Assembly (NCBI RefSeq): GCF_050920415.1
Contig: NZ_CP169309.1
Reading direction: 5' to 3' (one strand)
Length of the DNA: 64,000 nt
From: Escherichia coli
GTDB lineage: Bacteria > Pseudomonadota > Gammaproteobacteria > Enterobacterales > Enterobacteriaceae
Shown here: one piece after another, positions 1-64,000 of the stretch
Layout of the letters: each line of letters opens with the position of its first letter
Numbering within the stretch: the first letter of the stretch is position 1
Position numbers and translations under genes: made by a program
The notes under the pieces: generated by a model
What the model was told of the DNA's origin: nothing
Databases searched by the model: none
The model's input: only the letters and a program-made list of their open reading frames with translations

Positions 1-407
1 CTTTTGAACCAGTCAATGAACCTAAAAACATTATGTTCGAACATGTCCGAACGGAGTGTGAAAAAACTCCTGACCGTCACGAAGAAACCGACAAGGCATT
101 CGAGGAAATATTCTGGTGTGCAGGCATGCGGAAGGCCGGGAAGAAAAACGCAGCGTCGGCATTCAGAACACAGTTCAGGGAATGGCGTAAAACTACCAGG
201 GGTACGGCAAGCGAGTTTGCCACGATGCTGGCAGAAGACATCGCATGCAGGAATGGTAAGCAGTTCGGATTCGACAGGTTGTTACCATCGAGCTACCTGA
301 ACGGTCAACGCTGGAACGACGAGAAGCCAGAAACTATTCAACCACAATCCAAACCATCATCCGCAATCACCGTATCGAAAACTGGCTACGTGTTTTTCGA
401 CAGGTGA
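1..407 (+). CDS. Phage early/replication-module protein, C-terminal fragment (5' end outside window)
   Basis: Open frame runs from window start to TGA at 405-407; lies directly upstream of the primase-helicase; no family recognised. Confidence 0.4.
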   Translation, partial: FEPVNEPKNIMFEHVRTECEKTPDRHEETDKAFEEIFWCAGMRKAGKKNAASAFRTQFREWRKTTRGTASEFATMLAEDIACRNGKQFGFDRLLPSSYLNGQRWNDEKPETIQPQSKPSSAITVSKTGYVFFDR

Positions 408-409
408 AC

Positions 410-517
410 CATGAAATCAAAAATCAAATCGCTACTGGTCGCTGGTTATAACCACGGCTGGTTAAGTATTTCGTTTGTCGATTTCTGGTTTAAAAATCTC
501 AATCTGAGGGAATCATG
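410..517 (+). CDS. Small hypothetical protein (35 aa)
   Basis: ATG 5 nt after upstream stop with AGGTG-like SD; its stop overlaps primase start (ATGA); absent from ORF track because <60 aa. Confidence 0.3.
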
Positions 518-2395
518 ACGCCAAGTGAACTTAGCGACCTGCTTTGGGCGCAGGTTGACAGGGTGGCTCCGCACCTGTTGCCAAACGGCAAGAAAGAGGG
601 GCATGAGTGGGTTGCCGGTAACGTCAACGGTGACAAGGGAAACAGCCTTAAGGTCAACCTTAGCGGCAAGAAAAAATGGGCTGATTTCGCTGAGGGAGAC
701 GGCGGTGACATGCTTGATTTGTGGATGGCATGTCGTGGAATTAACCTGCATCAGGCTATGCAGGAAGCGAAAGCCTTTCTCGGTATCAAGGATGACGATC
801 ACCATTTCGATGCCAAACGTGAGAAGAAATTCTCCAGACCTGATCGCAAGAAAATCGCCCGCTACGTTACCAGAACAGAATCCCATCTTGAGTACCTGCA
901 ATCGCGTGGCATATCGCCAGAAGTCGTAAAGCGCTACGAGGTTGTCAGCGGCAAGGTGTGGAATGGAGAACGAGAACTTGATGCACTGGTGCTTCCGTAC
1001 AAACGCGATGGTGAGTTGTTGCAGGTCAAGCGAATCAGCACTGAGCGCCCGGACGGGAAGAAAGTCATTATGGCAGAAGGTGATTGTGAACCTTGTCTGT
1101 TCGGATGGCAGGCTCTGGACGCTGGCGTGAGGGCGGTTGTGCTTTGCGAAGGCGAAATTGATTGTATGAGCTATGCGCAATACGGCATCTCGGCGTTATC
1201 CGTGCCGTTTGGTGGAGGAAAAGGCGCTAAGCAGCAGTGGATTGAGTTTGAGTATCACAACCTCGACAGGTTTGAGGAAATATTCATCTCGATGGACGTT
1301 GATGATGTTGGTCGTGAAGCCGCAAGGGAAATCGCAAGCCGACTCGGTGAACATCGTTGCCGTCTTGTTACTCTGCCGTACAAAGACATCAACGAATGCC
1401 TGATGAACGGTGTTACCGAGGATGAAATCTGGCAGTACATCGGCACGGCATCCTACTTCGATCCTGAAGAACTCTACAGCGCGCGAGAGTTTTACCAGGA
1501 CACTATCAACGCTTTCTACGGCAAGCAGCAGTATCTATTTAATCCACCGTGGGAATCTCTGGCAGATAAATTCCAGTTCCGTGAGGCCGAGTTGACGCTG
1601 GTCAATGGTGTGAACGGTCACGGAAAAACGGAGGTTGTCGGGCATATGGCACTTGAGGCAATGCGTCAGGGTGTGAAGACGTGCATCGCGTCACTTGAGC
1701 TGAAGCCTGGTATTCTCCTTAAGCGCCTTACCCGTCAGGCAACGTGCTGCAAGATGCCGCCAGTGCTTGAAATTGACTCTGCATTTAAATTCTATGACGA
1801 AAGACTTTGGGTGTTTGGCCTGACCGGAACGGCGAAAGCCGACAGGTTGATCGAAATATTCGACTACGCTCGCCGCCGATACGGCATCCAGTTATTCATC
1901 ATCGACAGCCTGATGAAATGCGGCATAGGTGACGATGACTATAACGGGCAGAAAGCATTTGTTGACTCGATTTGCGACTTCAAAAACAAAACAAACTCCC
2001 ACGTCATTCTCGTTACTCACTCCAGAAAAGGAGACAGCGAAGAAAAACCAACCGGGAAAATGGACGTAAAAGGCTCTGGAGCGATAACAGACCTGACAGA
2101 CAACCTTTTCATCATCTGGCGTAACAAGGCTCGCGAGAGAGCGTTACAGAGAGTTCAGAGTGGTGAAAAGATGTCAGAGAAGGACGAACAGCTACTGGCA
2201 TCTCCGGCATCTGTTTTGATGCTTGAAAAACAACGTAACGGCGAAGGTTGGGAAGGTGGTGTCCCGTTGTTCCTTGACGAGCAATCGCACCAGTTCCTGC
2301 AACTTGAATCAGGATCGCCTTATAGCTACATCGCCAATATGCCGAAATCGGAATATGACGAGGCGTGGCGACAGGAAAACGTGACGGAGTATTAA
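515..2395 (+). CDS. Phage DNA primase/helicase (Toprim domain fused to DnaB/T7-gp4-like helicase)
   Basis: Toprim acidic motifs (CEGEID, DVDDVG), Walker A GVNGHGKTE, Walker B-like LFIIDSL; 626 aa. Confidence 0.8.
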   Translation: MTPSELSDLLWAQVDRVAPHLLPNGKKEGHEWVAGNVNGDKGNSLKVNLSGKKKWADFAEGDGGDMLDLWMACRGINLHQAMQEAKAFLGIKDDDHHFDAKREKKFSRPDRKKIARYVTRTESHLEYLQSRGISPEVVKRYEVVSGKVWNGERELDALVLPYKRDGELLQVKRISTERPDGKKVIMAEGDCEPCLFGWQALDAGVRAVVLCEGEIDCMSYAQYGISALSVPFGGGKGAKQQWIEFEYHNLDRFEEIFISMDVDDVGREAAREIASRLGEHRCRLVTLPYKDINECLMNGVTEDEIWQYIGTASYFDPEELYSAREFYQDTINAFYGKQQYLFNPPWESLADKFQFREAELTLVNGVNGHGKTEVVGHMALEAMRQGVKTCIASLELKPGILLKRLTRQATCCKMPPVLEIDSAFKFYDERLWVFGLTGTAKADRLIEIFDYARRRYGIQLFIIDSLMKCGIGDDDYNGQKAFVDSICDFKNKTNSHVILVTHSRKGDSEEKPTGKMDVKGSGAITDLTDNLFIIWRNKARERALQRVQSGEKMSEKDEQLLASPASVLMLEKQRNGEGWEGGVPLFLDEQSHQFLQLESGSPYSYIANMPKSEYDEAWRQENVTEY

Positions 2396-2422
2396 ATGAC
2401 CATCTACATCACTGAGCTAATA

Positions 2423-2455
2423 AAAGGCCTGCTGGTAATCGCAGGCCTTTTTATT
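2423..2455 (+). terminator. Rho-independent terminator between primase-helicase and ninB
   Basis: Hairpin AAAGGCCTGC-(loop)-GCAGGCCTTT followed by T-run. Confidence 0.6.
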
Positions 2456-2472
2456 TGGGGGAGAGGGAAGTC

Positions 2473-2913
2473 ATGAAAAAACTAACCTTTGAAATTCGAT
2501 CTCCGGCACATCAGCAAAACGCTATTCACGCGGTACAGCAAATCCTTCCAGACCCAACCAAGCCAATCGTAGTGATCATTCAGGAGCGCAACCGCAGCTT
2601 AGACCAGAATCGGAAGCTTTGGGCTTGCCTTGGTGACGTCTCTCGTCAGGTTGAATGGCATGGGCGTTGGCTGGATGCAGAAAGCTGGAAGTGTGTGTTT
2701 ACCGCAGCATTAAAGCAGCAGGATGTTGTTCCTAACCTTGCCGGGAATGGCTTTGTGGTAATAGGCCAGTCAACCAGCAGGATGCGTGTAGGCGAATTTG
2801 CGGAGCTATTAGAGCTTATACAGGCATTCGGTACAGAGCGTGGCGTTAAGTGGTCAGACGAAGCGCGACTGGCTCTCGAATGGAAAGCGCGATGGGGAGA
2901 TCGGGCTGCATGA
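2473..2913 (+). CDS. ninB: NinB recombination protein
   Basis: Translation MKKLTFEIRSPAHQQNAIHAVQQ... matches lambda NinB as recalled; start at internal ATG 2473 with GGGAGAGGGAAG SD. Confidence 0.9.
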   Translation: MKKLTFEIRSPAHQQNAIHAVQQILPDPTKPIVVIIQERNRSLDQNRKLWACLGDVSRQVEWHGRWLDAESWKCVFTAALKQQDVVPNLAGNGFVVIGQSTSRMRVGEFAELLELIQAFGTERGVKWSDEARLALEWKARWGDRAA

Positions 2914-3437
2914 CTATCAAATCAAATACGCCAGCACACGACAAGGACTGCTGGCAAACGCCGCTTTGGCTTTTTGATGCACTGGATATTGAGTTTGGAT
3001 TCTGGCTGGATTCGGCAGCGAGCGACAAAAACGCTCTGTGCGCTCACTGGCTAACTGAGGCCGACGACGCGCTCAATTCTGAGTGGGTAAGCCACGGTGC
3101 AATCTGGAATAACCCACCGTACAGCAATATCAGGCCGTGGGTGGAAAAAGCCGCTGAGCAGTGTATACAACAGCGACAGACGGTAGTGATGCTTGTGCCA
3201 GAGGATATGTCAGTCGGATGGTTCAGCAAGGCTCTGGAGAGTGTCGACGAAGTTCGTATTATCACTGATGGACGGATTAATTTTATCGAACCATCGACAG
3301 GGCTAGAGAAGAAGGGAAACAGCAAAGGTTCCATGCTGCTGATTTGGCGACCGTTCATCAGTCCTCGACGGATGTTTACTACCGTATCCAAAGCGGCATT
3401 GATGGCGATCGGGCAGGGCGTCAGGAGGGCGGCATGA
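2910..3437 (+). CDS. Phage DNA N6-adenine methyltransferase (Dam-family)
   Basis: NPPY catalytic motif (..[11 protein letters not shown]..); start overlaps ninB stop (ATGA); occupies the ninC/ninD position. Confidence 0.8.
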
Positions 3438-3616
3438 GACGACAGCGACGAAGTATCACCGACATAATCTGCGAAAACTGCAAATACCTTCCAACGAAGC
3501 GCTCCAGAAATAAACGCAAGCCAATCCCAAAAGAATCTGACGTAAAAACCTTCAACTACACGGCTCACCTGTGGGATATCCGGTGGCTTAGAGAACGTGC
3601 GAGGAAAATAAGGTGA
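3434..3616 (+). CDS. ninE: NinE protein
   Basis: [34 protein letters not shown]... matches lambda NinE as recalled. Confidence 0.85.
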
Positions 3617-3783
3617 TTGACCCAAATCGAAGTTACGAACAAGAAAGCGTAGAGCGGGCTTTAACGTGCGCTAACTGCGGTCAGAAGCTGCATGTGCTTG
3701 AAGTTCACGTGTGTGAGCACTGCTGCGCAGAACTGATGAGCGATCCGAATAGCTCAATGTACGAGGAAGAAGACGATGAATGA
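3613..3783 (+). CDS. ninF: NinF protein
   Basis: GTG start overlapping ninE stop; translation ..[46 protein letters not shown].. matches lambda NinF as recalled. Confidence 0.8.
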
Positions 3784-4498
3784 GTTAATAAATGGCAATG
3801 CTATCAAAATGACAAGCATTGAAATCGCTGAGTTGGTGGGTAAGCGTCAAGACAATGTGAAACGTACCATCGAAACGCTGGCTAAAAATGGTGTTATCCG
3901 GCTTCCTCAAATTGAGGTTTCCGAAAGAATCAATAACTTAGGGTTCAATGTTCAGTACGAGCATTACGTCTTCGAAGGCGAACAAGGTAAGCGAGACAGT
4001 ATTGTCGTTGTTGCCCAGTTGTCGCCGGAATTCACCGCTCGTCTTGTTGACCGTTGGCGAGAGCTTGAGGAAACTGCGGTTAATATCCCCAAAACGCTAC
4101 CAGAAGCGTTGCGCCTTGCTGCTGATCTTGCTGAGCAGAAAATGCAACTGGAAAACCAGCTCGCAATTGCCGCACCTAAAGTTGAGTTTGCCGATCGCGT
4201 TGGCGAGGCCAGCGGAATTTTGATTGGAAACTTTGCAAAGGTTGTCGGTATTGGTCCAAACAAACTGTTTGCGTGGATGCGTGATCACAAAATCCTTATT
4301 GCTTCAGGTTCCCGGCGCAATGTGCCAATGCAGGAATATATGGATCGCGGCTATTTCACAGTGAAAGAAACAGCGGTCAACACAAATCACGGAATACAGA
4401 TATCGTTCACCACAAAAATCACCGGGCGTGGTCAACAGTGGCTGACCAGAAAGCTGCTCGATAACGGAATGCTGAAAGTAACAGGGGAGGCTGCTTAA
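3776..4498 (+). CDS. Rha-family phage regulatory protein with KilA-C/antirepressor-like C-terminal domain
   Basis: N-terminus MTSIEIAELVGKRQDNVKRTIETL resembles Phage_pRha domain; 240 aa in the position normally occupied by ninG. Confidence 0.6.
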   Translation: MNELINGNAIKMTSIEIAELVGKRQDNVKRTIETLAKNGVIRLPQIEVSERINNLGFNVQYEHYVFEGEQGKRDSIVVVAQLSPEFTARLVDRWRELEETAVNIPKTLPEALRLAADLAEQKMQLENQLAIAAPKVEFADRVGEASGILIGNFAKVVGIGPNKLFAWMRDHKILIASGSRRNVPMQEYMDRGYFTVKETAVNTNHGIQISFTTKITGRGQQWLTRKLLDNGMLKVTGEAA

Positions 4499-4788
4499 TG
4501 GCTAACCTACGCAAAGAAGCGCGCAACAGAGAATGCCAGGTACGTATTTACGGCGTATGCAATGGCAATCCTGAAACTACAGTTCTGGCACATTACCGGA
4601 TGGCTGGAATTTGCGGAACGGGAATGAAACCTGACGACCTGATCGGCGCATGGGCTTGTAGTGACTGCCACGCGGAGATCGACCGACGCACAAGGATTCT
4701 CGACAACAAAGACGCCAGACTTTACCACCTCGAAGGCGTGATAAGGACGCAGGCGATACTGCTGAAGGAGGGGAAGATTAAGCCATGA
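4498..4788 (+). CDS. DUF1364-family protein (YbcO-like, putative nuclease)
   Basis: Cys/His-rich translation ..RECQVRIYGVCNGNPETTVLAHYR..CSDCHAEIDRR.. resembles DLP12 YbcO as recalled. Confidence 0.7.
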   Translation: MANLRKEARNRECQVRIYGVCNGNPETTVLAHYRMAGICGTGMKPDDLIGAWACSDCHAEIDRRTRILDNKDARLYHLEGVIRTQAILLKEGKIKP

Positions 4789-5146
4789 ACGAATATCAGT
4801 TTGTGCTTCCATACCCGCCGTCGCTGAACACCTACTGGCGAAGACGGGGAGTCAATACTACATCAGCGATAAAGGCCAGAAATACCGAAAAGACGTTCAG
4901 CAAATCATCCGCCAACTTAAGTTAGACATTTTCACCAAATCACGACTCCGCATCAAAGTCATCGCAGACGTTCCAGACTCCCGCCGCCGCGACCTCGATA
5001 ACATCCTGAAGGGTTTACTCGACTCCCTTATCCACGCCGGATTTGCGGAAGACGACGAGCAATTCGATGACATTCGCGTAATTCGTGGTGTGAAAGTACC
5101 AGGCGGACGGCTTGGAATAAAAATCACCGAACTGGAGAACGTATGA
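4785..5146 (+). pseudogene. rusA: Holliday-junction resolvase RusA, interrupted by an apparent 1-nt deletion near 4848-4851
   Basis: N-terminal RusA-like MNEYQFVLPYPPSLNTYWRRRG in frame 0 from 4785, RusA-like C-terminus ..DVPDSRRRDLDNILKGLLDSLIHAGF..GGRLGIKITELENV in frame -1 ending 5146; span 362 nt is one short of 121 codons. Confidence 0.7.
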
Positions 5147-5331
5147 ACGCCACAATTCAAACGATACCAGAGCTTCTTATCCAGACACGAGGCAATCAGA
5201 CCGAAGTGGCGAGGATGCTTTCCTGCGCAAGAGGAACAGTGCTCAAGTACAACCGAGACAGCAAAGGCGAGCGTCACGTAATAGTTAACGGCGTCCTGAT
5301 GGTCAAACAGGGCAAAAGGGGAAGGCCATGA
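5143..5331 (+). CDS. ninH: NinH protein
   Basis: ..TIPELLIQTRGNQTEVARMLSCARGTVLKY.. resembles lambda NinH as recalled; ATGA overlap with rusA stop. Confidence 0.85.
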   Translation: MNATIQTIPELLIQTRGNQTEVARMLSCARGTVLKYNRDSKGERHVIVNGVLMVKQGKRGRP

Positions 5332-5951
5332 GACTAGAAAGCGTAGCTAAATTTCATTCGCCAAAAAGCCCGATGATGAGTGACTCACCACGGGCCACGG
5401 CTTCTGACTCTCTTTCCGGTACTGATGTGATGGCTGCTATGGGGATGGCGCAATCACAAGCCGGATTCGGAATGGCTGCATTCTGTGGTAAGCACGAACT
5501 CAGCCAGAACGACAAACAAAAGGCTATCAACTATCTGATGCAATTTGCACACAAGGTATCGGGGAAATACCGGGGTGTGGCAAAGCTCGAAGGAAATACT
5601 AAGGCAAAGGTACTGCAAGTGCTCGCAACATTCGCTTATGCTGATTATTGCCGTAGTGCCGCGACGCCGGGCGCAAGATGCAGAGATTGCCACGGTACAG
5701 GCCGTGCGGTTGATATAGCCAAAACAGAGCAGTGGGGGAGAGTTGTTGAGAAAGAGTGCGGAAGATGCAAAGGTGTCGGCTATTCAAGAATGCCAGCAAG
5801 CGCTGCATATCGCGCTGTAACGATGCTAATCCCAAACCTTACCCAACCCACCTGGTCACGCACTGTTAAGCCGCTGTATGACGCTCTGGTGGTGCAATGC
5901 CACAAAGAAGAGTCAATCGCAGACAACATTTTGAATGCGGTCACACGTTAG
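5328..5951 (+). CDS. Q: Late-gene antiterminator Q
   Basis: 207 aa; translation matches lambda Q as recalled (MRLESVAKFHSPKSPMMSDSPRATASDS...). Confidence 0.9.
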   Translation: MRLESVAKFHSPKSPMMSDSPRATASDSLSGTDVMAAMGMAQSQAGFGMAAFCGKHELSQNDKQKAINYLMQFAHKVSGKYRGVAKLEGNTKAKVLQVLATFAYADYCRSAATPGARCRDCHGTGRAVDIAKTEQWGRVVEKECGRCKGVGYSRMPASAAYRAVTMLIPNLTQPTWSRTVKPLYDALVVQCHKEESIADNILNAVTR

Positions 5952-5993
5952 CAGCATGATTGCCACGGATGGCAACATATTAACGGCATGATA

Positions 5994-6022
5994 TTGACTT
6001 TTTGAATAAAGTTGGGTAAATT
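5994..6022 (+). promoter_or_regulatory. Late promoter pR' (-35 TTGACT, 17-bp spacer, -10 TAAATT) with adjacent qut region
   Basis: Sequence TTGACTTTTTGAATAAAGTTGGGTAAATT matches lambda pR' as recalled. Confidence 0.7.
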
Positions 6023-6056
6023 TGACTCAACGATGGATAAATGCACTCGTTAAATA

Positions 6057-6085
6057 AAGCCCTGAGTTAATAGCTGGGGCTTTTT
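6057..6085 (+). terminator. tR'-like terminator downstream of pR'
   Basis: Hairpin AGCCCT..GGGGCT followed by TTTTT. Confidence 0.55.
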
Positions 6086-6383
6086 GCGTTTTAAGCACGA
6101 CCTTTCTGAAAGCGCATCAAACCAAATACCAGACAGACCAAAATAATCACCTTATCCGCTGTGGCTACGGTGCGGTGTGCTTTGCATAAAAGAAAACCAG
6201 CTCAATGGCTGGCTTCGTGAAAGCGGGTGGCAAGAGGTTGCGCTAACAACCTCATGCCGTTTTGCCCGTGCATATCGGTCACGAACAAATCTGATTACTA
6301 AACACAGTAGCCTGGATTTGTTCTATCAGTAATCGACCTTATTCCTAATTAAATAGAGCAAATCCCCTTATTGGGGGTAAGAC

Positions 6384-6707
6384 ATGAAGATGCCAGAAAA
6401 ACATGACCTGTTAGCCGCCATTCTCGCGGCAAAGGAACAAGGCATCGGGGCAATCCTTGCGTTTGCAATGGCGTACCTTCGCGGCAGATATAATGGCGGT
6501 GCGTTTACAAAAACAGTAATCGACGCAACGATGTGCGCCATTATCGCCTGGTTCATTCGTGACCTTCTCGACTTCGCCGGACTAAGTAGCAATCTCGCTT
6601 ATATAACGAGCGTGTTCATCGGCTACATCGGTACTGACTCGATTGGTTCGCTTATCAAACGCTTCGCTGCTAAAAAAGCCGGAGTAGAAGATGGTGGAAA
6701 TCAATAA
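6384..6707 (+). CDS. S: Holin S (dual-start MKM)
   Basis: 107 aa; [34 protein letters not shown]... matches lambda S as recalled. Confidence 0.9.
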
Positions 6708-7167
6708 TCAACGTAAGGCGTTCCTCGATATGCTGGCGTGGTCAGAGGGAACTGATAACGGACGTCAGAAAACCAGAAATCATGGTTATGACGTCATTGT
6801 AGGCGGGGGGCTATTCACTGATTACTCCGATCACCCTCGCAAACTTGTCACGCTAAACCCCAAACTCAAATCAACAGCAGCCGGACGTTACCAGCTTCTT
6901 TCCCGTTGGTGGGATGCCTACCGCAAGCAGCTTGGCCTGAAAGACTTCTCTCCGAAAAGTCAGGACGCTGTGGCATTGCAGCAGATTAAGGAGCGTGGCG
7001 CTTTGCCGATGATTGATCGCGGTGATATTCGTCAGGCAATCGACCGTTGCAGCAATATCTGGGCTTCACTGCCGGGCGCTGGTTATGGCCAGTTCGAGCA
7101 TAAGGCTGACAGCCTGATTGCAAAATTCAAAGAAGCAGGCGGAACGGTTAGAGAGATTGAGGTATGA
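6691..7167 (+). CDS. R: Endolysin R (lytic transglycosylase)
   Basis: 158 aa; [39 protein letters not shown].. matches lambda R as recalled. Confidence 0.9.
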
Positions 7168-7601
7168 GCAGAGTCACCGCGATTATCTCCGCTCTGATTA
7201 TCTGCATCGTCGTCTGTCTGTCATGGGCGGTCAATCATTACCGTGATAACGCCATCGCCTACAAAGAACAGCGCGATAAGGCCGCATCCACAATCGCTGA
7301 CATGCAGAAGCGTCAACGTGATGTAGCAGAACTTGACGCCAGATACACAAAGGAGCTTGCTGATGCTAATGCGACTATCGAAAGTCTCCGTGCTGATGTT
7401 TCTGCTGGTCGTAAGCGCCTGCAAGTCGCCGCCACCTGTGCAAAGTCAACGACCGGAGCCAACAGCATGGGCGATGGAGAAAGCCCAAGACTTACAGCAG
7501 ATGCTGAACTCAATTATTACCGTCTCAGAAGTGGAATCGACAAGATAACCGCGCAGGTTAACTACCTGCAGGAATACATCAGGACGCAATGCCTGAAATG
7601 A
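7164..7601 (+). CDS. Rz: Spanin inner-membrane subunit Rz
   Basis: 145 aa with N-terminal TM segment, directly after R. Confidence 0.85.
7363..7548 (+). CDS. Rz1: Spanin outer-membrane lipoprotein Rz1, embedded in +1 frame of Rz
   Basis: Embedded ORF with signal peptide and lipobox-like LLVVSAC followed by Pro-rich segment. Confidence 0.65.
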
Positions 7602-7635
7602 TGGGCGATGAAAACCAAAAAACAGGAGCAATACA

Positions 7636-7910
7636 TGACTAAGCTTTATCACCGCATCTCAACTTTTCTCTCTGGGTGCTGGGCGTTTATCACGTCTATT
7701 TCGTTCGCCATCTTTAGTTTCGGTAGCACAGCATGCTCGCTTAGTCGGGGTATGTGGCGTGCTATTTCAGCACTAGCGCCGAAATTTTTACCTGAAAAGG
7801 CTGTTTGGCGAATTGTAGAGCGAATGTGTAGTGAGAGCGTTCGCGAGAAGATTAACGTATTTGGGCGTCATCCTCGAAATACAGGCGCATTGTGCAGTTC
7901 GTTACTGTAG
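7636..7910 (+). CDS. Hypothetical small membrane protein (91 aa)
   Basis: ATG 7 nt downstream of AGGAG; hydrophobic segment FLSGCWAFITSISFAIFSF; no recognised family. Confidence 0.3.
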
Positions 7911-8139
7911 TCATTACAAAGCCCATCAATGGGTGGGCTTGATAATGAAACCGGAATTTATTCTGGGCCACCAGTTAACGGCAGTACAGCGAAACAACCC
8001 AAGCCAGTAAGTGGGGAAATAACACTGGCAGCCACTGAAAGATGAACCTCCTGCCTTATGGCAAAAAAGATTCTTTGTGGTGGCGGACTGATGGAAAGAC
8101 ATCCACTGAATCGATGATAAACAAGTGGAATAGGTTGCG

Positions 8140-8310
8140 ATGGTTTCCGTGAACAAAGATCCGAAGGAAGGCGTTGAATACATCACTGGTGCTGATGGTG
8201 TGAAAAGGCCAATGGCTTATTACAAAGCTGCTGAAGAGAGGGCAAGAATGGAAAATCCCCCTAAATGCGGATCATTTTTCGACATGCTGGACCTTCAATG
8301 GAAGTTGTGA
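8140..8310 (+). CDS. Hypothetical small protein (56 aa)
   Basis: ORF MVSVNKDPKEGVEYITGADGVKRPMAYYKAAEERARMENPPKCGSFFDMLDLQWKL followed 10 nt later by a hairpin+T-run terminator; weak SD. Confidence 0.3.
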   Translation: MVSVNKDPKEGVEYITGADGVKRPMAYYKAAEERARMENPPKCGSFFDMLDLQWKL

Positions 8311-8319
8311 ACAACTAAC

Positions 8320-8344
8320 AGGTCGCTCAGGCGGCCTTTTTTAT
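8320..8344 (+). terminator. Rho-independent terminator
   Basis: AGGTCGC-TCAG-GCGGCCT stem (one G-U) followed by TTTTTTA. Confidence 0.5.
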
Positions 8345-8449
8345 TGCCATCACAAAAGCCATTCCCTACATAGTGGCTTTGATAATGGCTTATACCCTAC
8401 ACGGGATAACTTAACTGATATCCCTTTTAACGGATAAACGGAGCCAACA

Positions 8450-8692
8450 ATGGCAGAGATTATTCCCATGACTGAAGAACAGAAGTTCAAGTTAGAAATT
8501 TACCGACTGCTATCTAAGAACAATTCAGCGGCAGAGGAAGCTTTTGCATTCATTGGTGCTGACCAACTGAAACTGGAATTGTTCAAGTTGCACTACAACG
8601 ATGGCGGTGCAAATCCAGACTTCACATCTCGCACTATCGAAGCGGTGCGTAAATCGAAGGAAGCGTTAGACCTGTTCACTACCGGAGCATAA
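8450..8692 (+). CDS. Conserved hypothetical phage protein upstream of small terminase (80 aa)
   Basis: Good SD GGAG; 80 aa; position and length like the small ORF preceding gene 3 in P22-like phages (from memory). Confidence 0.55.
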   Translation: MAEIIPMTEEQKFKLEIYRLLSKNNSAAEEAFAFIGADQLKLELFKLHYNDGGANPDFTSRTIEAVRKSKEALDLFTTGA

Positions 8693-8771
8693 ACATGGCA
8701 ACTCAAGGTTTCGACAACCCATCCAAATTCCGCGATGAATGGGATAAGCAAGCAGAAGGGAAATAATCAAT

Positions 8772-9260
8772 ATGGCAGCACCAAAGGGCAACCGATTTTG
8801 GGAGGCCCGCAGTAGTCATGGGCGAAATCCTAAATTCGAATCGCCTGAGGCGCTGTGGGCTGCTTGTTGTGAATACTTCGAGTGGGTGGAAGCTAACCCG
8901 CTATGGGAGATGAAGGCGTTCTCGTATCAGGGTGAAGTAATACAAGAGCCTATCGCCAAGATGCGAGCGATGACCATTACCGGCCTCACTCTGTTCATTG
9001 ATGTGACGCTTGAAACATGGCGCACATATCGCCTGCGAGAAGATTTATCTGAAGTCGTTACGCGAGCAGAACAGGTCATCTACGACCAGAAATTCTCTGG
9101 CGCAGCCGCTGACCTTCTCAACGCTAACATCATCGCCCGTGATTTGGGCCTCAAAGAGCAGTCGCAAGTTGAAGACGTGACACCTGATAAGGGAGATCGC
9201 GATAAGCGGCGCTCTCGTATCAAGGAGCTATTCAACCGTGGAACTGGACGCGATTCTTGA
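8772..9260 (+). CDS. Terminase small subunit (P22 gp3-like)
   Basis: 162 aa; matches P22 gp3 length and position as recalled. Confidence 0.85.
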
Positions 9261-10737
9261 TAACCTGAGCGACGAAGAGCAAATCGAGTTGCTCGAGCTA
9301 CTCGAAGAAGAAGAGAACTACCGGAACACACACCTGCTATATGAATTTACGCCATACAGCAAGCAGCGTGAGTTCATCGACGCCGGGCATGACTATCCAG
9401 AGCGATGTTTTATGGCTGGTAACCAGCTTGGTAAGTCATTTACTGGTGCTGCTGAAGTCGCGTTTCACCTTACCGGTCGTTATCCGGGCACAAAAGGCTA
9501 TCCTGCTGATGGTAAATATGGCGGTGAGTGGAAAGGTAAGCGTTTCTATGAGCCTGTTGTCTTCTGGATTGGTGGAGAGACAAACGAGACTGTAACCAAA
9601 ACGACTCAACGCATCCTGTGCGGTCGTATCGAAGAGAATGGTGAGCCAGGCTACGGTTCCATACCGAAAGAAGACATCATTAGCTGGAAGAAGTCTCCTT
9701 TCTTTCCGAACCTTGTTGATCATCTTCTGGTTAAGCATCACACGGCTGATGGCGTTGAAGATGGCATTTCAATCTGCTACTTCAAACCATACTCGCAAGG
9801 CCGTGCTCGCTGGCAGGGTGACACAATCCACGGCGTGTGGTTTGACGAAGAGCCACCATACAGCATTTATGGCGAAGGTCTTACCCGTACCAACAAATAC
9901 GGGCAATTCTCAATTCTGACGTTTACCCCGCTGATGGGGATGTCTGACGTTGTTACCAAGTTCCTGAAGAATCCCAGCAAGTCTCAGAAAGTGGTCAACA
10001 TGACCATCTATGACGCTGAGCACTACACCGACGAGCAGAAAGAGCAAATCATCGCATCCTATCCTGAGCATGAGAGAGAGGCGCGTGCTCGCGGTATTCC
10101 TACGATGGGTAGTGGTCGAATCTTCCAGATACCGGAAGAGACGATTAAGTGTCAGCCGTTCGAGTGTCCTGATCACTTCTACGTAATTGGCGGTATGGAT
10201 TTCGGATGGGATCACCCGCAGGCGCAGGTTCAGCTTTGGTGGGATAAGGACGCAGACATAATCTACCTTTCACGCGTTTGGAAGGCGAAAGAAAAGACAG
10301 CCGTTCAGGCGTGGGGAGCTGTTAAACCATGGGCGCATAAAGTGCCAACCGCATGGCCTCATGACGGAAACCAGCACGAGAAGGGCGGCGGTGAGCAGCT
10401 CAAAGGGCAGTATGCGGACGCTGGATTTATGATGTTGCAGGAGCATGCGACATGGCCTGATGGCGGTAACGCTGTTGAGCCTGGCATCACTGAATTGCGA
10501 GACATGATGCTCGACGGTCGCTTCAAAGTATTCAACACCTGTGAGCCATTCTTTGAGGAGTTCCGCCTCTATCACCGTGATGAAAACGGGAAAATCGTCA
10601 AGCTTAACGACGACGTGCTATCCGCCGTTCGCTATGCATACATGATGCGCCGCTTCGCAAAAATGATGCGCGACATCAAAAAGCCAAAAGAGAAAAAGAT
10701 ACCAGCCCCAATCAGGCCCATCGCACGGAGAACTTAA
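9238..10737 (+). CDS. Terminase large subunit (P22 gp2-like)
   Basis: 499 aa; position between small terminase and portal. Confidence 0.85.
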
Positions 10738-12903
10738 ATGGCCGACGAAAACAGACTCAATTCCATTCTGTGTAAGTTTGACGCAGACTGGATGGCGAGC
10801 GATGAAGCCAGAACCGAGGCGACAAATGACCTGTATTTTAGCCGAGTGTCGCAATGGGATGACTGGCTATCAAACTACACCACCCTGCAATATCGCGGAC
10901 AATTCGATGTTGTTCGCCCGGTGGTCAGGAAGCTGGTCGCAGAGATGCGCCGGAACCCTATCGATGTTCTCTTCAGACCAAAAGACGGCGCTAATCCTGA
11001 TGCTGCCGATGTGCTGATGGGGATGTATCGTACTGATATGCGCCATAATACGGCAAAAATTGCCGTTAACGTTGGCGTTCGTGAGCAGATAGAGTCAGGC
11101 GTTGGTGCATGGCGTCTGGTCACGCAGTACGAAGACAACGATCCAACAAGCAACAATCAGGTAATCCGACGCCTGCCAATCCATGAAGCCTGCTCACACG
11201 TCATATGGGACGCCAACAGCAAGCAGATGGATAAGAGCGACGCTAAGCACTGCACGGTGATTAACGCCTTGTCGCGCAATGGCTGGAAAGAGTTCGCAGA
11301 GGATTACGGTATTGATCCGGACACGCTGCCATCTTTCCAGAATCCAAACGATACATGGCTGTTTCCGTGGGTATCGAATGATGTCGTCTACGTCGCTGAG
11401 TATTACGAGGTCGAAGAGAAGAAAGAGAAAGTCTTCATCTACCGCGACCCGCTGACAGGTGAGCCGGTCAGCTATTACCAGCAGGATATCAAAGACGTCA
11501 TCGACGACCTGGCTAATCGTGGATTCATTAAGGTAGCAGAGCGCAAGGTGAAGCGTCGGCGTGTGTATAAGTCGATCGTCACCTGCACGCAGATACTGAA
11601 AGACCGCGAGAAGATAGCCGGAGAGCATATTCCAATCGTTCCAGTATATGGCGAATGGTCATTCGCTGGTGACAAGGAGTGCTACGAAGGAGTGGTAAGG
11701 CTGACGAAAGACGGTCAACGCCTTCGTAACATGATCATGTCATTCAACGCCGATATTGTTGCTCGTTCACCGAAGAAGAAACCGACCTTCTTCCCTGAGC
11801 AAATCGAAGGCTACGAATACATGTACGGTGGAAATGATGACTATCCGTACTATCTGCAGAACAGGACCGATGAAAACGGCAACGACCTGCCGATTGGTCC
11901 AATCTCCTACATGGAAAACCCTGAAGTGCCGCAAGCCAACGCTTACATGCTTGAGGCTGCCACCAACGCAGTGAAAGAGGTGGCTAGTCTTGGTGTGGAT
12001 GCGCAGGCAGCAAACTCTCAGGTCGCTTTCGATACCGTCAATCAACTGAACATGCGGGCAGACCTTGAGACATACGTGTTTCAGGATAACCTTGCTACCG
12101 CAATGCGACGTGATGGCGAGATTTATGCTTCAATGGTCAATGATATTTATGACGTTCCTCGTCATGTAACGCTGACACTTGAAGATGGTAGCGAGAAAGA
12201 CGTTCAACTCTACGCGCAAGTTGTAGATTACCAGTCCGGTAATGTGGTCACACTCAACGACATTCGCGGTCGCTATGAGTGCTATACCGACGTTGGACCA
12301 TCCTTCCAGAGTATGAAGGAACAGAACCGCGCAGAGATTCAGGAGTTACTCACCAAGGTTCCGCAAGGTACTCCAGAGTTCCAGATGCTGATGTTGCAAT
12401 ACTTCACGCTGCTTGACGGTAAAGGCGTCGAGATGATGCGAGAGTACGCGAACAAGCAACTGGTGATGATGTGGCTGAAGAAACCAGAAACACCTGAAGA
12501 GATGGAGATGGTGCAACAGGCGCAACAGCAGCCGCAGCAGCCATCAGCAGAGCAAATTCAGGCGCAGGGTATCCTTCTGCAAGGTCAGGCTGAATTGATC
12601 AAGGCAGAGAACCAACAGGCGCAGATTCAGGTTGAAGCCGCCAAGGTTGAAGCCCAAAACCAACTCAACGCCGCGAAGATTGCAGAAATCTTCAACAATA
12701 TGGACCTCGACAAGCAGGCAGAACTGCGTGAGTACCTCAAGCTCGTAGGTCAATTCCAGCAACAGCGCAGCAAAGATGCTCGTGCTAACGCTGAGCTGCT
12801 TCTTAAAGATGCAGACCAGACTCATTCACAACGCATGGATTTCGCGAATCTTATGCGTCAAGTTCAAATCCCCTCCGGCGGAGTAGCCGAGACACCTCAA
12901 TAA
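10738..12903 (+). CDS. Portal protein (P22 gp1-like)
   Basis: 721 aa; translation closely matches recalled P22 portal (..[30 protein letters not shown]..). Confidence 0.95.
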
Positions 12904-12916
12904 GAGAGAGTTAACC

Positions 12917-13828
12917 ATGGACCAAACCACCGACATTCAGGCTTCTGAAGAATTAACCCTGCCCGGCAATCATGCAGCGGCATCTGCTGATGGCTTAGTT
13001 GTCGATAATGCCAACGACAGCGCAGGTCAGGAAGAAGGCTTTGAGATTGTCCTGAAAGACGATGAGAAACCAAAACAAGACCCGGCAACTAATGCTGAAT
13101 TTGCCCGTCGCCGCATCGAACGCAAACGCCAGCGTGAGCTTGAGCAGCAGATGGAAGCGGTTAAGCGTGGAGAGTTGCCGGAGCACCTGCGGGTGAACCC
13201 TGAGTTACCAAAACAACCAGACCCTAACGATTATCTTTCCGAAGATGCACTGGCTAAGTACGACTATGACCAGAGCCGCGCACTGGCTGCCTTCCAGCAG
13301 GCAAACAGTGAATGGCAGATCAAGGCCATGGACGCACGAAGCCAGGCTGTCGCCGAGCAGGGTCGCAAAACTCAGGAGTTCACCCAGCAATCAGCGCAAT
13401 ACGTCGAGGCAGCCCGTAAGCACTACGACGCAGCGGAAAAGCTCAATATCCCTGACTATCAGGAGAAAGAGGATGCATTCATGCAACTGGTGCCGCCAGC
13501 AGTCGGTGCCGACATCATGCGCCTCTTCCCGGAGAAATCCGCTGCTCTCATGTATCACCTTGGTGCTAATCCTGAGAAAACACGCCAGTTACTGGCGATG
13601 GACGGGCAATCCGCGCTGATTGAACTCACTCGACTGTCAGAACGTTTAACTCTCAAGCCTCGAGCCAAGTCTGTTTCAGAAGCCCCGTTACCTGATGAAC
13701 CCATTCAGGGACACGCTGTTGCTGCAAATATCTCTGCGATTGAAAAGCAGATGGAAGCGGCAGCAAACAAAGGTGATGTAGAGACGTACCGCAAGCTTAA
13801 GGCGCAACTGAATAAAGGAATTCGATAA
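12917..13828 (+). CDS. Scaffolding protein (P22 gp8-like)
   Basis: 303 aa, acidic/helical, between portal and coat. Confidence 0.85.
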
Positions 13829-15123
13829 TGGCATTAAATGAAGGTCAACTGGTCACATATGCTCTGGATGAAATCATCGAAACCGTCCAGAACCTGACGC
13901 CAATGGCGTCCAAAGTGACAAAATACACCCCTCCGGCAGAATCCATGCAACGTTCAAGCAACACCGTGTGGATGCCTGTTGAGCAGGAAGCGCCAACTCA
14001 GACAGGCTGGGATTTAACTGGCAACGCAACCGGGATTCTGGAACTCTCCGTGAAATGCAACATGGGCGATCCGGATAACGATTTCTTCGAGCTTCGTGCA
14101 GATGACCTGCGTGATGAGCGTTCTTACCGTCGCCGCATCCAGGCATCCGCCAAAAAACTGGCGAATAACATTGAGTCAGCAATTGCCAAACAGGCAACCG
14201 AAATGGGCTCACTTGTTGTTCACGATACCCGCGCAATTGGTCCATCTACTGGCCTGTCTGGCTGGGATTTTGTGTCTGATGCAGAGCGCCTGATGTTCTC
14301 CCGTGAGCTAAACCGCGATATGGGCATCAGTTACTTCCTGAACCCTGACGATTACCGCAAAGCAGGCCGCAACCTGGTAGATGGTGACATCTTTGGGCGC
14401 GTTCCTGAAGAAGCGTATCGTAACGGTACTATTCAGCGTCAGATTGCTGGCTTTGATGAAATTCTTCGCTCACCGAAACTTCCGGCAGTTACCAAGTCAA
14501 CCGCTACTGGTGTAACTGTTTCTGGTGCGCAGAAGTTTAAGCCGCAGGCATACACCCTTGATACCGATGGTAACAAAGAGAACGTCGACAACCGTGTTGC
14601 AACGGTGACCGTATCCTCCACCACCGGATTTAAGCGCGGCGACAAAATCAGCTTCACTGGTGTGAAATTCCTATCTCAGATGGCGAAGAACGTGCTGACT
14701 GATGATGCTACTTTCTCAATCACCCGAGTGATCGATAGTACTCACATCGAAATCACGCCGAAGCCGATTGCGCTGGATGACTCGTCACTGACAAAAGAAG
14801 AGAAGGCTTACGCTAACGTAAACACCTCTCTTGCTGATGCCACTCCGGTAAACGTTCTGAACGTGGCAACAACCACCGCTAACGTGTTCTGGGCTGATGA
14901 CTCAATCCGCCTGCTGTCTCAGCCGATTCCGGTAACCCATGAACTGTTTGCTGGCATGAAAACTTCTTCCTTCAGCATTCCAGGTATTGGTGTTAACGGC
15001 ATCTTCGCAACGCAGGGTGATATCAACACTCTGTCTGGCAAGTGCCGTATTGCTGTGTGGTATTCAGCATGTGCTGTACGACCAGAGGCAATTGGTGTTG
15101 GTCTGCCTAACCAGACTGCGTGA
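13828..15123 (+). CDS. Major coat protein (P22 gp5-like)
   Basis: 431 aa; matches recalled P22 coat (MALNEGQ.., ..[27 protein letters not shown]..). Confidence 0.95.
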
Positions 15124-15131
15124 TAACCAGA

Positions 15132-15154
15132 GGGAGCTTCGGCTCCCTTTTTTA
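15132..15154 (+). terminator. Rho-independent terminator after coat gene
   Basis: GGGAGC-TTCG-GCTCCC hairpin followed by TTTTTTAT. Confidence 0.75.
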
Positions 15155-15167
15155 TCTGGAGACAAGC

Positions 15168-15405
<238 letters not shown>

Positions 15406-15428
<23 letters not shown>

Positions 15429-15906
15429 TTTAGTTCTTGCGGCATTACGTAAGCTCGGTGTGGCATCAAATGCCACGTTAACCGATGTCGAACCGCAGTC
15501 TATGGAAGACGGCGTCAACGACCTTGAAATGATGATGGCTGAATGGCTTGGCGGTGATGTGTCACCTGGTATCAACGTTGGCTACATTTTCGCTGATGCA
15601 GATGTCGCTCCAGATCCGGGCGATGAGCACGGTTTATCAAATAACGCTATCAATGCTGTCATTTTCAACCTTGCCTGCCGCATTGCACCGGATTATGCGC
15701 TGGAAGCGCCTGCAAAACTTATAACCACTGCCAGATACGGGAAAGAGCGACTCGTCAAACTGTCTGCAATGGACAGAGCAAAAGCCGCTAAATGTAAGTC
15801 CGGTTATCCAAACCGTATGCCTGTTGGTAGCGGTAACCAGTTGGCGAAGTGGAACGGTTGGAATTACTTCCACCGAAAGGAACCTTGCGATAACGGGAGC
15901 GAATAA
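15406..15906 (+). CDS. Head completion/tail accessory protein (P22 gp4-like)
   Basis: Start at internal ATG 15406 ([32 protein letters not shown]..), resembles P22 gp4 as recalled. Confidence 0.8.
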
Positions 15907-17324
15907 TGCCGATTCAGCAACTTCCGCTCATGAAAGGTGTCGGCAAAGATTTCCGAAACGCCGACTATATCGACTATCTGCCAGTGAATATGTTGGCTAC
16001 ACCCAAAGAAATCCTCAACAGCAGCGGATATCTTCGCTCATTCCCGGGCATTGCCAAACGCTCTGATGTGAATGGTGTATCGCGCGGTGTCGAGTACAAC
16101 ATGGCGCAGAATGCTGTTTATCGCGTTTGCGGTGGCAAGCTGTACAAAGGAGAAAGTGAAGTCGGTGACGTTGACGGAAGTGGTCGTGTATCAATGGCGC
16201 ATGGTCGGACATCACAGGCGATAGGCGTTAATGGTCAACTGGTCGAGTATCGCTATGATGGCACGGTTAAAACCGTCTCAAACTGGCCTACAGACAGCGG
16301 ATTCACACAGTACGAGTTAGGTTCAGTTCGCGACATTACGCGCTTACGTGGGCGTTATGCGTGGTCAAAAGACGGAACTGATTCATGGTTTATCACTGAC
16401 CCTGAAGACGAATCGCACCCTGACCGATACAGTGCACAATATCGCGCAGAATCGCAGCCGGACGGCATCATCGGTATCGGGACATGGCGAGACTTCATCG
16501 TCTGCTTTGGTTCTTCGACGATTGAGTATTTTTCCCTGACTGGTGCAACCACCGTTGGTTCTGCTTTGTATGTCGCCCAGCCATCGCTGATGGTGCAGAA
16601 AGGCATTGCCGGGACTTACTGCAAAACGCCATTCGCTGATTCTTATGCGTTTATCAGCAATCCGGCAACAGGTGCGCCGTCTGTGTATATCATTGGCTCC
16701 GGTCAGGTGTCACCAATCGCCAGCGCGAGCATTGAGAAAATTCTCCGCTCCTACACTGCTGATGAACTGGCTGATGGTGTGATGGAGTCTCTGCGATTTG
16801 ATGCGCATGAGCTGCTGATTATCCATCTTCCGCGCCATGTTCTGGTGTACGACGCATCTTCAAGCGCCAATGGTCCGCAATGGTGTGTGCTGAAAACAGG
16901 CCTGTATGACGATGTGTACCGCGCTATCGACTTCATTTACGAAGGCAATCAGATAACGTGCGGCGATAAGCTGGAATCCGTGACCGGGAAATTGCAGTTC
17001 GATATCAGCAGTCAGTACGACAAGCAACAGGAACACCTGCTGTTTACTCCTTTGTTCAAAGCAGATAACGCCAGAGTTTTCGACCTTGAAGTTGAATCTT
17101 CAACTGGCGTTGCGCAGTACGCCGACCGCCTGTTCCTCTCTGCAACCACTGACGGCATAAATTACGGTCGTGAGCAGATGATTGAGCAGAATGAACCGTT
17201 CGTTTACGACAAACGCGTTTTGTGGAAGCGTGTCGGGCGCATCAGGAAAAATGTCGGCTTCAAATTGCGCGTTATCACGAAGTCACCTGTAACTCTGTCT
17301 GGCGCTCAGATAAGGATTGAGTAA
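15906..17324 (+). CDS. Tail accessory protein (P22 gp10-like)
   Basis: 472 aa; position in P22 gene order. Confidence 0.8.
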
Positions 17325-18172
17325 TGGCGGATTCGAATCTCAATGTGCCGGTAATCATCCAGGCTACGCGGCTCGATACATCAGTCCTTCCACGCAATAT
17401 CTTCTCGCAGTCGTATCTGCTGTACGTTATCGCGCAAGGTACTGATGTTGGTAACGTGGCTAACAAGGCCAACGAGGCCGGACAGGGCGCTTATGATGCA
17501 CAGGTCAGGAACGATGAGCAGGATGTGATTCTCGCTGACCATGAGCAGCGAATTTCTGCTGCGGAAGCAACGCTTGTTAATCATGAGGAGCGAATCAGCC
17601 AGGCAGAATCAACTCTTCAGGAACATGAAACGCGAATCGCTCAGAATGAAAGCGATATTGCGTCGCTTGATACCAGAGTTCAGTCGCTGGAATCGCAGGT
17701 TTCAGATCATGAATCGCGCATTGATGCTCTGGATTATGCAACCACGCGCAAGAAGTCAGAGGTTGTTTACTCTGGCGTATCAGTAACCATTCCGACAGCG
17801 CCGACCAACCTTGTTAGCCTACTGAAAACGCTCACGCCGTCATCCGGCTCGTTGACACCATTCTTCGACACCGTTAACAACAAGATGGTTGTGTTCAACG
17901 AGAACAAAACCTTGTTCTTCAAGCTGTCGATCGTCGGGACGTGGCCCAGCGGAACCGCCAACAGGTCAATGCAACTAAGCTTTTCCGGCTCTGTTCCTGA
18001 CACACTGGTAAGCAGTCGCAACTCGGCGACAACAACCGATAACATCCTGTTAGCTACGTTCTTCAGCGTGGATAAAGACGGCTTTCTTGCCACAAATGGC
18101 AGTACGTTAACCATTCAGTCAAATGGTGCGGCGTTTACTGCCACAACCATCAAAATCATTGCGGAGCAGTGA
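17324..18172 (+). CDS. Tail needle protein (P22 gp26-like, long C-terminal domain)
   Basis: Heptad-repeat coiled coil ([40 protein letters not shown]..); 282 aa. Confidence 0.8.
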
Positions 18173-18627
18173 TGATTCAGTTCAAACCAACGCGAAACAT
18201 CGACTTGATCGAAGCAGTCGGAAATCACCCTGACATTATTGCCGGGAGCAACAACGGTGATGGATACGACTACAAACCTGATTGCCGTTACTTTGAGGTG
18301 AACGTGCACGGGCAGTTCGGCGGCATTGTTTACTATCAGGAGATTCAGCCGCTGACATTCGATTGCCACGCCATGTACCTGCCAGAGATTCGCGGCTTCA
18401 GCAAGGAAATTGGGCTGGCGTTCTGGCGATACATTCTGACTAACACCACCGTCCAGTGTGTCACATCGTTCGCCGCACGCAAATTCCGCCACGGTCAGAT
18501 GTACTGCGCAATGATTGGCCTTAAGCGTGTAGGAACCATCAAGAAATACTTCAAAGGCGTGGATGACGTGACTTTTTACAGCGCCACACGCGAAGAACTA
18601 ATCGACTTCCTGAATCACGGGAGATAG
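18169..18627 (+). CDS. Head assembly protein (P22 gp14-like)
   Basis: 152 aa; position in P22 gene order. Confidence 0.7.
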
Positions 18628-18629
18628 CC

Positions 18630-19322
18630 ATGTTATATGCATTTAAGCTGGGCAGAAAACTGCGCGGCGAGGAACCTTATTGCCCTGAAAAAGGCGGGAA
18701 AGGTGGCAGCTCTGATAAAAGCGCAAAGTATGCAGCAGAAGCTCAGAAGTATGCTGCAGATCTGCAAAATCAGCAGTGGCAGACGATCATGAAAAACCTT
18801 GCTCCGTTCACGCCTCTTGCGGAGCAGTATGTTAACCAGCTTCAGAACCTTTCCAGTTTAGAAGGTCAGGGGCAGGCACTTAATCAGTATTACAACTCTC
18901 AGCAGTATAAAGACCTTGCAGGTCAGGCTCGTTACCAGAGTCTTGCTGCTGCGGAGGCTACGGGAGGACTTGGTTCGACAGCCACAAGCAATCAACTGGC
19001 TACGATCGCGCCTACACTCGGTCAGTCTTGGTTATCAAACCAGATGAGCAATTACAACAATCTGGCAAACGTTGGGCTTGGTGCGCTGCAAGGTCAGGCA
19101 AACGCCGGGCAGACGTACGCCAACAACATGAGCAGCATTGCACAGCAAAGCGCAGCACTTGCCGCTGCTAATGCCAATAAACCATCAAGTCTTCAGACTG
19201 CAATTAGCGGTGGCACGTCTGGTGCGATTGCCGGTGCAGGTCTTGCCAGCCTTTTGGGAACATCAACGCCTTGGGGCGCTGGCATTGGTGCTGGTATCGG
19301 ATTGCTTGGCTCGTTGTTTTAA
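18630..19322 (+). CDS. Ejection (injection) protein, gp7-like
   Basis: 230 aa; Gln/Ala-rich with Gly-rich hydrophobic C-terminus; position. Confidence 0.75.
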   Translation: MLYAFKLGRKLRGEEPYCPEKGGKGGSSDKSAKYAAEAQKYAADLQNQQWQTIMKNLAPFTPLAEQYVNQLQNLSSLEGQGQALNQYYNSQQYKDLAGQARYQSLAAAEATGGLGSTATSNQLATIAPTLGQSWLSNQMSNYNNLANVGLGALQGQANAGQTYANNMSSIAQQSAALAAANANKPSSLQTAISGGTSGAIAGAGLASLLGTSTPWGAGIGAGIGLLGSLF

Positions 19323-19331
19323 GGGGTAATC

Positions 19332-20738
19332 ATGGCTACTTGGCAAGGAACAAACGGCGGATTGTTGGCTGGTATCGGCGGCGTCAACTCAAACGCTCCG
19401 AGCGTAAATGACATCGGCAATACGCTTCAGCTTATCAGGCAGAACAATGATATTGAGCGTTCAGGCGCTAACAATGTTGGGCTGACTGCTTTGCAAGGCC
19501 TTTCAGGTATTGCGGGGGTGTTTCAGCAGGAAAAGCAGGCTCAGCGGCAGAAAGAATTTCAGCAGGCATACGCTAATGCTTATGCGTCTGGTGATCGCGG
19601 TGCTTTGCGTCAGTTGGCTACTCAATATCCAGACCAGATTGAATCCGTTCGTAAAGGCATGGGATTCATTGATGAAGACCAGCGTAATTCTATCGGCACC
19701 TTAGCGGCTGGCGCTCGCCTTGCGGCATCGTCTCCAGAAGCGATGCAATCATGGCTGCAAAACAACGCCAAGGAACTGACTCGCGTAGGTGTTGACCCTA
19801 ACAACGTTGCTCAGATGTATCAGCAGAATCCTTCAGGATTTGGTGAGTTTGTTGATCACCTTGGGATGGCTGCTCTTGGTCCGATTGATTACTTCAATGT
19901 TCAGGACAAGATGGCTGGTCGTGAAATTGACCGAGGCAGGCTGGCAGAGACAATCCGCAGCAATCAGGCTGGCGAGGCACTTCAGGCGAGAGGGCAAAAC
20001 CTTTCCTATCAGTCAGCAATGACTGGACACAATATCGCAGCGCAACGCTTGGCTCTGGATCAGCAAGAGTTCGGGTTTAAGATGCAGCAAGCGCAGGAAA
20101 AGGCTCAGCAGTTGATTAGCGAAGCACCTAAGCTGTCAGTAAACATGGAAAAAGGCATCGAGACGGCTGTAAACAATGCCACAGCATCATCAAACTCAGC
20201 CAATTCCATGAGTGCGCTTGCTCAACAGTTCAGAGCAGAAAAACCAACGACAGGTTTGTTCGGTAACGCACAGAACATGTTCGCAAAACTTACCGGAAGC
20301 GATACGACATTGCGTGATTTGCGCATTCGCCAAAATGCCCTTGTTAACAGTCAGGTTCTTAAATTCCTACCTCCCGGCCCAGCAACGGATAAAGACGTTG
20401 AGATCGTTCGACAGGGTGCGCCAACTGACATGGATAACCCTGAGACGGTCGCAAGATGGCTTGATGCAATGGCAAACCTTGAGCGACGAAACGCGCAGTT
20501 TAATGAGTTTAAAGCCGAGTGGATGAGCGCGAATGGCAACCCTGGACAATCGCGTAATGGCGGTCAGATATTGGGGTTGGATGTTAAAAAAGGTGAATCA
20601 TTGGGGAGTGCCGTTAAGCGGTATATGTCAATGAATACTGACGCAGCGCCAGCACAAGATTCGACACCTTCAGGAGAACCACGGAATCAGGTTGGATCAT
20701 ATACCTCAAAATCAGGCATTCAATTTACGGTGGAATGA
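19332..20738 (+). CDS. Ejection protein, gp20-like
   Basis: 468 aa; position. Confidence 0.75.
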   Translation: MATWQGTNGGLLAGIGGVNSNAPSVNDIGNTLQLIRQNNDIERSGANNVGLTALQGLSGIAGVFQQEKQAQRQKEFQQAYANAYASGDRGALRQLATQYPDQIESVRKGMGFIDEDQRNSIGTLAAGARLAASSPEAMQSWLQNNAKELTRVGVDPNNVAQMYQQNPSGFGEFVDHLGMAALGPIDYFNVQDKMAGREIDRGRLAETIRSNQAGEALQARGQNLSYQSAMTGHNIAAQRLALDQQEFGFKMQQAQEKAQQLISEAPKLSVNMEKGIETAVNNATASSNSANSMSALAQQFRAEKPTTGLFGNAQNMFAKLTGSDTTLRDLRIRQNALVNSQVLKFLPPGPATDKDVEIVRQGAPTDMDNPETVARWLDAMANLERRNAQFNEFKAEWMSANGNPGQSRNGGQILGLDVKKGESLGSAVKRYMSMNTDAAPAQDSTPSGEPRNQVGSYTSKSGIQFTVE

Positions 20739-22741
20739 TGAAAGTAACTGCAAACGGTAAGACATTTACCTTCCCTGATGGTACGAGCACGGAAGATATT
20801 GGCACCGCCATTGATGAGTATTTTGCTGGTCAGTCAGCACCAACACAACAAGGTGTTCAGCAATCGCCAGCAGACAACTCACTTGCATCAGGATATGCAC
20901 AGCTTGCCACTCAGCAGAAGGAAGGACTAGATCGCTCTGCTGAGCAAGGGGCTGTTTTAGGTGCTGCAATGCGCGATGCCGTTACCGGTGAAAGCCGAAT
21001 GACACCAGAAATGGAGAGACTGCAAAATGTTGGGTCTGCTCCAGAGCTTAATAGCTTAAGCACTGATGCGCTGCGTGCTGGATTGGGGCAGCTATTTGGT
21101 TCCGACGCTTCACAGGAGAAAATACTGCAAAGTATTGGCGGGAAAATCCGGAAGGATGAGAAGGGAAATTCCATAGTCACCCTTCCTTCAGGGGAATATG
21201 CACTTAACAAGCCTGGTTTGTCACCGCAGGATATAACGTCATTCTTGGCAAATGCTCTTGCATTCACTCCAGCAGGTAGAGCTGCGTCTGTTGTAGGTGC
21301 AACACTAAAATCAGGCGCTACTGATTTAGCTTTACAGGGTGCCACTAAGATCGCTGGCGGTGAGAATGTTAATCCAGTTCAAACTGCAATTTCTGCTGGT
21401 CTTGGTGGGGTACTGAAGGGTGTAGAAAACACCGCAAGCGCAGTGTCTCGTTCTGCTATGGGTAAGATTGCTCCTGAAAAACAAGCTCAGATTGACTTTG
21501 CCAAGCAGAACAACTTGCCACTGATGACAACAGATCTTGTGGAACCGGGAACAAATATTGGTAAGCAAGCACGAGCTATGGCTGAGCGAATCCCAATAGC
21601 CGGAACAGGTGGGATAAGAAATGCACAGCAAAAGGCCAGGGAAGATTTAGTTAGAACTTTTAGCGATAATGTTGGTGGAATATCTGACGCACAACTTTAC
21701 CAATCAGCTACTCGTGGTCAGCAGCAATTTATTCAGGCTGCTGGCAAGCGGTACGACAGGATCATCAGTTTGATGGGGGATACTCCTGTTGACATCACTG
21801 GAACAGTGAAAGCAATTGATGAGCAGATTTCCAAGTTAACTCGCCCAGGAGTATCGCAAGATCGCTCAGCTGTTTCTGTCCTTCAACAGTTTAGAAATGA
21901 CATCACCAGCGGTCCAAATAACCTGCAATTAGCTAGAGAAAACCGTACAAACTTACGTAAGCGCTTTATGGCAGCACCTGACGAGGTCGATAGAGATACG
22001 CTGGAGAAAGCTGCGCAGTCTGTTTATAACGCATACACAACAGACATGAAAAAAGCGGTTGGCGCAAAACTAGGTGCGAAGGAAGCGCAAAACATGTCGC
22101 GTGTTGATCGTTCTTGGGCAAAGTTCAACGACATGATGAGCAATACACGTGTCCAAAAAGCTATTCAGAGTGGTAAAACAACGCCAGAAGATGTCACTAA
22201 ACTAGTATTCAGCCAAAGCCCAGCGGAAAGGGCGCAACTTTATCGATTGCTTGATGATAGTGGGCGTCAAAATGCTAGAGCAGCACTTGTTCAGCGTGCA
22301 ATGGATAAGGCGACAAGCGATTCAGGAAAGCTTAGCGTTGAGAAGTTTATTAATGAAATGAAAAGGAATCGGAAGCAGGCTGAGACGTTCTTCAGAGGAG
22401 AGCATGGGAAACAGCTTGATGGGATAATGAAATATCTTGATTCCACTAGACAGGCAGCTACTGCTGCCGCAAGCCCACTAACAGGGCAAATGGTAGCTGG
22501 TCCAGCAGCGCTGATAACAGCTCTTGCGTCTGTTACAAATCCAATGTTTGCAAAAGTTGCGGCAGTTGGAGCTGGTATCGGTATGGCTGGCAGGGGCTAT
22601 GAGTCACGCGCGATGAGGAACGCATTACTAAAGTTAGCAAACACGCCAAAAGGAAGTACTGCTTATGATAGAGCGATCAGACGGGTATCTGAAACTCTTA
22701 CACCTCTAATTCAGGCTTCAAGTGAGAAAGCCCAGCAGTAA
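20735..22741 (+). CDS. Ejection protein, gp16-like
   Basis: 668 aa; position. Confidence 0.75.
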   Translation: MMKVTANGKTFTFPDGTSTEDIGTAIDEYFAGQSAPTQQGVQQSPADNSLASGYAQLATQQKEGLDRSAEQGAVLGAAMRDAVTGESRMTPEMERLQNVGSAPELNSLSTDALRAGLGQLFGSDASQEKILQSIGGKIRKDEKGNSIVTLPSGEYALNKPGLSPQDITSFLANALAFTPAGRAASVVGATLKSGATDLALQGATKIAGGENVNPVQTAISAGLGGVLKGVENTASAVSRSAMGKIAPEKQAQIDFAKQNNLPLMTTDLVEPGTNIGKQARAMAERIPIAGTGGIRNAQQKAREDLVRTFSDNVGGISDAQLYQSATRGQQQFIQAAGKRYDRIISLMGDTPVDITGTVKAIDEQISKLTRPGVSQDRSAVSVLQQFRNDITSGPNNLQLARENRTNLRKRFMAAPDEVDRDTLEKAAQSVYNAYTTDMKKAVGAKLGAKEAQNMSRVDRSWAKFNDMMSNTRVQKAIQSGKTTPEDVTKLVFSQSPAERAQLYRLLDDSGRQNARAALVQRAMDKATSDSGKLSVEKFINEMKRNRKQAETFFRGEHGKQLDGIMKYLDSTRQAATAAASPLTGQMVAGPAALITALASVTNPMFAKVAAVGAGIGMAGRGYESRAMRNALLKLANTPKGSTAYDRAIRRVSETLTPLIQASSEKAQQ

Positions 22742-22749
22742 AAAGTTGG

Positions 22750-23070
22750 TTAGCGGTTGATGGTTGCTTTTTTCGGGTCATACCATCTCGGCCATTCTTT
22801 CAGGAATGGGAATGAGTCGGGAGCGTGGTTCTTTTTGTACGATTTAAGCAGCCTTAACCGCTCTATCGCACACTCATAAACCTCTTGTTGCCCTGTAGTC
22901 ATCTCGGTCCATGAAAGGTGATCCATTGATAAGACAACGTTTTCAGCTTCTTTTATGAGGGCGTTTTTATTTCTCACCGCAGCAGCATGGCTGACAGAGC
23001 AATCCTGCCATATTCTTAAAAGCCAAATAGCTAAGCAGATAAAAAAAATGGTAGATAGCGATATATACAC
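22750..23070 (-). CDS. Hypothetical single-pass membrane protein (about 106 aa)
   Basis: GTG start 5 nt after AAGGAGG; N-terminal TM segment YISLSTIFFICLAIWLLRIW; longer 178-aa ORF in the track would overlap the + strand gene. Confidence 0.45.
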   Translation of the reverse strand: MYISLSTIFFICLAIWLLRIWQDCSVSHAAAVRNKNALIKEAENVVLSMDHLSWTEMTTGQQEVYECAIERLRLLKSYKKNHAPDSFPFLKEWPRWYDPKKATINR

Positions 23071-23100
23071 ACCAACCTCCTTAGTTTTGAGCAGGATACC

Positions 23101-23466
23101 ATGAAAAAAGTTAACATTGGAAACGTACCAAAGATGCTCGTACCGCTCTTTGAGAGCGGTACAATTGTGTTTTGTAGAGACTTTCCAGAATGGCAACGCC
23201 TGCATCAAAAACTTGGCGTTGACGTGCATGACTCGGACGCCAACGGAGCGTCTCATACAATGAGTAGCGAGAATGGTGTTTTGCATGTGATAGGCGTGTT
23301 CAATGGCAAACTATCTACTATTGCCCATGAGTGCGCTCACATGGCATTCGATATCTGCTCAAGGGTAGGTGTTGATGTTGAACCAGGAAGAGCCAACGAG
23401 ACTTACTGCTACTTAATGAGCAGGCTTGTTGAGTTCTGCGAGCGACATATCAAAAAGCCGGAGTGA
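23101..23466 (+). CDS. Putative zinc metallopeptidase (HExxH motif; ImmA/IrrE- or SprT-like)
   Basis: 121 aa; HECAH motif at residues 76-80. Confidence 0.45.
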   Translation: MKKVNIGNVPKMLVPLFESGTIVFCRDFPEWQRLHQKLGVDVHDSDANGASHTMSSENGVLHVIGVFNGKLSTIAHECAHMAFDICSRVGVDVEPGRANETYCYLMSRLVEFCERHIKKPE

Positions 23467-23479
23467 CCCGGCTTGATTA

Positions 23480-23659
23480 TTACTTTTTGCTGTCTGGAGT
23501 TCGCTTATCCAATACCCAGCCATGACCTGGCTTTGTTGTTGGTGGAAGCCTTTCGTTGTCCTTGACGGTGGCAAAATTGTCTTTCTTACCGCCGCGTGGG
23601 CCAACTTCTTGGTATATTCCGCCGTTTTTTCCTGTGTTTTCACCTGGTTTTTTCGCCAT
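23480..23659 (-). CDS. Hypothetical small Gly/Lys-rich protein (59 aa)
   Basis: ATG preceded by GAGG; MAKKPGENTGKNGGIYQEVGPRGGKKDNFATVKDNERLPPTTKPGHGWVLDKRTPDSKK. Confidence 0.45.
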   Translation of the reverse strand: MAKKPGENTGKNGGIYQEVGPRGGKKDNFATVKDNERLPPTTKPGHGWVLDKRTPDSKK

Positions 23660-23758
23660 GATATACCTCAACATACACCCGTTATTGGGCGATTAAATAT
23701 TGATCTCATTTTATAAGTAGTCAATATGGCCCAGGTAAATGCAAAAATTAACTCACCG

Positions 23759-24010
23759 TCAGGTGGTTTTTTTGTACAAATCCTTCAGCGTATCAAACAC
23801 CATCTTCTTAACAAGATCTGACTGCTCATCAGCGAGTCGTTCTGCATCGTCACGATATCCAGTCACAGGCGATGGTTTTGATAGAGCATCTTGGACGATT
23901 TGCAACAATTCTGAGTTCATTGATCTACCATTTGACTCTGCTCTGTATTTTAATTTTTCTCTTACTTCCAAAGGCATGCGGAAGTTAAAGTGCGGATCGT
24001 CTCTAGCCAT
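23759..24010 (-). CDS. mnt: Mnt repressor (ribbon-helix-helix)
   Basis: 83 aa; matches recalled P22 Mnt (MARDDPHFNFRMP.EVREKLK.RAE.NGRSMNSELLQIV..). Confidence 0.9.
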   Translation of the reverse strand: MARDDPHFNFRMPLEVREKLKYRAESNGRSMNSELLQIVQDALSKPSPVTGYRDDAERLADEQSDLVKKMVFDTLKDLYKKTT

Positions 24011-24033
24011 GCCATCACTCCAAGTTAGTATCT

Positions 24034-24291
24034 TTAACTTTCGTCTTTATTGTTGCCATACATGCATTTCAACTTCTCAACATCATGTTCAAGATCTATC
24101 AATCGTGATGCTATAGTTGCAAGGTCTAGTGCTTGAATGTGTTTATTTTTTTCGGTCCATGCTTCAAGTGCCGCGACCATCTCAGCATTTAATGAACGAG
24201 AATTAGCCTCAGCCAGTTCAATAAGACGTTCCTTTATCTCTACAGGAAGCCTCAGATTCACTTGAGGGTTTTTGTACTTACGATCAGACAT
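24034..24291 (-). CDS. Arc/Mnt-family ribbon-helix-helix regulator (second RHH protein)
   Basis: RHH N-terminus PQVNLRLPVEIKERLIELAEANSRSLNAEMV; directly upstream of mnt on the same strand. Confidence 0.7.
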   Translation of the reverse strand: MSDRKYKNPQVNLRLPVEIKERLIELAEANSRSLNAEMVAALEAWTEKNKHIQALDLATIASRLIDLEHDVEKLKCMYGNNKDES

Positions 24292-24396
24292 CGGCACATC
24301 CTGAATAATTTTTTACCACAGGATATGTAGGTATCTATTGACTATCAATGCGTACCTAAATACTATGTATGCGTACCACATACAACGGAGGATGCA

Positions 24397-24537
24397 ATGA
24401 AGGTAAAAACACTGCGTATGCCAGAGAAGTTAGAAAAAATCCTTGAAGAGAAAGCAAAGGAAGAGTGTCGCTCATTTAGCGCAGAAGTAATTAAACGGGT
24501 GATGGACAGCCTGAAGAGAGATGGGGTGGCGATATGA
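24397..24537 (+). CDS. arc: Arc-like repressor (46 aa RHH)
   Basis: MKVKTLRMPEKLEKILEEKAKEECRSFSAEVIKRVMDSLKRDG resembles P22 Arc as recalled; divergent from mnt. Confidence 0.7.
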   Translation: MKVKTLRMPEKLEKILEEKAKEECRSFSAEVIKRVMDSLKRDGVAI

Positions 24538-24716
24538 ATAAAGAAGATGGCTTTAAGTGCTCCTTCTGCTGAAAGCCTCAGCATGAATGTGCAATGTTGA
24601 TTCGCGCTAAAGCAGAGATATTTATCTGTAATGGTTGTGTATCTCTTTGCGTTGAAGCGATGGGGAAAGAGTTAAATTCTAGAAAAACAATGTTAGATGT
24701 GAGCATAAAACAGTGA
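24534..24716 (+). pseudogene. ClpX-type C4 zinc-finger small protein with in-frame TGA at 24570-24572
   Basis: MNKEDGFKCSFC-TGA-KPQHECAMLIRAKAEIFICNGCVSLCVEAMGKE.. parallels ClpX N-terminal zinc finger (CSFCGK...ICDECV..LC); TGA sits where ClpX has Gly. Confidence 0.5.
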
Positions 24717-24778
24717 AGCCCCAACTGCGGTAACAGTCAGGGCTTCGGTATCAACAAAACTTACGAGGTATTATTGAT

Positions 24779-25348
24779 ATGTCAAGCTTAGCAAAGTCAA
24801 CTGTAAATTGCACTAATAGCATCATCATTTCTGACGTCAAGATTCATATGGATTCAGAGGGTCGTTACTCGCTTAATGACCTTCATGTAGCGTCTGGAAA
24901 GGAGGAAAAACATCAGCCAGCTTTCTTCATGCGTAGAAATGAAACTATTGAATTGATTAATGAAATTTTTAATTCTGCGGATATGCAGAATAAGAATCCC
25001 GTCATTTCTAAGAAAGGTAGATATGGTGGAACATACGTGTGCAAGGAGCTTGTTTACTCCTACGCCATGTGGATTAGCGCAGCATTTGCGCTGAAGGTTA
25101 TCCGCGCATATGACGCAATGGTTACTGCCACACAAGAGAGGAAGGCTATTGGCGGTAAAACTTCAGTAGCTGAACGCACGCCGCTACGCGATGCAGTAAA
25201 CATGCTGGTAGGAAAGAAAGGACTTCGCTATGACGATGCATACAATATGGTTCATCAGCGTTTTGGTATTGACAGCATTGATGAACTTTCAATTGAACAA
25301 ATCCCGCTGGCCGTAGAGTACATCCACAGGGTAGTGCTTGAAGGTGAG
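24779..25348 (+). pseudogene. ant: Antirepressor Ant, 5' part (KilA-N domain), interrupted by IS2
   Basis: KilA-N-like N-terminus; reading frame runs into IS2 left end, which supplies the stop (TAG at 25349-25351). Confidence 0.75.
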
Positions 25349-25439
25349 TAGACTGGCCCCCTGAATCTCCAGACAACCAGTATCACTTAAATAAGTGATA
25401 GTCTTAATACTAGTTTTTAGACTAGTCATTGGAGAACAG

Positions 25440-25805
25440 ATGATTGATGTCTTAGGGCCGGAGAAACGCAGACGGCGTACCACACAGGAAAAGATCGCAA
25501 TTGTTCAGCAGAGCTTTGAACCGGGGATGACGGTCTCCCTCGTTGCCCGGCAACATGGTGTAGCAGCCAGCCAGTTATTTCTCTGGCGTAAGCAATACCA
25601 GGAAGGAAGTCTTACTGCTGTCGCCGCCGGAGAACAGGTTGTTCCTGCCTCTGAACTTGCTGCCGCCATGAAGCAGATTAAAGAACTCCAGCGCCTGCTC
25701 GGCAAGAAAACGATGGAAAATGAACTCCTCAAAGAAGCCGTTGAATATGGACGGGCAAAAAAGTGGATAGCGCACGCGCCCTTATTGCCCGGGGATGGGG
25801 AGTAA
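25440..25805 (+). CDS. insC: IS2 transposase OrfA
   Basis: [41 protein letters not shown].. matches InsC as recalled. Confidence 0.9.
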
Positions 25806-26668
25806 GCTTAGTCAGCCGTTGTCTCCGGGTGTCGCGTGCGCAGTTGCACGTCATTCTCAGACGAACCGATGACTGGATGGATGGCCGCCGCAGTCGTCAC
25901 ACTGATGATACGGATGTGCTTCTCCGTATACACCATGTTATCGGAGAGCTGCCCACGTATGGTTATCGTCGGGTATGGGCGCTGCTTCGCAGACAGGCAG
26001 AACTTGATGGTATGCCTGCGATCAATGCCAAACGTGTTTACCGGATCATGCGCCAGAATGCGCTGTTGCTTGAGCGAAAACCTGCTGTACCGCCATCGAA
26101 ACGGGCACATACAGGCAGAGTGGCCGTGAAAGAAAGCAATCAGCGATGGTGCTCTGACGGGTTCGAGTTCTGCTGTGATAACGGAGAGAGACTGCGTGTC
26201 ACGTTCGCGCTGGACTGCTGTGATCGTGAGGCACTGCACTGGGCGGTGACTACTGGCGGCTTCAACAGTGAAACAGTACAGGACGTCATGCTGGGAGCGG
26301 TGGAACGCCGCTTCGGCGACGATCTTCCGTCGTCTCCAGTGGAGTGGCTGACGGATAATGGTTCATGCTACCGGGCTAATGAAACACGCCAGTTCGCCCG
26401 GATGTTGGGACTTGAACCGAAGAACACGGCGGTGCGGAGTCCGGAGAGTAACGGAATAGCAGAGAGCTTCGTGAAAACGATAAAGCGTGACTACATCAGT
26501 ATCATGCCCAAACCAGACGGGTTAACGGCAGCAAAGAACCTTGCAGAGGCGTTCGAGCATTATAACGAATGGCATCCGCATAGTGCGCTGGGTTATCGCT
26601 CGCCACGGGAATATCTGCGGCAGCGGGCTTGTAATGGGTTAAGTGATAACAGATGTCTGGAAATATAG
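25763..26668 (+). CDS. insD: IS2 transposase OrfB (overlaps orfA in -1 frame)
   Basis: 301 aa; DDE transposase matching InsD as recalled. Confidence 0.9.
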
Positions 26669-26679
26669 GGGCAAATCCA

Positions 26680-27005
26680 GTGAGTTCATTGGCAAACAAG
26701 AGAAGAAAACCAACGAGCTTTCTGCAAAAGAAGCAAACAGCCTTGTATGGTTATGGGATTATGCCAACCGCTCACAGGCATTATTCCGCGAATTGTATCC
26801 GGCATTAAAACAAATTCAATCGAACTATTCCGGCAGATGTCATGACTGCGGTTATGAGTTCTCCCGTATTATCGATATAGCGAGAGACGTTTTAATTAAT
26901 CACACACGAGATGTTGATATCAATGAGCCAGACGGACCAACGAATCTTTCCGCATGGATGAGACTTAAGAATAAAGAATTACCTCCTTCAGTACATAATT
27001 ACTGA
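26680..27005 (+). pseudogene. ant: Antirepressor Ant, 3' part
   Basis: After removing IS2 and one TSD copy (1336 bp) this frame joins 24779..25348 in frame, reconstructing a 296-aa protein. Confidence 0.7.
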
Positions 27006-27105
27006 CAGATAACCAACGCAACGACCCAGCTTCGGCTGGGTTTTTTTATGCCCAAAATTCACCGTAGCCATGCTGCGGCGATTCCTTGTATCTGGAGCAA
27101 ATTAA

Positions 27106-29063
27106 ATGACAGACATTACAGCCAATGTTGTAGTGAGCATGCCTTCGCAACTCTTTACTATGGCCCGCTCTTTTAAAGCCGTAGCTAATGGTAAAATTTA
27201 TATCGGTAAAATTGACACTGACCCGGTAAATCCTGAAAACCAGATTCAGGTTTATGTAGAGAACGAAGACGGCTCTCACGTTCCTGTTTCGCAACCAATC
27301 ATCATTAACGCTGCTGGATATCCGGTATATAACGGACAGATTGCCAAATTCGTAACTGTGCAAGGCCATTCTATGGCTGTATATGATGCGTATGGTGCAC
27401 AGCAGTTCTATTTTCCTAATGTGCTGAAGTATGACCCTGATCAGTTTAAGCAGCAGTTAGAAAGCGATGCTGATGGAATGGGAGATGCATTAGTTACAGT
27501 TAAACAACCGTACACTGGTGCTACTTCTATTTCACAGCACATTAAAAATTCACAGGCTATAAGTGTTATTGATTTTGGCGCTACAATTGACGGAACGCTT
27601 CACCCTTTAAGCGAGATATTTTCAACACTATCAGCCGCTCAGATGGTATATCCATTTGTTTCATCTCTATCTCAATCTGTTGATTATGCTGCGCTTCAGT
27701 CCGCATGTAACACGGGAAAAACAGTGCTTATTCCAAAGGGAACTGGTTACTATAATTCAACTATTTTTCTGAAAAACTCCGTCAGGATTGTTGGAGAGGG
27801 AACTGATACAATAAATAGAGCGCAATCATTTATGTCTATTGTTGGTAATATTTCAGCCTTTGCTTTAGATCAAGGTGATTCACTATCGACAAAAATGATT
27901 CAGATTTTTATTGATGGTCTTTATATTTTCTATGATCCAGGAACCACACCAACGAATCCTGAAGATGATGGTGGGAAAATTGCATTTAATTTCTACTCGA
28001 CAATTCCAAATTCAACAAGCTTGGAAATGTCTGAAATTAAAAACTGTACAGTTCATGGTGCATGGTCATGCTTTAATGATCAGACTGGCACATACTTGAC
28101 AAAACTTACGAATGTGTGGGCCAGAAACTGCCATAATGGTTTTACAAAAGGAACTGGCACTACCATTCTGATGGAAAGATGTTATACATCTGGATGTATA
28201 TCACCATATCAGTTTGGTTCTGTCTTTGCAGCTACAATGATTAACTGTGCCATGGATGGATCAAATATTTCGTTAAACGCAGGTTCGCTTGGTGGGGCTG
28301 GCGTTCATGTTCTTAACACACATAGTTTTAACATTATTGGTTTTGATGCGGAGGGTAACACCATCTCTACAGATGGTTATGGAGAGGCAGCACTATTCCA
28401 TTTCGAAAATAGTAGTGGTGGCATTTCTGGCCTGACTGCACATCAGAACAGCATGCGAAGTGTTGCGCCAAGTGATGCTGGTGTAGTTTCCTACATCAGG
28501 GCGTCAGGTAGCAGCGATGTAAAATTGAGTCATCAGAAGATGATTTATCTGACACCAACACAGTTGCATATACTGGGTCTGGGTATCCCATCATGCTACA
28601 TGCAACTGACACAGCTAAAATAAGCGTCTTTAATAGCAGATTCAGGGCGACTACCACTGGTACCCCTGTCTTAAGTACGCTAAGTACTGGTGATGTATCA
28701 TGGTATGACTGCCCTAAAAAAACAGGACTTATCGTAGATGGTTATTCACAAATAACATCTAAGGAAGGATTGCAAACATCATGCTTCTATACCAGTAAAG
28801 GCTCTACTGCTGTTGCTGAAAATACTCCGACAACACTTTTCTCTCTACCAGATTCGCAAGGTACTTACATTATTAGCGTATGGGGGGCTGGAAGCGGAGA
28901 AAATTACGCATCTACACAACTGGCAATGTATGATGGAGATAAGCTAATTCTTGTTGCGTTAAAAATAGCAGCATTTCTTAGTTTTTCAGCAACAGGGAGA
29001 ATTGTAACCATTACAAGCCAGGGCACAGGCACTTTTAATTGGACCTACACAAAAATAGGTTAA
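27106..29063 (+). pseudogene. Tailspike with P22-like head-binding N-terminus and divergent receptor-binding domain; apparent 1-nt frameshift between 28512 and 28590
   Basis: N-terminus [11 protein letters not shown]...[33 protein letters not shown] matches P22 gp9 as recalled; frame 27106..28623 and frame 28512..29063 overlap, together about 652 codons. Confidence 0.65.
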
Positions 29064-29206
29064 TATATTTTGAACTATCTACGTTATTTAGTTCGTTAAG
29101 TAGACATAGGGCGGTTATCTCTGTTGCTGGTGAGAAAAAAATGAGAAACACAAAGCTTTGCACTGTATTGCAAGGCTTTGCGCTCTTCGATAGTGGTTAA
29201 GGTGGA

Positions 29207-30364
29207 TCACTCCACCTTTTCATCAATCCAATCCGCCCACCACTGCATCATTTCTCTGCGCTTATCGAGATACTGAGCATGGTTGTAAATTCCGCGCACA
29301 GATCCGCCGTTGGCATGTGCCAGTTGCACTTCAATAGCATCAGCAGGCCATTCGTGCTCGTTCATAATCGTGCTGAATTCATGCCTGAATCCGTGACCGC
29401 TTTCCAGACCTTCATAGCCGATTTGTTTGATCACAAGCAGTACCGCGTTCTCGCAGATTGGCTTCTTCTTATCGTTGCGCCCGGCAAAAACAAACTCTGA
29501 TACTGGTTTGGTGATTGAGCTTAGCGTAGTGAGAAGTTCAACCACCTGGTCCGACATCGGGACAACATGAATCTTGCGTCCCTTCATCACACTGGCGTCG
29601 ATAGTGATAATCCTGTTTTCAAAATCGACGTTCTTCCATTGCATGGAACGAAGCTCTTTCGTTCTTAGGGCTGTGTAGCGTAAAACTTTGGTCGCAATGA
29701 GCGATACGATACTTCCTGAAAATGTTGCCAGTGCTTTGTTGAATGCAGGGATCTGGTCTGCAGGAAGAAACGGGAAGTTCTTCTTGCGGTATCCCTTCAT
29801 GGCGTCAGCAAGGTCAGGTGCCGGGTTATATTTAGCCCTTCCGGTGACAATAGCGTAACGGAAAACCTCGCCGCATCTTCTGCGTGCTTTGTTGGCTCGC
29901 TCCATTGCACCGCGATCTTCAAATCTGCGGATTACTTCCAGAAGTTGCATCGGCTCAATATCCTGAATTTCAAGGCTGCCGATGATAGGTAAAATGTCGT
30001 CATCAAACATTTTGGCAAGTTCAGTTGCATAGCCTACTGACCAGACTTGCTTCTTGTGCTCGTACCATTCCTTGTAAATCGCACTAAAGGAATTGTTGTT
30101 AGACGAAGCCTTTTTCGCCTTTACCGGATCGATACCAACCGAGATGTCTTTCCTCGCAGTCCATGCTTTATCCCTTGCCTCCTGCAAAGTCATAAGCGGA
30201 TATTTTCCGACGGTCAGGATTTTCTCCTTACCGTCAATCTTGTAGCGAAGCTGCCATACCTTTTTCCCTGACACAGGGACATAAAGGTACAGGCCATTAC
30301 CATCGAGAAGGCGGTATGGTTTTTCTTTCGGCTTTGCTGCTTCAATCTGCTTAACGGTGAGCAT
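29207..30364 (-). CDS. intS: Tyrosine integrase (IntS-like)
   Basis: MLTVKQIEAAKPKEKPYRLLDGNGLYLYVP.. matches recalled K-12 IntS; start taken at Met13 of the listed ORF. Confidence 0.9.
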   Translation of the reverse strand: MLTVKQIEAAKPKEKPYRLLDGNGLYLYVPVSGKKVWQLRYKIDGKEKILTVGKYPLMTLQEARDKAWTARKDISVGIDPVKAKKASSNNNSFSAIYKEWYEHKKQVWSVGYATELAKMFDDDILPIIGSLEIQDIEPMQLLEVIRRFEDRGAMERANKARRRCGEVFRYAIVTGRAKYNPAPDLADAMKGYRKKNFPFLPADQIPAFNKALATFSGSIVSLIATKVLRYTALRTKELRSMQWKNVDFENRIITIDASVMKGRKIHVVPMSDQVVELLTTLSSITKPVSEFVFAGRNDKKKPICENAVLLVIKQIGYEGLESGHGFRHEFSTIMNEHEWPADAIEVQLAHANGGSVRGIYNHAQYLDKRREMMQWWADWIDEKVE

Positions 30365-30525
30365 GGGTAAAAATCCGGTGGGTAAAATTATTTTATCCAC
30401 TTTTTACCCGTCATGGTGTGCGGCTGTCAACGATCTGACGCGAACCATGACGAACTGTGAATCTACGGAAGGCTTGATATTCAGGGGATTTTGCGGACTG
30501 GTACGGATGGGAGCGAACTGATAAA

Positions 30526-30600
30526 TGGTGTCCCCTGCAGGAATCGAACCTGCAATTAGCCCTTAGGAGGGGCTCGTTATATCCATTTAACTAAGAGGAC
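30526..30600 (-). tRNA. argW: tRNA-Arg (argW), prophage integration site
   Basis: Reverse complement reads GTCCTCTTAGTTAAATGGATATAACGAGCCCCTCCTAAGGGCTAATTGCAGGTTCGATTCCTGCAGGGGACACCA. Confidence 0.95.
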
Positions 30601-30675
30601 AATGCGGCATGAGTATACCCGCTAATGCTCAGCGGGGTAAGTACACTGCCGCTCGATTGCTTAAACCCTCGCCAT

Positions 30676-31608
30676 TTATGCCGGGTTTTTATCATTTTTC
30701 TTAATGTTTTCCGCACGTTCTGCTTTTTGTCGTGCTTCTGCTTTGCGCTTGTTGCTCATGTCGTTACGGATCTGTGCATGACTCATTAACGCGAATATAA
30801 AGGTGCCGCCGCAGATGTTTCCTGCCAGAGTAGGCAGCGCGAAGGGCCAGATGAAATCGCTCCAGTGCAGCGTGCCGTTAAATACCAGATAGAGGATTTC
30901 TACAGAACCGACAACGATGTGGGTGGTGTCTCCGAGGGCGATAAGCCAGGTCATTAATATAATCACTACAATCTTTGCCGCACCCGCTGCAGGAAACATC
31001 CATACCATAGTGGCGATCAGCCAGCCGGAAATGATCGCGTTGGCAAACATCTCACTGGGGGTGTTCTTCATCACATCCATGCCGATTTTTACAAATGCAT
31101 CGCGAGTTTCTTCATTAAAGATAGGCATATATTCAAATGCCCACGCCGCAATACCTGTCCCGAGAATATTCCCCAGCAGCACGACGCCCCATAACCGCAT
31201 AAGTAAGCCGACGTTGCTCATTGTCGGTTTTTGCATGACGGGTAGTACCGCAGTCACGGTGTTTTCGGTAAATAATTGCTGGCGGGCCATAATGACGATA
31301 ATAAAGCCAAAGGTATAACCGAGATTCTCCAGCAAGAAACTGCCCGGCACGCCTTCCAGTTCGACATGAAATATCCCTTTTGCCAGTAGTGAAGCGCCCA
31401 TCGACAGACCCGCCGCAATGGCTGACCACAGTAGCGCCATTGCGTCGCGTTCCAGCTCTTTTTCACCATCCTGGCGGATATGTTCATGAATTGCCATCGC
31501 CCGGGAGGGGAGTCGGTCTTCATCTATTTCTATTTTTTTGCCGCGTTCTTTTTCTTCGCTCTCAACTTCAATTTCGTCGCTGTGTTGATCAATTTTGTCG
31601 TTGTCCAT
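30676..31608 (-). CDS. yfdC: Formate/nitrite-transporter-family inner membrane protein
   Basis: 310 aa polytopic membrane protein; synteny with K-12. Confidence 0.8.
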   Translation of the reverse strand: MDNDKIDQHSDEIEVESEEKERGKKIEIDEDRLPSRAMAIHEHIRQDGEKELERDAMALLWSAIAAGLSMGASLLAKGIFHVELEGVPGSFLLENLGYTFGFIIVIMARQQLFTENTVTAVLPVMQKPTMSNVGLLMRLWGVVLLGNILGTGIAAWAFEYMPIFNEETRDAFVKIGMDVMKNTPSEMFANAIISGWLIATMVWMFPAAGAAKIVVIILMTWLIALGDTTHIVVGSVEILYLVFNGTLHWSDFIWPFALPTLAGNICGGTFIFALMSHAQIRNDMSNKRKAEARQKAERAENIKKNDKNPA

Positions 31609-31902
31609 GGTCTCTTCTCTTGAATTAGCACGTATAGCTAAAGCGTAGCGGCTTTTTTGCTCGCAACTGGCGGGAGTTACTCTGAAAATGTAGAAAAGGC
31701 TGTGTTTGCCTTTTTCTGTTTCTATAGAATCAAGTAGCCTACAGGGCGTCGATTACCAGGCTATGATCAAATCAGCAAATCAGGGCGTCTGGACATCAGT
31801 TGACGTGCTGTTACAATCGCCCACACCTAAACAGGCGGATACGGTATCGTTCCGTCATGGATGGCAAACTGCATAAGCCATAAAAAAAACAGGGAGACAT
31901 TT

Positions 31903-32658
31903 ATGAAGCTTCGCCTGTCGGCGCTTGCTCTTGGAACTACGCTTCTGGTGGGGTGTGCGAGTTCCGGTACAGATCAGCAAGGGCGTTCTGACCCATTAGA
32001 AGGGTTCAACCGCACCATGTACAACTTCAACTTCAATGTATTAGACCCGTATATTGTTCGACCGGTCGCAGTCGCCTGGCGTGATTATGTTCCGCAACCG
32101 GCGCGTAACGGTTTGAGCAACTTTACCGGCAACCTTGAAGAACCTGCGGTGATGGTTAACTACTTCTTGCAGGGCGACCCTTATCAGGGGATGGTCCACT
32201 TTACCCGCTTTTTCCTGAACACTATTTTGGGGATGGGCGGCTTTATTGATGTTGCGGGGATGGCGAACCCGAAACTGCAACGGACTGAACCTCACCGCTT
32301 CGGTAGTACGCTTGGTCATTATGGCGTGGGGTATGGGCCGTACGTACAATTACCGTTCTACGGAAGCTTCACGCTGCGTGATGACGGCGGTGATATGGCG
32401 GATGGTCTTTACCCGGTACTTTCCTGGCTGACCTGGCCGATGTCCGTGGGTAAATGGACGCTTGAAGGTATCGAAACCCGTGCGCAACTGCTGGATTCCG
32501 ACGGCCTGCTGCGTCAGTCGTCCGACCCATACATTATGGTGCGCGAAGCGTACTTCCAGCGTCATGATTTCATCGCCAATGGCGGCGAACTCAAACCGCA
32601 GGAAAACCCGAACGCGCAAGCGATTCAGGATGAGTTAAAAGATATCGATTCTGAATAA
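31903..32658 (+). CDS. mlaA: Outer-membrane lipoprotein MlaA (VacJ)
   Basis: Start at ATG 31903 (MKLRLSALALGTTLLVGCASS lipoprotein signal); 251 aa. Confidence 0.9.
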   Translation: MKLRLSALALGTTLLVGCASSGTDQQGRSDPLEGFNRTMYNFNFNVLDPYIVRPVAVAWRDYVPQPARNGLSNFTGNLEEPAVMVNYFLQGDPYQGMVHFTRFFLNTILGMGGFIDVAGMANPKLQRTEPHRFGSTLGHYGVGYGPYVQLPFYGSFTLRDDGGDMADGLYPVLSWLTWPMSVGKWTLEGIETRAQLLDSDGLLRQSSDPYIMVREAYFQRHDFIANGGELKPQENPNAQAIQDELKDIDSE

Positions 32659-32668
32659 GAAACAAATA

Positions 32669-32698
32669 AAAAGGTGAGTCGCAAAACTCACCTTTTTT
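32669..32698 (+). terminator. Rho-independent terminator after mlaA
   Basis: AAAGGTGAGT..ACTCACCTTTTTT hairpin. Confidence 0.7.
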
Positions 32699-32837
32699 GT
32701 TGTTATCCCTCAATTACCACAAGTAAAAGGAGACAAACCGACAATGACCCGGACGAATTATGTAAAAATACTGATGTTCGTCACTGACTGTTTCCGATAT
32801 TCAGACGTTGAAAAATCAAAAAACTGGACAAATAATT

Positions 32838-34037
32838 TTAATTATCATCAAAATTAACACCCAACGCAGAGAGTTGTTTAATTTCACTTTGATATTTCAT
32901 CTGGCGATTTTGAAGTCTTTTTTCAACTTTATCTTCGATTTCCTTAAACTGTTTATATTCATTTTGAGAGTTGTCAACGTCAACTTCGTTAGCGAATAAA
33001 GTAGAAATTATTTCTTTTACATTATCGCGTCTAAATTTTGCATCGTCCACTTGAAAATTGTATCTTATTGCTCGACCTAAACGTTTAAAAACTTCGTTAG
33101 GTTCTCTCAGTCTTTCCCCGTTGAGCTCGTTTACAACCTGATGATCGGAACCTGTTGCGAATGATTCTGCCATGATAGCTTTACTGCTTTCAAACCACGC
33201 TGAAGCATTCCTGGCGTTTTCACTACAATATTGGGTGAGACTATCACCATTAATACGAATTCCTCTTTGAATGTGGTAGTCGTCCTGATCGTAGTAACCG
33301 AGAGATAAGTAATCATTTCCGTTTTTATTTTTAATTACAATAGCGAGAGAGTCGCCTTTTTTATCTTTACCGTACCAGGTAAATAAGTCCGTTGGTTCGC
33401 TTTTCCCGCTCTCATCAAGTTTCGTTACCGTATGTCTGAGTTTGTGTGATATTTTATCGAAGATAAAACCAGGATTTCCATCATATATTTCTTTTATTGC
33501 GCTGAAGATCATTTCCTTGTTATGGATATCATGAGTATTCTCTACTACATTTTCACTGATGATGGTTTGACCGACTTTTTTGTTTTCATCGTTCGCAGGT
33601 GATTTTGTTGGTTCTTGATTATTAATACCAATAATACCATCATCAGTATATTCAGCATTATTTATATCATCATGAGTCTTCTCAACTATGTTGTCATTAA
33701 TGATAGTACGGACGAGTTCTTTGTCTTTATAGTTCGCAGATAATTTTATTGGTTCTTGGTTGTCGATACCAATAGTAATATAGTCTGTATCATTGGAGCC
33801 AATATCAATATAAGTAACTGAGGAATTATTGATAATTATTCTATCAAGTTCACCGGTTCCTCGTATGGCATTTTTTATAAGCTCAAGTAGATGTTTAATA
33901 CAGGTACTTATTCCTTCCTTGCCATTAAAAAGGTTTTTGAACTCTTGTACTAATCCATTAACTTCATTATTGTTATTTTCATTGGTGGATTCTGTGTAAG
34001 TTGGGCAGGTATTGTTGATTGAAACAGCTGGTAGCAT
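32838..34037 (-). CDS. yfdF: Uncharacterised protein YfdF-like
   Basis: 399 aa, Asn/Asp-rich; position between mlaA and fadL. Confidence 0.6.
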   Translation of the reverse strand: MLPAVSINNTCPTYTESTNENNNNEVNGLVQEFKNLFNGKEGISTCIKHLLELIKNAIRGTGELDRIIINNSSVTYIDIGSNDTDYITIGIDNQEPIKLSANYKDKELVRTIINDNIVEKTHDDINNAEYTDDGIIGINNQEPTKSPANDENKKVGQTIISENVVENTHDIHNKEMIFSAIKEIYDGNPGFIFDKISHKLRHTVTKLDESGKSEPTDLFTWYGKDKKGDSLAIVIKNKNGNDYLSLGYYDQDDYHIQRGIRINGDSLTQYCSENARNASAWFESSKAIMAESFATGSDHQVVNELNGERLREPNEVFKRLGRAIRYNFQVDDAKFRRDNVKEIISTLFANEVDVDNSQNEYKQFKEIEDKVEKRLQNRQMKYQSEIKQLSALGVNFDDN

Positions 34038-34403
34038 GATTTTATTCCACGTTGATTGATTTGTTGCAAATATATATTACCTAATAAAATAGACTATCAA
34101 AAAACGCTCATTTATTTAGAACCTATCTTTAATTTGAGTGTATGAGTGCATAATAGCCAGGGTGGTTTGAGTATCCTGGAAATTCAGAAAAGTAAACTCA
34201 TTGAGAAGGACGAGCAGAATGCCTGATAATCTGTCTTTCCCTTTAGGCCTGTCTGTGGATAACGCTTACAAATTTGCAAGGGCAAGCTGCCATCAGGCTG
34301 TTTGCAAAACTCAGGAGGCAAGCAATGAGGAAACTACTTTCGGTGAAGAGAGGGAGTTAAAGTCACCTGCATAGCAGGTGACTTTAACTAAGCTAACGCG
34401 TTA

Positions 34404-35744
34404 TCAGAACGCGTAGTTAAAGTTCGTCCCGAACAGCCAGGCTTTACCTTCAGACTCGAACTGATATGGGCCTTCGTTAATTTTCACGCTCTGGCCGTGC
34501 ATATAAGAAACACCAACGTCGACTGAAGCATCTTTATTAAATGCGTAAGTCGTACCTGCACTCAGCCAGAAACGGTCCTGGTCCGGAATGGAGATAGAAC
34601 GATTCTGTGCCGGAACTGGGCTGTCATCGAAGGCGATACCGGTACGGAAGGTCCAGTTATCATCGTAGTAATAAGTGGTACCCAACGCGATGCGGTAAGC
34701 ATCTTTAAAGCCTTCATGTTTCTGGAACAGCGTGTCGCCACTCGTTGATGTCGCTTTCAGTTGCTGGAACTGACTCCAGCTGGTGTAAGCCAGGCTATAG
34801 TGAATTGCCCACTGCGGATCAACACGGTTATAACCCGACACTTCCCACATTTCAGGCAGGTTCAGCGTCAGATAACCCGACTGCGTAGAGCCACCTGTCG
34901 CGGTAGGAATTGGCAAACCGTAGTTATTAAAAGCCGGGTTAAGATCGCTGCTGTAGTTACCCTTGAAGTCAATTTTCACTTCAGAGCGGTAGGTCAATGC
35001 GTAGCGGTTGTTTTTATCCAGTTCGTACAGGATCCCGGCGTTCCAGCCAAAGCCCCACTGGTTACCGTTCAGGTGAGCGATTTTGGTATTACTGTCGATG
35101 CCGTTGGCGGTAGCTGCTAATGCTTGCCCCTGAGGAGTCCGCCCAGCAGGAGATTGCATAATCTGACCAGCCACCAGTTGCCCCAGATCGCCTGCAAAAC
35201 GTTCAATTTTCGCACGAGCGTAGACGGCGTTGAAACCGAGACCAAAGCTCCATGCATTATTTAAGCGATACGCACCGCTTAAGTTCAGGTTCATGGTTTC
35301 GAGGTCGGTGGTACCACCGACAGAGCCGCCTGCATAAGTATCGTTAAACTCTGTCGCCAGACCATAGTTAGAGGTAATAGAAGCCCCCCAACCAAATTGG
35401 TCGTTAATCGGTGCAACAAAGTGCATGTTCGGAACCCATGCCGTAGGCGCGATATTATCGGCTTTCAGGCTACGACCAGACGGAGACGTTCCGCTGATAT
35501 TTACGTCCGGATCTATATAAACCGCACCCGCAGAAAATGTCGGGCGGTCAAACATGGTAATCAACGCGGGGTTACGGCTGACGTTACCTGCATCATCGGC
35601 AATAGCGCCTTCCCCTGAATAAGCCCGGCCCAGGCCAGAGGAAGAAAATTCGTTTAACTGAAAGCCTGCCGACCAGGCCTGGGTGGAGATAAGTGCCACT
35701 GCGACTGCGATAGCAGACTTTGTAAACAGGGTTTTCTGGCTCAT
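34404..35744 (-). CDS. fadL: Long-chain fatty acid outer-membrane transporter FadL
   Basis: Signal peptide [26 protein letters not shown]-terminal aromatic residue; 446 aa. Confidence 0.9.
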
Positions 35745-36115
35745 GACCATAACCTCAATGATTTATTTTTATACAAACTATGTTACGTACTGTAACAGGA
35801 GCGCGAAGTGTAGGGTCTGAGGTACATCTTAGAAATCAGACCAGTGGCGAGAGTATAGGTCGGACCAGATGGAATGTTGCAAGTATGTTTCTATATTTTT
35901 TCAAATATGATCTAAGAAACGCGATCCAGCTGGCAAAATTTGGAGGTGGCGCACTCATGGATTCGGGTGAATTTTGTTTTAGATCATTTTTAAGTGTGAT
36001 TTCGGTCACTTATCCGATTTTGCAGAATTAACAACTGGAGCAGCACTTTCCGGAAGCGTAAAATATCCCCAACGTTTATCTGGCACCTTAGGTGCACATA
36101 CAGAGGAAATCAACG

Positions 36116-36400
36116 ATGAGTAAATGTAGTGCTGATGAAACCCCGGTTTGCTGCTGTATGGATGTTGGCACCATTATGGACAACTCCGACTGCACCGCGT
36201 CTTACAGCCGCGTGTTTGCAAACCGCGCAGAAGCAGAACAAACGCTGGCGGCGCTGACTGAAAAAGCCCGTAGCGTGGAATCCGAACCTTGCAAAATCAC
36301 CCCGACTTTCACTGAAGAGTCTGACGGTGTGCGCCTGGATATCGATTTCACTTTTGCCTGCGAAGCTGAAATGTTGATCTTCCAGCTGGGTCTGCGTTAA
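36116..36400 (+). CDS. yfcZ: YfcZ family protein
   Basis: 94 aa MSKCSADETPVCCCMDVGT.. ; synteny. Confidence 0.8.
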   Translation: MSKCSADETPVCCCMDVGTIMDNSDCTASYSRVFANRAEAEQTLAALTEKARSVESEPCKITPTFTEESDGVRLDIDFTFACEAEMLIFQLGLR

Positions 36401-36581
36401 TTCCTCTCGGGTATATACGCCCCTGTCAGTTCCTGGCGGGGGCTTTTTTATTTTCTCTTCCTCTTTTCTCTCTGTGTCATAGCTCCCACTTTCCCTTTTC
36501 TCCACTTGGCTAAATGTAAAAAAATGGTTAAGACTATGATCAGGTCAGACCACTTTATTTATTTTTTTACAGGGGAGTGTT

Positions 36582-37892
36582 ATGGGTCAGGTTTTACCGC
36601 TGATTACCCGCCAGGGCGATCGTATCGCCATTGTTAGCGGCTTACGTACGCCTTTTGCCCGTCAGGCGACGGCTTTTCATGGCATTCCCGCTGTTGATTT
36701 GGGGAAGATGGTCGTAGGCGAATTGCTGGCACGCAGCGAGATCCCCGCCGAAGTGATTGAACAACTGGTTTTTGGTCAGGTCGTACAAATGCCTGAAGCC
36801 CCCAACATTGCGCGTGAAATTGTTCTTGGCACCGGAATGAATGTCCATACCGATGCTTACAGCGTCAGCCGCGCTTGTGCTACCAGTTTTCAGGCGGTTG
36901 CAAACGTCGCCGAAAGCCTGATGGCGGGAACTATTCGTGCGGGGATTGCCGGCGGGGCAGATTCCTCTTCCGTATTGCCCATTGGTGTTAGTAAAAAACT
37001 GGCGCGCGTGTTGGTGGATGTCAACAAAGCCCGCACGATGAGCCAACGACTGAAACTTTTTTCTCGCCTGCGTTTGCGTGACTTAATGCCCGTACCGCCT
37101 GCGGTGGCGGAGTATTCCACAGGCTTGCGGATGGGCGACACCGCCGAACAAATGGCGAAAACCTACGGTATTACTCGCGAACAGCAAGATGCGCTGGCGC
37201 ACCGTTCACATCAGCGTGCTGCTCAGGCATGGTCAGAAGATAAGCTCAAAGAAGAGGTAATGACCGCCTACGTTCCTCCTTATAAACAACCGCTCGCGGA
37301 AGACAACAATATTCGCGGCAATTCCACGCTTGCTGATTACGCAAAGCTGCGTCCGGCGTTTGATCGCAAACACGGGACGGTAACGGCAGCAAACAGTACG
37401 CCGCTGACCGATGGCGCAGCGGCGGTGATCCTGATGACTGAATCACGGGCGAAAGAATTGGGCCTGGTGCCGCTGGGATATCTGCGTAGCTACGCATTTA
37501 CCGCTATTGATGTCTGGCAGGACATGTTGCTCGGCCCGGCCTGGTCAACGCCGCTGGCGCTGGAACGCGCTGGATTGACGATGGCCGATCTGACATTGAT
37601 TGACATGCACGAAGCCTTTGCCGCCCAGACGCTGGCTAATATTCAGTTGCTTGGCAGCGAACGTTTTGCGCGCGACGTACTGGGGCGTTCCCATGCTACT
37701 GGTGAAGTGGACGATAGTAAGTTTAACGTGCTTGGTGGTTCCATTGCGTACGGGCATCCCTTCGCAGCGACTGGAGCGCGGATGATTACCCAGACATTGC
37801 ATGAACTTCGCCGTCGCGGCGGTGGATTTGGCTTAGTGACCGCTTGTGCTGCTGGTGGGCTTGGTGCGGCAATGGTTCTGGAGGCGGAATAA
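36582..37892 (+). CDS. fadI: 3-ketoacyl-CoA thiolase (anaerobic beta-oxidation)
   Basis: 436 aa thiolase; synteny with fadJ. Confidence 0.95.
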
Positions 37893-40036
37893 TGGAAATG
37901 GCATCAGCTTTTACTCTTAATGTTCGTCTGGACAACATTGCAGTCATCACCATCGACGTTCCCGGTGAGAAAATGAATACCCTGAAGGCGGAGTTTGCCT
38001 CGCAGGTGCGCACCATTATTAAGCAACTTCGCGAAAACAAAGAATTACGTGGAGTTGTATTTATCTCAGCGAAACCGGACAACTTTATCGCCGGAGCAGA
38101 CATCAACATGATCGGCAACTGCAAAACGGCGCAAGAAGCGGAAGAGCTGGCGCGGCAGGGGCAACAGTTAATGGCGGAGATTCATGCTCTGCCTGTTCCG
38201 GTTATCGCGGCTATTCATGGCGCTTGCCTGGGGGGCGGGCTGGAACTGGCACTGGCGTGTCATGGCCGCGTCTGCAGTGACGATCCTAAAACGGTGCTTG
38301 GCTTGCCGGAAGTTCAGCTTGGATTATTGCCAGGTTCAGGCGGTACTCAGCGTTTGCCGCGCCTCATTGGCGTCAGCACCGCGCTGGAGATGATCCTCAC
38401 AGGCAAGCAACTACGGGCAAAGCAGGCTTTCAAACTGGGGCTGGTGGATGATGTCGTTCCGCACTCTATTTTACTGGAATCCGCCGTTGAGTTGGCAAAG
38501 CAGGATCGACTATCTTCCCGCCCGCTACCTGTACGCGAGCGTATTCTGGCGGGGCCGCTAGGTCGTGCACTGTTGTTCAAAATGGTCGGCAAGAAAACAG
38601 AGCAGAAAACTCAGGGGAACTATCCGGCGACAAAACGCATTCTTGAAGTCATCGAAACCGGATTAGCGCAAGGCACCAGTAGCGGCTATGACGCGGAAGC
38701 CCGTGCCTTTGGTGAACTGGCGATGACACCACAATCGCAGGCTCTGCGTAGTATCTTTTTTGCCAGTACCGAAGTGAAGAAAGATCCGGGCAGTGATGCT
38801 CCGCCCGCGCCGTTAAATAGCGTAGGAATTTTAGGTGGTGGCTTGATGGGGGGCGGTATTGCTTATGTTACTGCTTGTAAAGCGGGCTTGCCGGTCAGAA
38901 TTAAAGATATCAACCCGCAGGGCATAAATCATGCATTGAAGTACAGCTGGGATCAGTTGGAGGGCAAAGTGCGCCGCCGACATCTCAAAGCCAGCGAACG
39001 TGACAAACAGCTGGCATTAATTTCGGGAACAACGGATTATCGCGGCTTTGCCCATCGTGACTTAATTATTGAAGCGGTGTTTGAAAATCTCGAATTAAAA
39101 CAAAAGATGGTGGCGGAAGTAGAGGAAAATTGCGCCACTCATACCATCTTCGCTTCGAATACGTCATCTTTACCAATTAGCGATATTGCCGCTCACGCCT
39201 CGCGGCCGGAGCAGGTTATCGGTCTTCATTTCTTCAGCCCGGTAGAAAAAATGCCGCTGGTGGAGATCATTCCCCATACGGGGACATCGGCGCAAACCAT
39301 CGCTACAACGGTAAAACTGGCGAAAAAACAGGGAAAAACGCCAATTGTTGTGCGTGACAAAGCCGGGTTTTATGTCAATCGCATTTTAGCGCCTTACATC
39401 AATGAAGCTATCCGCATGTTGACTGAAGGTGAACGGGTTGAGCATATCGATGCCGCACTGGTCAAGTTTGGTTTTCCGGTGGGACCAATCCAACTTTTGG
39501 ATGAGGTAGGAATCGACACCGGGACTAAAATTATTCCTGTACTGGAAGCCGCTTATGGAGAACGTTTTAGCGCGCCTGCAAATGTTGTTTCTTCAATTTT
39601 GAATGACGATCGCAAAGGCAGAAAAAATGGTCGGGGTTTCTATCTTTATGGGCCGAAAGGGCGTAAAAGCAAAAAACAGGTCGATCCTGCTATTTATCCG
39701 CTGATTGGCGCGCAAGGGCAGGGGCGACTCTCCGCACCGCAGGTTGCTGAACGGTGTGTGATGATGATGCTGAATGAAGCTGTACGTTGTCTGGACGAGC
39801 AGGTTATCCGTAGCGTGCGTGACGGGGATATCGGCGCGGTATTTGGAATTGGGTTTCCGCCGTTTCTCGGTGGCCCATTTCGCTATATCGACGCTCTCGG
39901 TGCGGCAGAAGTGGTTGCAATAATGCAACGTCTGACCGCGCGGTACGGTTCTCGTTTTACCCCTTGCGATCGTTTAGTTGAGATGAGCGAACGTGGGGAA
40001 AGTTTTTGGAAAACAACTGCAACTGACCTGCAATAA
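37892..40036 (+). CDS. fadJ: Enoyl-CoA hydratase/3-hydroxyacyl-CoA dehydrogenase
   Basis: Start [11 protein letters not shown] at 37892 overlapping fadI stop; 714 aa. Confidence 0.95.
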
Positions 40037-40238
40037 GAAGGTCAAAGTTATATGAATCCGCGCTGAATGGCGGAGTGTTGGTCAAAATGTAAACGCATAT
40101 TGACTATACTTACGCCATTGAGGTAAAAAACAGCGTTTCATTCGGTGAATGGATAAGGCACAATGCCGGCCACCGTCGTGTTTCTCTGGTTTCAGATGAA
40201 ACACGATGGGCGAATCTGGTTAACAAAAGCGGTGCAAT

Positions 40239-40724
40239 ATGCAAGTTTTTATCATGCGTCACGGCGACGCAGCCCTCGATGCCGCCAGTGATTCGGTTCG
40301 TCCTCTGACCACTAATGGTTGTGACGAATCTCGCCTGATGGCGAACTGGCTGAAAGGTCAAAAAGTGGAAATCGAACGTGTTCTGGTGAGCCCGTTCCTG
40401 CGAGCCGAGCAAACACTGGAAGAAGTGGCGGATTGTATGGACCTGCCTTCCAGTGTAGAAGTTCTGCCTGAGCTAACGCCCTGTGGCGATGTTGGTCTGG
40501 TCAGTGCGTATCTCCAGGCACTGACCAACGAAGGTGTCGAGTCGGTACTGGTTATCTCCCACTTACCATTAGTCGGGTATCTGGTTGCCGAGTTATGTCC
40601 GGGCGAAACGCCGCCTATGTTTACCACTTCAGCGATTGCCAGCGTTACACTTGATGAAAGTGGAAACGGTCAATTCAACTGGCAGATGAGCCCGTGTAAT
40701 CTGAAGATGGCAAAAGCAATTTAA
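40239..40724 (+). CDS. sixA: Phosphohistidine phosphatase SixA
   Basis: 161 aa, RHG motif (IMRHGDA). Confidence 0.9.
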   Translation: MQVFIMRHGDAALDAASDSVRPLTTNGCDESRLMANWLKGQKVEIERVLVSPFLRAEQTLEEVADCMDLPSSVEVLPELTPCGDVGLVSAYLQALTNEGVESVLVISHLPLVGYLVAELCPGETPPMFTTSAIASVTLDESGNGQFNWQMSPCNLKMAKAI

Positions 40725-41271
40725 AAGCTCATATGCCCGGTTGCGTACGCGTATACCGGGCAAATTTTTTCTGTCCTAATTGTGATCATATTTTACATAT
40801 CACGAATTTTATTATCTTTCTTGTTATTGAAACTGGTAATAACACAGTGGAATAATGGTTTTGTATCTTGAATATATATTAATTAATTTAATTGAGATTT
40901 AATCTTATCAATAAATAATTGCAAAATCATTATAAATTATCTCAGTGGTTTTTATATTCAATGCATTCACATTGATTATGATGTCTTTTCTTTTTTTTGA
41001 TAATGCGCATGTTTTTTTATTGAAAAGCGAGTGAGATATTCTGGTTGTGTATTGATTAATTAAATCTACATAAAGTCTTTAAGTATTGCTACATTGATTA
41101 TTTTTAAGGATAAGACCAACATAACGACACACCAGAGAATATCTGTTTACATTCTATGATTATTTGGGACATATGATGTTCAATGGTTAACTAAAAGCGT
41201 CAGACATAATATATACAATAATATTATGTCAGTTGCTTGTATTATACATTTTAATGATTTAAGGACAAATA

Positions 41272-41832
41272 ATGAGTAAGTTTGCCAAAACAGCCATTGC
41301 TGCCGCAATGGTGATGGGCGCAGTTGTCTCCGCGTCAGCATTTGCTGCAGGCAACAACGGTACTGCACGTTTCTACGGCACCATTGAAGACTCCCCGTGC
41401 TCTATCGTTCCAGACGATCACAAACTGGAAGTGGATTTAGGTAACATCGGTGCCGAAGTACTGAAAAACAACGGGACTACCACGCCGAAAGATTTTCAGA
41501 TTCGTTTGCAGGACTGCGTATTTGAAACCCAAACGAACATGGAAACGACGTTCACCGGTAACGTTTCTACGGGAAACGAGAATTACTACACCATTTTTAA
41601 TACCGATACAGGTGCTGCGTTTAACAATGTAAGCCTGGCGATTGGTGATAAGCAAGGTACTTCCTATAAAAGCGGTGCTGGCATTAAACAGGCGATCGTA
41701 AATGACTCAGCAACCAATAAAGGCAAACCTAAACAGACTCTGAACTTCAAAGCCTGGTTAGTCGGTGCGACGGGTACGCCTGACCTGGGTGGTTTTGAAG
41801 CGAATACCACTTTCCAGATTACCTATCTCTAA
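41272..41832 (+). CDS. yfcV: Fimbrial major subunit (Yfc chaperone-usher fimbriae)
   Basis: 186 aa with signal peptide and fimbrial C-terminal beta strand; AT-rich upstream region. Confidence 0.8.
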   Translation: MSKFAKTAIAAAMVMGAVVSASAFAAGNNGTARFYGTIEDSPCSIVPDDHKLEVDLGNIGAEVLKNNGTTTPKDFQIRLQDCVFETQTNMETTFTGNVSTGNENYYTIFNTDTGAAFNNVSLAIGDKQGTSYKSGAGIKQAIVNDSATNKGKPKQTLNFKAWLVGATGTPDLGGFEANTTFQITYL

Positions 41833-41904
41833 GGTAATTCACCCCCATAGCATCTCGCTATGGGGGATTTTGGCGAGTTTTTGGACTTATTATAATAATC
41901 ACGG

Positions 41905-64000: not shown

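Follow-up and report, generated by a model that had tools for sequence, protein, structure and literature searches.

The first 2.4 kb of the window, by which we mean the whole 64,000-nucleotide stretch analysed from Escherichia coli contig NZ_CP169309.1 (assembly GCF_050920415.1), comprise three close-packed genes encoding the C-terminus of a replication initiator, a 35-residue protein and a 626-residue protein (Table 1). This segment is the right-hand part of an ES18-type replication cassette, designated Eru5 type in Stx phages, and belongs to a P22-like E. coli prophage. According to sequence comparison, the module is the gp59/gp60/gp61 cassette of ES18 and recurs in Sf101, mEp043, epsilon34, g341c and SEN22. 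In relatives, this position falls within the early-right operon, with cII and the initiator on one side and ninA/ninB on the other. The order initiator, 35-codon open reading frame (ORF), primase-helicase and nin is matched, with DNA identities of 97–99% to Sf101, mEp043 and Stx2a_F403 and of 88% to ES18. A preliminary description of this DNA had placed a fused primase-helicase at the replication locus of a prophage that is P22-like and has a lambda-type nin/Q region, an assignment with which our analysis agrees.

Table 1. Features of the replication segment and its downstream border (window coordinates).
Feature	Position	Strand	Details
Replication initiator gene, C-terminal 134 codons and stop	3..407	+	Frame open from base 3
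Mosaic joint within the initiator gene	23..23	.	Left, N-terminal domains differ among relatives; right, shared sequence
Initiator C-terminal tail			Sequence …SAITVSKTGYVFFDR
35-codon gene (ES18 gp60 / phrog_21848)	411..518 (including stop)	+	Close-packed against both neighbours
626-aa bifunctional primase-helicase gene (ES18 gp61 type; T7 gp4/Twinkle superfamily)	515..2395	+	ATG start; assigned by domains, predicted fold and PHROG
N-terminal domain, residues 1–95	515..799	+	DnaG-type zinc-ribbon-like, without zinc ligands
TOPRIM core of the primase domain, residues 209–296	1139..1402	+	E212/D261/D263/D291; Pfam Toprim_2 E 3e-12
SF4 RecA-type helicase domain	1565..2314	+	Pfam AAA_25 and DnaB_C; alignment to T7 gp4 helicase
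Walker A GVNGHGKT, residues 365–372	1607..1630	+	
Other helicase motifs			Walker B D464; H502 (motif H3 His); K519, aligned with R of T7 gp4 LRGSG
26-codon 'NinA' ORF containing the hairpin	2396..2476		NinA annotated at this position in Sf101
Intrinsic-terminator-like hairpin and T-run closing the replication segment	2422..2457	+	RNA fold −20 kcal/mol, z −3.0

Sf101, mEp043 and ES18 carry the same three genes in the same order, with DNA identities of 98.6%, 98.5% and 88.3%, respectively, over window positions 23–2500. Eru5 is a replication type of Stx phages with Stx2a_F403 as its reference phage (PMC8951638), and includes phi24B and Min27; the region encodes an HTH_36 initiator followed by this 'primase', and Stx2a_F403 is 97.1% identical to the window over positions 1–2468. 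Two differences concern the helicase gene and its surroundings: ES18 and epsilon34 carry an extra 92-residue gene (gp62) after the helicase, which the window lacks, and the helicase gene of phi24B is interrupted by a 342-residue intein in the Walker A loop, whereas the window copy is intein-free. The preliminary description presented the module as a new case of unusual grafting. The cassette at the 5′ end of the window is, however, not new: it has been annotated since ES18 and described in the literature (PMC2629481, PMC10307801, PMC8951638), with the P22-like replication module of this kind named a "third type" (PMC10307801). Of 5,426 complete E. coli genomes, 295 (~5%) carry the helicase gene at ≥95% identity, and the Eru5-type module occurs in Stx2a phages of outbreak strains. 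We regard the cassette as one of the alternative replication modules of lambdoid and P22-like phages, already described and common, of small importance as a finding and ordinary except for its 35-residue gene.

Downstream of the helicase gene, the segment is closed by a hairpin within the ninA ORF. The annotations of g341c under the matched stretch list a terminator feature. A scan of positions 1–2700 for promoters and terminators returned nothing above chance; the scanner missed the ninA hairpin, which was folded separately.

Initiator C-terminus and mosaic joint

The initiator frame ends at a TGA (405–407), remains open back to base 3, and shares 99% identity with the last 134 residues of the HTH_36-type 'O' protein of phi24B. 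The gene start therefore lies outside the window, as the preliminary description had proposed. An ATG at base 33, called as the ORF start by the ORF listing, is internal to this frame. Over the aligned part, the C-terminus is 92% identical to that of Sf101 and 90% to that of ES18, and the fragment matches phrog_33384 (E 1e-96) and phrog_270, 'replication initiation protein' (E 7e-32).

Searches for related loci and homologous proteins returned nearly exclusively near-identical copies, which we used to count N-terminal types and small-ORF alleles. Among 82 loci, one initiator C-terminus is found behind three N-terminal types, such that the same C-terminus, small ORF and helicase follow three different DNA-binding domains. 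DNA matches to Sf101, mEp043, ES18, epsilon34 and SEN22 begin at window base 23, whereas those to the Stx phages and APC_JM3.2 begin at base 1. Left of base 23, ES18 and Sf101 encode a Pfam Phage_rep_O N-terminus (E 1e-37 for Sf101). The window instead matches up to base 1 the HTH_36-type initiators of phi24B and APC_JM3.2, the latter a copy of the ES18-type region, with the N-terminus itself outside the window. The ES18 record places a lambda-like ori within gp59, and the phi24B initiator gene contains a 22–24 bp tandem repeat just upstream of the point at which the window starts. The DNA-binding N-terminal domain is located upstream of the window, together with a probable iteron origin.

The AF2 model of the initiator fragment predicts a three-helix core at residues 25–100 with disordered flanks, at medium confidence (pLDDT 68; 21-sequence alignment). 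A Foldseek search of this model against the PDB yielded nothing below E 2.9, leaving no fold assignable, and the C-terminal domain had no match in Pfam or NCBIfam. Homology to the C-terminal half of lambda O was considered and rejected (BLASTP E 0.75; hhalign probability 0.1%). A role of this domain as a helicase-specific adaptor was weakened by its homologues: in phage Skulduggery, a DnaC-like loader comes next, and in Vibrio phage D65, a gene that encodes no helicase. As the domain is not exclusive to a helicase partner, its linkage with the helicase may reflect mere adjacency.

The 626-residue primase-helicase

Judged from its sequence and predicted model, the 626-residue protein retains the full set of TOPRIM and helicase catalytic motifs and is predicted with high confidence to adopt a T7 gp4/Twinkle-like fold. 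In the helicase half, the Pfam AAA_25 and DnaB_C matches span residues 355–594, the former above its Pfam cutoff (28.0 vs 27) and the latter just under it (23.8 vs 27). Sequence matches in the PDB included T7 gp4 (E 3e-23) and Twinkle (E 6e-14), and phrog_239, 'DNA primase/helicase', matched at E 2e-171. The AF2 model has a mean pLDDT of 94.7, and its best Foldseek match was T7 gp4 chain 5ikn_J (E 1e-26; TMt 0.74), alongside Twinkle 7t8c (E 4e-25). Using tblastn, we found the protein to be 100% identical to its mEp043 counterpart; the ES18 record describes gp61 as "similar to phage T7 gene 4". The preliminary description gave this Toprim and DnaB/T7-gp4-like helicase ORF with exact coordinates, and its domain content was borne out, well beyond chance, by Pfam, the PDB matches and the AF2/Foldseek results. 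Profile searches of the kind that it had suggested as a check matched the protein to Toprim_2, AAA_25 and phrog_239.

PGAP names the protein merely 'toprim domain-containing protein', which would accommodate a role other than that of the prophage's replicative helicase, e.g., in superinfection exclusion, anti-defence or satellite mobilisation. Such a role is extremely improbable: in every relative examined, the gene directly follows the initiator, in the slot expected for a helicase or loader, and the interval from cII to Q contains no second gene of either kind. The initiator–helicase pairing holds in distant relatives too.

We counted residue conservation over 114 relatives at 34–60% identity. 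The TOPRIM residues E212, D261, D263 and D291, which align with the T7 gp4 motifs EGEID, DMDEAG and KDANE, are present in 112–113 of these proteins, and K371, D464 and H502 are invariant. Position 519 (finger), a lysine in the window protein, is lysine in 69 relatives and arginine in 33. Residues 1–95 contain no Cys column conserved across the 114 relatives, and hence no Cys4 zinc-binding domain, yet NCBIfam TIGR01391 (dnaG) aligns to residues 26–143 (E 9e-10, well below its cutoff). On these grounds, we place the N-terminal domain in a zinc-less state, as in metazoan Twinkle, whose N-terminal domain is likewise zinc-less. In the AF2 model, the N-terminus forms a beta-ribbon followed by helices, and its G/S/W/D motif columns are >90% conserved.

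The lack of conserved zinc-binding cysteines throughout the 114 relatives, together with a kinship to Twinkle as clear in structure and sequence as that to T7 gp4, would also suit a protein acting as a helicase only, its primase half being a scaffold devoid of catalysis, as in metazoan Twinkle, with priming left to host DnaG. We consider this unlikely, as the four TOPRIM metal ligands are kept almost without exception and the zinc-less N-terminal domain ranks with the most strongly conserved portions of the sequence, a pattern expected from active-site selection and not from a decayed domain. An active primase joined to a helicase is thus our preferred reading. The literature that we searched contained no biochemical or genetic work on the ES18-type primase-helicase family or on its intein.

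The 35-codon gene

The small ORF was recognised in the preliminary description, although its coordinates (410..517) were one base off. Its TGA (516–518) overlaps the helicase ATG (515–517) as ATGA. Shine-Dalgarno-like sequences are found 4 nt upstream of both starts, AGGTG (402–406) before the small ORF and GAGGG (506–510) before the helicase. Such tight packing would help tie together expression of the initiator, 35-codon and helicase genes. The same description reported the ORF as unannotated, which is accurate for RefSeq (PGAP), where only the two flanking genes are annotated across the region, but not for several phage records, in which it appears (ES18 gp60, epsilon34 gp51, g341c gp46, SaltyDalty, LMessi, CharmingMan and EKP1). 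In lambda, the operon position of this gene is held by P, a position that G39P also occupies in SPP1.

Relatives of the small ORF were sought using tblastn against phages and PHROGs. An ORF of 35 codons lies between the initiator and helicase genes in 8/8 module variants examined, down to 53% nucleotide identity, and its length and position are kept even where the module helicases are only ~60% identical. The window copy matches phrog_21848 at E 4e-26 (residues 1–34 of a 35-position profile), and the Fraca-type copy does so at E 2e-9. The conservation in homologous modules that the preliminary description had suggested checking was thereby confirmed. Changes are concentrated at third codon positions, and informative pairwise dN/dS values range from 0.09 to 0.54, synonymous sites being saturated in the most distant pairs. 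Fifteen residues of the protein are invariant, the AGYN core among them.

Several observations could nonetheless be accommodated by an ORF without a functional protein product, i.e., a chance-open spacer, a coupling leader with an irrelevant peptide, or a frame overlying an RNA or DNA element. At 35 codons, the ORF is very short; its product had no match in Pfam or NCBIfam; its last codons are constrained by the Shine-Dalgarno sequence of the helicase; and two alleles, 23% apart in nucleotides, occur between near-identical flanks, the records of phi24B, Min27 and F403/F451 carrying the other allele, 71% identical to that of the window. In addition, the region folds better in the window copy than shuffled sequence does (z −2.6). 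This fold is not conserved, the consensus reaching only −3.7 kcal/mol with 7 pairs, and an RNA element was accordingly rejected. Maintenance of exactly 35 codons at the same position across the eight variants, along with the third-position changes, the dN/dS values and the invariant residues, makes all of these non-protein explanations quite improbable. On the pattern of substitutions, we conclude that the ORF is a real gene, the product of which is under purifying selection.

Small-ORF carriers form one clade on the helicase tree, and the helicase relatives checked from Vibrio, Pseudomonas and metagenomes lack the gene, a gap that the non-protein explanations could also claim in their favour. 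From this distribution, the gene appears to have been gained once, in the enterobacterial branch of the helicase family. As the Vibrio, Pseudomonas and metagenomic relatives work without it, the gene is not a core requirement. Our best guess, held with low confidence, is that the protein may assist the helicase as a small accessory factor, in its loading, assembly or regulation. More specifically, and only tentatively, it might be a dedicated replication accessory factor, serving as a minimal loader or adaptor, either to link the initiator with the helicase or to fit the helicase to the enterobacterial replisome. For specialists, the interest lies in a gene that is, by its substitution pattern, clearly under purifying selection and restricted to one branch of the family.

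Proposed mechanism and comparison with known replication systems

In the mechanism we propose, the initiator would open the origin after binding to repeats that its own gene contains, a short way upstream of the window. The phage's own hexameric primase-helicase would be loaded there, in place of host DnaB delivered by a lambda-P-type loader. The helicase would unwind DNA 5′→3′ while its TOPRIM domain lays down RNA primers, with host Pol III carrying out synthesis. Loading of a self-priming helicase of its own would spare the module the need for host DnaB/DnaC, probably also for DnaG, and for the chaperone-dependent release that lambda P requires. We infer the primase activity, the helicase polarity, the independence from host DnaB and DnaG, and the contact between initiator and helicase. 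If the module indeed frees the phage from host DnaB, DnaC, DnaG and DnaK/J, it would be relevant to the biology of Stx-phage induction. For the model as a whole, namely an ES18/Eru5-type cassette with its own primase-helicase loaded instead of P-delivered DnaB and with a genuine 35-residue protein, we estimate a probability of roughly 0.8.

The window protein shares with T7 gp4 and Twinkle the arrangement of a DnaG-type TOPRIM primase domain, a linker and a RecA-type SF4 helicase in a single chain. The catalytic motifs can be aligned, and the predicted fold agrees as well, with TM-scores reaching 0.74 when normalised by the T7 gp4 target. Sequence identity is only about 21%. T7 gp4 uses a Cys4 zinc site for template recognition, which the window protein lacks, and the arginine of its LRGSG motif is replaced by lysine. 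In contrast to T7, the phage concerned here is temperate, has an initiator that binds the origin and encodes no DNA polymerase of its own.

Compared with lambda O/P and P22 gp18/gp12, the cassette occupies the same operon position and follows the same logic, an initiator followed by a helicase function. P22 gp12 is DnaB-like and has no primase domain, whereas the window helicase carries a Toprim domain and matches DnaB_C only below the Pfam cutoff; primase-helicases of the present type have been reported to share no homology with the DnaB-like helicase found in P22-type modules (PMC10307801). No homologue of lambda P, DnaB or DnaC was found in the replication slot of Sf101, ES18 or phi24B, and the window has no P homologue either, both the 35-codon ORF and the Toprim/SF4 protein that follow the initiator being unlike P. 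Initiators of the ES18/epsilon34 type share the origin-binding N-terminus of lambda O, with 94% identity (PMC2629481). The view of the preliminary description that this module stands in place of lambda O/P consequently applies to the P slot but not to O, since an origin-binding initiator, of either Phage_rep_O or HTH_36 type, is retained. Relative to lambda, the module thus appears to keep its initiator and to replace only the P loader and the dependence on host DnaB.

Gene order and occurrence of the replication cassette

Within the window, the cassette comprises the 3′ end of an initiator gene, a small open reading frame (ORF) and a primase-helicase gene. The last has the 626 codons reported in the preliminary description, which had also recognized the small ORF, placing it one base too low at 410..517. 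The helicase ATG (515-517) overlaps the TGA of the small ORF (516-518), and Shine-Dalgarno-like sequences lie four bases before each start (AGGTG at 402-406 for the small ORF, GAGGG at 506-510 for the helicase), a tight packing that would help to couple their expression and that of the initiator gene. The initiator residues encoded in the window share 99% identity with the C-terminal end of the phi24B protein; the ATG listed at base 33 by the ORF search is therefore internal, and the gene starts outside the window, as had been proposed.

Coordinates of the cassette genes in the window and of phage records matched by megablast
Feature or record	Window coordinates	Strand	Identity	Source
Initiator 3′ end, 134 residues	frame open from base 3 to TGA 405-407	+		raw sequence
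Small ORF, 35 codons	411..518	+		ORF listing and raw sequence
Primase-helicase ORF, 626 codons	515..2395	+		ORF listing and raw sequence
Sf101	23..2500		98.6%	megablast
mEp043	23..2500		98.5%	megablast
APC_JM3.2	1..2500		96.9%	megablast
Stx2a_F403, phi24B	1..2468		97.1%	megablast
Min27	1..2468		96.9%	megablast
SEN22	23..2500		89.6%	megablast
ES18, epsilon34, g341c	23..2500		~88%	megablast

Using megablast with window 1..2500 as query, we matched 418 phage records, 39 of which cover most of it. In the ES18 record, gp59 is lambda-gpO-like with an internal "similar to lambda ori" feature, gp60 (35 aa) is listed with function unknown, and gp61 is labelled "putative primase/helicase; similar to phage T7 gene 4". 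The epsilon34 paper describes an "ES18 DNA replication gene region" and an initiator whose N-terminus shares 94% identity with residues 17-148 of lambda gpO (PMC2629481); another description of the module also names ES18 (PMC10307801). In Stx phages, an HTH_36 protein with a primase constitutes the "Eru5" replication type (PMC8951638), whose reference phage, Stx2a_F403, is among the best matches to the window. Of 5,426 complete E. coli genomes, 295 carry the helicase gene (≥95% identity). The window itself opens with 25 kb of P22-like (Lederbergvirus) prophage, nearest to APC_JM3.2. Given these descriptions and this context, the cassette is already known and common, and its mosaic setting has likewise been described. 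The preliminary description, which presented it as a third type of replication module, was accurate as an observation and is partly supported as an interpretation; the sole point of interest left in the cassette is the role of the conserved 35-aa gene.

Downstream, a 26-codon 'NinA' ORF (2396..2476), annotated in Sf101, is mostly filled by a strong terminator-like hairpin (2422..2451, -20 kcal/mol, z -3.0) followed by the T-run TTTTTATTT; a consensus scanner did not detect this hairpin. The g341c annotations beneath the matched stretch include a terminator feature, and the 'NinA' ORF may be a mere by-product of a tR2-like terminator. An extra gene of ~90 aa separates helicase and ninA in ES18 (gp62, L002:6374-6652 of the ES18 locus; no Pfam match), epsilon34, g341c and phi24B, and is missing from the window (2395 to 2396), Sf101 and mEp043. 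A 195-codon ORF at 2850..3437, overlapping the ninB 3′ end in another frame, is the counterpart of an Sf101 gene annotated as DNA methyltransferase.

The initiator and its variable N-terminus

The preliminary description had set the module apart from lambda O/P, a statement that needs correcting, as the module keeps an origin-binding initiator. In 82 related loci, the N-terminus joined to a common C-terminal region of ~125 residues comes in three forms: Phage_rep_O as in Sf101 (Pfam E 1e-37), a domain close to that of lambda O as in ES18, and a winged helix of the HTH_36 family (E 5e-14). The mosaic joint is near window base 23, and the window matches HTH_36-type genes as far as base 1. In phi24B, the initiator gene contains a 22-24 bp tandem repeat (2.9 copies) ending ~15 bp upstream of the equivalent of window base 1, which is likely an iteron array. 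This repeat (L004:2922-2985 of the phi24B locus) encodes a Gly/Ala-rich linker. The module's HTH_36-type initiators measure 243, 250/251, 258, 265, 272, 279-282, 286-288 and 293-298 aa, a spread that resembles a polymorphism in the number of origin iterons within coding sequence.

For the C-terminal domain, we detected no similarity to the C-terminal half of lambda O, no Pfam family and no structural match. Its homologues lie ahead of the same helicase family in several Vibrio phages, ValSw3-3 among them. Its reading as a helicase-specific adaptor is weakened by Pseudomonas phage Skulduggery, where a homologue is followed by a DnaC-like loader, and by Vibrio phage D65, where the next gene does not encode a helicase.

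Conservation of the 35-aa gene

The small ORF was found by tblastn in 44 phage records as two close alleles, 71% identical to one another. Remoter copies (46-51% identical) lie directly upstream of helicases ~60% identical to that of the window, in Fraca, SaltyDalty, LMessi, CharmingMan and a record named Elizabethkingia phage EKP1. All eight variants have 35 codons and sit between initiator stop and helicase start, overlapping or within 3 nt of each. Differences fall mostly at third codon positions, and Nei-Gojobori dN/dS in informative pairs ranges from 0.09 to 0.54, mostly ≤0.3; in the remotest pairs, saturated synonymous sites leave no computable ratio. Fifteen residues are invariant (MK...K..L.AGYN.G.L...FV...F....LR), and the protein belongs to PHROG family phrog_21848, of unknown function (E 4e-26 for the window copy, 2e-9 for a Fraca-type copy). 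As RNA, the window copy folds somewhat more stably than shuffled versions (z -2.6); RNAalifold found no conserved RNA structure over the eight variants (-3.7 kcal/mol). The final codons also serve as the helicase Shine-Dalgarno sequence, which explains part of the conservation, not all of it.

The small ORF is absent from relatives in Vibrio (helicase ~59% identical), Pseudomonas (41-43%) and two metagenomic/run assemblies (44-47%), where the initiator stop directly abuts or overlaps the helicase start. In a neighbour-joining helicase tree its carriers form one clade, sister to the Vibrio clade, a topology suggesting that it was gained once and then retained. The check proposed in the preliminary description, conservation of the small ORF in homologous modules, thus comes out in its favour: kept in all eight module variants, it is a real gene, though not one needed by the whole helicase family.

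Allele A (window, ES18) occurs in 69 loci and allele B (phi24B, epsilon34) in 9. Comparing window 411..518 with L004:3411-3518 and L003:445-552, another related locus, we found only 77% nucleotide identity between alleles, yet the following helicases are ~98% identical in protein (outside the intein) and the flanking initiator C-termini ~99%. Each allele occurs with both E. coli-type and Salmonella-type helicases. This pattern implies either recombination on a very local scale or a balanced polymorphism of long standing.

The EKP1 record (OM284015.1) gives Elizabethkingia (Bacteroidota) as the host. Its module is of a typical enterobacterial kind: alongside the 35-aa ORF and an antitermination protein, it has a helicase sharing 85-90% identity with the Fraca and SaltyDalty proteins, both from E. 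coli phages. The host assignment therefore looks doubtful.

The primase-helicase and its relatives

Pfam places Toprim_2 at residues 209-296 (E 3e-12) and AAA_25/DnaB_C at residues 355-594 of the 626-aa protein. By sequence, the nearest solved structures are T7 gp4 (E 3e-23, residues 191-539 aligned) and Twinkle (E 6e-14). An exhaustive HMMER search returned 853 clusters at E < 1e-30 (50%-identity representatives), the majority 580-650 aa long and aligning end to end. In an alignment of 114 relatives (34-60% identity), the TOPRIM ligands E212, D261, D263 and D291, Walker A K371, Walker B D464 and motif-H3 H502 show little or no variation. These conserved active-site residues speak against the main rival reading, in which primase activity would have been lost as in Twinkle.

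The AlphaFold2 model built on this alignment (mean pLDDT 94.7) has T7 gp4 (5ikn_J, E 1e-26, TM 0.74 on target) and Twinkle as top Foldseek neighbours, with DnaB helicases and Aquifex DnaG ranking lower. Residues 1-95, strongly conserved among relatives, form a beta-ribbon followed by helices and match the dnaG model TIGR01391 in its N-terminal region (E 9e-10, a score well short of the family cutoff). The alignment shows no conserved cysteine column here, and we conclude that this is the DnaG/gp4 zinc-binding domain in a zinc-less form. The Cys4 expected of a gp4/Twinkle-type primase-helicase was not found; sequence, motifs and fold otherwise agree with an enzyme of this kind, whose activity is predicted.

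The window copy is intein-free. The phi24B 'P' gene (L004:3518-6424) is the same helicase gene with a 342-aa in-frame intein (Hint and LAGLIDADG homing-endonuclease domains) inserted exactly after Walker A GHGK, at window residue 371/372 (nt ~1627-1630). The intein starts Ala-Cys-Pro and ends Thr-His-Asn ahead of Thr; a block-B-like DHLW contributes a Trp and a block-F-like CLCIMV a Cys, and by these sequence features it looks like a class-3 intein. Min27 and F403/F451 matches are fragmented over a longer span, suggesting the same insertion, and distant relatives of 958-1052 aa (P0020, P0032, P0061, P0119) likewise break at residue 372.

Gene content, motifs, predicted fold, synteny and selection are what the analysis shows. 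By analogy with lambda O/P, T7 gp4 and SF4 helicases, the initiator would bind repeats within its own gene and open the origin, where the phage primase-helicase would assemble in place of P-delivered DnaB, move 5′→3′ and prime through its TOPRIM domain, with host Pol III presumably synthesizing DNA; the 35-aa protein might, at a guess, be an accessory factor acting alongside the helicase. Twinkle and T7 gp4 are kin of this helicase in both fold and sequence. It differs from gp4 at K519 (nt 2069-2071), where gp4 has the Arg of its LRGSG motif, the arginine finger; among the 114 relatives, 69 have Lys at this position and 33 have Arg.

Follow-up and report, generated by a model that had tools for sequence, protein, structure and literature searches.

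Introduction

The nin operons of lambdoid phages draw on a pool of 30–50 genes, all of them dispensable under laboratory conditions, of which each phage carries about ten. In lambda the order is ninB-C-D-E-F-G-H-I-Q, with ninC and ninD filling the slot between ninB and ninE. That slot is empty in HK022 and CUS-3 and holds a dam gene in VT2-Sakai, which has roi plus ninG elsewhere in the operon. Roi of HK022 is said to be a site-specific DNA-binding protein that works with IHF, not a repressor binder; it reportedly binds a site in its own gene beside an IHF site and, in the absence of IHF, prevents lytic growth. The closest described systems are HK140 (JQ086370) and HK97 (AF069529, gp61–gp69), in which ninB is followed by a Dam methyltransferase gene, ninE, ninF, roi, gp66/ybcO, rusA, ninH and Q. 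The VT2-Sakai enzyme has been named M.EcoVT2Dam and catalogued as an orphan methyltransferase with GATC as its predicted target (Table 3 of PMC6602927), and the cloning of this VT-2 Dam in 2001 is cited in PMC7556043.

Here we analyze a stretch of 64,000 nucleotides of Escherichia coli DNA (RefSeq assembly GCF_050920415.1, contig NZ_CP169309.1), referred to below as the window. A preliminary description of it had singled out a methyltransferase and a KilA-C-type regulator as cargo in a lambda-like nin operon. We conclude that positions 2400–5951 very probably belong to a lambdoid prophage of P22-like (CUS-3/HK620-like) type and form its delayed-early nin operon, with an HK97/HK140-type gene content that has already been described.

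Results

Read in order, and all on the + strand, positions 2400–5951 hold a tR2-like terminator, ninB, dam, ninE, ninF, roi, ybcO, rusA, ninH and Q (Table 1). The ORF map, the junctions and the folding analysis show that small genes, overlapping one another, fill the interval from the replication genes to Q, with a tR2-type terminator on the 5' side and a pR'-like site on the 3' side, as in other lambdoid nin operons; ninB, ninE, ninF, ninH and Q all lie where they had been placed beforehand. The gene order is identical to that annotated in HK140 and HK97, with nucleotide identities of 97.2% to HK140 over 3,001 nt and 95.1% to HK97, and per-protein identities to the two phages of 86–100%. At least 80% of this 3-kb stretch is present in 211 of 5,426 complete E. 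coli genomes. Nor is the cargo unusual: the block is a standard HK97/HK140/HK620-type nin region, an ordinary and known variety among lambda-like E. coli phages, and contains nothing new.

Table 1. Features of the nin region, with positions counted from the first nucleotide of the window
Feature	Position	Strand	Basis
tR2-type intrinsic terminator, GC-rich hairpin (AAAAGGCCTGC...GCAGGCCTTTT) then TATTT	2423–2453	+	Folding and homology; between replication genes and ninB
ninB (Orf-family recombination mediator), 146 aa	2473–2913	+	Pfam NinB 1.3e-53; 97–98% to HK97 gp61 and HK140 NinB
dam, orphan phage N6-adenine DNA methyltransferase, 175 aa	2910–3437	+	PF05869 6.4e-65; TIGR01712 265.9 bits
Putative AdoMet-binding motif, F31–S38 (FWLDSAAS)	3000–3023	+	L33, D34 and A36 invariant (25-sequence alignment); SAM role inferred
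NPPY catalytic motif IV, N68-P69-P70-Y71	3111–3122	+	Read from sequence; invariant in alignment
ninE, 60 aa	3434–3616	+	Pfam NinE 3.2e-43
ninF, 56 aa, CxxC...CxxC zinc-ribbon-like	3613–3783	+	Pfam NinF 1.6e-12
roi, DNA-binding protein Roi, 240 aa	3776–4498	+	Pfam and PHROG matches; identity to named Roi proteins
IHF core consensus AATCAATAACTTA, in variable N-terminal part of roi	3928–3940	+	Pattern search
ybcO (DUF1364, putative nuclease), 96 aa	4498–4788	+	PF07102 2.3e-42
rusA (Holliday-junction resolvase) pseudogene	4785–5146	+	Aligned to HK140 and HK97 rusA
ninH, 62 aa	5143–5331	+	Pfam Phage_NinH 2e-24; 100% to HK97 and HK140 proteins
Q, late-gene antiterminator, 207 aa	5328–5951	+	Pfam Antiterm 1.3e-57; 99% to HK97 and HK140 Q
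pR'-type late promoter, TTGACT-17-TAAATT	5994–6022	+	Promoter-like site downstream of Q

Within the operon, the window differs from HK140 and HK97 in that rusA is frameshifted. Around it, the replication module encodes a 626-aa Toprim/DnaB-like primase-helicase, whereas HK140 has O/P plus ren and HK97 a DnaB-like P, and the virion module is P22-like, unlike that of either phage. Compared with lambda, ninB, ninE, ninF, Q and the tR2 interval are ~95–97% identical at the nucleotide level and the overlapping style of the junctions is common to both, but dam replaces ninC and ninD, and the trio roi, ybcO and rusA stands in place of ninG. The lambda ninH allele is not detectably similar to that of the window at the DNA level. 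There is no ninI in the window's operon, an absence that had gone unmentioned.

The tR2-like hairpin was missed by a simple terminator scan and was caught by folding, with an energy of −21.1 kcal/mol (z = −3.1 vs. shuffles), and by homology, being 100% identical to HK022 over 43 nt and lying inside a 95.6% match to the lambda ren–ninB interval. At the other end, the pR'-type site aligns with an HK140 promoter annotated as similar to lambda PR'. On the lambda model, transcription from pR would have to pass the tR2-type terminator and then ninB-dam-ninE-ninF-roi-ybcO-rusA-ninH to reach Q, and the nin genes would be translationally coupled through their overlapping stop and start codons.

These overlaps are ATGA at ninB/dam, dam/ninE, ybcO/rusA, rusA/ninH and ninH/Q, GTGA at ninE/ninF, an 8-nt overlap at ninF/roi (ATGAATGA) and a 1-nt overlap (TAATG) at roi/ybcO. 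It had been claimed that the ATGA couplings show the cargo to be integrated into the operon and not recently inserted. The overlaps do exist, but the boundary motif GGGC(T/G)GC|ATGA, which closes ninB, dam and also lambda ninC, is common to the alternative cassettes, and it is precisely at the ATGA overlaps that homology to lambda and to HK022 stops. With one boundary motif shared by all alternative cassettes, the overlaps say nothing about the age of an insertion, and a cassette recombined in at these boundaries would look tightly coupled from day one.

The gene between ninB and ninE agrees with its earlier description as an orphan N6-adenine methyltransferase with an NPPY motif at the position of lambda ninC and ninD. 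Its product matches PF05869 with 218.4 bits (cutoff 28.1) over profile positions 1–167 of 169, and the cutoff for its TIGR01712 equivalog score is 97.05 bits. The NPPY tetrapeptide at residues 68–71 is unchanged across 25 homologues, down to 60% identity. In the same 25-sequence alignment F31-x-L33-D34-x-A36 is invariant; the model has a pLDDT below 50 at residues 32–42, and there is no solved homologue. Competence of these putative SAM-binding residues is favored by the match to an enzyme with reported activity: all 175 residues of the product are identical to VT2-Sakai orf32 (NP_050531, M.EcoVT2Dam), and identity to the HK140 and HK97 enzymes is 100% and 98.9%. M.EcoVT2Dam, a member of the T1/HP1/VT-2 phage Dam family (PF05869, TIGR01712), occupies the same ninB–ninE position in VT2-Sakai, but the ninB allele of that phage differs from the one in the window and only its last ~7 nt (the GGGCTGC boundary motif) match. 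Copies of dam with at least 95% identity occur in 1,565 of 5,426 complete E. coli genomes. The neighbors are ninB and ninE, no cognate endonuclease adjoins the gene, and PADLOC orphan-MTase models match at 3.6e-19.

From its 100% identity to the catalogued enzyme, together with secondary citations, we infer that the dam product modifies GATC, the motif of host Dam. The listed target of host E. coli Dam (alpha-class) is the same, GATC m6A, but the 175-aa enzyme is unrelated to it, with no connection between them in Pfam or in the PDB sequence search; on sequence grounds the likeness appears to be functional mimicry, not orthology. When the PDB was searched with the Dam sequence, nothing meaningful matched. 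A structure model (mean pLDDT 73) gave only non-significant Foldseek matches (E ≥0.01) to TrmM, CamA, METTL3/14 and Type ISP methyltransferases, which are consistent with the expected m6A methyltransferase fold and are not counted as evidence. We also considered M.EcoGIX as a relative with relaxed specificity and rejected it; according to the literature it is plasmid-borne, single-stranded-DNA-specific and unrelated.

The 240-aa protein encoded after ninF has a C-terminal ANT/KilAC domain (Pfam, 7.3e-33, 113.6 bits) and an N-terminal Rha-like winged-helix (Phage_pRha, 2.9e-07), whose 31.4 bits are just over the cutoff of 29.9. It is 98.8% identical to Roi of HK140, 88% to that of HK022, 86–87% to that of HK97 and 85% to that of VT2-Sakai, and the identity to HK620 Roi is 99.2% across the N-terminal 120 aa. 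These identities mark the protein as Roi, of the HK620/HK140 allele type. The Roi proteins of HK022, HK620 and CUS-3 are likewise 240–242 aa long, follow ninF with the same ATGAATGA junction and share the C-terminal KilAC half. Across alleles, N-terminal residues ~20–65 fall into distinct types (window/HK620/HK140, HK97/HK022, VT2-Sakai and others), and because of this the DNA-binding specificity of the window Roi may differ from that of HK022. An AlphaFold model (pLDDT 75, pTM 0.37) has two helix-helix-hairpin modules linked by a long helix. Searched against known structures, it gave weak winged-helix matches of MarR, TFIIE, ScpB and RacA type (E >0.01), which are consistent with the expected fold and, again, are left out of the evidence; the PDB sequence search with Roi returned nothing meaningful.

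The roi gene has an IHF core consensus at nt 153, within its variable N-terminal segment, where the core overlaps the codons of a conserved peptide, I-N-x-L-G. The core is kept at this position in six of eight distinct, diverged alleles, despite strongly differing surrounding codons. The IHF consensus is not enriched in the window, with four matches vs. 2.9 expected, and as a candidate site the core in roi is at most suggestive. A search of roi for repeats or operators found short, unconvincing matches only.

Roi had been proposed, together with the DUF1364 protein, to occupy the position of ninG. Both genes do lie between ninF and ninH, but Roi is no replacement for ninG, because VT2-Sakai has roi and then ninG. 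What replaces ninG (Rap junction endonuclease) is the ybcO-rusA pair, an alternative junction-resolvase module, and roi is an extra cassette, its product having two winged-helix-like domains. YbcO scores 143.3 bits against PF07102 (cutoff 29.9) and matches the PDB entry 3G27, YbcO of phage 82, at 1e-36 over residues 1–95. The rusA gene had been overlooked because one nucleotide is missing between 4849 and 4850, which shifts the frame after codon 22 and ends the ORF at 4925. It measures 362 nt here vs. 363 nt in HK140 and HK97, and an intact RusA homologue matches PDB RusA 1Q8R at 4e-27. In the window there is no intact ~120-aa RusA frame with the catalytic acidic residues of the C terminus, and no ORF of at least 40 aa in the downstream frame ending at 5146. 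The closest E. coli matches are all intact at this site (602 nt vs. 601 nt here), and a 44-mer spanning the frameshift had no exact match in 100,044 species-representative genomes. The frameshift could be a true lesion or an assembly error.

Discussion

If the methylase acts on GATC, its most likely role would be to keep fast-replicating phage DNA fully methylated at this site when host Dam is limiting or absent, which would shield the DNA from nucleases of unmethylated GATC and from MutH nicking. Lying downstream of tR2 in a repressor-controlled operon, dam would be made mainly after infection or induction, and in a lysogen the phage enzyme would create no new epigenetic motif. For the identical gene of Phi24B, qPCR gave a lytic-cycle expression pattern, and its authors credit a spontaneously induced subpopulation. 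A different reading makes the methylase adaptive cargo that acts in the lysogen, setting a prophage-specific m6A motif against host restriction or altering host expression. Orphan phage methylases can in general protect or regulate, and the Stx-phage M.EcoGIII (CTGCAG) of related strains affects the expression of many genes; in addition, Phi24B lysogen cultures yielded the product of the identical gene by CMAT detection. We nevertheless hold this reading to be highly improbable: the identical enzyme is listed as specific for GATC, which host Dam already saturates, the qPCR of the identical gene tracks the lytic cycle, and within the pR operon dam is preceded by a tR2-type terminator. In strains with M.EcoVT2Dam, the SMRT methylomes contained only GATC, CTGCAG and CRARCAG; every one of these motifs is either attributed to a different enzyme or common to host Dam, leaving no extra motif (PMC6602927). 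In strain EC958, a prophage Dam homologue, possibly of another family, was predicted inactive by RT-PCR. It has also been suggested, by the Phi24B authors for the identical protein, that the phage enzyme supplements host Dam and stabilizes lysogeny through GATC methylation at prophage or SOS-related promoters, and stable lysogeny of the Stx2 phage 933W is reported to need host Dam (Murphy et al., 2008). Such a role is very unlikely here, given lytic-linked expression of the identical gene, a delayed-early operon position that argues against expression in the repressed state, and the absence of dam altogether from HK022 and CUS-3.

Similar weighing applies to Roi and to the block as a whole. 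That the 240-aa protein is a true antirepressor, binding and inactivating the prophage's own or a heterologous repressor, is suggested by its ANT/KilAC domain, by a 1e-97 match to PHROG 63, which is labeled 'anti-repressor Ant', and by RefSeq names such as 'phage antirepressor KilAC domain-containing protein'. These labels, however, derive from domain homology alone, and an ant gene distinct from roi, encoding a KilA-N domain, is found in the immI-like region of the prophage at 24779–25351, where an IS interrupts it. Roi of HK022, 88% identical, is also said to be a site-specific DNA binder acting with IHF and not a binder of repressors, and we regard the antirepressor function as unlikely. 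A more elaborate idea starts from the hypervariable N-terminal part of roi (~3835–3965), which would encode the recognition domain and also hold the Roi/IHF target, such that each allele recognizes its own coding DNA; together with IHF, Roi would then act immediately ahead of Q as a roadblock or attenuator of the pR transcript, specific to each allele, and would time the expression of the late genes. The conserved placement of the IHF core fits this scheme, which we offer as a decidedly long shot. The entire block might instead be the inert relic of a defective prophage, its intact dam and roi frames reflecting recent decay, an interpretation compatible with the nin operon assignment. This P22-like prophage, located at argW, is disrupted by three lesions: the −1 frameshift in rusA, a −1 frameshift in the tailspike gene (around 28519) relative to a 97% identical 652-aa homologue, and an insertion of IS2 length (1,331 bp) that splits ant, with its junctions at ~25350 and ~26680. 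Given this damage, the nin genes may by now be remnants with no useful expression. Either single-base deletion might, however, have arisen in the assembly, and no damage is apparent in the early and lysis genes. Dam matches the reference enzyme at 100%, and the other nin genes, ninH and Q included, are undamaged with identities of 97–100%. Inertness of the whole block is possible but somewhat doubtful.

For this type of gene, a lysogen methylome is the wrong test. Finding no additional m6A motif in it is the expected result and not a refutation, because the enzyme copies the GATC motif of host Dam, its expression is linked to the lytic cycle and the methylomes of carriers show no extra motif. 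Start/stop overlaps in nin regions are, similarly, unusable for dating insertions. What phage GATC methylases and Roi do biologically is poorly understood in general; this locus has little value for discovery and gives no special handle on either. The two 'cargo' genes have been catalogued before and are common among E. coli, with dam in 29% and roi in 20% of complete genomes, and their arrangement here is textbook lambdoid mosaicism.

Gene content of the nin block

An ORF map and reading of the sequence showed that 2473–5951 is an unbroken series of + strand genes, most of which were also recognized by Pfam. The genes and positions of the preliminary description were borne out, as were the NPPY motif of the methylase (residues 68–71) and the overlapping junctions: six 4-nt overlaps (five ATGA and one GTGA), an 8-nt overlap at ninF/roi (ATGAATGA) and a 1-nt overlap, TAATG, at roi/ybcO. 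Its list had, however, overlooked rusA, as well as the absence of ninI, for which comparison with the lambda nin region found no counterpart in the window's nin block.

Features of the nin block and of the surrounding prophage
Feature	Position	Strand	Remarks
NinB	2473–2913	+	Pfam
Dam-type N6-adenine methyltransferase, 175 aa	2910–3437	+	Pfam E = 6.4e-65
NinE	3434–3616	+	Pfam
NinF	3613–3783	+	Pfam
Roi, 240 aa	3776–4498	+	Pfam ANT/KilAC domain 7.3e-33; N-terminal Phage_pRha match marginal (31.4 bits, cutoff 29.9)
YbcO/DUF1364	4498–4788	+	Pfam
rusA, frameshifted	4785–5146	+	between ybcO and ninH; aligned to HK140 and HK97 rusA
NinH	5143–5331	+	Pfam
Q	5328–5951	+	Pfam
ant, KilA-N domain part	24779–25351		gene resumes ~26680
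IS3-family transposase ORFs in ant insertion	25395–25805, 25763–26668
Tailspike, P22-type head-binding domain	27106–29063		broken into two ORFs (505 aa, 156 aa)
Integrase	29207–30400		adjoins tRNA-Arg(CCT)
tRNA-Arg(CCT)	30526–30600		argW

Relatives of the block and exchange of cassettes

When positions 2400–5400 were compared by megablast with 50,697 phage records, HK140 matched over all 3,001 nt at 97.2% identity and HK97 matched at 95.1%. Both have exactly the window's gene order: gp61 (NinB), gp62, gp63, gp64, Roi (gp65), gp66, gp67, gp68 and Q in HK97, and NinB, DNA N-6-adenine-methyltransferase, NinE, NinF, Roi, a hypothetical protein, RusA, NinH and Q in HK140, whose proteins are 94–100% identical to those of the window (Dam 100%, Roi 98.8%). 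Of 5,426 complete E. coli genomes, 211 contain ≥80% of the 3-kb stretch, 1,109 contain roi, and 1,565 contain dam at ≥95% identity, with up to five copies in one genome.

Between ninB and ninE, lambda carries ninC and ninD, HK022 and CUS-3 carry nothing, and the window, HK97, HK140 and VT2-Sakai carry dam. Further downstream, roi is followed by ninG in VT2-Sakai but by ybcO and rusA in the window, as in HK97, HK022, HK140 and CUS-3. Thus roi is a separate, additional cassette, and the alternative to ninG is ybcO-rusA. The earlier proposal that Roi and the DUF1364 protein occupy the ninG position therefore holds in part: Roi does not replace ninG, since VT2-Sakai has both, while ybcO does belong, with rusA, to the ninG alternative. 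The solved structure of phage 82 YbcO (3G27) is a match to the window YbcO at 1e-36, and the intact HK140 RusA matches 1Q8R at 4e-27.

The edges of these cassettes are sharp. Homology to lambda ends at 2913 and returns at 3441; that to HK022 ends at 2913 and returns at 3426. The sequence (A/G)GGC(T/G)GC|ATGA, or a close variant, forms the 3' end of ninB in the window, lambda, HK022 and VT2-Sakai (which has a different allele), and also that of dam and of lambda ninC. As GGGC(T/G)GC|ATGA it occurs in the window at 2903–2913 and 3427–3437, and also at the compared loci L001, L003, L004 and L005, with homology breaking exactly there. Following roi, both ybcO and ninG start with the same eight nucleotides, ATGGCTAA. 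Lambdoid phages have been proposed to exchange modules through short conserved boundary sequences, and the junction motifs of the window are such sequences; the CUS-3 record annotates a "boundary sequence" of this kind. The nin gene pool has been described as comprising 30–50 genes, ~10 per phage, none of them essential in the laboratory. Because the motif travels with the cassette, tight coupling says nothing about the time since arrival, and the argument that the ATGA overlaps mark an old, adapted insertion fails.

The Dam methylase

The window Dam is identical in 175/175 residues to VT2-Sakai orf32 (NP_050531), or M.EcoVT2Dam, an orphan methyltransferase with GATC listed as its specificity (PMC6602927). 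In strains with two copies of M.EcoVT2Dam only GATC, CTGCAG and CRARCAG were seen, the latter two being credited to other enzymes (PMC6602927). The protein scores 265.9 bits against the TIGR01712 equivalog model (cutoff 97), and many Dam positions, among them L33-D34-x-A36 and N68-P69-P70-Y71-S72, do not vary across 25 aligned homologues that reach down to 60% identity. A sequence search of the PDB found no solved structure, and the matches of an AlphaFold model (mean pLDDT 73) to m6A methyltransferases were all non-significant. Its neighbours are ninB and ninE, so it is an orphan enzyme; PADLOC orphan-MTase models match it as well.

Two database proteins from public genomes (P0002 and P0022, 233–235 aa) join Dam and NinE Pfam domains, so fusions across the ATGA junction, by read-through or frameshift, occur in relatives. 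The prophage part (1–30400) has fewer GATC sites than base composition predicts (74 observed vs 117.5 expected), in line with published reports on GATC-poor mobile elements; the host flank (30601–64000) has 110 vs 130 expected.

Operon signals and expression

Folding placed a GC-rich hairpin with a T-rich tail at 2423–2453, inside an interval 95.6% identical to the lambda ren-ninB spacer and in a region 100% identical to HK022 across 43 nt. In lambda, this spacer is the established site of the terminator tR2. The operon ends with Q and then a pR'-like promoter. By the lambda paradigm, the window's nin genes would be delayed-early and silent in a repressed prophage. Published work on Phi24B supports this reading for the identical protein: its CDS "CM2/dam" is 100% identical to NP_050531 and is one of four CMAT-detected genes with a lytic-cycle qPCR profile, its change upon induction being significant. 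Given this position and profile, no prophage-specific motif is expected in the methylome of the lysogen, and the lack of an additional m6A motif, which the preliminary description would have counted against its proposal, is therefore not a sound test.

Roi

The 240-aa protein is Roi, a protein already named in related phages. Over its N-terminal 120 residues it shares 99.2% identity with HK620 Roi, and over its whole length 88%, 87% and 85% with Roi of HK022, HK97 and VT2-Sakai, respectively. Differences concentrate at residues ~20–65 (a Rha-like helix-turn-helix and wing) and ~98–125, and the KilAC half is nearly invariant between alleles. Two more distant phages, PPyecE_EH1910 (L013) and Klebsiella phage ST11-VIM1phi8.3 (L014), have the Roi N-terminal domain (~63–65% identity in about the first 100 residues), but their C-terminal half is not related to KilAC, which indicates domain shuffling in the Roi/Rha group. 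The AlphaFold model (pLDDT 75, pTM 0.37) has a long helix joining two helix-helix-hairpin modules, with weak PDB matches, mostly to winged-helix regulators. The database name "antirepressor" derives solely from domain homology.

HK022 Roi is said, from the 1996 work of Clerget and Boccard, to bind a site in its own gene near an IHF site, and reportedly blocks lytic growth in IHF mutants. In the window, an IHF core match (WATCAANNNNTTR) lies at 3928–3940, nt 153 of roi, within the hypervariable part. It is kept at nt 153 in 6 of 8 distinct, diverged roi alleles, down to the synonymous positions of the Ile, Asn and Leu codons, although flanking codons differ strongly; it nevertheless coincides with a conserved peptide, I-N-x-L-G. 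IHF core matches were not enriched in the window (4 vs 2.9 expected), and a repeat search of roi gave no convincing operator-like repeat.

The surrounding prophage

The prophage is P22-like, and its right half lies in the window, with portal, coat and related genes. Its integration site is argW, since the flank carries yfdC, mlaA, fadL and intS-type annotation; this host flank (30676–40036; yfdC, mlaA, fadL, fadI, fadJ) is only ~98.5% identical to the best of the 5,426 complete genomes, so the strain of origin lies outside that set and may belong to a divergent Escherichia or Shigella lineage. The replication module (515–2395) encodes a single 626-aa Toprim and DnaB-like/AAA_25 primase-helicase, unlike the lambda O/P pair or the DnaB-like P of HK97, and homology to HK140 and lambda begins only at ~2396.

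Three genes are damaged. The rusA gene has 362 nt vs 363 in HK140 and HK97, with 1 nt missing between 4849 and 4850 that makes the frame stop at 4925; the deletion is absent from the closest E. coli copies and from species-representative genomes. The tailspike, which resembles sequenced phages in its first ~550–800 nt only, is split: compared with the 652-aa homologue of E. coli ETEC1730 (97% identical), it lacks 1 nt near 28519. The ant gene is interrupted by a 1,331-bp insertion (~25350–26680) of the length of IS2. These lesions reflect either decay of the prophage or indel errors in the assembly; rusA could be a true pseudogene or reflect such an error.

The block itself is real but ordinary: a nin region of the HK97/HK140 type with Roi and a GATC methylase that is already catalogued, M.EcoVT2Dam.

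Follow-up and report, generated by a model that had tools for sequence, protein, structure and literature searches.

The rusA gene of a P22-like prophage in Escherichia coli is broken as written by the loss of one G from an ancestral run of five, which would leave a null allele. Alignment to relatives places the loss in a G run near the 5' end of the gene, and reinsertion of a single G restores the nearest intact allele exactly. Whether the base was lost in the organism or only in the assembly was judged from other single-base indels of the same prophage, and on balance we lean towards a local consensus error, not a mutation in the organism.

Gene content and location of the prophage

The window (the whole stretch of 64,000 nt of E. 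coli contig NZ_CP169309.1 that was analyzed) begins within a P22-like (Lederbergvirus-type) prophage. Its genes run in the order primase/helicase, ninB, dam, ninE, ninF, roi, ybcO, rusA, ninH, Q, lysis genes and terminase, followed by portal, coat, injection proteins, immI region, tailspike and intS. The prophage abuts tRNA-Arg(CCT) (argW, 30526-30600), beside intS (29207-30400) and yfdC. The structural genes (8772-22741) are all intact and have the expected lengths. The phage N-6-adenine methyltransferase gene (dam, 2910-3437), which lies between ninB and ninE, and a 240-aa gene of Roi/KilAC type (Phage_pRha plus ANT, 3776-4498), which lies upstream of ybcO, are likewise intact, and both are typical of a mosaic nin module.

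The antirepressor gene (ant) contains an IS2-like element of the IS3 family, about 1.33 kb long (25349-26680), which separates its KilA-N N-terminal portion (24779-25351) from its C-terminal portion (26643-27005). This insertion is undoubtedly a real lesion, and real decay of the prophage is under way. E. coli PEC422 has an IS of 95.6% identity in the tailspike gene instead, at the equivalent of window positions 28562-28567.

Outside the prophage, window positions 30520-64000 match the independent complete genome of E. coli MFDS1022581 (NZ_CP169399.1, 1565559 onward) base for base, with 100% identity and no indel, and no frameshifted genes are annotated in this region. The argW site of MFDS1022581 is empty and its 33.5-kb flank shows 0 differences, which indicates that acquisition or excision of the prophage is very recent compared with chromosomal divergence. 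In the yfc operon, the gene for a StfH/YfcO-family fimbrial adhesin (about 46876-47721) is annotated with an 'internal stop' in MFDS1022581 and is intact in N96 and R32_14_1F.

Table 1. Features of the rusA locus, single-base indels private to the window, and reading frames of the IS2-like element (positions in the window)
Feature	Position	Strand	Remarks
ybcO-like (DUF1364) putative nuclease gene, 96 aa	4498..4788	+	Pfam PF07102 YbcO, E=2.3e-42
rusA 5' fragment as written	4785..4925	+	22 native codons (MNEYQFVLPYPPSLNTYWRRRG), 24 out-of-frame codons, TAG
Frameshift site in rusA, G5 to G4 (private deletion)	4846..4849	+	G4 run, one G of ancestral G5 gone; from alignments to relatives
rusA 3' part, -1 frame	4850..5146	+	98 codons and TGA; all catalytic residues
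ninH, 62 aa	5143..5331	+	Pfam PF06322 (Phage_NinH), E=2e-24
Late antiterminator Q, 207 aa, intact	5328..5951	+	Next gene of the nin operon
Private deletion, C lost	6076		3' arm of a 13-bp terminator-like hairpin (6040-6085, T run after), between Q and the holin gene
Private deletion, C lost from GATCGGG	7603		Two nt after the Rz stop
Private insertion, A gained	7977		Intergenic; 2/2 comparators without the extra A
Private deletion, TT to T	28520		P22-type tailspike gene; extra T in 6/6 E. coli genomes with the allele
IS2-like element, orfA	25395-25805
IS2-like element, orfB	25763-26668

The rusA gene is divided between two reading frames

Positions 4785-5146 of the window hold an rusA gene of the HK97/HK022 type, with a length of 362 nt against the usual 363 nt. 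The ORF at its 5' end has an ATG start and 46 codons and stops at a TAG (4923-4925), and its product gave no Pfam match. The -1 frame is open from upstream as far as 5146 and reads SQYYISDKGQ...GGRLGIKITELENV before its stop (in a longer reading, SQYYISDKGQKYRKDV...SRRRDLDNILK...AEDDEQ...GGRLGIKITELENV and stop). The part of this frame at 4850-5143 matched the RusA family PF05866 (E=2.8e-12, 47.8 bits with a cut-off of 22.8, profile positions 19-123 of 124). By the alignment to PDB 1Q8R, the equivalents of R69, D70, D72, N73, K76 and D91 are all kept in the SRRRDLDNILK and AEDDEQ segments, downstream of the frameshift. D70, D72 and D91 form the cation-binding site of E. coli RusA, for which the roles of the catalytic residues have been described (PMC1636454). 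The first-pass annotation had named the gene rusA, with its N-terminus in frame 0 from 4785 to 4925 and its C-terminus in the -1 frame to 5146. The name was borne out by the PF05866 match and by the ybcO-like (DUF1364) and ninH flanks, and both segments are present. Its span of 362 nt, given as one nt short of 120 aa plus stop, agrees with the relatives, which all have 363 nt (HK97, mEpX1, HZ41, HK620, E. coli 0H26 and 10 contigs with the identical YbcO protein).

The closest alleles read CGGGGGAGTC at the G run and the window reads CGGGGAGTC (GACGGGGGAGTC and GACGGGGAGTC, respectively, in a longer view). GGGGG was found at this site in L013, L011, L012, L016, L018, L019, 0H26 and HZ41, and GGGGAA in other alleles. 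The nearest allele is the intact rusA of L013, a draft E. coli genome (GCA_000194575.2, contig AEXD01000007.1). After insertion of one G, the window gene has 120 codons and 0 nt differences from the L013 allele, while it differs from 14 other intact alleles at 2-9 nt. Judged from these alignments, the event reads as a homopolymer contraction from G5 to G4. The break had first been placed near 4848-4851, which was correct to within 1-2 nt, and the claim of a single 1-nt deletion with no other change holds, as the repaired gene is 100% nucleotide-identical to the L013 allele.

As written, rusA would yield a peptide of 46 aa that has 22 native residues and lacks all of D70, D72, D91 and K76, and it is predicted to be null, because the catalytic residues all lie downstream of codon 22 and the 3' part offers no start codon upstream of 5088. 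We considered whether the catalytic part might be translated independently and rejected this: ATG, GTG and TTG are all missing from the -1 frame between 4742 and 5088, and no ORF is listed there. A RusA gene is expected to be one uninterrupted ORF of about 120 codons, and frame 0 stops after 46; the lambdoid nin context expected of such a gene is present, with ybcO/DUF1364 upstream and ninH and Q downstream. The gene as written is therefore best described, as far as sequence can tell, as a putative RusA-family pseudogene, without the status of a functional member.

The flanking genes had also been described as translationally coupled by ATGA overlaps. The overlaps are present as sequence, one at 4785-4788 (ybcO stop and rusA start) and one at 5143-5146 (TGA of the rusA frame and ninH start). 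However, the coupling of rusA to ninH is kept as sequence only and would not be functional, because ribosomes stop at 4925, 218 nt upstream of the ninH ATG. Since ninH is preceded by a Shine-Dalgarno sequence of its own (GGAG, six nt before the ATG), expression of ninH and Q downstream of the broken rusA is predicted to persist. The exact YbcO protein occurs on many contigs, and in 10/10 places shown it is directly followed by an intact 120-aa RusA. At the position of Q, an antitermination protein is annotated in HK97, mEpX1 and HK620.

The deleted allele was not found in other genomes

Short-query megablast was performed against 5,426 complete E. coli genomes, and the deleted rusA allele was not found in the 784 E. 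coli records with 854 places (best match 81 nt versus 82 nt). It was also found in 0/75 phage records, and exact-pattern scans gave no match in IMG/VR, in JGI metagenome contigs or in GTDB species representatives. Neither the exact 46-aa rusA product nor the exact 505-aa product of the truncated tailspike gene is on record, and the searches for the deleted allele revealed no sister assembly with the same prophage. There is hence no polymorphism between in-frame and out-of-frame alleles, which weighs against both phase variation and conserved recoding at this site.

Single-base indels private to the window

Comparison of the prophage with every fetched relative (at least 93% identity, 28 kb covered) revealed five single-base indels private to the window, four deletions and one insertion (Table 1). 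Four of the five fall within 3.1 kb (4846-7977) in the nin-Q-lysis module, and three of the five are in non-coding DNA. Three of the four deletions occur in, or immediately 5' of, runs of at least three G, although such positions make up only 5% of the prophage (P=5e-4), and two deletions take a C beside a G run. A query spanning 5900-8400 (from the 3' end of Q to downstream of the lysis genes) matched a median of 2 and a maximum of 12 places per matching E. coli genome; consensus calling and polishing tend to be least reliable in repeats such as the nin-Q-lysis module.

The deletion at 6076 changes the predicted energy of the hairpin from -19.1 to -12.5 kcal/mol and is shared by 0/322 E. coli records with the segment. 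This hairpin is probably a late-operon terminator that Q reads through. The segment around 7603 gave no full-length exact match. Behind Rz, the exact product of a 100-aa ORF (7608-7910) in a poorly coding stretch is not on record.

The tailspike gene (27106-29063, head-binding domain PF09008) is split by the change from GATGTTAAAA to GATGTAAAA into ORFs of 505 and 156 aa, while the same allele in E. coli ETEC1730 is one CDS of 652 aa. A P22-like particle without tailspike is not infectious, so a real frameshift in this gene must postdate lysogeny. If the deletion is real, no infectious particles would come from the prophage.

Three further differences were rejected as lesions of the window. 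At 7747, where G3 is set against G4, three other relatives agree with the window and L013 is the outlier; L013 has its own private single-G deletion at position 6253, the equivalent of window 7747 (GGG versus GGGG). The gap pairs at 19833/19842 and 27135/27139 are not frameshifts and were attributed to alignment artefacts of substitution clusters. Because comparator assemblies such as L013 also have homopolymer indels, no single comparator should be taken as ground truth.

Consensus error, mutation and recoding as explanations

The missing G is slightly more likely than not a consensus error of the homopolymer type that is confined to the prophage segment of the assembly. At positions 3721-7786, a single substitution and 3 private deletions separate the window from L013, whereas changes private to the window lineage in the adjacent chromosome are 66 substitutions and 3 single-base indels (about 20:1; p=0.001, Fisher's exact test; p=0.018 with all 6 substitutions from 3641 onwards). 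An error process would have to be local to the prophage, because the adjacent chromosome is identical to that of MFDS1022581. General sloppiness of the assembly was rejected on the same identity and on the intact structural genes. Several observations count against consensus error, namely the clean chromosome at 30520-64000, the clean structural genes at 8772-22741 and the ant gene hit by an IS, and they favour the tenable alternative, to which we give less than even weight, that the loss of function is real and very recent. It would have arisen by replication slippage from G5 to G4 in a resident prophage no longer under selection, and rusA would be a young pseudogene beside a frameshifted tailspike gene and an IS-interrupted ant. 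The IS2-like insertion cannot be a sequencing error, and it reveals that the prophage gathers real lesions. The adjacent 33.5 kb are base-perfect and have no frameshifted genes, which speaks against an assembly that is error-prone in general. Natural frameshifts arise most often by homopolymer contraction, and G5 to G4 is a classic natural slippage, so that such an event in rusA is plausible. Moreover, rusA, as a gene of the nin region, is dispensable for lambdoid phages, and a frameshift in the tailspike gene would relax selection on the whole prophage. The location of three of the five private indels in non-coding DNA also fits tolerated real mutations better than blind errors. However, a real mutation has to be reconciled with 3 private deletions in a region with 0 substitutions in rusA and 1 in 4 kb, when the chromosome shows about 20 substitutions per indel. 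Two of the private deletions drop a C beside a G run and are not slippage products, and one destabilizes a terminator hairpin that does not vary among 322 E. coli records. Additionally, the empty argW of MFDS1022581 with 0 differences in the 33.5-kb flank would imply that the deletions came in implausibly quick succession or that the prophage was recently and precisely excised in the sister lineage. The first-pass annotation had left the choice between a recent pseudogene and a sequencing error; this pair of readings is supported, and the private indels elsewhere in the prophage tilt it somewhat to error.

A functional frameshift, either by a -1 slip of tRNA-Gly from GGA (4848-4850) to GGG (4847-4849) or by phase variation of the G run, is very improbable. 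If a single tRNA slipped by -1 at CGG GGA, the wild-type RRRG-SQYY would be restored exactly, with AGT from 4850 read as Ser, which is encoded by AGC or AGT in the relatives, and three rare Arg codons (CGA AGA CGG) stand just before the site. In E. coli K-12, where activation of the quiescent rusA has been described (PMC1636454), RusA is biologically active even at very low levels. However, no canonical X XXY YYZ heptamer is present at 4842-4853, and folding of the next 80 nt gives -4.5 kcal/mol (z=+0.82 versus shuffles), which means no downstream structure. Out-of-frame alleles were found in 0 of more than 850 homologous E. coli places and in 0/75 phages, and known contingency tracts are much longer than a run of 4-5 G. 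Programmed frameshifting and phase variation were thus both rejected, as the slippery heptamer, the stimulatory structure and a conserved two-frame arrangement, by which a programmed -1 ribosomal frameshift is recognized, are all absent. It is equally hard to credit that the G4 allele is real and leaky, with an occasional -1 slip of tRNA-Gly at CGG-GGA, after the three rare Arg codons, giving trace amounts of wild-type RusA; if so, a Holliday-junction resolvase would be available to the lysogen at a low and non-toxic level.

Whether it is a mutation or an error, the frameshift in rusA is ordinary and not novel. Its biological weight is small, since the loss, which would be recent, affects at most a single dispensable recombination gene in a single prophage. 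The practical value of the analysis is a quality flag on the five private indels before rusA and the tailspike gene are called pseudogenes or the prophage is called defective; as a by-product, it gives a list of suspect single-base indels and of real lesions in the same prophage.

Comparison with known RusA proteins and nin regions

By its sequence, the window gene is predicted to be an ordinary phage rusA of an already known kind, encoding a Holliday-junction resolvase of the RusA family. The phages HK97 (gp67), HK022, mEpX1 and HK620 and E. coli prophages have the same order of roi, DUF1364/ybcO, rusA, ninH and Q with the same ATGA overlaps, and the gene order around rusA is identical in HK97, mEpX1, HK620 and the 10 contigs. 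DNA identity of the four-gene block to HK97/HK022-type phages is 96-98%. The repaired RusA is the same as the proteins of the 0H26 allele (WP_001008180.1) and the L013 allele, and it is 1-2 residues from the others. The difference is that the window frame is broken after codon 22, whereas every relative examined (HK97-type, 0H26, L013) is intact.

The alignment with DLP12 rusA that the first-pass annotation had proposed as a check was made at the protein level. The repaired protein and E. coli K-12 RusA from DLP12 (PDB 1Q8R, 2H8C, 2H8E) could be aligned over residues 1-119 with no gap (E=3e-26 against 1Q8R), with about 44% identity (52/119 aligned positions). Both proteins have 120 aa, and both are prophage-borne and encoded beside ybcO. 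The K-12 gene is intact but transcriptionally silent, whereas the window gene has a favourable position for expression and is, as written, frameshifted. In related P22-like and lambdoid genomes, the equivalent slot of the nin region is occupied by lambda Rap/NinG, a structure-specific endonuclease on recombination intermediates; for example, APC_JM3.2 and E. coli MSB1_9D have ninG-ninH where the window has ybcO-rusA-ninH. Rap/NinG is a functional analogue of RusA from an unrelated family, not a homologue, and no sequence similarity between the two is expected.

Follow-up and report, generated by a model that had tools for sequence, protein, structure and literature searches.

The 64,000-nucleotide stretch of DNA analysed here, referred to as the window, very probably contains at positions 5328-8772 the region controlling the late genes, together with the lysis cassette, of a P22-like (Lederbergvirus) Escherichia coli prophage, which would work as in lambda and P22; no evidence contradicting this assignment was met. 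The prophage is apparently intact and integrated at argW, and a long-ORF check found prophage and host ORFs intact across the 64 kb. Its late switch and lysis cassette are of an ordinary, already known lambdoid type, since near-identical copies occur in dozens of sequenced phages and the short leader is the normal P22/HK97 arrangement. Q, pR', a hairpin, a dual-start S, R and Rz/Rz1, followed by P22-type packaging genes, are all present as listed in the original prediction. Its division of these parts between lambda and P22 holds for S and R, which are lambda-type, but not for the leader/tR' and Rz/Rz1, which are P22-type, nor for Q, which does not discriminate between the two phages.

Late promoter, leader and antiterminator

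The features of the late-control region are as follows.

5328..5951, plus strand: Q, late-gene antiterminator, 207 aa (PF03589, E=1e-57)
5362..5628, minus strand: paQ/a23 antisense unit inside Q, with promoter (5595-5628), CII/C1 box TTGCGAGCACTTGC (5615-5628) and terminator (5362-5395); promoter and terminator identical to features of the P22 record
5994..6034, plus strand: pR' and qut, found by promoter scan, 100% identical to P22 Plate/qut; -35 TTGACT (5994-5999), 17-bp spacer, -10 TAAATT (6017-6022)
6000-6020, plus strand: predicted Q-binding region
6022-6027, plus strand: -35-like TTGACT
6029-6034, plus strand: putative pause-inducing AACGAT, beginning at the predicted start A6029
6029..6092, plus strand: predicted short late leader RNA of about 59 nt with its end at tR', homologous to P22 and Emek terminators
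6056-6092, plus strand: tR', comprising the hairpin (6056-6083) and U tracts (6081-6085 and 6089-6092)

The roles given to TTGACT (6022-6027) and AACGAT (6029-6034) are presumed from lambda pR'. The start at A6029 and the leader's 3' end are predicted from the P22 annotation, itself made partly by similarity to lambda. The GC stem begins at +31 from this start, which gives an expected leader length of about 59 nt versus 194 nt in lambda, in agreement with the earlier expectation of a hairpin about 35 nt past the start and a leader far below 194 nt. The P22 record annotates the same short leader, with the Plate/qut start at 37887 and t late (tR') at 37917-37945, and the record of phage Emek annotates the same short-leader terminator arrangement. 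A short late RNA of P22 has been reported (PMC7547250, citing Roberts et al. 1976), as have others of this kind (PMC7547250).

The sequence identity with P22 is extensive: positions 5998-6068, comprising the promoter core, qut and the leader to the hairpin loop, are 100% identical, the stem and U tract of tR' match save for the loop and one missing C, and all seven informative sites across the promoter core, leader and tR' (6001-6115) are P22-type. Lambda has the same pR' -35, -10, spacing and pause element, but differs by six substitutions from -28 to +19, and its 405-bp segment 44610-45014 corresponds to 161 bp of P22/HK97 type in the window; the pR'/qut sequence departs at two positions from the lambda qut string that the mEp234 record quotes. 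The segment foreign to lambda, formerly placed at about 6090-6200, therefore has to be corrected to 6052-6212, terminator included. As judged from these alignments, the short leader is the P22/HK97 arrangement and not a shortened lambda leader.

Short leaders are also the more common type, with about 100 short and 19 lambda-type leaders (~5:1) in 124 sampled pR'-bearing sequences. The Q-S intergenic region (5940-6400) is covered to at least 80% in 82 phage records and in 272 of 5,426 complete E. coli genomes; among the matches listed, 34 phage records with full coverage are 95-99% identical.

The Q protein shares 99.5% aa identity with lambda Q and 97.6% with P22 gp23, and matches the Q-lambda structures PDB 7UBM/4MO1. 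The genes for lambda Q and P22 gp23 themselves share 93.8% nucleotide identity, so Q is not assignable as lambda-type against P22-type. The two proteins are interchangeable in function (PMC8022706). The short leader architecture and the a23 antisense promoter and terminator inside Q are shared with P22; the terminator-like site of this unit was independently picked up by the terminator scan.

While the identity of these signals to annotated P22 features is observed directly, promoter activity, pausing, termination and antitermination at pR'/tR' are proposed by homology. In the proposed scheme, pR' would fire constitutively, and sigma-70 on the AACGAT element would hold RNA polymerase paused at about +16/+17. 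In a lysogen transcription would stop at tR', yielding the ~59-nt RNA; after induction, Q would bind between -35 and -10 and travel with polymerase through tR' and later terminators. The CII-dependent antisense RNA (paQ/a23) would damp Q during the establishment of lysogeny. Genes expressed past antitermination would include those for the S107/S105 antiholin and holin, the R transglycosylase and the Rz/Rz1 spanin, together with the P22-type headful packaging genes, packaging beginning at the pac site inside gene 3.

Lysis genes

The lysis cassette comprises the following genes.

6363..6707, plus strand: stem-loop (6363-6376) and holin/antiholin gene S (6384-6707; PF05106, E=2e-30), with a Met-Lys-Met dual start, S107 at 6384 and S105 at 6390
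6691..7167, plus strand: R, lambda-type endolysin (transglycosylase, Glu19 present; phrog_90 endolysin)
7164..7601, plus strand: Rz, i-spanin (PF03245)
7363..7548, plus strand: Rz1, o-spanin, embedded in the +1 frame, lipobox LVVSAC (PF06085, E=7e-20)

The stem-loop at 6363-6376 is taken to be sdi from what is known of lambda S. The S protein is 99.1% identical to lambda S and only 89% to the P22 holin. The sequence upstream of S is identical to that of lambda, S together with its upstream part being 98.8% identical to lambda versus 81% to P22 at the nucleotide level; over the 170 nt upstream of S, which include the sdi stem-loop and an 18-bp hairpin, identity to lambda is 98.8%. The R protein is 98.1% identical to lambda R and matches PDB 1AM7 (E=2e-104), whereas it has 18% identity to P22 gp19, an unrelated endolysin. 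By these comparisons S and R are the only truly lambda-type parts of the region.

Rz and Rz1 had also been described as lambda-like, but the likeness goes no deeper than family level. Runs of informative sites show that Rz is lambda-like for its first ~80 nt and P22-type from about 7250, and the protein is 88% identical to P22 gp15 and 56% to lambda Rz; the corresponding values for Rz1 are 87% and 37%. In pairwise alignment, equal distance from lambda and P22 holds for Q, while the leader and Rz/Rz1 reverse the proposed order.

Mosaic structure and its origin

Downstream of Rz the window contains a spacer and the terminase genes.

7608..8771, plus strand: variable spacer between the lysis and packaging genes, all pieces at least 94% matched in HK140, N7, Gally or P22-like phages
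7608/7638-7910, plus strand: ORF of phrog_34701, unknown function
7965-8103: remnant of the 3' end of P22 rha
8140-8310, plus strand: ORF of phrog_5425, followed by a terminator-like site (8320-8337)
8450-8692, plus strand: orf80/DUF2560
8772..9260, plus strand: gene 3, small terminase (PDB 3P9A match)
9238..10737, plus strand: gene 2, large terminase (PF03237, PF17289)

The gene 3 product is identical to P22 gp3 over all 162 aa, and at 9039-9060 the gene includes the exact 22-bp P22 pac sequence. Near-identity to P22 extends over gene 3 and the initial ~60% of gene 2, while a breakpoint lies in gene 2 near 10130, where P22 identity in 100-nt windows falls from 92-100% (to about 10100) to 67-83%; the whole gene 2 product is 92% identical to that of P22. 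The remaining virion genes have ~75% identity to P22 (~75-78% for portal and later genes) and ~96% to coliphage IME10; IME10, APC_JM3.2 and Dewey, all published coliphages, are the closest whole-virion relatives (about 96%).

The affinities along the region, with breakpoints observed in the alignments, are as follows.

Q to 5985: leaning slightly to lambda
6001-6115 (promoter core, leader, tR'): P22-type
6116-6190: coliphage-specific core, 75 nt, ~50% identical to P22
6213 to about 7245: lambda-type
About 7250-7602 (the greater part of Rz and the whole of Rz1): P22-type
7603-8435: patches common to HK140, Gally and P22
8766 to about 10130 (gene 3 and ~60% of gene 2): P22 identity of 92-100%
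From about 10130 on: ~75% identical to P22

The original prediction of a lambda module joined to P22 packaging genes was right in regarding the region as mosaic, but not in placing one informative junction at the small terminase. Coliphage HK140 is collinear with block 5200-8103 at 96.7% identity, so the changes between lambda and P22 type within this block are old ones that have been passed on widely; Sf101 is collinear with 5318-7602 at 97% and shares the short leader. A short leader together with lambda S, lambda R and a P22-type Rz was observed in 32 of ~80 viral contigs, more often than any other of the 20 combinations. The junctions, proposed to delimit where modules were exchanged, were accordingly inherited and not made in this prophage.

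It is extremely unlikely that a lambda Q/pR'/S-R-Rz module recombined onto P22-type packaging genes, with junctions near the small terminase and a leader shortened from that of lambda. The 98-99% identity of S and R to lambda, the unrelated P22 endolysin and the complete identity of the gene 3 product to P22 gp3 would fit such an event. However, the leader/tR' is that of P22, Rz and Rz1 are P22-type, Q is common to both phages, and HK140 is collinear through the supposed module. Moreover, P22-like homology is found already upstream of gene 3, at 7965-8103 and 8436-8690, and a further breakpoint lies within gene 2. Alignments thus largely refute this origin. The region is, on sequence comparison, a common coliphage allele of HK140, HK544, HK97, HK022 and Sf101, an old patchwork of stretches best matched by lambda (S, R) and by P22 (leader/tR', Rz/Rz1), whose breakpoints are older than the prophage, with no recent lambda-by-P22 exchange here.

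HK140 shares with the window the short leader, the coliphage-type core, S, R, the P22-type Rz/Rz1 and the ORF at 7638-7910, and HK544 is 98.9% identical over 5940-6400. Unlike the window, HK140, HK544, HK97, HK022 and the mEp series are without P22-type packaging and virion genes, and similarity to HK140 stops at 8103, save for a short patch at 8372-8509. Lambda packaging genes are cos-type, and in P22 itself rha sits between the lysis and packaging genes. The P22-like E. coli/Shigella phages IME10, E212, APC_JM3.2, Sf101, Gally and N7, and the argW-integrating Kapi1, are like the window in combining Q, lambda-type S/R and P22-type Rz with P22-like virion genes, and Kapi1 uses the same argW integration site. 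IME10 and E212 differ in having a lambda-type long leader, with Q-to-S gaps of 810 and 713 nt, and their gp3 shares only 82% identity with P22 gp3, whereas the window carries the P22 allele.

A single-base deletion in tR'

Compared with all relatives, tR' of the window lacks one C between 6075 and 6076, a deletion absent from 96 viral contigs and 324 matching complete E. coli genomes. The family consensus, one base longer, forms a strong hairpin (-19.1 kcal/mol, z=-4.5, 0/200 shuffles), while that of the window is only marginally above chance (-12.5 kcal/mol, z=-1.7, 13/200 shuffles); tR' was not among the sites listed by the terminator scan of the window. This drop makes termination efficiency in this prophage uncertain.

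The deletion is probably a sequencing or assembly artefact. A comparison with contig L087, near-identical at 99.89% over 10.9 kb, shows one substitution and four single-base indels in the window after 3720; all four indels adjoin G runs, and in three of them (4845, 6075 and 7602) the window lacks a base. One G-run indel truncates rusA upstream by a frameshift, which could represent sequence errors or early prophage decay. A real mutation, giving a weaker terminator and leaky late transcription, with the hairpin at 6229-6263 (ending in GUUUU) or others as a backstop, is possible but unlikely. The deletion is the only feature peculiar to the window, costs the hairpin 6.6 kcal/mol and occurs in an assembly that is not grossly error-prone, as long ORFs are intact over 64 kb; but an excess of indels over substitutions, all beside G runs, is the pattern of base-calling or assembly error, and four G-C pairs adjoining the U tract persist despite the deletion.

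RNA elements of the late leader region

The StxS RNA, made from the pR'-tR' interval of Shiga-toxin phages, acts on host mRNAs in an Hfq-dependent manner, and is an example that by-product RNAs of this interval can be functional (PMC7547250). Like the leader described here, it is a short pR' transcript ended at tR' in lysogeny, and its pR' was expected by the authors to be constitutive; unlike it, StxS is processed to a 74-nt RNA from a ~250-nt precursor (PMC7547250). That the ~59-nt leader would likewise be an Hfq-dependent small RNA acting on host mRNAs in trans, beyond being a by-product of antitermination, seems improbable. Its unpaired A/U-rich stretch (UUAAAUAAA), terminator hairpin and U tail form a typical small RNA layout, its first 38 nt are nearly invariant across 96 contigs of E. 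coli and Salmonella phages, constitutive activity has been described for lambda pR', and in other phages short pR' RNAs can serve as regulators (PMC7547250). However, this invariance is not above that of the flanks (95-99% identity overall), and pausing, Q loading and termination already constrain much of the RNA. In addition, the leader matched no Rfam family, and StxS has an unrelated sequence and originates from another Q type.

Two further RNA elements lie between tR' and S.

6093..6222, plus strand: leader segment without lambda counterpart, candidate three-way-junction RNA (folds, covariation)
6223..6269, plus strand: 18-bp hairpin, conserved, lying upstream of S, with inner stem 6229-6258 and GUUUU at 6259-6263

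Covariation in the segment without lambda counterpart suggests a structured RNA. In the predicted folds, helix CACGA/UCGUG closes a structure that contains a long helix of ~16 bp and, at 6197-6212, a small hairpin, and the window and P22, folded independently, give the same architecture. The segment had no match in Rfam; 98% of cells are paired, with five compensatory pairs versus 0-1 in slid controls. The hairpin at 6223-6269 has a predicted energy of -25.8 kcal/mol (z=-3.5), and among 22 variants, including lambda and P22, 92% of cells are paired and five pairs covary.

Gene content of the late-control and lysis region

Genes were assigned from the ORF list and the raw sequence, followed by scans of each gene against protein families (Pfam and PHROGs). 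Together with a promoter scan, this confirmed that pR' and all the genes named in the original prediction are present, so the observation itself is real. Their arrangement is as follows.

Features from Q to the portal gene
5328-5951, plus strand: Q, PF03589 (E=1e-57)
5362-5395, inside Q: terminator of paQ/a23, identical to the feature annotated in P22
5615-5628, inside Q: TTGC-N6-TTGC box of the paQ/a23 antisense promoter, a promoter identical to the feature annotated in P22
432 bp between Q and S: Q-S gap
6384-6707, plus strand: S, PF05106 (E=2e-30), with a Met-Lys-Met beginning
6691-7167, plus strand: R, PHROG endolysin family phrog_90, without a Pfam match
7164-7601, plus strand: Rz, PF03245
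7363-7548, plus strand: Rz1, PF06085, wholly within Rz in the +1 frame
1170 bp after Rz and before gene 3: spacer with small ORFs
8772-9260, plus strand: gene 3, PF16677
9238-10737, plus strand: gene 2, PF03237 and PF17289
from 10738, after gene 2: portal gene

Matches to solved structures at E <1e-100 were found for Q (lambda Q, 7UBM/4MO1; E=2e-138 against 7UBM), R (lambda lysozyme, 1AM7; E=2e-104) and gp3 (P22, 3P9A). R keeps the catalytic Glu19 in the context ...AWSEGT..., and the S protein, MKMPEK..., has all the features of a dual-start holin, namely the PF05106 family, the Met-Lys-Met beginning and an upstream sdi stem-loop, here CCCC-TTATT-GGGG; the 170 nt 5' of S are 98.8% identical to lambda. 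Rz1 carries the lipobox LVVSAC and forms with Rz an embedded i-spanin/o-spanin pair. The small terminase, of the gp3 family, holds a pac site and precedes a gp2 large terminase, which is the arrangement of headful (pac) packaging of the P22 type.

Mosaic relationship to lambda and P22

The lambda and P22 genomes were fetched with their annotation and aligned to the window. At the nucleotide level Q shares 96.6% identity with lambda and 94.6% with P22 gene 23 (99.5% and 97.6%, the latter to gp23, in amino acids), and the lambda and P22 genes share 93.8% with one another; judged from these alignments, Q does not discriminate between a lambda and a P22 origin. Downstream of Q the window carries the P22 base at all seven sites that separate lambda from P22 in 6001-6052, and 5998-6068 is 100% identical to P22; this stretch takes in the promoter core, the qut site and the leader as far as the loop of the hairpin. 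The stem and U tract of tR' also match P22, except for the loop and a missing C. Homology to lambda ends at 6051 and restarts at 6213, the 161 bp between them standing for 405 bp of lambda (44610-45014). Within this non-lambda stretch 6052-6115 and 6190-6212 are P22-like, and in the core, 6116-6190, only about half of the positions agree with P22, against 95-99% identity to many coliphages.

Lambda-type sequence extends from 6213 to about 7245; S with its upstream region is 98.8% identical to lambda in nucleotides and R 98.1% in amino acids, and the P22 endolysin is unrelated to R of the window. Within Rz the best match changes to P22 at about 7245-7285, with amino acid identities of 88% to P22 versus 56% to lambda for Rz and 87% versus 37% for Rz1. 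Since this switch precedes the start of Rz1, both the whole of Rz1 and the periplasmic portion of Rz are of P22 type, which would agree with the need of the two proteins to bind each other. Similarity to P22 returns in the spacer at 7965-8103 (3' end of the rha region) and 8436-8690 (orf80), and from 8766 to about 10130, covering gene 3 and the first ~60% of gene 2, identity to P22 is 92-100%. In this segment gp3 is identical at 162 of 162 amino acids and an exact 22-bp P22 pac site lies at 9039-9060; gp2 is 92% identical in amino acids. From the middle of gene 2 onward (past about 10130) the match to P22 drops to ~75%, and the remainder, including the virion genes, is ~96% identical to coliphage IME10. 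The alignment thus places a breakpoint inside the large terminase gene at about 10130.

The original prediction described a lambda-type Q/pR'/S-R-Rz module joined to P22-type packaging genes, with junctions delimiting the exchange. Mosaicism and the lambda type of S and R are borne out, but the leader with tR' and the Rz/Rz1 pair proved to be of P22 type, leaving S and R as the only lambda-type parts, so that the module is not lambda-type as a unit. The switches between segments along the alignment amount to at least eight breakpoints rather than a single junction at the small terminase. The use of lambda as the sole reference made an old patchwork of many pieces seem a single junction, just as it made the common short leader of the P22/HK97 type seem unusual.

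Late promoter, predicted short leader and putative tR' terminator

The promoter scan identified TTGACT-17 bp-TAAATT at 5994-6022, 43 nt past the stop codon of Q. The qut string between -35 and -10 is identical to P22 and has two mismatches to lambda. An AACGAT motif lies at 6029-6034 (+1 to +6) with TTGACT ahead of it at 6022-6027, both identical in lambda and P22; in lambda these motifs act as a pause element, and they are predicted to do the same at pR' of the window. The region thereby has the features of the lambda/P22 'type 1' Q system, that is a PF03589 Q close to lambda Q and P22 gp23, a qut site and a predicted pause element. Lambda Q and P22 gp23 are interchangeable (PMC8022706).

The P22 record annotates the late promoter (37852-37880), qut, an RNA 5' end at 37887 and "t late or tR'" at 37917-37945. 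Carrying this 5' end over by alignment gives a start at A6029 in the window and a predicted leader of ~59 nt, with a hairpin at 6056-6083 and U tracts reaching 6092 that occupy the position of P22 t late; the same terminator is annotated in the record of phage Emek. Short late RNAs regulated by antitermination are made by phages 21, phi80, 82 and P22, according to the StxS paper in PNAS (PMC7547250), which cites work from 1976. To sample leader types, viral contigs were scanned for the shared -10-to-+8 sequence, which yielded at least 120 loci and, with reference sequences, 124. Among these sampled pR' loci from the matches listed, ~100 of the 124 have a P22-type transcript start and 19 the lambda type. 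In this sample the 194-nt leader of lambda is the minority form, and the shortness of the window's leader is the usual condition rather than a novelty, already annotated in P22 and Emek.

The short leader RNA is nearly invariant across ~100 genomes of phages from E. coli and Salmonella and consists of an A/U-rich single strand, the terminator hairpin and a U tail. Lysogens would be expected to make the ~59-nt pR'-tR' RNA constitutively. StxS of Shiga-toxin phages, which modulates host genes, offers a model for reading this leader as a trans-acting Hfq-type sRNA on host genes; by this analogy such a role is conceivable, though we consider it improbable; it is a small lead for work on late-operon leaders.

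Single-base indels next to G runs

The descending arm of tR' reads GCTCGGGGC in every relative and GCTGGGGC in the window, one C being lost at 6075/6076. The exact window variant is absent from 96 viral contigs and from the 324 matching genomes among 5,426 complete E. coli genomes. While the family consensus of tR' folds at -19.1 kcal/mol (z=-4.5), the window copy reaches -12.5 kcal/mol (z=-1.7), and its hairpin was not listed by the terminator scan.

One viral contig, L087, matches the window at 99.89% identity across 10.9 kb. Past 3720 the two differ by one substitution and four single-base indels, all of which lie beside G runs.

Single-base indels between the window and contig L087
4845: deletion in the window, cutting rusA to 46 aa versus 120 aa in L087
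6075: deletion in the window, in the tR' stem
7602: deletion in the window, intergenic; the base is kept in four relatives
7747: G missing from L087 (the fourth indel)

The ratio of indels to substitutions and the G-run context in this comparison make the tR' deletion probably an artefact, and that it is real seems doubtful. The four indels are probably errors of sequencing or assembly; otherwise they would be private decay.

Predicted RNA structures between tR' and S

In the segment 6093-6222 (plus strand) the same three-way junction was obtained in separate folds of the window and of P22. In an eight-sequence alignment of coliphage and Salmonella types, which is also the source of the structure and holds two clades only, 98% of cells are paired and five pairs have changed on both sides between the two types, against 0-1 in slid controls, with modest z-scores (-1.3 and -2.6). 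The numerous G.U pairs speak for the plus strand. These data are suggestive of a structured RNA, which is unannotated in the P22, HK140, Sf101, Emek, IME10 and E212 records. It may be an element of late-mRNA processing or stability; as an undescribed element of this kind, it is given the same low likelihood as the sRNA role of the leader. With a cutoff as loose as E = 5, a search of Rfam matched no family to 5900-6450 or to the corresponding part of lambda. The bases 6216-6193 could also be read on the minus strand as a terminator-like hairpin ending a leftward transcript; on the plus strand they contribute one arm to the three-way junction that is predicted for the window as well as for P22.

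The plus-strand junction is followed by an 18-bp hairpin at 6223-6269 (plus strand), ~120 nt 5' of S, which is kept in lambda (L001; counterpart at about 45027-45074), P22 and HK97-type coliphages. It shows five covarying pairs and 92% pairing, and relatives carry its 6-nt loop in either orientation (CGCTAA versus TTAGCG; CGCAAA versus TTTGCG). At one stem position (A6233/A6254 in the window) 13 of the 22 variants, the window among them, have a mismatch, and one viral contig (L041) has a gene inserted precisely at the loop.

Lambda (about 44793-44875) and ~20 contigs, for example L025, L027, L038 and L060, have a stem of ~20 bp directly 3' of tR' that is absent from the window. Its sequence is CACAACAGGUAAGAGCAUU...AGUGCUCUUxCCGUUGUG, the apical sequences inside it are of at least six unrelated kinds, and fully compensated variants occur in L025 and L060; it has no Rfam match. 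A paper by Luk & Szybalski from 1983 is reported to concern the tandem late terminators of lambda. RNase III processing sites of lambda late RNA are named in the title of a 1988 paper by Daniels et al., which PMC7547250 cites. The stems, including the post-tR' stem of lambda, may be the RNase III sites of lambda late RNA. That conserved structured RNA elements may exist between tR' and the holin gene is a second small lead for studies of late-operon leaders.

Two possible coding features in this interval were set aside. A minus-strand hydrophobic peptide of 19 aa, MIILVCLVFGLMRFQKGRA (~6152-6093), was considered as a type I toxin; its frame is lost in the P22-type segment, as aligned by eye, and the G.U-rich covariation, which favours a plus-strand RNA, also speaks against it. 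The 51-aa plus-strand ORF at 6177-6332, hypothetical in HK140 (phrog_22751), is unlikely to be a gene, as by-eye alignment shows that lambda is without the start codon and P22 has frame-breaking indels; its overlap with the covarying hairpin counts further against it.

Distribution of the arrangement

Across the Q-S region (5940-6400), identity is 95-99% in the 34 listed phage records that cover it completely, which include HK544, HK140, HK106, HK022, HK97, mEp phages, Sf101 and Gally. Coverage of at least 80% was found in 82 phage records and in 272 of 5,426 complete E. coli genomes. HK140 and Sf101 are collinear with the window, at 96.7% identity over 5200-8103 and 97% over 5318-7602, respectively. 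When ~80 contigs were classed by the type of leader, holin, endolysin, spanin and small terminase, 20 combinations resulted, and the short leader with lambda S, lambda R and P22-type Rz was the commonest (32 contigs). The published P22-like coliphages IME10, E212, Sf101, N7 and Gally already join such lysis genes with P22-like virion genes, and the epsilon34 genome paper (PMC2629481) describes how lysis cassettes are shuffled between phages of the P22 kind. The region is therefore ordinary and already documented; Q-dependent late control, lambda-type S and R in P22-like phages and the fine-scale mosaicism of lambdoid late operons are all well described.

Spacer genes, prophage end and host flank

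Between the lysis and packaging genes, a moron position in other lambdoid phages, lie two small plus-strand ORFs: one at 7608-7910 (phrog_34701, 91-100 aa), also present in HK140 and N7, and one within 8140-8347 (phrog_5425, 56 aa), also present in Gally. A terminator-like hairpin at 8320-8337 comes after the second. Elsewhere in the prophage, Rfam identified the sar antisense RNA of the immI region (24712-24777, minus strand).

The long ORFs of the prophage are intact, and, like phage Kapi1, it lies at argW adjoining its own integrase. Its end is marked by the integrase (29207-30400) and the tRNA-Arg gene argW (30529-30600), both on the minus strand. The host part includes an naRNA4 (REP-type) element at 53116-53194 (plus strand). 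Compared with the best-matching fetched E. coli chromosome, the host flank (29216-53462) shows only ~94-96% identity in stretches of 11 kb; the figure is ~79% for the yfc fimbrial operon (41258-45341) and 99% for the short junction region. From these identities the host appears to belong to a divergent or mosaic E. coli lineage.

Follow-up and report, generated by a model that had tools for sequence, protein, structure and literature searches.

A covarying hairpin element at the borders of accessory-gene cassettes in lambdoid phages, with a possible REP-like role in late mRNA

The window analysed here is a stretch of Escherichia coli DNA of 64,000 nucleotides (64 kb). Between the spanin gene Rz and orf80 it carries, in this order, cargo 1 (orf91), a hairpin of type A, a conserved non-coding block, cargo 2 (orf56 with its terminator), a hairpin of type C and a leader. 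The features of the locus are as follows.

7164..7601, + strand: Rz spanin gene with embedded Rz1 (145-aa ORF), left conserved border of the cargo slot
7635..7910, + strand: cargo 1, orf91, with a predicted single membrane segment (phrog_34701, match E 2e-55)
7907..7948, + strand: hairpin copy 1 (type A) including its GTAG tag, stem-loop at 7911-7948 (fold and covariance model)
7949..8104, + strand: conserved non-coding block with a small hairpin (7951-7966) and a core (7979-8104) that always ends in GGAAAGACATC
8105..8139, + strand: 5' untranslated stretch of cargo 2, common to the DUF551 cassette of other phages (insert clustering)
8140..8310, + strand: cargo 2, orf56 (phrog_5425, match E 9e-41)
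8320..8344, + strand: canonical intrinsic terminator of cargo 2, stem AGGTCGC..GCGGCCT (8320-8337) followed by TTTTTTATTG
8347..8388, + strand: hairpin copy 2 (type C), without GTAG (fold and covariance model)
8389..8449, + strand: conserved leader, which goes with hairpins B and C, and with hairpin A in block-less phages
8450..8692, + strand: orf80 (DUF2560; PF10834 match, E 5e-37), right conserved border, with terminase genes downstream

The equivalent of the Rz gene is annotated as Rz or lysis protein in HK140, HK97, Huey and E. coli prophages, and the interval is present in about half of the complete E. coli genomes. Variant sites in orf80 are largely synonymous (25 versus 6 non-synonymous). 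Its Shine-Dalgarno sequence (GGAG, 8440-8443) lies inside the leader, which further contains a weak hairpin (GGGATA 8403-8408 / TATCCC 8419-8424) followed by TTTT and of which at least 55 nt are retained in 110 of 112 block-less loci. Searches of orf80, orf91 and orf56 against defence and naming libraries gave no match.

Cargo 1 is preceded by AGGAG at 7624-7628, and its Kyte-Doolittle hydropathy peaks at 1.69 over residues 11-29. The preliminary description of the locus had correctly recognised this 91-aa ORF, its strong Shine-Dalgarno sequence and its membrane segment, but its start codon has to be moved from 7636 to the ATG at 7635. Annotated as HK140_069, orf91 had no match in Pfam, NCBIfam or PADLOC; it is intact in 13 copies, whose 4 synonymous and 7 non-synonymous variants lend weak support to coding. 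The 56-aa ORF at 8140-8310 and its terminator (stem 8320-8337 and T-run) stand as first described. This gene, orf56, is annotated by PGAP in NZ_OZ546925, and its variant sites (7 synonymous, 4 non-synonymous) fall at codon position 3 in 9 of 11 cases.

Phage comparison (P22, BTP1, HK620, HK97) marks the interval out as a hot spot of moron-type accessory genes, in agreement with its initial reading as moron-like. The same two cargo places are taken in other phages by Rha, Pid, KilA-N, Gp49 or DUF551 genes: rha and pid are found in P22 and BTP1, hkbK/hkbL in HK620 and gp73 in HK97, and many prophages have a Gp49-family or DUF551 gene in the slot. The DUF551 cassette ends in the same terminator as the orf56 cassette. 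In phage Huey, the neighbouring Gp49 gene is labelled 'anti-CRISPR'. The pid locus has already been published as a moron locus in two papers that describe neither the hairpins nor the block (PMC3573128, PMC8835761). Our locus shares with the pid locus and with lambda bor its position downstream of Rz and the variation of accessory genes among otherwise similar phages, whereas its cargo genes orf91 and orf56 are unrelated to pid, rha and bor and lie on the sense strand without a promoter-like site. A moron, in the sense attributed to Juhala et al. (2000), is reportedly an extra gene that lies between conserved genes in some phages, is missing from their close relatives, and has its own promoter and its own factor-independent terminator. 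Both cargo genes are replaced in related phages by other genes or by nothing, as is the case for morons. A consensus scan of the + strand from 6300 to 9400 found no sigma-70-like site, and hence both fall short of the full textbook definition. A downstream terminator of its own is present for orf56 (8320-8344) and not for orf91, which is followed by hairpin A alone.

Two hairpins with 7-bp stems, each followed by GATAATG, had been noticed at 7919-7947 and 8355-8387, and both are indeed in the sequence. GATAATG is not a separate motif, as had been assumed, but the 3' strand of an extended stem, its partner being CATTAC or CATCAC upstream of each 7-bp stem. In copy 1, the GTAG tag (7907-7910), whose TAG is the stop codon of orf91, is followed by a lower stem (TCATTA 7911-7916 / TAATGA 7943-7948), an internal loop (CA 7917-7918 / GA 7941-7942), an upper stem of 7 bp (AAGCCCA 7919-7925 / TGGGCTT 7934-7940, with GATAATG next to it at 7941-7947) and a terminal loop (7926-7933). 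The corresponding parts of copy 2 are a lower stem (CCATCA 8347-8352 / TAATGG 8383-8388), an internal loop (CA 8353-8354 / GA 8381-8382), a 7-bp upper stem (AAAGCCA 8355-8361 / TGGCTTT 8374-8380, GATAATG following at 8381-8387) and a loop (8362-8373). Folding energies of the extended hairpins are -20.4 kcal/mol (z -5.75) for copy 1 and -17.6 kcal/mol (z -3.95) for copy 2. With a covariance model, the two sites scored 56.3 bits (E 3e-12) and 49.6 bits (E 2e-10), and nothing else in the 64 kb exceeded 17.7 bits. Only the two reported sites match. The string TTGATAATG occurs four times in the window (0.72 expected), including two copies, at 40997 and 47767, that are unrelated to the element. We conclude that both hairpins are copies of one element of 38-42 nt. 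A promoter -10 function of GATAAT was discarded because there is neither a -35 nor an extended -10 and the promoter scan does not call it. Equally, a role of the hairpin as a mimic of type I-E or I-F CRISPR repeats of the host, an idea prompted by the label of the Gp49 gene in Huey, was dropped, as local alignment to such repeats was no better than to shuffled ones (p 0.19-0.35).

The family to which these hairpins belong was sampled as about 470 copies from related phages (HK97-like, P22-like and Stx). Common to its members are a lower stem of 6 bp, an upper stem of 7-10 bp and, between the two, a conserved 2x2 internal loop (CA/GA); the element ends conform to YCATTR ... YAATGR. Stems covary across the family, most departures from perfect pairing being G.U on the sense strand. 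Over 13 stem pairs, 95% of cells are paired as compared to 27-54% in slid controls, with changes on both sides in five of the 13; the covariation score of 0.386 (0.235 in shuffles) was reached in none of 500 shuffles. The upper stems of types A, B, C and D differ yet are fully complementary, and the lower stem likewise compensates (ATTA/TAAT versus ATTG/CAAT). Although the stems differ, 344 of 353 copies have CA/GA as their internal loop, and this constancy may be a sign of specific recognition. The three main types share only about 65-70% identity.

Several features point to the sense strand. Wobble cells in the upper stem comprise 142 G.U and 6 A.C, cell counts that are not independent events because the copies are related by descent; expressed as kinds of change, the same data give 8 versus 4 (p = 0.39). 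Type A loops read C(UNCG)G in 201 of 281 cases, and of 76 distinct variants, 66 fold more stably on the + strand (-17.4 versus -12.9 kcal/mol). For hairpin A, block and hairpin B taken together, the consensus fold amounts to -71.3 kcal/mol on the + strand and -52.8 kcal/mol on the - strand. Since G.T pairs are tolerated in single-stranded DNA too, the strand bias is also compatible with a role at the DNA level. A comparison of positions 7000-9000 with Rfam (E <= 1) gave no true match, the sole one being a chance match to Atu_C8 (20.5 bits, gathering score 50).

Copies of the element, one or two per phage, were found solely in the interval that separates the lysis cassette of lambdoid phages from their packaging genes. 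In 868 kb of related loci, all 176 strong covariance-model matches fell in this slot and in one (sense) orientation, and no score lay between 17.7 and 44.7 bits. E. coli genomes have the element at a median of one and a maximum of four places, and type A alone occurs in about a quarter of the complete ones. A search for distant relatives with one genome per species returned eight matches (E. coli, Shimwellia and metagenome-bin contigs) that did not extend the diversity. A borderline related hairpin is located just after a gene at the capsid position in lytic phiKMV-like Pectobacterium phages (BLAST E 0.6, not significant database-wide).

The block between the window hairpins is 89-100% identical in 185 phage records. 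As the loci behind its conservation profile were picked by an exact match inside the block, this profile is biased and the high conservation partly an ascertainment effect of locus collection; 71 of 76 loci picked via orf80 have the block, which confirms its presence but not constraint. It is absent from more than 120 loci where hairpin A adjoins the leader. Short ORFs starting at 7927 and 8042 had been regarded as fragments of a decayed gene. The start at 8042 exists and the other one is actually at 7929, but what had been taken for decay is mostly the conserved non-coding block. A protein gene was rejected for the block because the - strand ORF 7926-8186 and the + strand ORFs at 7929 and 8042 lack codon periodicity and indels occur in a G-run; moreover, ATG 8042 is ATA in HK140, HK022 and mEp235. 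A known small RNA was rejected likewise for lack of an Rfam match. No ncRNA is listed between rha and pid in the BTP1 transcriptome table, the Pas sRNA preprint does not mention the region of the block, and AgvB and AsxR are located at the pR' site.

Comparison with other phages places the hairpins exactly at junctions of variable and conserved DNA, which bears out the earlier proposal that they are insertion boundaries. Rather than the whole interval, as had been stated, they bracket only the block and the orf56 cassette, orf91 being upstream of hairpin 1. Type A adjoins more than 14 unrelated upstream sequences. The block and one hairpin form a unit of ~195 bp whose parts are present or absent together; seven of nine cargo contexts in block-less loci are also seen with the block, and deletion joints bear hybrid or truncated hairpins. 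Diversity is lowest around block, hairpin and leader. P22 has the same block with a type B hairpin, just after which pid is inserted, and only the left ~15 nt of the block match the 3' end of P22 rha. A joint between P22 rha and the block at the foot of hairpin A was considered and dropped because it lies ~20-25 nt further in, near window position 7965. Being direct repeats, the hairpin copies are also points of gain, loss and exchange for cassettes, the block among them, as judged from genome comparison.

The structural plan of the element matches that of REP sequences, a likeness that, along with the GTAG tag and the internal loop, had escaped the preliminary description. Those of E. coli are imperfect palindromes with GTAG in front and are interrupted by a conserved 2x2 mismatch; E. 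coli TnpA_REP requires the GTAG tag and the 2x2 bulge on single-stranded REP DNA (PMC8266576). In both, an imperfect palindrome of 30-40 nt is immediately preceded by an unpaired GTAG, in the phage element for many copies only, and has a conserved 2x2 mismatch in mid-stem (CA/GA in the phage element, AA/GC in E. coli REPs). Both closely follow genes, the TAG of the tag providing the stop codon, and both are strand-specific. Of 28 upstream contexts, 10 have GTAG immediately before the stem (background 0.0021 per position); type B and the window type C lack it, and it is missing in many contexts of hairpin C. With 38-42 nt and 13 pairs the element has the palindrome of the REP class (about 20-40 nt), and it has a conserved mismatch within the stem, as do E. 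coli group 2 REPs. True REPs in the window follow the same plan (GTAG GTCGGAT AA GGCG TTCA CGCC GC ATCCGAC at 53113). By contrast, there is no sequence similarity beyond GTAG, and the lower stem of the phage element is one pair shorter. The REP class is further characterized by more than 100 copies per genome, dispersed in intergenic regions and often arranged as inverted pairs. In this respect the phage element falls outside the class: it has one or two copies per phage and a median of one per E. coli genome instead of hundreds, is confined to one lambdoid slot, and occurs in sense orientation only and never as inverted pairs (BIME / REPIN).

Taking these data together, we propose, with about an even chance of being right, that the element functions as a REP-like RNA hairpin of the sense strand at cistron ends and doubles as a breakpoint for the gain and loss of cassettes. 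It would fold in the Q-antiterminated late mRNA, 0-17 nt past the stop codon of most cargo cistrons, and might act there as REP hairpins do, that is, as a barrier to 3' exonucleases and/or as a brake on termination and expression of the upstream cistron. The suggested role in RNA is derived from the substitution patterns. Counted against it are that a simple exonuclease barrier needs neither a conserved unpaired internal loop nor a GTAG tag, that the low copy number is unlike that of true REPs, and that hairpin B and the window hairpin C are devoid of GTAG.

An alternative that we regard as rather unlikely is a recombination site in single-stranded DNA, where a Y1/HUH enzyme, the candidates being the host's domesticated REP-associated transposase TnpA_REP (RAYT) and a phage factor, would recognise and cut the folded + strand hairpin and, much as at integron attC sites, cassettes with a terminal hairpin would enter or leave at the foot of another hairpin. 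GTAG and a conserved 2x2 bulge are the very two requirements of TnpA_REP (PMC8266576). Both junctions are precise, with the stem directly following a cargo stop or GTAG on the left, and AATG followed by AAACC (block) or GCTTAT (leader) on the right. The ~195-bp unit of block and hairpin B behaves as an indel between direct copies which, being only ~65-70% identical, are a poor substrate for homologous recombination, and the number of hairpins equals that of cassette-like units in every architecture seen. These arguments have to be balanced against the absence of any similarity to E. coli REPs beyond GTAG, the shorter lower stem, and the lack of GTAG in hairpin B and many contexts of hairpin C. 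Moreover, cargo 2 is always inside the block unit and never a unit of its own, the hybrid joints in loci L208 and L159 lie inside the hairpin and not at its foot, and a role at the RNA level accounts better for strict sense orientation and UNCG loops. To our knowledge, no Y1 transposase is present in HK97, P22 or HK620. In a more far-reaching version, which we consider very unlikely, the lambdoid late operon would harbor a small integron-like system capturing, excising and shuffling cassettes at precise positions by Y1/HUH processing of + strand hairpins. As with attC, cassettes end in an imperfect palindrome with unpaired bases, structure is conserved over sequence, and junctions at the palindrome foot are precise. 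Integron attC sites, however, have core sites (RYYYAAC / GTTRRRY) and operate with an integron integrase and attI, whereas the phage element has no such core sites, forms only one or two units and has cargo 2 in the same unit as the block; neither an adjacent integrase ORF (5300-12900) nor a nearby attI was detected.

At the RNA level, processing by an RNase III-type enzyme is unlikely, too. In this model, patterned on the intercistronic sites of phage T7 or on lambda sib, the ~16-bp helix would be cut in the late mRNA, so that the message for lysis and cargo would decay independently of that for packaging and head. A sense-strand helix of two stems around a conserved internal loop and the intercistronic position in a long late operon are in line with it, as is the borderline hairpin of the Pectobacterium phages, were it not for its lack of significance database-wide (BLAST E 0.6); a host factor would be likelier than a phage factor because the modules flanking the hairpins vary. 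Intercistronic mRNA hairpins such as the RNase III sites of T7, the lambda sib retroregulator and the REP stabilisers of malE-malF resemble the element as sense stem-loops with an internal loop, directly past a stop codon between cistrons of long operons. Typical RNase III substrates, however, span about two turns; the helix of the phage element is shorter, and its GTAG tag, which those other hairpins do not have, is left unexplained. The element is probably not a transcription terminator. That weak, possibly bidirectional intrinsic terminators stop RNA polymerase not modified by Q between cargo and packaging genes, CATTACAAA / TTGATAATG pairing being ordinary A-tract/U-tract complementarity, appears quite improbable to us. 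The order of A-rich sequence, GC stem and T-rich sequence has the form of a terminator, on the - strand the stem runs into TTTGTAATG or TTTTGTGAT, a second small hairpin with TTTT behind it is present in the leader, and terminators of unclear role inside late operons are known (PMC8022706). Yet the terminator scan calls neither hairpin on either strand, the sense-strand tail UUGAUAAUG offers at most 2-3 consecutive U after the stem, short of a U-run, and substitutions favour the + strand fold while the better U-tract is on the - strand. Furthermore, a canonical terminator sits 2 nt upstream of hairpin C in the window and a few nt upstream in the DUF551 cassette, which would make hairpin C redundant in this function. 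We also attach little probability to the view that the hairpins are functionless inherited scars or short 'linker' homologies kept by recombination in adjacent conserved DNA. All copies are related, the region is highly mosaic, and repeated recombination alone could account for the low diversity at block, hairpin and leader. Compensatory changes at five pairs, the constant unpaired internal loop and the strand-biased tolerance of wobbles argue against scars, as does the limited identity of the three main types (~65-70%), which implies that they are old, and yet all still fold.

Whether modules of lambdoid phages are exchanged by random illegitimate joints filtered by selection or via special linker sequences has been a matter of debate since modular evolution was proposed. 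'Linker' or boundary sequences were reportedly invoked for lambdoid modular evolution by Susskind and Botstein and, for HK620, by Clark et al. (2001), as cited in PMC3233612 among others. Such linkers and the element have in common that short conserved sequences mark module junctions at which exchange takes place, but the boundary described here is a structured, covarying element and not simple homology, and no earlier description of the hairpin was found in a literature search. A defined element of this kind at the borders of a cargo slot makes the question of module exchange testable with few constructs. If the integron-like reading were true, part of phage mosaicism would have a dedicated molecular mechanism. 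The REP plan of GTAG tag and bulged palindrome is now seen in a low-copy, phage-borne setting. The element also provides a landmark for annotation in that any gene in the stretch from Rz to hairpin A, or from the block to hairpin C, becomes a candidate accessory gene, as exemplified by Pid, Rha, KilA-N, Gp49 and DUF551 and, in the window, by the uncharacterised orf91 and orf56.

On sequence comparison, the paired hairpins between the lysis and packaging genes belong to a conserved, covarying, REP-like stem-loop family that borders cassettes in the lysis-packaging cargo slot of lambdoid phages; the observation holds and reaches further than the preliminary description could see. No prior description of the stem-loop was found in Rfam or the literature searched. 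The hairpins lie in the late region (5300–12900) of a P22/HK620-like lambdoid prophage, in which a Q-like gene, holin, endolysin and Rz are followed by the interval, orf80, the small and large terminase genes and the portal gene. E. coli, or a species very close to it, is the host, as shown by the true E. coli REP elements present farther along the window.

Features of the interval and its borders:
7164–7601, Rz
7635–7910, orf91 (cargo 1)
7919–7925/7934–7940, stem of hairpin 1 (type A), AAGCCCA/TGGGCTT, GATAATG next
7949–8104, conserved block
8140–8310, orf56 (cargo 2)
8320–8344, terminator of the orf56 cassette
8355–8361/8374–8380, stem of hairpin 2 (type C), AAAGCCA/TGGCTTT, GATAATG next
8389–8449, leader of orf80
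8450–8692, orf80 (DUF2560)

The proposal of a moron-like interval at the place where lambda carries bor was borne out: it is an accessory-gene hot spot, and other lambdoid phages carry different genes there.

Slot contents in related phages:
HK97, gp73
HK140, the 91-aa ORF also found in the window
HK620, a KilA-N gene and hkbL
P22 and BTP1, rha and reverse-oriented pid
phage Huey and many prophages, a Gp49-family gene
Stx phages, the KilA-N/hkbL pair

Published work has already treated the pid locus as a moron locus (PMC3573128; PMC8835761), and the hairpins are not mentioned in these papers. In Huey (locus L003, 1732–2112) and many E. coli prophages the cargo gene is of the Gp49_66 family (PF13876); the Huey record labels it 'anti-CRISPR protein', and its PHROGs families are without known function. 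Matches to the interval occur in 202 phage records and in prophages of 2553 out of 5426 complete E. coli genomes; the window's full arrangement is limited to two genomes.

The 91-aa ORF is real and has a strong Shine-Dalgarno sequence (AGGAG, 7624–7628) and one hydrophobic segment, although its start is at 7635 and not at 7636. It is uninterrupted in 13 of 13 copies and belongs to phrog_34701; its variant sites (four synonymous, seven non-synonymous) show a weak coding pattern. Substitutions in orf56 (phrog_5425), seven synonymous and four non-synonymous with nine of the 11 at codon position 3, show a pattern indicative of coding. Neither ORF matched Pfam, NCBIfam or PADLOC, and a promoter scan gave no promoter-like site 5′ of either; both are probably expressed within the late operon. 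The terminator following orf56 is canonical, as had been noted. A 23-aa micro-ORF is located at 8696–8767, between orf80 and the small terminase gene; its paralogue MSAEGFNNPSKFRDEWDSSVKSK is the sole ORF of a 105-nt cargo 2 insert in 14 other loci.

Each hairpin was found as described, with a 7-bp stem followed by GATAATG. The latter is not a separate motif; instead, it pairs with upstream CATTAC (7912–7917) or CATCAC (8348–8353), spanning a two-by-two mismatch; copy 1 reads GTAG TCATTA CA AAGCCCA TCAATGGG TGGGCTT GA TAATGA. The extended hairpins 1 and 2 fold at −20.4 and −17.6 kcal/mol, far lower than shuffled controls. When the frequency of the motif was checked, the 9-mer TTGATAATG occurred above expectation (four copies in the window vs 0.72 expected), but half of these, i.e. 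two, are unrelated to the hairpins. A covariance model built on the whole element found two sites in the 64-kb window (56.3 and 49.6 bits), all else scoring at most 17.7 bits. At 47735–47775, between a fimbrial-like ORF and smrB, lies a perfect 13-bp hairpin (TTTCACCGACCAG TTAG CTGGTCGGTGAAA) with TTGATAATG 8 nt later. Its form resembles that of a bidirectional terminator; the covariance model gives no match there, and the 9-mer at this site was taken as chance.

Four hairpin types were distinguished whose upper stems differ, yet are fully complementary in each.

Upper stems of the hairpin types:
A, AAGCCCA/TGGGCTT
B, GAGRCCA/TGGYCTC
C, AAAGCCA/TGGCTTT
D, GAAGCCC/GGGCTTC

The lower stem is ATTA/TAAT or ATTG/CAAT. 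Among 26 distinct sequences, 95% of cells are paired and both-sided changes occur in five of 13 pairs; the covariation score of 0.386 (0.235 for shuffled sequences) was reached by 0 of 500 shuffles, and sliding the partners reduced pairing to 27–54%. Additional copies were gathered by the 3′ flank alone, so that pairing was not presupposed, and 344 of these 353 copies have the internal loop CA/GA. On the + strand, imperfect upper-stem pairs are G·U in 142 cells and A·C in six, counts that overstate independent events because the copies share ancestry; counted by kind of change they divide 8 to 4, which is not significant. C(UNCG)G loops are present on the + strand in 201 of 281 type A copies, and the + strand RNA is the more stable fold in 66 of 76 variants. 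Wobble bias, loops and strand stability point to selection on the sense strand, for which late mRNA would be the most natural target, with the caveat that single-stranded DNA also tolerates G·T pairs.

The architecture was compared across about 125 loci chosen through the block pattern, 80 collected via orf80 and hence without bias as to the block, and 120 collected via the hairpin A-leader junction. The recurring plan is Rz, optional cargo 1, hairpin A, about 65 nt, and a 126-nt core block ending in GGAAAGACATC; then either hairpin B alone or cargo 2 with hairpin C; then the leader (GCTTATACCC...) and orf80, or a truncated orf80 with an HNH gene. Hairpin B is confined to empty sites and hairpin C follows cargo only. 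Cargo 2 comprises four families: Gp49_66 (PF13876); the window's 56-aa ORF (phrog_5425) and its terminator; a DUF551 gene that has its 5′ leader and terminator in common with the 56-aa ORF cassette; and a 23-aa micro-ORF. In cos-type HK97-like phages (L010, 2517–2597; L002, ~1800–1900) orf80 is reduced to its first ~80 nt, followed by the HNH endonuclease gene gp74; since its start is kept there, the segment common to pac- and cos-type phages extends from the block into the beginning of orf80. The leader contains a small hairpin of its own 3′ of hairpin C (8403–8428; GGGATA, 10-nt loop, TATCCC, then TTTT), which accompanies the main hairpin nearly everywhere, even in Stx phages without orf80.

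Of 76 informative loci anchored on orf80, 71 have the block. More than 120 block-less loci, including Stx phages, have hairpin A abutting the leader, as in L219, where orf91 and hairpin A directly adjoin it. Because seven of nine cargo 1 contexts of block-less loci are also seen with the block, the ~195-bp 'block plus hairpin B' is an indel between direct hairpin copies, independent of cargo 1. Deletion joints are located within hairpins: L208 (2389–2439) has the left half of type A fused to the right half of type C, block and cargo being gone, and L159 (2350–2440) retains only the first 9 nt of hairpin A, CATTACAAA, followed by another cassette's terminator and hairpin C. In P22, hairpin A is missing and rha extends into the block at its left edge, near window position 7965. 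Type A stands 3′ of at least 14 sequences that are unrelated to one another; in most of these contexts the last in-frame stop is 0–17 nt 5′ of its stem. Across 868 kb of sequence taken from 100 related loci, each of the 176 strong matches (at least 44.7 bits) lies in the slot in late-gene orientation, and none scores between 17.7 and 44.7 bits. By these comparisons the hairpin folds, is conserved in structure, is confined to the slot and marks points of cassette difference.

As to the block, the short ORFs are present, although the first starts at 7929 and not at 7927. A protein-coding block was rejected by G-run indels, absent periodicity and the loss of ATG 8042 in several viable phages; the supposed decayed gene fragments are mostly this conserved non-coding stretch. 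The block matches no Rfam family, and no ncRNA is annotated at its position in BTP1. The consensus fold of block plus hairpins reaches −71.3 kcal/mol on the + strand vs −52.8 on the − strand. Because it directly follows rha in P22, the block may be an orphaned 3′ untranslated region. When one genome per species was scanned, the block was confined to E. coli, Shimwellia and a few metagenome bins.

The side-by-side comparison with genuine E. coli REP/BIME elements in the host part of the window (53067–53250, 56651–56690), one reading GTAG GTCGGAT AA GGCG TTCA CGCC GC ATCCGAC, reveals a likeness in plan, not in sequence: as in the published REP description, a GTAG tag precedes, in part of the upstream contexts, a mismatch-interrupted palindrome. 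Of 28 such contexts, 10 (about seven of these unrelated) have GTAG as the four bases abutting the stem on its 5′ side, the background being 0.0021 per position, and its TAG is the stop of orf91, gp73/hkbL, Gp49 and others, with one context out of frame. High copy number and dispersal define REPs, and the hairpin shows neither; type A is carried by 1379 of 5426 E. coli genomes at a median of one place per genome (maximum four), and once in each of about 147 lambdoid phage records. We therefore call the hairpin REP-like and do not file it as a REP family.

Regarding its biochemical role, we infer that the hairpin would act on the Q-antiterminated late mRNA in the manner of REP hairpins, right after the stop of the accessory cistron; by blocking 3′ exonucleases, hindering termination or both, it would tune expression of the upstream gene. 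Liang, Rudd and Deutscher reportedly described in 2015 an effect of REPs within about 15 nt of the stop codon. REPs are documented to affect mRNA stability (PMC3733652). A terminator is unlikely because the hairpin is without a U-run and uncalled by a terminator scan, and because a canonical terminator ends 2 nt 5′ of the window's hairpin C. The constant, unpaired internal loop and the GTAG tag suggest that a protein recognises the hairpin, which leaves room for two alternatives to a REP-like role in the transcript: a site of RNase III-type cleavage, or a single-strand DNA site on which a Y1/HUH enzyme would act.

One similar hairpin is present in 37 lytic phiKMV-like Pectobacterium phages, e.g. 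Momine (MH807816.1; loci L339, 701–734, and L340, 25527–25560), with lower stem ATTA/TAAT, internal loop CA/GA, upper stem AAGCC../..GGCTT and loop UUCG; GTAG is absent. The model scores it at 30.4 bits (E 1.5e-5 in that genome), but the BLAST E across the database is only 0.6. It lies 6 nt past the stop of the gene in major-capsid position and ~20 nt ahead of the next gene, and, if truly related, it would favour a role at the RNA level.

Follow-up and report, generated by a model that had tools for sequence, protein, structure and literature searches.

An Sf6-type tail needle with a TNF-like knob in a P22-like prophage at the argW locus

Introduction

What kind of tip does the tail needle encoded at this locus carry, and what might such a tip contribute to infection? 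The question is raised by an open reading frame at 17324..18172 on the + strand of the window, which here means the whole stretch of 64,000 nucleotides that was analysed. The knob of Sf6-type needles has been described as a TNF-like jelly roll that resembles the knobs of PRD1 and adenovirus (PMC3741392). In a survey from 2013, the knobs of P22-like phages were found to differ by at most 4.9% and were seen only in Escherichia and Shigella phages (PMC3741392). Based on the data presented below, we have hardly any doubt that this reading frame specifies an Sf6-type tail needle and belongs to a P22-like (Lederbergvirus-like) prophage, which resides at the argW tRNA-Arg(CCT) of an Escherichia-type chromosome.

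Materials and methods

The identity of the needle, its domain layout, its fold, its ligand-contact residues and its gene context were analysed directly in the window, and the mechanism was drawn from the literature on Sf6 and P22 (PMC3741392, PMC9728967, PMC9400499). The boundary of the knob (Sf6 residues 140-282) and the residues contacting its ligands were taken from Leavitt et al. 2013 (PMC3741392). For the knob, a single-sequence AlphaFold prediction was unusable (pLDDT about 40), and an alignment-based model was used in its place. The input of this model consisted of residues 122-282 and a 14-sequence alignment of homologues, which were retrieved by tblastn of a phage collection.

Identity of the needle gene

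According to the ORF list, the gene comprises 282 codons plus TGA and begins with ATG, and an AAGGA motif lies 5' of this start codon. The ATG shares bases with the stop codon of the upstream tail hub gene (TAATG), and the TGA shares bases with the downstream ATG (TGATG). As P22 gp26 has a length of 233 aa (PDB chains 2POH, 5BU5), the window needle is 49 residues longer, which confirms the surplus of approximately 50 residues noted in the initial annotation.

Compared with gp9 of Shigella phage Sf6, 273 of the 282 residues are identical (97%) at equal length and with zero gaps, and both proteins have the same three-part layout, the same flanking genes and overlapping start and stop junctions. 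All nine substitutions relative to Sf6 are conservative (R92S, D100E, S113A, T131S, E137D, T176S, A178T, T219S, S270A); none of them is located in residues 1-60, five are found in the shaft, and the last four are found in the knob. At the DNA level, the identity to Sf6 was 95.4%, and the codon differences were divided into 29 synonymous and 9 non-synonymous changes, which indicates purifying selection on the needle.

The Pfam family PF16532 (Sf6-type phage tail needle knob) matched needle residues 108-282 over the complete model (positions 1-175 of 175) with 379.9 bits at a cutoff of 27, and the remaining Pfam matches were sub-threshold coiled-coil noise. When the PDB was searched by sequence, the crystal structures of the knobs of Sf6 (3RWN, E 6.7e-89) and of the E. 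coli prophage HS1 (4K6B, E 1.9e-88) matched residues 130-282 with identities of 96-97%. The overall identity to Sf6 gp9, the E values of about 1e-88 and the Pfam score of 380 bits bear out the proposal, made earlier with regards to the extra length, that the C-terminus is of the Sf6-like knob type. No evidence contradicting the needle identification was found. The needle itself is nothing new and already known, and a structure has been solved for a domain of 96-97% identity; the exact protein is publicly available as well (e.g., EGE64290.1, RefSeq MULTISPECIES entry, "tail needle knob protein [Escherichia coli]").

Gene neighbourhood and prophage mosaic

Directly upstream of the needle, the tail hub gene (homologue of P22 gp10 and Sf6 gp8; 15906..17324, + strand; PF11134, Phage_stabilise, 989 bits) encodes the expected binding partner of the needle N-terminus. 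On the other side, a DUF2824 protein is encoded (homologue of P22 gp14 and Sf6 gp10; 18172..18627, + strand; PF11039, 180 bits), the gene of which probably starts with the ATG at 18172 and overlaps the needle stop codon. The order of hub, needle, DUF2824 protein and ejection proteins equals that of the Sf6 genes 8-9-10-11-12-13, and the one-base overlap of hub and needle is present in Sf6 as well.

In a wider frame, the genes form a P22-like late operon, which begins with a small terminase (PF16677), a large terminase, a P22-type portal, a scaffold, a coat and a gp4 homologue (PF11650), and continues with the tail hub, the needle, the DUF2824 protein and three ejection-protein-sized ORFs. Past the latter, a tailspike with a P22 head-binding domain (PF09008) is followed by the integrase gene (29207-30400, - strand), which abuts the tRNA-Arg(CCT) at 30526-30600, beside yfdC and mlaA. 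Within the prophage (window 8000-30700), the region from the terminase to the ejection proteins matches phages IME10, Dewey and Louie with an identity of about 96%, and IME10 and Dewey have the needle gene in common only over its first 25-50%, i.e., its N-terminal part. Despite the close match of the needle, the prophage does not otherwise resemble Sf6; the terminase, portal and coat are of the P22/IME10 type and the tailspike body is of another type. An alignment of this tailspike with that of phage Louie was uninformative past the head-binding domain, because the two phages have unrelated receptor-binding bodies. As a mosaic of modules, the prophage combines a P22/IME10-type head, an Sf6-type needle and a tailspike body of a third type, and such a make-up is typical of P22-like phages. 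The result places the needle in the Sf6 knob class and not in the P22 tip class, which matters little.

Several minor features were observed in the same region. A perfect hexanucleotide tandem repeat, (CAGAGC) x 7.7, is located at 15313-15358 and encodes (EP)8 in a small ORF (15120-15428) between the coat gene and the gp4 homologue; a Pfam search of this ORF gave no match. Where the gp4 ORF extends further upstream, the same repeat reads (QS)n; the genuine start of gp4 is probably the ATG at 15406, giving a protein of 166 aa. Directly past the gp16-homologue ejection gene, an ORF of 178 aa is found on the - strand (22750-23286), which also gave no match in a Pfam search. Its position is presumably the one where P22 carries its superinfection-exclusion and immI-region genes. 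At the attachment site, the Sf6 record describes an attP that is extremely similar to the attP of HK620. When window 30400-34400 was compared with complete E. coli genomes, the best matches were 99.2% identical, and most genomes reached only 90-95%.

State of the prophage

Neither the needle ORF nor any of the neighbouring morphogenesis ORFs is truncated, but the surrounding prophage may be defective. At 27106-29063, the tailspike gene is split into an ORF of 505 aa with the PF09008 head-binding domain (27106-28623) and an ORF of 156 aa (28593-29063). Compared with an intact, 97.6%-identical gene of 652 codons in E. coli ETEC1730, the break near 28520 is a deletion of 1 nt, with GATG-TAAAA in the window and GATGTTAAAA in ETEC1730. 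The split gene is either a pseudogene or the product of a sequencing error. Among 5426 complete E. coli genomes, only 5 contain this type of tailspike at a query coverage of at least 80%.

Furthermore, an IS3-family element of about 1.3 kb is present at 25358-26671, flanked by imperfect terminal inverted repeats of 33 nt (25358-25390 and 26639-26671) and comprising an ORF with an rve domain (25763-26668) and an upstream ORF (25395-25805). It sits between a KilA-N ORF (24779-25351) and an ORF at 26643-27005. Since an uninterrupted antirepressor gene for 300 aa is found in ETEC1730 just upstream of the tailspike, these two flanking ORFs look like the putative halves of a single antirepressor-like gene that was split by the element.

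Due to the tailspike frameshift and the IS insertion, the needle may never reach an infectious particle if the frameshift is genuine and not an error of sequencing. Both defects would fit a needle gene that is a functionless relic of a decaying prophage, intact only because the inactivation was recent and of no benefit to cell or phage. However, the full-length needle and morphogenesis ORFs, the 29:9 ratio of synonymous to non-synonymous differences from Sf6 and the occurrence of the identical needle protein on 20 contigs argue against such decay, and the single-base indel could have arisen during sequencing or assembly. We therefore regard a relic as possible but rather unlikely. It would concern the present activity of the gene only, as the defects bear on the use of the needle and not on the identity of the protein.

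Domain layout

In accordance with Sf6 gp9, the Sf6-type needle is divided into three parts. The first, residues 1-60 (17324..17503, + strand), is the domain predicted to plug the channel of the tail hub, and all of its 60 residues are identical to Sf6. In the PDB sequence search, residues 3-64 were aligned to 8EAP chain B, and residues 1-137 can be aligned to gp26, so that the gp26-type N-terminal hub-binding domain is present. In the cryo-EM structure of the Sf6 tail, this N-terminal plug consists of quasi-sixfold helical hairpins (PMC9728967).

The second part is a coiled-coil shaft (residues 61-139; 17504..17740, + strand), as derived from the heptad analysis and an AlphaFold helix. In residues 70-133, one heptad position is occupied by I, L or V in ten consecutive heptads with zero stutters, and the second core position, three residues on, reads H/A/H/A/H/N/L/L/H/L. 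With the best register for residues 62-138, I, L or V was found at 10 of 11 positions; when the segment was shuffled 20000 times, this fraction was never attained. An alternative reading of the same segment is a series of five 14-residue repeats (LxxHExRIxxxExx). In the single-sequence AlphaFold prediction of the full needle, a continuous helix extends over residues 42-141, with block means of the pLDDT between 81 and 94 for residues 61-130. The earlier description of the N-terminal half as a heptad coiled coil applies to residues 70-133, but not to residues 1-60, which belong to the hub-plugging domain and not to the shaft.

The third part is the TNF-like jelly-roll knob at the distal tip (residues 140-282; 17741..18169, + strand), to which the 3RWN and 4K6B matches, PF16532 and the structural model all point. 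The content of serine and threonine is 29% in residues 140-282 versus 14% in residues 1-139. A distinct Ser/Thr-rich C-terminal domain, as had been suggested, is present, but it extends over about 143 residues and not over approximately 100.

Fold and ligand-contact residues of the knob

A structure prediction of residues 180-282 and its comparison with the Sf6 knob had been proposed as a check; since the knob starts at about residue 140, this range would have halved the domain, and the prediction was carried out on residues 122-282. The alignment-based AlphaFold model reached a mean pLDDT of 89.7 and a pTM of 0.81 and is composed of a short helix followed by a beta-sandwich. When this model was searched against the PDB with Foldseek, 3RWN and 4K6B were the top matches (E about 1e-25, TM 0.88-0.92, rmsd 1.9-2.1 Å). 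The next neighbours were members of the TNF family (EDA-A1, TNF-alpha, BAFF), C1q globular heads, BclA and ExsFA of the Bacillus exosporium, and PRD1 P5, which agrees with the TNF-like jelly roll described for Sf6 (PMC3741392). Residues 147-281 were predicted as beta strands in both the single-sequence and the alignment-based model; the coiled coil does not extend through the C-terminus, which is beta-rich, and the needle differs in length from P22 gp26.

In Sf6, L-glutamate is contacted by Glu146, Lys200, Ser248, Asp250, Leu255 and Lys277, and phosphate is contacted by Ser231-Arg232-Asn233 (PMC3741392). In Sf6 numbering, all of these published residues are identical in the window needle. Five of them (Glu146, Lys200, Ser248, Asp250 and Arg232) are invariant throughout the 14-sequence alignment, which includes sequences from Ackermannviridae, Straboviridae and other large phages at identities of 35-49%. 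From the 97%-identical Sf6 protein, we infer that the window needle would form a homotrimer, bind L-glutamate and plug the hub.

The four knob substitutions relative to Sf6 amount to a divergence of 2.8% (4/143), inside the maximum of 4.9% given in PMC3741392.

Possible role of the tip

By homology to Sf6 gp9 and P22 gp26, three needle chains would assemble into one fibre of three parts. The helical hairpins of residues 1-60 would enter and seal the channel of the hexameric tail hub, which is the product of the gene directly upstream, and the closed channel would keep the packaged DNA inside the virion. Residues of about 61-139 would form a trimeric coiled-coil shaft that reaches beyond the tailspikes, and residues 140-282 a trimeric TNF-like jelly-roll knob at its far tip. 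If the knob follows the crystal structures, each interface between subunits would hold one L-glutamate, and a phosphate would be bound on the three-fold axis. During infection, the needle is expected to touch the outer membrane and then to be lost, which would open the channel for the ejection proteins and the DNA. In P22, cryo-electron tomography of adsorption indicated that the needle contacts the cell surface, whereupon the particle reorients, the needle is lost and the ejection proteins provide a conduit for the DNA (as summarized in PMC9400499). Trimer formation, plugging, release and a kinetic role would carry over to the window needle to the degree that it behaves like its 97%-identical Sf6 counterpart and like P22. 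With respect to the latter role, the tip domain may set the speed at which DNA delivery begins rather than the host that is infected. Changes of the tip altered the kinetics of DNA delivery, as measured in chimeras of P22 on Salmonella and not on an Escherichia host (PMC3741392).

The initial annotation had added that needle tips can influence host range. Taken further, this would make the knob a receptor-binding determinant of host range that recognizes a specific outer-membrane component, so that its alleles change which strains can be infected. Such a function would suit the most distal point of the tail, a set of fold neighbours that includes receptor-binding and vertex proteins (PRD1 P5 and TNF/C1q-type heads), and glutamate-contact residues that stay invariant even among remote phage homologues, suggestive of a function that is conserved (cf. 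PMC3741392). However, P22 chimeras with the needle or knob sequence of Sf6 or HS1 infected Salmonella efficiently, and mutants of the glutamate site showed normal plating and normal K+ release (PMC3741392). The mutations that expanded the host range of Sf6 were all located in the tailspike (PMC9400499). In addition, the knob appears too uniform for a specificity determinant, considering the survey maximum of 4.9% and only four conservative differences from Sf6 among 143 residues. Knob swaps with unchanged host specificity and the mapping of the Sf6 mutations to the tailspike leave the host-range remark unsupported and make it the weakest part of the earlier description, and we deem a receptor-binding knob improbable.

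A role of the knob that is specific to the infection of Escherichia or Shigella is possible, and the authors of PMC3741392 left room for a function specific to Shigella infection. In its most elaborate form, the knob with its glutamate pocket would be a sensor of an envelope component in Escherichia and Shigella, and Ser176, Thr178, Ser219 and Ala270 would tune which strains trigger the release of the needle. We give this version very little credence; if true, the sensor role would be invisible in the published P22/Salmonella chimera experiments. The purpose of the conserved glutamate-binding knob is a question for the whole family, which is no more tractable with the allele of the window. A kinetic role in DNA delivery remains our preferred reading for the tip.

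Comparison with related needles

Next to Sf6 gp9, the needle of HS1 is another close relative with a structurally characterized tip, with a knob that is essentially identical to that of the window needle (4K6B). At position 270, the alanine of the window needle corresponds to the HS1 state (HS1 Ala305). The HS1 needle is 317 aa long with a shaft extended by 35 residues, i.e., five heptads (PMC3741392), whereas the window needle has the shorter shaft of Sf6 length.

The hub-binding domain at the N-terminus and the beginning of the trimeric coiled coil are common to the window needle and gp26 of Salmonella phage P22 (2POH, 3C9I, 4ZKP), as are the position in the operon and the presumed role as a portal-channel plug and membrane-contacting needle. 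However, residues 141-233 of gp26 form an unrelated tip domain without a knob. In the PDB sequence search, the gp26 structures were aligned from residue 1 of the needle with E values of about 1e-44, but homology to the gp26 tip was not found in the needle C-terminus, as all alignments of gp26 chains stop at residue 137-155 and the C-terminal 140 residues match knob structures only. A P22-type needle with extra coiled coil and no tip domain, in favour of which only the N-terminal half in common with gp26 can be cited, has next to no probability, given the end of the gp26 alignment at 137-155, the beta strands at 147-281 and the match to knob structures.

More distantly, knobs with an identity of 35-49% are found in CBA120 orf226, in other Kuttervirus, in Straboviridae and Vequintavirinae phages, and in the Autographiviridae phage ECBP5. 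The equivalents of Glu146, Lys200, Ser248, Asp250 and Arg232 are invariant in the CBA120-type large virulent phages and in ECBP5. Unlike the window needle, these proteins are devoid of a gp26-type N-terminal plug, and their N-terminal parts are short or unrelated.

Distribution in phages and genomes

Among phages, genes that are 95-96.5% identical to the needle gene and annotated as tail needle knob protein are found, e.g., in Louie, N7, Kapi1, phiKp_30 and Sf6. With regards to bacterial chromosomes, matches of at least 80% coverage were obtained in 474 of 5426 complete E. coli genomes, and among the E. coli matches listed, the PGAP annotation reads "tail needle knob protein". At 90% identity, the needle belongs to a protein cluster of 3620 members. 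This cluster also contains proteins of 153-159 aa named "DUF2824 family protein", which correspond to the product of the downstream gene and are presumably a clustering artefact.

Finally, full-length needles of the knob type were also observed in phages deposited for other hosts. The Salmonella phage vB_SalP_ABTNLsp11242, a Lederbergvirus of S. Typhimurium, encodes one at MW790496.1 19306-20169 that is 60% identical to the window needle overall and 74% identical over residues 122-282. In phiKp_30, which was deposited as a Klebsiella phage, the knob-type needle is 96% identical to that of the window. Compared with the survey of 2013 (PMC3741392), both needles indicate that the known distribution of the knob has since become wider.

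Follow-up and report, generated by a model that had tools for sequence, protein, structure and literature searches.

The left arm of the 'ant moron' in a P22-like prophage of Escherichia coli: a sieA-slot membrane protein gene, the HExxH gene hkcC and a P22 block

The interval that follows the ejection gene of a P22-like prophage, inserted beside tRNA-Arg(CCT) in the 64,000-nucleotide stretch of Escherichia coli DNA analysed here (the window; contig NZ_CP169309.1), is the left arm of the 'ant moron', a region known to be hypervariable in P22-like prophages. We consider it likely that this arm is mosaic, its units assorting independently: an envelope moron or exclusion factor of 106 amino acids in the sieA slot, a separate and late-expressed hkcC, and a P22 block comprising orf59a and mnt. 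The three open reading frames pointed out in the initial annotation (106, 121 and 59 aa) are present where it had placed them and all are real genes, two being the known P22/HK620 genes hkcC and orf59a and the third encoding the 106-aa membrane protein of the sieA slot. Its remark that none has a confident family match fails for the HExxH gene and the 59-aa gene, each of which has a near-identical counterpart in HK620 or P22, and the cassette can hardly be called undescribed, hkcC, orf59a and mnt being already named genes.

Locus setting and the P22 block

The 'ant moron' has already been published, with hkcC and 59a listed as unknown genes (PMC2629481), and sieA of P22 and the exclusion RNA STnc6030 of BTP1 are both encoded there (PMC7067206). 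Two proven exclusion functions are housed between genes 16 and 9, in agreement with the hotspot for exclusion and accessory genes that the initial annotation had placed after gene 16, and the rapid flux of the region was known before the present analysis. On the upstream side, the gene 16-type ejection (DNA transfer) protein of 668 aa (20735..22741, plus strand; PHROG 770, E 1e-177) is a distinct allele, which in BLASTP aligns with the C-terminal half of P22 gp16 only, at 32% identity. Positions 23067..24029 of the window align with 13827..14789 of P22 at 96.7% identity, and this homology stops at 24029, 19 bp upstream of the P22-type mnt gene. The divergent starts of the membrane protein and HExxH genes are indeed 30 bp apart, as had been described: the spacer (23071..23100) has both ribosome-binding sites inside it in the three-way alignment of the window, HK620 and P22, is kept also in loci that lack hkcC, and has mosaic junctions on both flanks, constituting a conserved boundary element. 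None of the complete E. coli genomes of the collection carried at least 80% of the 1651-bp combination.

The block shared with P22 includes orf59a, also named hkcD (23480..23659, minus strand), which encodes a YjzC-like protein of 59 aa identical to that of P22 in 58 of its residues; its match to Pfam YjzC is weak (E 0.0018), PADLOC and NCBIfam had nothing informative for it, and its homologues bear the name 'YjzC family protein' or carry PF14168. The P22-type mnt gene (23759..24010, minus strand) encodes 83 aa, 78 of them identical to P22 Mnt, with an N-terminus, MARDDPHFNFRMP, that is unchanged relative to P22 up to residue 13. Here it has neither promoter nor operator of its own, and the P22 O_mnt operator, AGGTCCACGGTGGACCT, has no match with three or fewer mismatches anywhere in the window. 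A second Mnt-like RHH protein of 87 aa (24034..24297, minus strand; matched by PHROG 795 and by Arc-like families) is part of the local arc/ant module, the same arc type standing alongside it in other prophages. The labels which the initial annotation had given to these two genes are thus swapped: the gene it took for an extra regulator upstream of mnt is the orthologue of P22 Mnt, and the additional one is that at 24034..24297. Between the latter and a gene for an Arc-like RHH protein of 46 aa, identified by protein family search (24397..24537, plus strand), lies a divergent control region (24298..24396) in which a repeat scan found ATGCGTACC twice, as candidate operators. Further on, an antirepressor gene is cut by IS2 after its N-terminal 190 codons (24779..25351, plus strand; PHROG 2812, 129 and 2127), and the IS2 genes follow directly (25395..26668, plus strand, with orfA at 25395..25805 and orfB at 25763..26668; NCBIfam IS2 TnpB, 725 bits, cut-off 597). 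In our reading orf59a and the P22-type mnt would have been carried along as a P22 block, mnt now being presumably co-transcribed behind the second Mnt-like gene.

The sieA slot and its 106-residue occupant

The slot gene (22750..23070, minus strand; family F6 of our survey; PHROG 10450, E 3e-52) starts at a GTG codon (23070..23068) preceded at 5 nt by AAGGAGG, and the same coding sequence is called in the RefSeq annotation. A protein 100% identical to its product is found in phage N7, and homologues keep their length down to 41% identity. Both the sequence and the AlphaFold2 model (pLDDT 84; a long helix at residues 5-48 and a second at 59-77) contain a single hydrophobic helix, which is N-terminal, in line with the single-TM protein first proposed. 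We thus picture a single-pass inner-membrane protein whose helical domain of about 85 residues is probably cytoplasmic. PADLOC, NCBIfam and Pfam gave zero matches for this protein.

The gene shares with P22 sieA its place between the homologues of gene 16 and gene 9, where both face gene 16 in convergent orientation, counter to the late operon. The 85 bp upstream of it are near-identical to those of P22, with the junction falling at the GTG, and in the three-way alignment the sequences of the window, P22 and HK620 agree from hkcC across the PsieA region and the ribosome-binding site to the GTG, after which they diverge immediately. The counterpart of PsieA, a promoter described only as putative in the literature, lies within the first codons of hkcC (23101..23131, minus strand) and is identical to P22 (annotated at 13861..13891). 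In P22 itself, sieA together with only 85 bp of upstream sequence, including 55 nt of hkcC, suffices for exclusion (PMC10883804). We expect the 106-aa gene to be read leftward from the PsieA region, ribosome-binding site and GTG that P22 sieA and HK620 hkcB have in common.

In spite of these shared signals, the proteins themselves are unrelated. SieA, of which types A-C are distinguished (Leavitt et al. 2024), prevents P22-like phages from injecting their DNA, and the mutations by which phages escape it map to gp16/gp20 (PMC10883804). Both SieA and, as predicted, the 106-aa protein are small inner-membrane proteins of P22-like prophages, but P22 SieA has 164 aa, four or more TM helices and the motif FxRYPxEAxxFNK, whereas the window protein has 106 aa, one TM helix and no copy of this motif. 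There is no sequence similarity between them: BLASTP against P22 SieA (type A) gave no alignment at E <= 100, and neither tblastn nor phmmer-type queries with the window protein ever brought up a SieA; homology to the P22 protein is rejected. HK620 HkcB (AF335538) is closer in architecture, with 109 aa, an N-terminal TM helix, a helical tail and the same slot and start codon; homology is again ruled out, the sequences being unrelated (PHROG 5962 vs 10450).

A survey of 80 related viral contigs together with the window, P22 and HK620 found 12 mutually unrelated families (F0-F11) in this slot, each with a different PHROG. Eleven of the 12 carry a membrane anchor, a signal peptide or a lipobox, and ten begin at the same GTG. 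On the gp16 side a short conserved motif is often found just past the stop codon, near the end of gene 16, and the slot gene is seen exchanged ORF for ORF while the gp16 allele and hkcC on its two sides stay the same. A compulsory link of each slot family to one gp16 allele is rejected as a general rule, one gp16 C-terminal cluster having five slot families; the link does hold for the family of the window, the 106-aa gene being convergent with gp16 in 25 of 25 loci and accompanied by the window-type allele in every locus examined. Simple physical adjacency may account for it.

A remote homologue, gp49 of phage mEp043, on which a literature search found nothing, is encoded directly downstream of cI, that is, in a rex-like position. 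Since mEp043 is a siphovirus, the ejection proteins of P22-type phages may not be what the 106-aa family acts on. Morons of the lambda rexAB and HK97 gp15 types are small prophage-expressed genes in or beside phage operons which protect the lysogen; the 106-aa gene has no homology to them, and the likeness is one of position and logic only.

Taken as a whole, the 106-aa protein is most likely a moron of the inner membrane, expressed from the prophage, and a candidate for phage exclusion. It would most likely be made in the lysogen and be active at the envelope, where we take it for a superinfection-exclusion factor that would hinder P22-like phages, possibly those of its own gp16 type, in delivering their DNA. 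The other reading of such a moron is a role outside exclusion, for example in host colonisation, in stress tolerance or in the physiology of the host membrane. Among the 12 slot families a role is known for SieA alone, the others being PHROGs of unknown function, and PADLOC, as said, has no match; the rex-like slot of mEp043 is moreover home to morons of many kinds. However, the gene uses the sieA expression platform within an interval that holds two proven exclusion functions, and it strictly adjoins and co-varies with the gp16 allele, the target of SieA-type exclusion (PMC10883804), and we judge a non-exclusion role to be unlikely, though by no means negligible.

hkcC, a conserved HExxH gene

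The 121-aa gene (23101..23466, plus strand) is 99.2% identical to hkcC of HK620 (Clark et al. 2001, record AF335538) and has the same neighbours, spacer and terminator there and in P22, where the gene is intact and the reference records lack its annotation. The HExxH motif reported in the initial annotation is HECAH at residues 76-80, and a downstream Glu, E100, follows the second His of the motif by 20 residues, on the next helix. Homologues are phage proteins of about 120 aa, with 546 representatives at 50% clustering, which keep their length down to about 25% identity; in 131 diverse members the residues H76, E77 and H80 never vary, and the conservation of E100 is 90% or more. In the AlphaFold2 model (pLDDT 89) the HExxH lies on a helix (71-88) that comes after a β-strand, and E100 opens the helix 100-116; the predicted fold is zincin-like. 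The same succession of β-strand, HExxH helix and Glu-bearing helix is shared by minimal zincin peptidases (SprT-like PF10263, ImmA/IrrE, DUF4157 and 3e11-type), whose names are those carried by its neighbours in the AlphaFold database, and the model suggests that HkcC, with about 120 aa, resembles them.

Profile searches go in the same direction at a lower level: two hkcC profiles run against the PDB gave matches at E 0.08-1 only, below significance and all to metallopeptidases, and a weak alignment with thermolysin covers both the HExxH and the downstream Glu motifs. Foldseek of the model against the PDB gave zero matches, and Pfam, NCBIfam and PADLOC had no informative match for HkcC. Pfam SprT-like (PF10263) does not match the window protein; among the relatives it does so weakly, in one of 131 at E 1.2e-4 and in 13 of 131 at E <= 0.1. 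The metallopeptidase-like character first ascribed to the protein is thus upheld, as a prediction, by the conserved motif, the model and its neighbours. A literature search on hkcC and orf59a found nothing beyond the papers cited here, its results being crowded by unrelated acronyms.

As to its expression, hkcC is oriented like the late operon, and a scan of the plus strand found no promoter-like site upstream. The upstream DNA varies between phages, and a dedicated hkcC promoter was rejected on these two grounds. Paralogues occur at unrelated sites; they stand in late operons of phages without immI (phage L) and in lytic phages. The strand, the position of the paralogues in late operons and the want of a conservable hkcC promoter together suggest that hkcC is read from late-operon transcripts: it is probably a separate, late-expressed gene, whose product, a minimal zinc-metallopeptidase-like protein judging from sequence and model, would be made during lytic growth.

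Two further elements lie within or at the end of the gene. A bidirectional terminator (23455..23474), found by scan and annotated in P22 (mnt terminator) and HK620 (tORF59A), overlaps the hkcC stop codon. A perfect 10-bp palindrome occupies codons 14-21 (23140..23162; −19.9 kcal/mol, z −3.4) and is terminator-like on the plus strand, the stem having 9 bp in P22 and HK620; such a hairpin inside hkcC is a point against the explanation that we favour for the interval.

Independent assortment and alternative readings

The initial annotation had combined the membrane protein, the HExxH protein and the Gly/Lys-rich protein into one RHH-controlled module for exclusion, defence or antirepression, in which, for example, a membrane sensor would act with a protease effector. 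The genes are tightly packed and divergent across a 30-bp spacer, RHH genes adjoin them and the locus is an exclusion hotspot, all of which would fit such a module; their distribution does not. The 106-aa gene has hkcC beside it in 5 of 25 loci and is without it in the other 20 viral contigs, while of 80 loci with hkcC only 5 have the 106-aa gene, hkcC being found next to 11 other slot families. Phage N7 has the membrane protein gene and neither hkcC nor orf59a, and the P22 block, hkcC-orf59a-mnt, usually has as its neighbour SieA, which works alone (PMC10883804), or another slot gene. Moreover, the 106-aa gene and hkcC do not share a strand or, probably, an expression programme, and the mnt-orf59a transcript stops at the terminator before hkcC, according to both the P22/HK620 annotation and our scan. 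Control of the cassette by an RHH regulator is rejected as well: no operator-like repeats were found near the slot promoter, the 106-aa gene or hkcC, O_mnt is absent from the window, and the ATGCGTACC repeats are confined to the arc/second-mnt control region. A single module is thus very unlikely.

For hkcC, one could think of an ImmA/IrrE-type antirepressor protease that cleaves Mnt, Arc or a C2-type repressor as part of the immI circuit. We find this improbable, since Pfam M78/ImmA matches neither the window protein nor any of the 131 relatives, the nearest family being SprT-like; in addition, no HTH partner adjoins the gene, whose neighbours are the slot gene and orf59a, HK620 retains it despite a degenerate immI, and paralogues are found in the late operons of phages without immI (phage L) and in lytic phages. 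At the other extreme, the reading frame could be non-functional and conserved merely for the PsieA promoter and the bidirectional terminator, which do lie inside it or at its ends, a view with which the missing P22 annotation would agree. Yet relative to P22 the window has six synonymous changes and one non-synonymous, the 546 representatives keep the length and the invariant HExxH plus Glu, the fold is predicted with confidence and paralogues exist at unrelated sites: this reading is refuted at the level of sequence evolution and is scarcely credible.

A bolder version of the mosaic that we favour would make the slot a dedicated cassette-exchange site through which at least 12 envelope proteins are shuffled, each a distinct blocker of DNA injection and that of 106 aa being directed specifically against the gp16 type that accompanies it, with hkcC encoding an active late metallopeptidase directed at an anti-host or anti-defence substrate. 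We hold this to be possible but doubtful.

These findings do not overturn current views of a region whose flux was already known. What is new for hkcC is the family-wide conservation of the HExxH and Glu residues, the zincin-like model and the late-operon paralogues: a conserved HExxH gene, from a family that spans several hundred phage lineages, is present in the model phage P22 and missing from its reference annotation. The exact start-codon junctions offer a clean example of moron exchange. SieA is the only slot occupant ever studied, and the survey adds eleven small envelope proteins behind the same expression signals, the 106-aa protein included, a set of candidates that can be tested for exclusion of podoviruses at the step of DNA delivery.

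Layout of the interval and its regulators

Re-reading of the sequence agrees with the three ORFs of the initial annotation: the gene of a 106-aa membrane protein (22750..23070, minus strand), whose GTG start (23070..23068) lies 5 nt after AAGGAGG, a 121-aa HExxH gene on the plus strand (23101..23466) and a 59-aa gene (23480..23659), with the reported 30 bp between the divergent starts of the first two. By megablast, window positions 23067..24029 are 96.7% identical to 13827..14789 of phage P22. The 59-aa gene is P22 orf59a (58 of 59 residues identical), and the HExxH gene product is 99.2% identical to that of HK620 hkcC, which is annotated as 'unknown'; hkcC is also intact in P22, with six synonymous differences and one non-synonymous difference, and is left unannotated by the P22 reference records. 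The whole 16-to-9 interval has been named the 'ant moron' (Villafane et al. 2008, PMC2629481) and is in rapid flux, with ten types among sixteen genomes (PMC2629481); an exclusion antisense RNA of BTP1 is encoded in the same interval (PMC7067206). In view of this naming and of the P22 and HK620 identities, the region and two of its three genes had already been described, without function; the 106-aa protein is uncharacterised. The annotation is thus a correct ORF reading over an already known hypervariable locus. To the right of the prophage a tRNA-Arg(CCT) is found at 30526..30600 on the minus strand, consistent with the suggested argW attachment site.

The RHH gene at 23759..24010 is the P22 mnt orthologue (78 of 83 residues identical), so that the additional regulator is the 87-aa Mnt-like gene at 24034..24297, part of a different arc/ant module, and the labels originally given to the two are reversed. 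In this tandem (23759..24297), also present in two IMG/VR loci (L016 and L021), the P22-type mnt is the downstream gene. The P22 O_mnt operator has no match anywhere in the window, and the P22-type Mnt may act as a repressor of ant in P22-type phages that infect the lysogen, instead of acting on its own prophage. In the region 24779..26668, IS2 (orfA 25395..25805, orfB 25763..26668) cuts the antirepressor gene behind codon 190, so that antirepression by the immI arm of the prophage is probably lost.

The idea that the membrane protein and the peptidase form a single module under RHH control is not supported, as the genes assort independently, a bidirectional terminator stops the mnt-orf59a transcript before hkcC, and the surroundings of the slot promoter contain no O_mnt operator and none of the local ATGCGTACC repeats. 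Of 25 loci with the 106-aa gene, no more than five have hkcC beside it, six others have the phage N7 ORF15/16 pair, and the remainder carry other cargo; seen from hkcC, just 5/80 loci have the 106-aa gene as partner. This other cargo includes a SocA-like pair: in the related prophage locus L030 (2759..3632), a SocA/Panacea-like antitoxin-type gene, as read from the sequence, overlaps a 164-aa partner in the same interval, which would be a further sign of defence-type cargo collecting there.

The sieA slot and its 106-aa occupant

The three-way alignment of P22, HK620 and the window shows one and the same sequence running from hkcC across the 30-bp spacer to AAGGAGG and the GTG, directly past which three unrelated membrane proteins are encoded; the 106-aa protein has no similarity to either P22 SieA or HK620 HkcB. 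As little as 85 bp of upstream sequence allows P22 sieA to confer seven orders of magnitude of exclusion (PMC10883804), and the counterpart of these 85 bp in the window differs from P22 at two positions. The spacer (23071..23100) is kept even in loci without hkcC (L010, L022 and L028, at ~3970..4000), which places mosaic junctions on both of its sides.

In 80 hkcC-bearing IMG/VR loci, together with P22, HK620 and the window, the neighbour read divergently from hkcC belongs to one of 12 families with no detectable similarity between them; each family matches its own PHROG, of unknown function, or none at all. These are a 161-aa lipoprotein (F0, 18 loci), a 129-aa secreted protein (F1, 12), SieA type A (F2, 11), HkcB (F3, 9), a 75-aa protein with two TM helices (F4, 8), a 109-aa TM plus coiled-coil protein (F5, 6), the window's 106-aa protein (F6, 6) and five rarer families (F7-F11, 1-4 loci each). 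The identical GTG is the start in 10 of the 12, a TM anchor, signal peptide or lipobox is present in 11, and all the genes end at -4 to +57 bp relative to the gp16 stop. Five different families occur on one gp16 C-terminal cluster, and therefore swaps are ORF-for-ORF between identical flanks. Several unrelated families share GCCA[ATC]GGA[ATC]GG directly after the stop codon (L038-L112, right of the gp16 stop), the window version being weak (AAAGTTGG, 22742..22752); together with the shared RBS and GTG, this motif looks like a boundary sequence for cassette exchange.

The model of the 106-aa protein has three helices, at residues 5-48 (the TM segment with an extension), 59-77 and 99-104, the first long and the last short, and an N-out, C-in topology is suggested by the positive charges that come after the TM segment. 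The phage N7 copy is 100% identical, and the gene is convergent with a gp16 homologue in 25/25 IMG/VR loci. The gp16 of the window (20735..22741) shares only 32% identity with the C-terminal half of P22 gp16, and its allele is the sole one found with the 106-aa gene. Divergence of the two proteins goes in parallel, with identities of 98-100% and 99-100%, respectively, in 20 of 21 loci, and of 66% with ~87% and 41% with 37% for more divergent homologues. A remote homologue with the same TM-plus-helical layout, gp49 of mEp043 (98 aa; L008, 2932..3228), lies 14 bp downstream of the cI repressor gene, a rexAB-like position, that is, a slot for lysogen-expressed genes. We tentatively suggest that the 106-aa protein could exclude P22-like phages.

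HkcC, a predicted zincin-like protein

With an hkcC profile, 546 relatives were recovered among 1.84 billion representatives (E <= 0.001); most of the 150 matches listed are about 110-140 aa long. The zinc-peptidase motif noted earlier is present as HECAH at residues 76-80, and H76, E77 and H80 do not vary among 131 diverse relatives, in which E100, 20 residues beyond H80 as in the gluzincin spacing, is at least 90% conserved. The AlphaFold2 model is confident (pLDDT 89), with a small β-sheet, whose strand 59-66 runs up to the HExxH helix (71-88), and another helix from E100 onwards. Foldseek against AFDB50 retrieves proteins of similar size, the few named ones being IrrE/ImmA, SprT-like, DUF4157 and phage metallopeptidase, and Foldseek against the PDB gives no match. 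The sole matches in a PDB sequence search are weak and all metallopeptidases; weak SprT-like Pfam matches occur in 13 of the 131 relatives and none in the window HkcC itself. Taken together, the conserved residues, the model and these neighbours point to a divergent, minimal zincin-like protein outside every curated family, which is more likely than not to be an active metallopeptidase.

As to its timing, hkcC is on the strand of gene 16 and the tailspike gene, and no promoter of its own was detected in a scan upstream; a conserved one is unlikely, as the window, P22 and HK620 each have a different, unrelated gene beyond the spacer. In late operons, the stretch between the lysis genes and dec/terminase contains the paralogue orf129 in phages L, ST64T and epsilon34 and a homologue in mEp044, and a metagenomic relative overlaps a terminase gene. 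Strand, lack of a detected promoter and late-operon paralogues argue for late expression of hkcC. A perfect 10-bp palindrome in codons 14-21 (VPLFESGT; 23140..23162), with a 9-bp stem in P22 and HK620, would fold in RNA into a terminator-like hairpin (-19.9 kcal/mol, z -3.4) with a U-rich tract behind it; the palindrome could dampen read-through to the right or be bound by a PsieA regulator. The last codons (KKPE-stop) are overlapped by the bidirectional terminator (23455..23474); relatives with as little as 43% identity still share the K-K-P ending, which may reflect terminator rather than protein constraint.

For hkcC, what is new is a conserved HExxH-plus-Glu family, probably expressed late, while the 106-aa protein emerges as an alternative to SieA that uses the SieA expression signals, one of a dozen envelope cassettes.

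Follow-up and report, generated by a model that had tools for sequence, protein, structure and literature searches.

The immI region of the E. coli prophage analysed here is probably controlled, to judge from gene neighbourhood and conservation, by a protein other than the Mnt repressor known from phage P22. An 85-residue ribbon-helix-helix (RHH) protein, hereafter RHH85, belongs to a separate type of Mnt-analogue that is found widely and comes with a 68-bp control element of extreme conservation; it would serve the local control region as its cognate maintenance repressor and is the Mnt-equivalent of a self-contained immI module. The P22-type mnt gene that lies behind it (23759-24010) is, by the same reading, a stacked add-on repressor with neither promoter nor operator of its own. 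The locus is the immI ("ant moron") of a CUS-3-like prophage of the P22 family, located at the argW tRNA gene, and is a mosaic with two immunity modules. The features identified in the window (the whole stretch of DNA that was analysed, 64,000 nucleotides in length) are the following.

23455..23474, minus strand: intrinsic terminator of the leftward operon (terminator scan; inside the 96.7% P22-like block)
23480..23674, minus strand: orf59a-like small gene, last of the leftward operon (ORF list; inside the P22-like block, at the position of P22 orf59a)
23759..24010, minus strand: P22-type mnt, 83 aa, intact (Pfam Arc 98.1 bits and Repressor_Mnt PF11423 63.6 bits)
24011..24033, minus strand: junction and leader, 23 nt (blastn map; alignment with P22-type control regions)
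24034..24291, minus strand: RHH85, 85-aa Mnt-analogue (Pfam Arc 3.4e-10; RHH domain and C-terminal heptad helix)
24318..24385, no strand: 68-bp ultraconserved control core with both predicted promoters and the candidate operators (cross-genus conservation)
24320..24348, minus strand: predicted leftward promoter for RHH85, mnt and orf59a (TTGATA, 17-nt spacer, TATCCT; consensus match only)
24324..24362, no strand: candidate operator 1 (inverted repeat with 18-nt arms, centred on the two -35 hexamers)
24338..24366, plus strand: predicted rightward promoter for arc and ant (TTGACT, 17-nt spacer, TACTAT; consensus match only, within the conserved core)
24366..24384, no strand: candidate operator 2, TGTATGcgtaccaCATACA (inverted repeat)
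24397..24537, plus strand: Arc analogue, 46 aa (Pfam Arc 1.2e-08; RefSeq: Arc family protein)
24534..24716, plus strand: ClpX zinc-finger-like small ORF (Pfam zf-C4_ClpX 20.3 bits, below its cut-off)
24712..24777, minus strand: sar antisense RNA gene (Rfam RF00262, 62.8 bits against a gathering score of 43, E 4e-12)
24779..25348, plus strand: N-terminal part of ant with KilA-N domain, cut by the putative IS2 (Pfam KilA-N 8.4e-20; junction sequence)
25349..26679, plus strand: presumed IS2 in ant, 1331 bp (boundary sequences, terminal inverted repeats, orfA and orfB ORFs)
26685..27005, plus strand: C-terminal part of ant with P22_AR_C domain (Pfam P22_AR_C 1.8e-29)

Gene content and decay of the immI region

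Three intact RHH open reading frames are found in the ORF list with translations (23759-24010 and 24034-24291 on the minus strand, 24397-24537 on the plus strand), and all of them match the Pfam family Arc (PF03869) above its curated cut-off of 20.4 bits, with 98.1, 40.0 and 35.0 bits for mnt, RHH85 and the Arc analogue, respectively; the first-pass annotation had correctly described three such genes, the middle one being co-directional with, and upstream of, mnt. The 87 residues which it assigned to the middle protein count from a GTG at 24297; translation from the ATG at 24291, which has an AGGA Shine-Dalgarno sequence 7 nt upstream, yields 85 residues, and in 43 homologues the protein starts with MS(D/E)R. 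The "longer C-terminal tail" attributed to this protein holds in comparison with Arc but not in comparison with Mnt, which is of the same size (85 versus 83 residues). The three-gene arrangement is already known, CUS-3 carrying two mnt genes in its 2007 record, and three "Arc family" proteins are annotated by RefSeq at once in many E. coli genomes.

Downstream of the arc-like gene, whose stop codon is overlapped by the ATGA at which it starts, the ClpX-zinc-finger-like ORF is likely a pseudogene, because of an in-frame TGA at codon 13. The antisense RNA opposite the ribosome-binding site of ant is present as the RF00262 match at 24712-24777 on the minus strand, and a terminator scan places the sar terminator hairpin at 24715-24746. 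A functional antirepressor, instead, is not encoded, ant being split by an element (25349-26679) which we take, from its InsC/InsD sequences, to be IS2; the insertion is flanked by a 5-bp target duplication (GTGAG, 25344-25348 and 26680-26684), and the two halves of ant are in frame once the element and one copy of the duplication are removed. With ant split by the insertion and a stop codon within the small zinc-finger ORF, the regulated output of this immI is, on its sequence, already dead.

RHH85 and its control region

That 24034-24291 is a real gene and not a chance ORF follows from the family to which it belongs, comprising 141 clusters at 90% identity across Enterobacterales, and from a dN/dS of 0.02-0.11. 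The protein is 100% identical to ABQ88385 of CUS-3, and it is not the duplicated mnt fragment that had been considered as an alternative, because it is full length and just 32% identical to Mnt. Its best match by sequence in the PDB is 1mnt, aligned up to residue 71, Arc chains being also matched; a Foldseek comparison of the monomer model with Arc gave a probability of 1.0, but a best E of just 0.04, and it informs on the fold and not on tetramer formation. Helices are placed by AlphaFold at residues 17-29, 34-48 and 57-79, and conserved hydrophobic heptad positions can be read from the sequence at L57, I60, L64, L67, V71, L74 and Y78; the Pfam model of the tetramerisation helix (Repressor_Mnt, PF11423) finds no match in RHH85, which may form tetramers. 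Residues R4, Y6, K7, P9, Q10 and N12-P16 are invariant among the 43 homologues, and the reading strand, PQVNLRLP, is Arc-like.

The role of RHH85 is best seen from its neighbourhood. The gene is transcribed divergently from arc-ant over a short shared control region, and the same is observed in SEN22, in E. coli O104:H4 C227-11, in EC6, in Klebsiella and in Morganella, where the order is always Mnt-like gene, about 100 bp, small Arc-like gene and ant, and where the only Mnt-like neighbour of the control region is of the RHH85 type. In E. coli, too, RHH85 with its control region (140 genomes) outnumbers the junction to mnt (44). Being the sole Mnt-like gene beside the same control region in other phages and genera, RHH85 is not the "extra" protein; the earlier proposal that it adds a regulatory layer has to be inverted, RHH85 being the probable cognate Mnt-equivalent and the P22-type mnt the add-on.

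The divergent intergenic region (24292-24396, 105 bp) had been supposed to hold both promoters and the operators, and it does contain, according to promoter and repeat scans, a consensus-level promoter pair and two inverted repeats which are candidate operators. Its 68-bp core shows 2-4 mismatches with respect to Salmonella, Klebsiella and Morganella, the third codon positions of the adjacent gene differing by 50-66%. The two promoters are predicted by a scan that returns consensus matches at background frequency (4 found, 3.5 expected), and their -35 hexamers share 1 bp (24343); a search by eye for a leftward promoter fully overlapping the rightward one, in the style of P22, gave no convincing candidate. 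Candidate operator 1 is also part of a tandem pair of 21-bp units at 24331-24372, while candidate operator 2 begins at the final base of the rightward -10 hexamer and spans the predicted start site, just where O_mnt lies in P22; both are unique in the window, and a 9-mer operator match at 50730, far outside the prophage, was treated as chance. Any pairing of protein and repeat is putative and is clouded by Morganella, since its Arc-like protein has a different N-terminus and nearly the same control core; covariation is likewise uninformative, the N-terminus of RHH85 and the core being both invariant and the Morganella Arc-like protein differing where the core does not.

The stacked P22-type mnt

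The Mnt encoded in the window is 94% identical to that of P22 and has the same DNA-reading N-terminal beta-strand (RDDPHFNFRMP), an observation that was counted in favour of a role in trans. The P22-like block (96.7% identity) ends at 24029, the mosaic breakpoint being 24029/24030; P22 itself runs on past the equivalent point into the -35 of P_ant, O_arc and O_mnt. Of the P22 mnt leader about 19 nt are left, with the GGAG Shine-Dalgarno sequence among them, and these abut the stop codon of the upstream gene; the junction lies some 20 nt upstream of the mnt start, and thus P_mnt, O_mnt and O_arc have been lost and the Shine-Dalgarno sequence kept. This junction, TA(A/G)AGATACTAACTTGG(A/G)GTGATGGCATG, is common to the window, CUS-3, E50 and seven further loci, and is identical in these 10 loci bar 1-2 nt. 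Neither O_mnt (AGGTCCACGGTGGACCT) nor O_arc is found within 3 mismatches in the 64-kb window, nor does the complete CUS-3 genome hold any Mnt operator at the same limit; in the loci searched, exact copies of O_mnt and O_arc are confined to P22-type control regions, the stacked loci being without any. A scan of the minus strand between RHH85 and mnt gave no promoter-like or terminator-like site, and the terminator at 23455-23474 is the homologue of the annotated P22 mnt terminator (locus L002, 1553-1575). Because P_mnt, O_mnt and O_arc are lost, expression of mnt would depend on the RHH85 operon and its product would have nothing to bind in cis.

The joint explanation that we favour, to which we would give an even chance, is that the RHH85 module is the working immI and that the stacked mnt is co-transcribed with it and acts in trans. 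The working module would be a complete alternative immI, composed of RHH85, the 68-bp core, the two candidate operators, the 46-aa Arc analogue, sar and ant; if P22 is a guide, a tetramer of RHH85 would occupy the rightward start site, keeping ant off in the lysogen and favouring the leftward promoter of RHH85 itself, and both promoters would be dampened by the Arc analogue once infection has taken place. The P22-type mnt would be expressed only as the second cistron of an operon consisting of RHH85, mnt, orf59a and the terminator, and its product would shut the ant promoter of other phages with a P22-type immI, whether these enter the cell or already reside in it, providing the lysogen with a second immI immunity specificity against antirepressor-driven induction. 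Lemire et al. 2011 (PMC3121763) describe the inactivation of other phages' repressors by P22 Ant. Potential targets in trans exist, since exact O_mnt/O_arc control regions circulate in the E. coli prophages EC_T6, O111:H2 08-3342 and MLI121. Both the co-transcription of mnt and its trans-acting role are proposed here as a best guess, a neutral relic being nearly as likely.

A relic would mean that RHH85 works and that the P22-type mnt is a leftover of an exchange in which an RHH85-arc-ant module took the place of all that lay to the right of the mnt leader, the gene perhaps being co-transcribed but of no use and, with its mere 252 bp, not yet decayed. We regard this as possible, if short of an even chance. 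The lack of its own promoter and operators in front of mnt is what such an event would leave, this copy of immI is visibly decaying, and the same "remnant" reading has been offered for the lone mnt of phage L (Zaworski et al. 2020, PMC8022706). The distribution also speaks for it: RHH85 together with its control region was counted in 140 of 5,426 complete E. coli genomes and the mnt-RHH85 junction in 44, the second mnt being missing from two thirds of the RHH85 modules (about 96 genomes); moreover, the 44 genomes seem for the most part to carry CUS-3-type prophages that are nearly identical (UTI89-type strains), and these do not count as independent retention events, and one stacked allele (L018) is frameshifted at its C-terminus. 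Against a relic, five distinct mnt alleles (17-53 differences per 225 nt, dN/dS 0.06-0.25) are all intact, each following an RHH85 and a junction that hardly vary, and their DNA-binding half (the N-terminal 47 residues) is nearly invariant, with three variable positions; the Shine-Dalgarno sequence is preserved at each junction; and the stacking has recurred with a third Mnt-type gene, placed likewise in front of RHH85 in L021 and MS 196-1, all copies being intact. The stack of three Mnt-type genes represents one rare prophage. The low dN/dS of mnt was rejected as a proof of function, given that divergence among the alleles far exceeds that of RHH85 and the junction on their flank; the alleles were probably imported by recombination from contexts under selection, and the possibility that their low dN/dS dates from selection in earlier P22-type contexts was counted against a role in trans.

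A true three-repressor switch, in which the P22-type Mnt binds the local region in a non-canonical manner or forms mixed oligomers with RHH85 and provides a third input to ant and arc, is improbable: mnt is indeed co-located and probably co-expressed with RHH85, and the repeats (inverted repeats of 39 and 19 bp and direct units of 21 bp) are more than two proteins strictly need, but the unchanged core works without a P22-type Mnt in SEN22, Klebsiella, Morganella and the E. coli genomes that lack the second mnt, the best local match to O_mnt has 8 mismatches out of 17, and the C-terminal helices of Mnt and RHH85 are unrelated in sequence. Least credible of all, and already contradicted by the sequence evidence, is the model of the first-pass annotation, a P22-like Mnt/Arc switch to which RHH85 adds a layer that might act on the accessory cassette next to it: the three RHH genes are there and accessory genes do adjoin them, but the P22 operators and promoters needed by Mnt and by P22 Arc are missing, the Arc found here, of 46 aa, is of another type and accompanies RHH85, which is itself the partner conserved along with the control core, and neither candidate operator has copies near the accessory genes in the window, the sole link to the cassette being the predicted co-transcription of orf59a as far as the terminator at 23455-23474.

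Relationship to known immI regions

The closest relative is CUS-3 (an E. coli K1 phage, GenBank CP000711, with prophages in UTI89, IHE3034 and APEC), which shares with the window the identical 85-aa protein, the same 23-nt junction to a P22-type mnt, the control region, the 46-aa arc (unannotated there), the sar terminator, the integration at argW and the position of int next to the tailspike gene, its DNA being 93% identical over 23784-24545. The two differ around this segment: the mnt of the window is nearer to that of P22 (18 differences per 234 nt) than to that of CUS-3 (41); the left flank is P22-like, with orf59a, in the window and carries a YafO-like gene and hkcB in CUS-3; the small ORF between arc and ant is the ClpX-zinc-finger-like pseudogene in the former and a 67-aa C4 ORF in the latter; the N-terminus of ant is of the KilA-N type, broken by the insertion, in the window and of the P22_AR_N type in CUS-3; and the tailspike of the window is not an endosialidase, unlike that of CUS-3. 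A comparison published in 2008 inferred that the CUS-3-type immI is devoid of arc (PMC2629481); contrary to that inference, CUS-3-type immI regions do, by their sequence, carry arc.

With the immI of P22 (mnt, O_mnt/O_arc, arc, sar, ant) the window has in common gene order and logic, namely an RHH gene of the size of mnt read leftward and a small arc gene read rightward, followed by sar and ant, together with overlapping divergent promoters (predicted in the window), one palindrome at the rightward start site, and mnt, orf59a and the terminator, which are 96.7% identical to those of P22. It differs in that P_ant, P_mnt, O_arc and O_mnt have given way to an unrelated 68-bp core; in P22 the promoters overlap almost completely, but the pair predicted in the window meets only at the -35 hexamers and would start transcription at sites about 60 bp from each other; the putative working Mnt-analogue departs from Mnt in its sequence and its Arc-like strand; and there is one more RHH gene. 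The Salmonella phage SEN22 (KT630648) provides the solo form of the RHH85 module, with a Mnt-like protein 85% identical to RHH85, a core identical at 66 of 68 positions, an Arc analogue sharing the N-terminus MKVKTLRMPE with that of the window and an ant also interrupted by a transposon; unlike the window, it has no second mnt, and the genes downstream of its Mnt-like gene are convergent (HicA-like). Elsewhere, lysogen cargo is found directly downstream of Mnt-like genes: GmrSD and HEPN, a ClpP-like protein, a YafO-like protein. Finally, phages L, ST64T and ST104 keep a lone mnt-type gene without arc/ant partners, which published opinion, undecided, takes either for a remnant or for a gene with a new function (PMC8022706, PMC2629481); in these phages it is the sole RHH gene, with no active immI, whereas in the window an operator-less mnt stands behind a heterotypic module.

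What the window holds is one more copy, in partial decay, of the arrangement deposited with phage CUS-3; mainly it corrects the record: the CUS-3-type immI has arc, its upstream "mnt" is a distinct Mnt-analogue, and its P22-type mnt is without an operator. Should the operator-less mnt work in trans, a prophage could accumulate immunity specificities through immI, and the lone mnt of phages L and ST64T, on whose function the literature is undecided (PMC8022706), would gain a role. It can be proposed, tentatively, that P22-family prophages collect Mnt repressors, an incoming immI module keeping the previous mnt behind it without promoter and with its ribosome-binding site, so that two or three specificities would be expressed from one lysogenic promoter and the operator-less copies would act only in trans on foreign ant genes. 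If so, there would be two Mnt specificities in the CUS-3 type and the window, and three in E. coli MS 196-1 and L021; such stackable cross-immunity would shield the resident prophage from induction by superinfecting relatives, and a role in trans would matter for the way in which temperate phages infecting the same cell induce or silence one another.

Anatomy of the immI region and its precedents

The window holds two thirds of a P22-family prophage, its right-hand part, in which replication genes and Q are followed by the head and ejection genes, the tailspike, the integrase and tRNA-Arg(CCU) (argW, 30526-30600, adjoining yfdC); the integration site is empty in the closely related E. coli chromosome MFDS1022581, and both site and gene order are those of phage CUS-3. 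As in CUS-3, the integrase lies directly between tailspike and argW (window 29207-30600). The tailspike gene occupies two overlapping frames (27106-28623 and 28593-29063), split at about 28600; since the split is likely to be a frameshift, this is probably a defective prophage. The stretch that separates the gp16-like gene from the tailspike, named "ant moron" or immI (Villafane et al. 2008, PMC2629481), contains in the window, from left to right:

23455-23474 (-): terminator
between terminator and P22-type mnt: orf59a-like gene
23759-24010 (-): P22-type mnt; Arc-like ribbon-helix-helix (RHH) domain PF03869, 98.1 bits, plus Mnt C-terminal model PF11423
between the two genes: 23-nt mnt-RHH85 junction
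24034-24291 (-): RHH85, ATG at 24291; PF03869, 40.0 bits
between RHH85 and the arc analogue: 105-bp divergent control region
24397-24537 (+): 46-aa arc analogue; PF03869, 35.0 bits
24534-24716 (+): ClpX-zinc-finger-like ORF with in-frame TGA
between small ORF and ant: sar RNA (Rfam RF00262, 62.8 bits)
25349-26679: 1331-bp IS2 splitting ant

The three RHH ORFs, placed by the first-pass annotation at these positions and strands, all exceed the PF03869 cut-off (20.4 bits). The middle gene, there given 87 aa (which requires an upstream GTG at 24297), encodes 85 aa when read from its ATG (24291); this codon is preceded at 7 nt by AGGA, and 43 homologues start with MS(D/E)R.

The arrangement was already in the databases: two adjacent "mnt" genes are annotated in CUS-3 (CP000711, 2007), the upstream product being 100% identical to RHH85, and RefSeq carries "Arc family DNA-binding protein (x3)" at the same place in UTI89, IHE3034, APEC O18 and many other strains. 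The exact 85-aa protein occurs in 3,332 sample blocks of a public collection, with a PF11423-positive gene 23 nt downstream in 8 of the 8 distinct contexts read. CUS-3 also holds an intact 46-aa arc (L001, the CUS-3 locus, 3614-3754); because this gene has no GenBank annotation and is hidden inside the "boundary sequence" feature 'bsq2', CUS-3 was read as apparently lacking arc (Villafane et al. 2008, PMC2629481). The window copy is another CUS-3-type stacked immI, of a kind already known.

The module's own repressor and the added one

That three regulators surround a control region is real; the roles proposed for them, with the middle gene as an added layer over a P22-like Mnt/Arc switch, have to be reversed. 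As far as sequence comparison can tell, the maintenance repressor that belongs to the module is RHH85, and the P22-type mnt is the add-on, because RHH85 is in several other elements the sole Mnt-size gene beside the same control region (SEN22, E. coli O104:H4 C227-11, EC6, Klebsiella, Morganella), and because RHH85 with its control region occurs in 140 of 5,426 complete E. coli genomes, versus 44 of 5,426 for the mnt|RHH85 junction. The order of the solo module is constant (Mnt-like gene, about 100 bp, Arc-like gene of 46-53 aa, ant), its Klebsiella and Morganella carriers being tailed prophages with tape-measure genes.

In a blastn map of the window, 23067-24029 is P22-like at 96.7%, and about 24030-24545 CUS-3/SEN22-like. 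When the window is aligned with P22 and with three P22-type control regions of E. coli, the breakpoint falls directly after CCAAGTTAGT, 19 nt 5' of the mnt ATG, at the point where the P_ant -35, O_arc and O_mnt follow in P22; mnt therefore retains its Shine-Dalgarno, having lost the promoter and both operators. No match to O_mnt or O_arc at up to 3 mismatches was found anywhere in the 64-kb window, the closest O_mnt match in the control region having 8/17 mismatches, and none in the complete CUS-3 genome. The DNA-reading strand RDDPHFNFRMP is common to the window Mnt and P22 Mnt.

RHH85 is a real, distinct Mnt-analogue, with 32% identity to the neighbouring Mnt and 45%, over nearly full length, to ST64T Mnt; among solved structures, 1mnt is the closest to it in sequence. 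Across Enterobacterales the family forms 141 clusters at 90% identity, and dN/dS is 0.02-0.11; R4, Y6, K7, P9, Q10 and N12-P16 are invariant (43 homologues), and the reading strand PQVNLRLP resembles that of Arc (PQFNLRWP) rather than that of Mnt. The AlphaFold model (mean pLDDT 78) has helices at 17-29, 34-48 and 57-79; in the last one, hydrophobic positions read off the sequence (L57, I60, L64, L67, V71, L74, Y78) fit a coiled-coil oligomerisation helix like Mnt's. Since PF11423 finds no match on RHH85, we only infer tetramerisation.

Control region and loss of the regulated target

The putative elements of the control region, which also holds two 21-bp direct units, are:

24338-24366 (+): predicted rightward promoter, TTGACT, 17-nt spacer, TACTAT
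24348-24320 (-): predicted leftward promoter, TTGATA, 17-nt spacer, TATCCT
24324-24362: inverted repeat (arms of 18 nt) whose centre lies on the -35 hexamers
24366-24384: 19-bp near-palindrome that begins at the last base of the rightward -10 hexamer and spans the predicted start site

The two -35 hexamers share 1 bp; the consensus scan calls promoters at background frequency overall, so that its calls mark positions and are not proof. In P22, O_mnt occupies the place corresponding to the near-palindrome. The strongest evidence for the control region is comparative: the 68-bp core 24318-24385 shows just 2-4 differences from its counterparts in Salmonella, Klebsiella and Morganella (94-97% identical; at about 2409-2478 in comparison loci L003, L011 and L013), and in these cross-genus comparisons the adjacent gene has changed at 50-66% of its third codon positions. 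Synonymous sites of the flanking genes are saturated. The core occurs even in non-P22-like prophages with tape-measure genes. Comparison does not decide which protein belongs to which repeat, the RHH85 N-terminus and the core both being invariant; the Morganella Arc-like protein differs at its N-terminus although the core is almost unchanged.

The three repressor genes are intact in the window, and their target is no longer functional, because ant is broken by the 1331-bp insertion (IS2, with the 5-bp target duplication GTGAG) and the arc-coupled ORF is stopped at codon 13. Removal of the insertion restores a single KilA-N + P22_AR_C reading frame; ant of Salmonella phage SEN22 is likewise transposon-interrupted, and recurrent knock-out in prophages may not be due to chance. 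The slot between arc and ant, whose start codon overlaps the arc stop (ATGA), holds variable small genes: in the window the ClpX-zinc-finger-like ORF (CSFC...CNGC; the TGA replaces a Gly of ClpX), in CUS-3 an unannotated 67-aa C4 zinc-ribbon ORF (L001 3751-3954; also in E50) and in MLI121 an unrelated 73-aa ORF (L010 2321-2542).

Stacking, probable allele exchange and a possible role for mnt

On the minus strand between RHH85 and mnt the scan found no promoter-like or terminator-like site, so that co-transcription from the leftward promoter, which would stop at the P22-type mnt terminator, is the simplest reading. Ten stacked loci carry between them five distinct mnt alleles (17-53/225 nt differences, dN/dS 0.06-0.25), nearly invariant over the N-terminal 47 residues (three variable positions) and intact, with the C-terminus frameshifted in one; RHH85 varies by 0-3 nt, and 1-2 nt vary in the 23-nt junction. 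Such an abrupt change in divergence at the junction indicates that mnt alleles have probably been replaced by recombination, and the low mnt dN/dS cannot be attributed to selection on the gene where it is now stacked.

In L021 (E. coli GCA_964045765.1, 2495-4072) four RHH genes are intact, three of them stacked Mnt-type genes: a third-type 46-aa arc diverges from a 79-aa third Mnt type, which comes first, accompanied by this arc and a control region of its own, and is followed by RHH85 (leader cut to 17 nt), P22-type mnt and, last, a ClpP-like gene. GGTAAA microhomology is shared at the type-3|RHH85 junction, which is rare (1/5,426 complete E. coli genomes, MS 196-1, NZ_CP146681 near 3138305).

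Of separate control of an accessory cassette, which the first-pass annotation had named as a possibility, there is no sign; overall its interpretation is partly supported, the three regulators and the control region being real. Genes directly 3' of Mnt-like genes, in the same direction, are typical lysogen cargo: GmrSD_N + HEPN in Morganella (L013-L015 2766-4636), a YafO-toxin-like gene in a CUS-3-type locus (L017 3573-4576) and the ClpP-like protease of L021 (3536-4072). The lysogenic immI promoter seems to serve as a slot from which defence or accessory genes are expressed. Among E. coli prophages, control regions with exact P22-type O_mnt/O_arc are in circulation, and P22 Ant inactivates repressors of other phages (PMC3121763). 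Because of the alleles, these operators, Ant cross-activity, the cargo slot and the triple stack together, the most attractive function is that the operator-less mnt would act in trans as a second immI immunity; it is only a little more likely than a neutral relic, an operator-less gene having no useful role, and Zaworski et al. (PMC8022706) did not settle the same question for phage L, whose mnt stands alone. The value of the locus lies, rather than in its count of three genes, in the stacking pattern and in the very strongly conserved control element.
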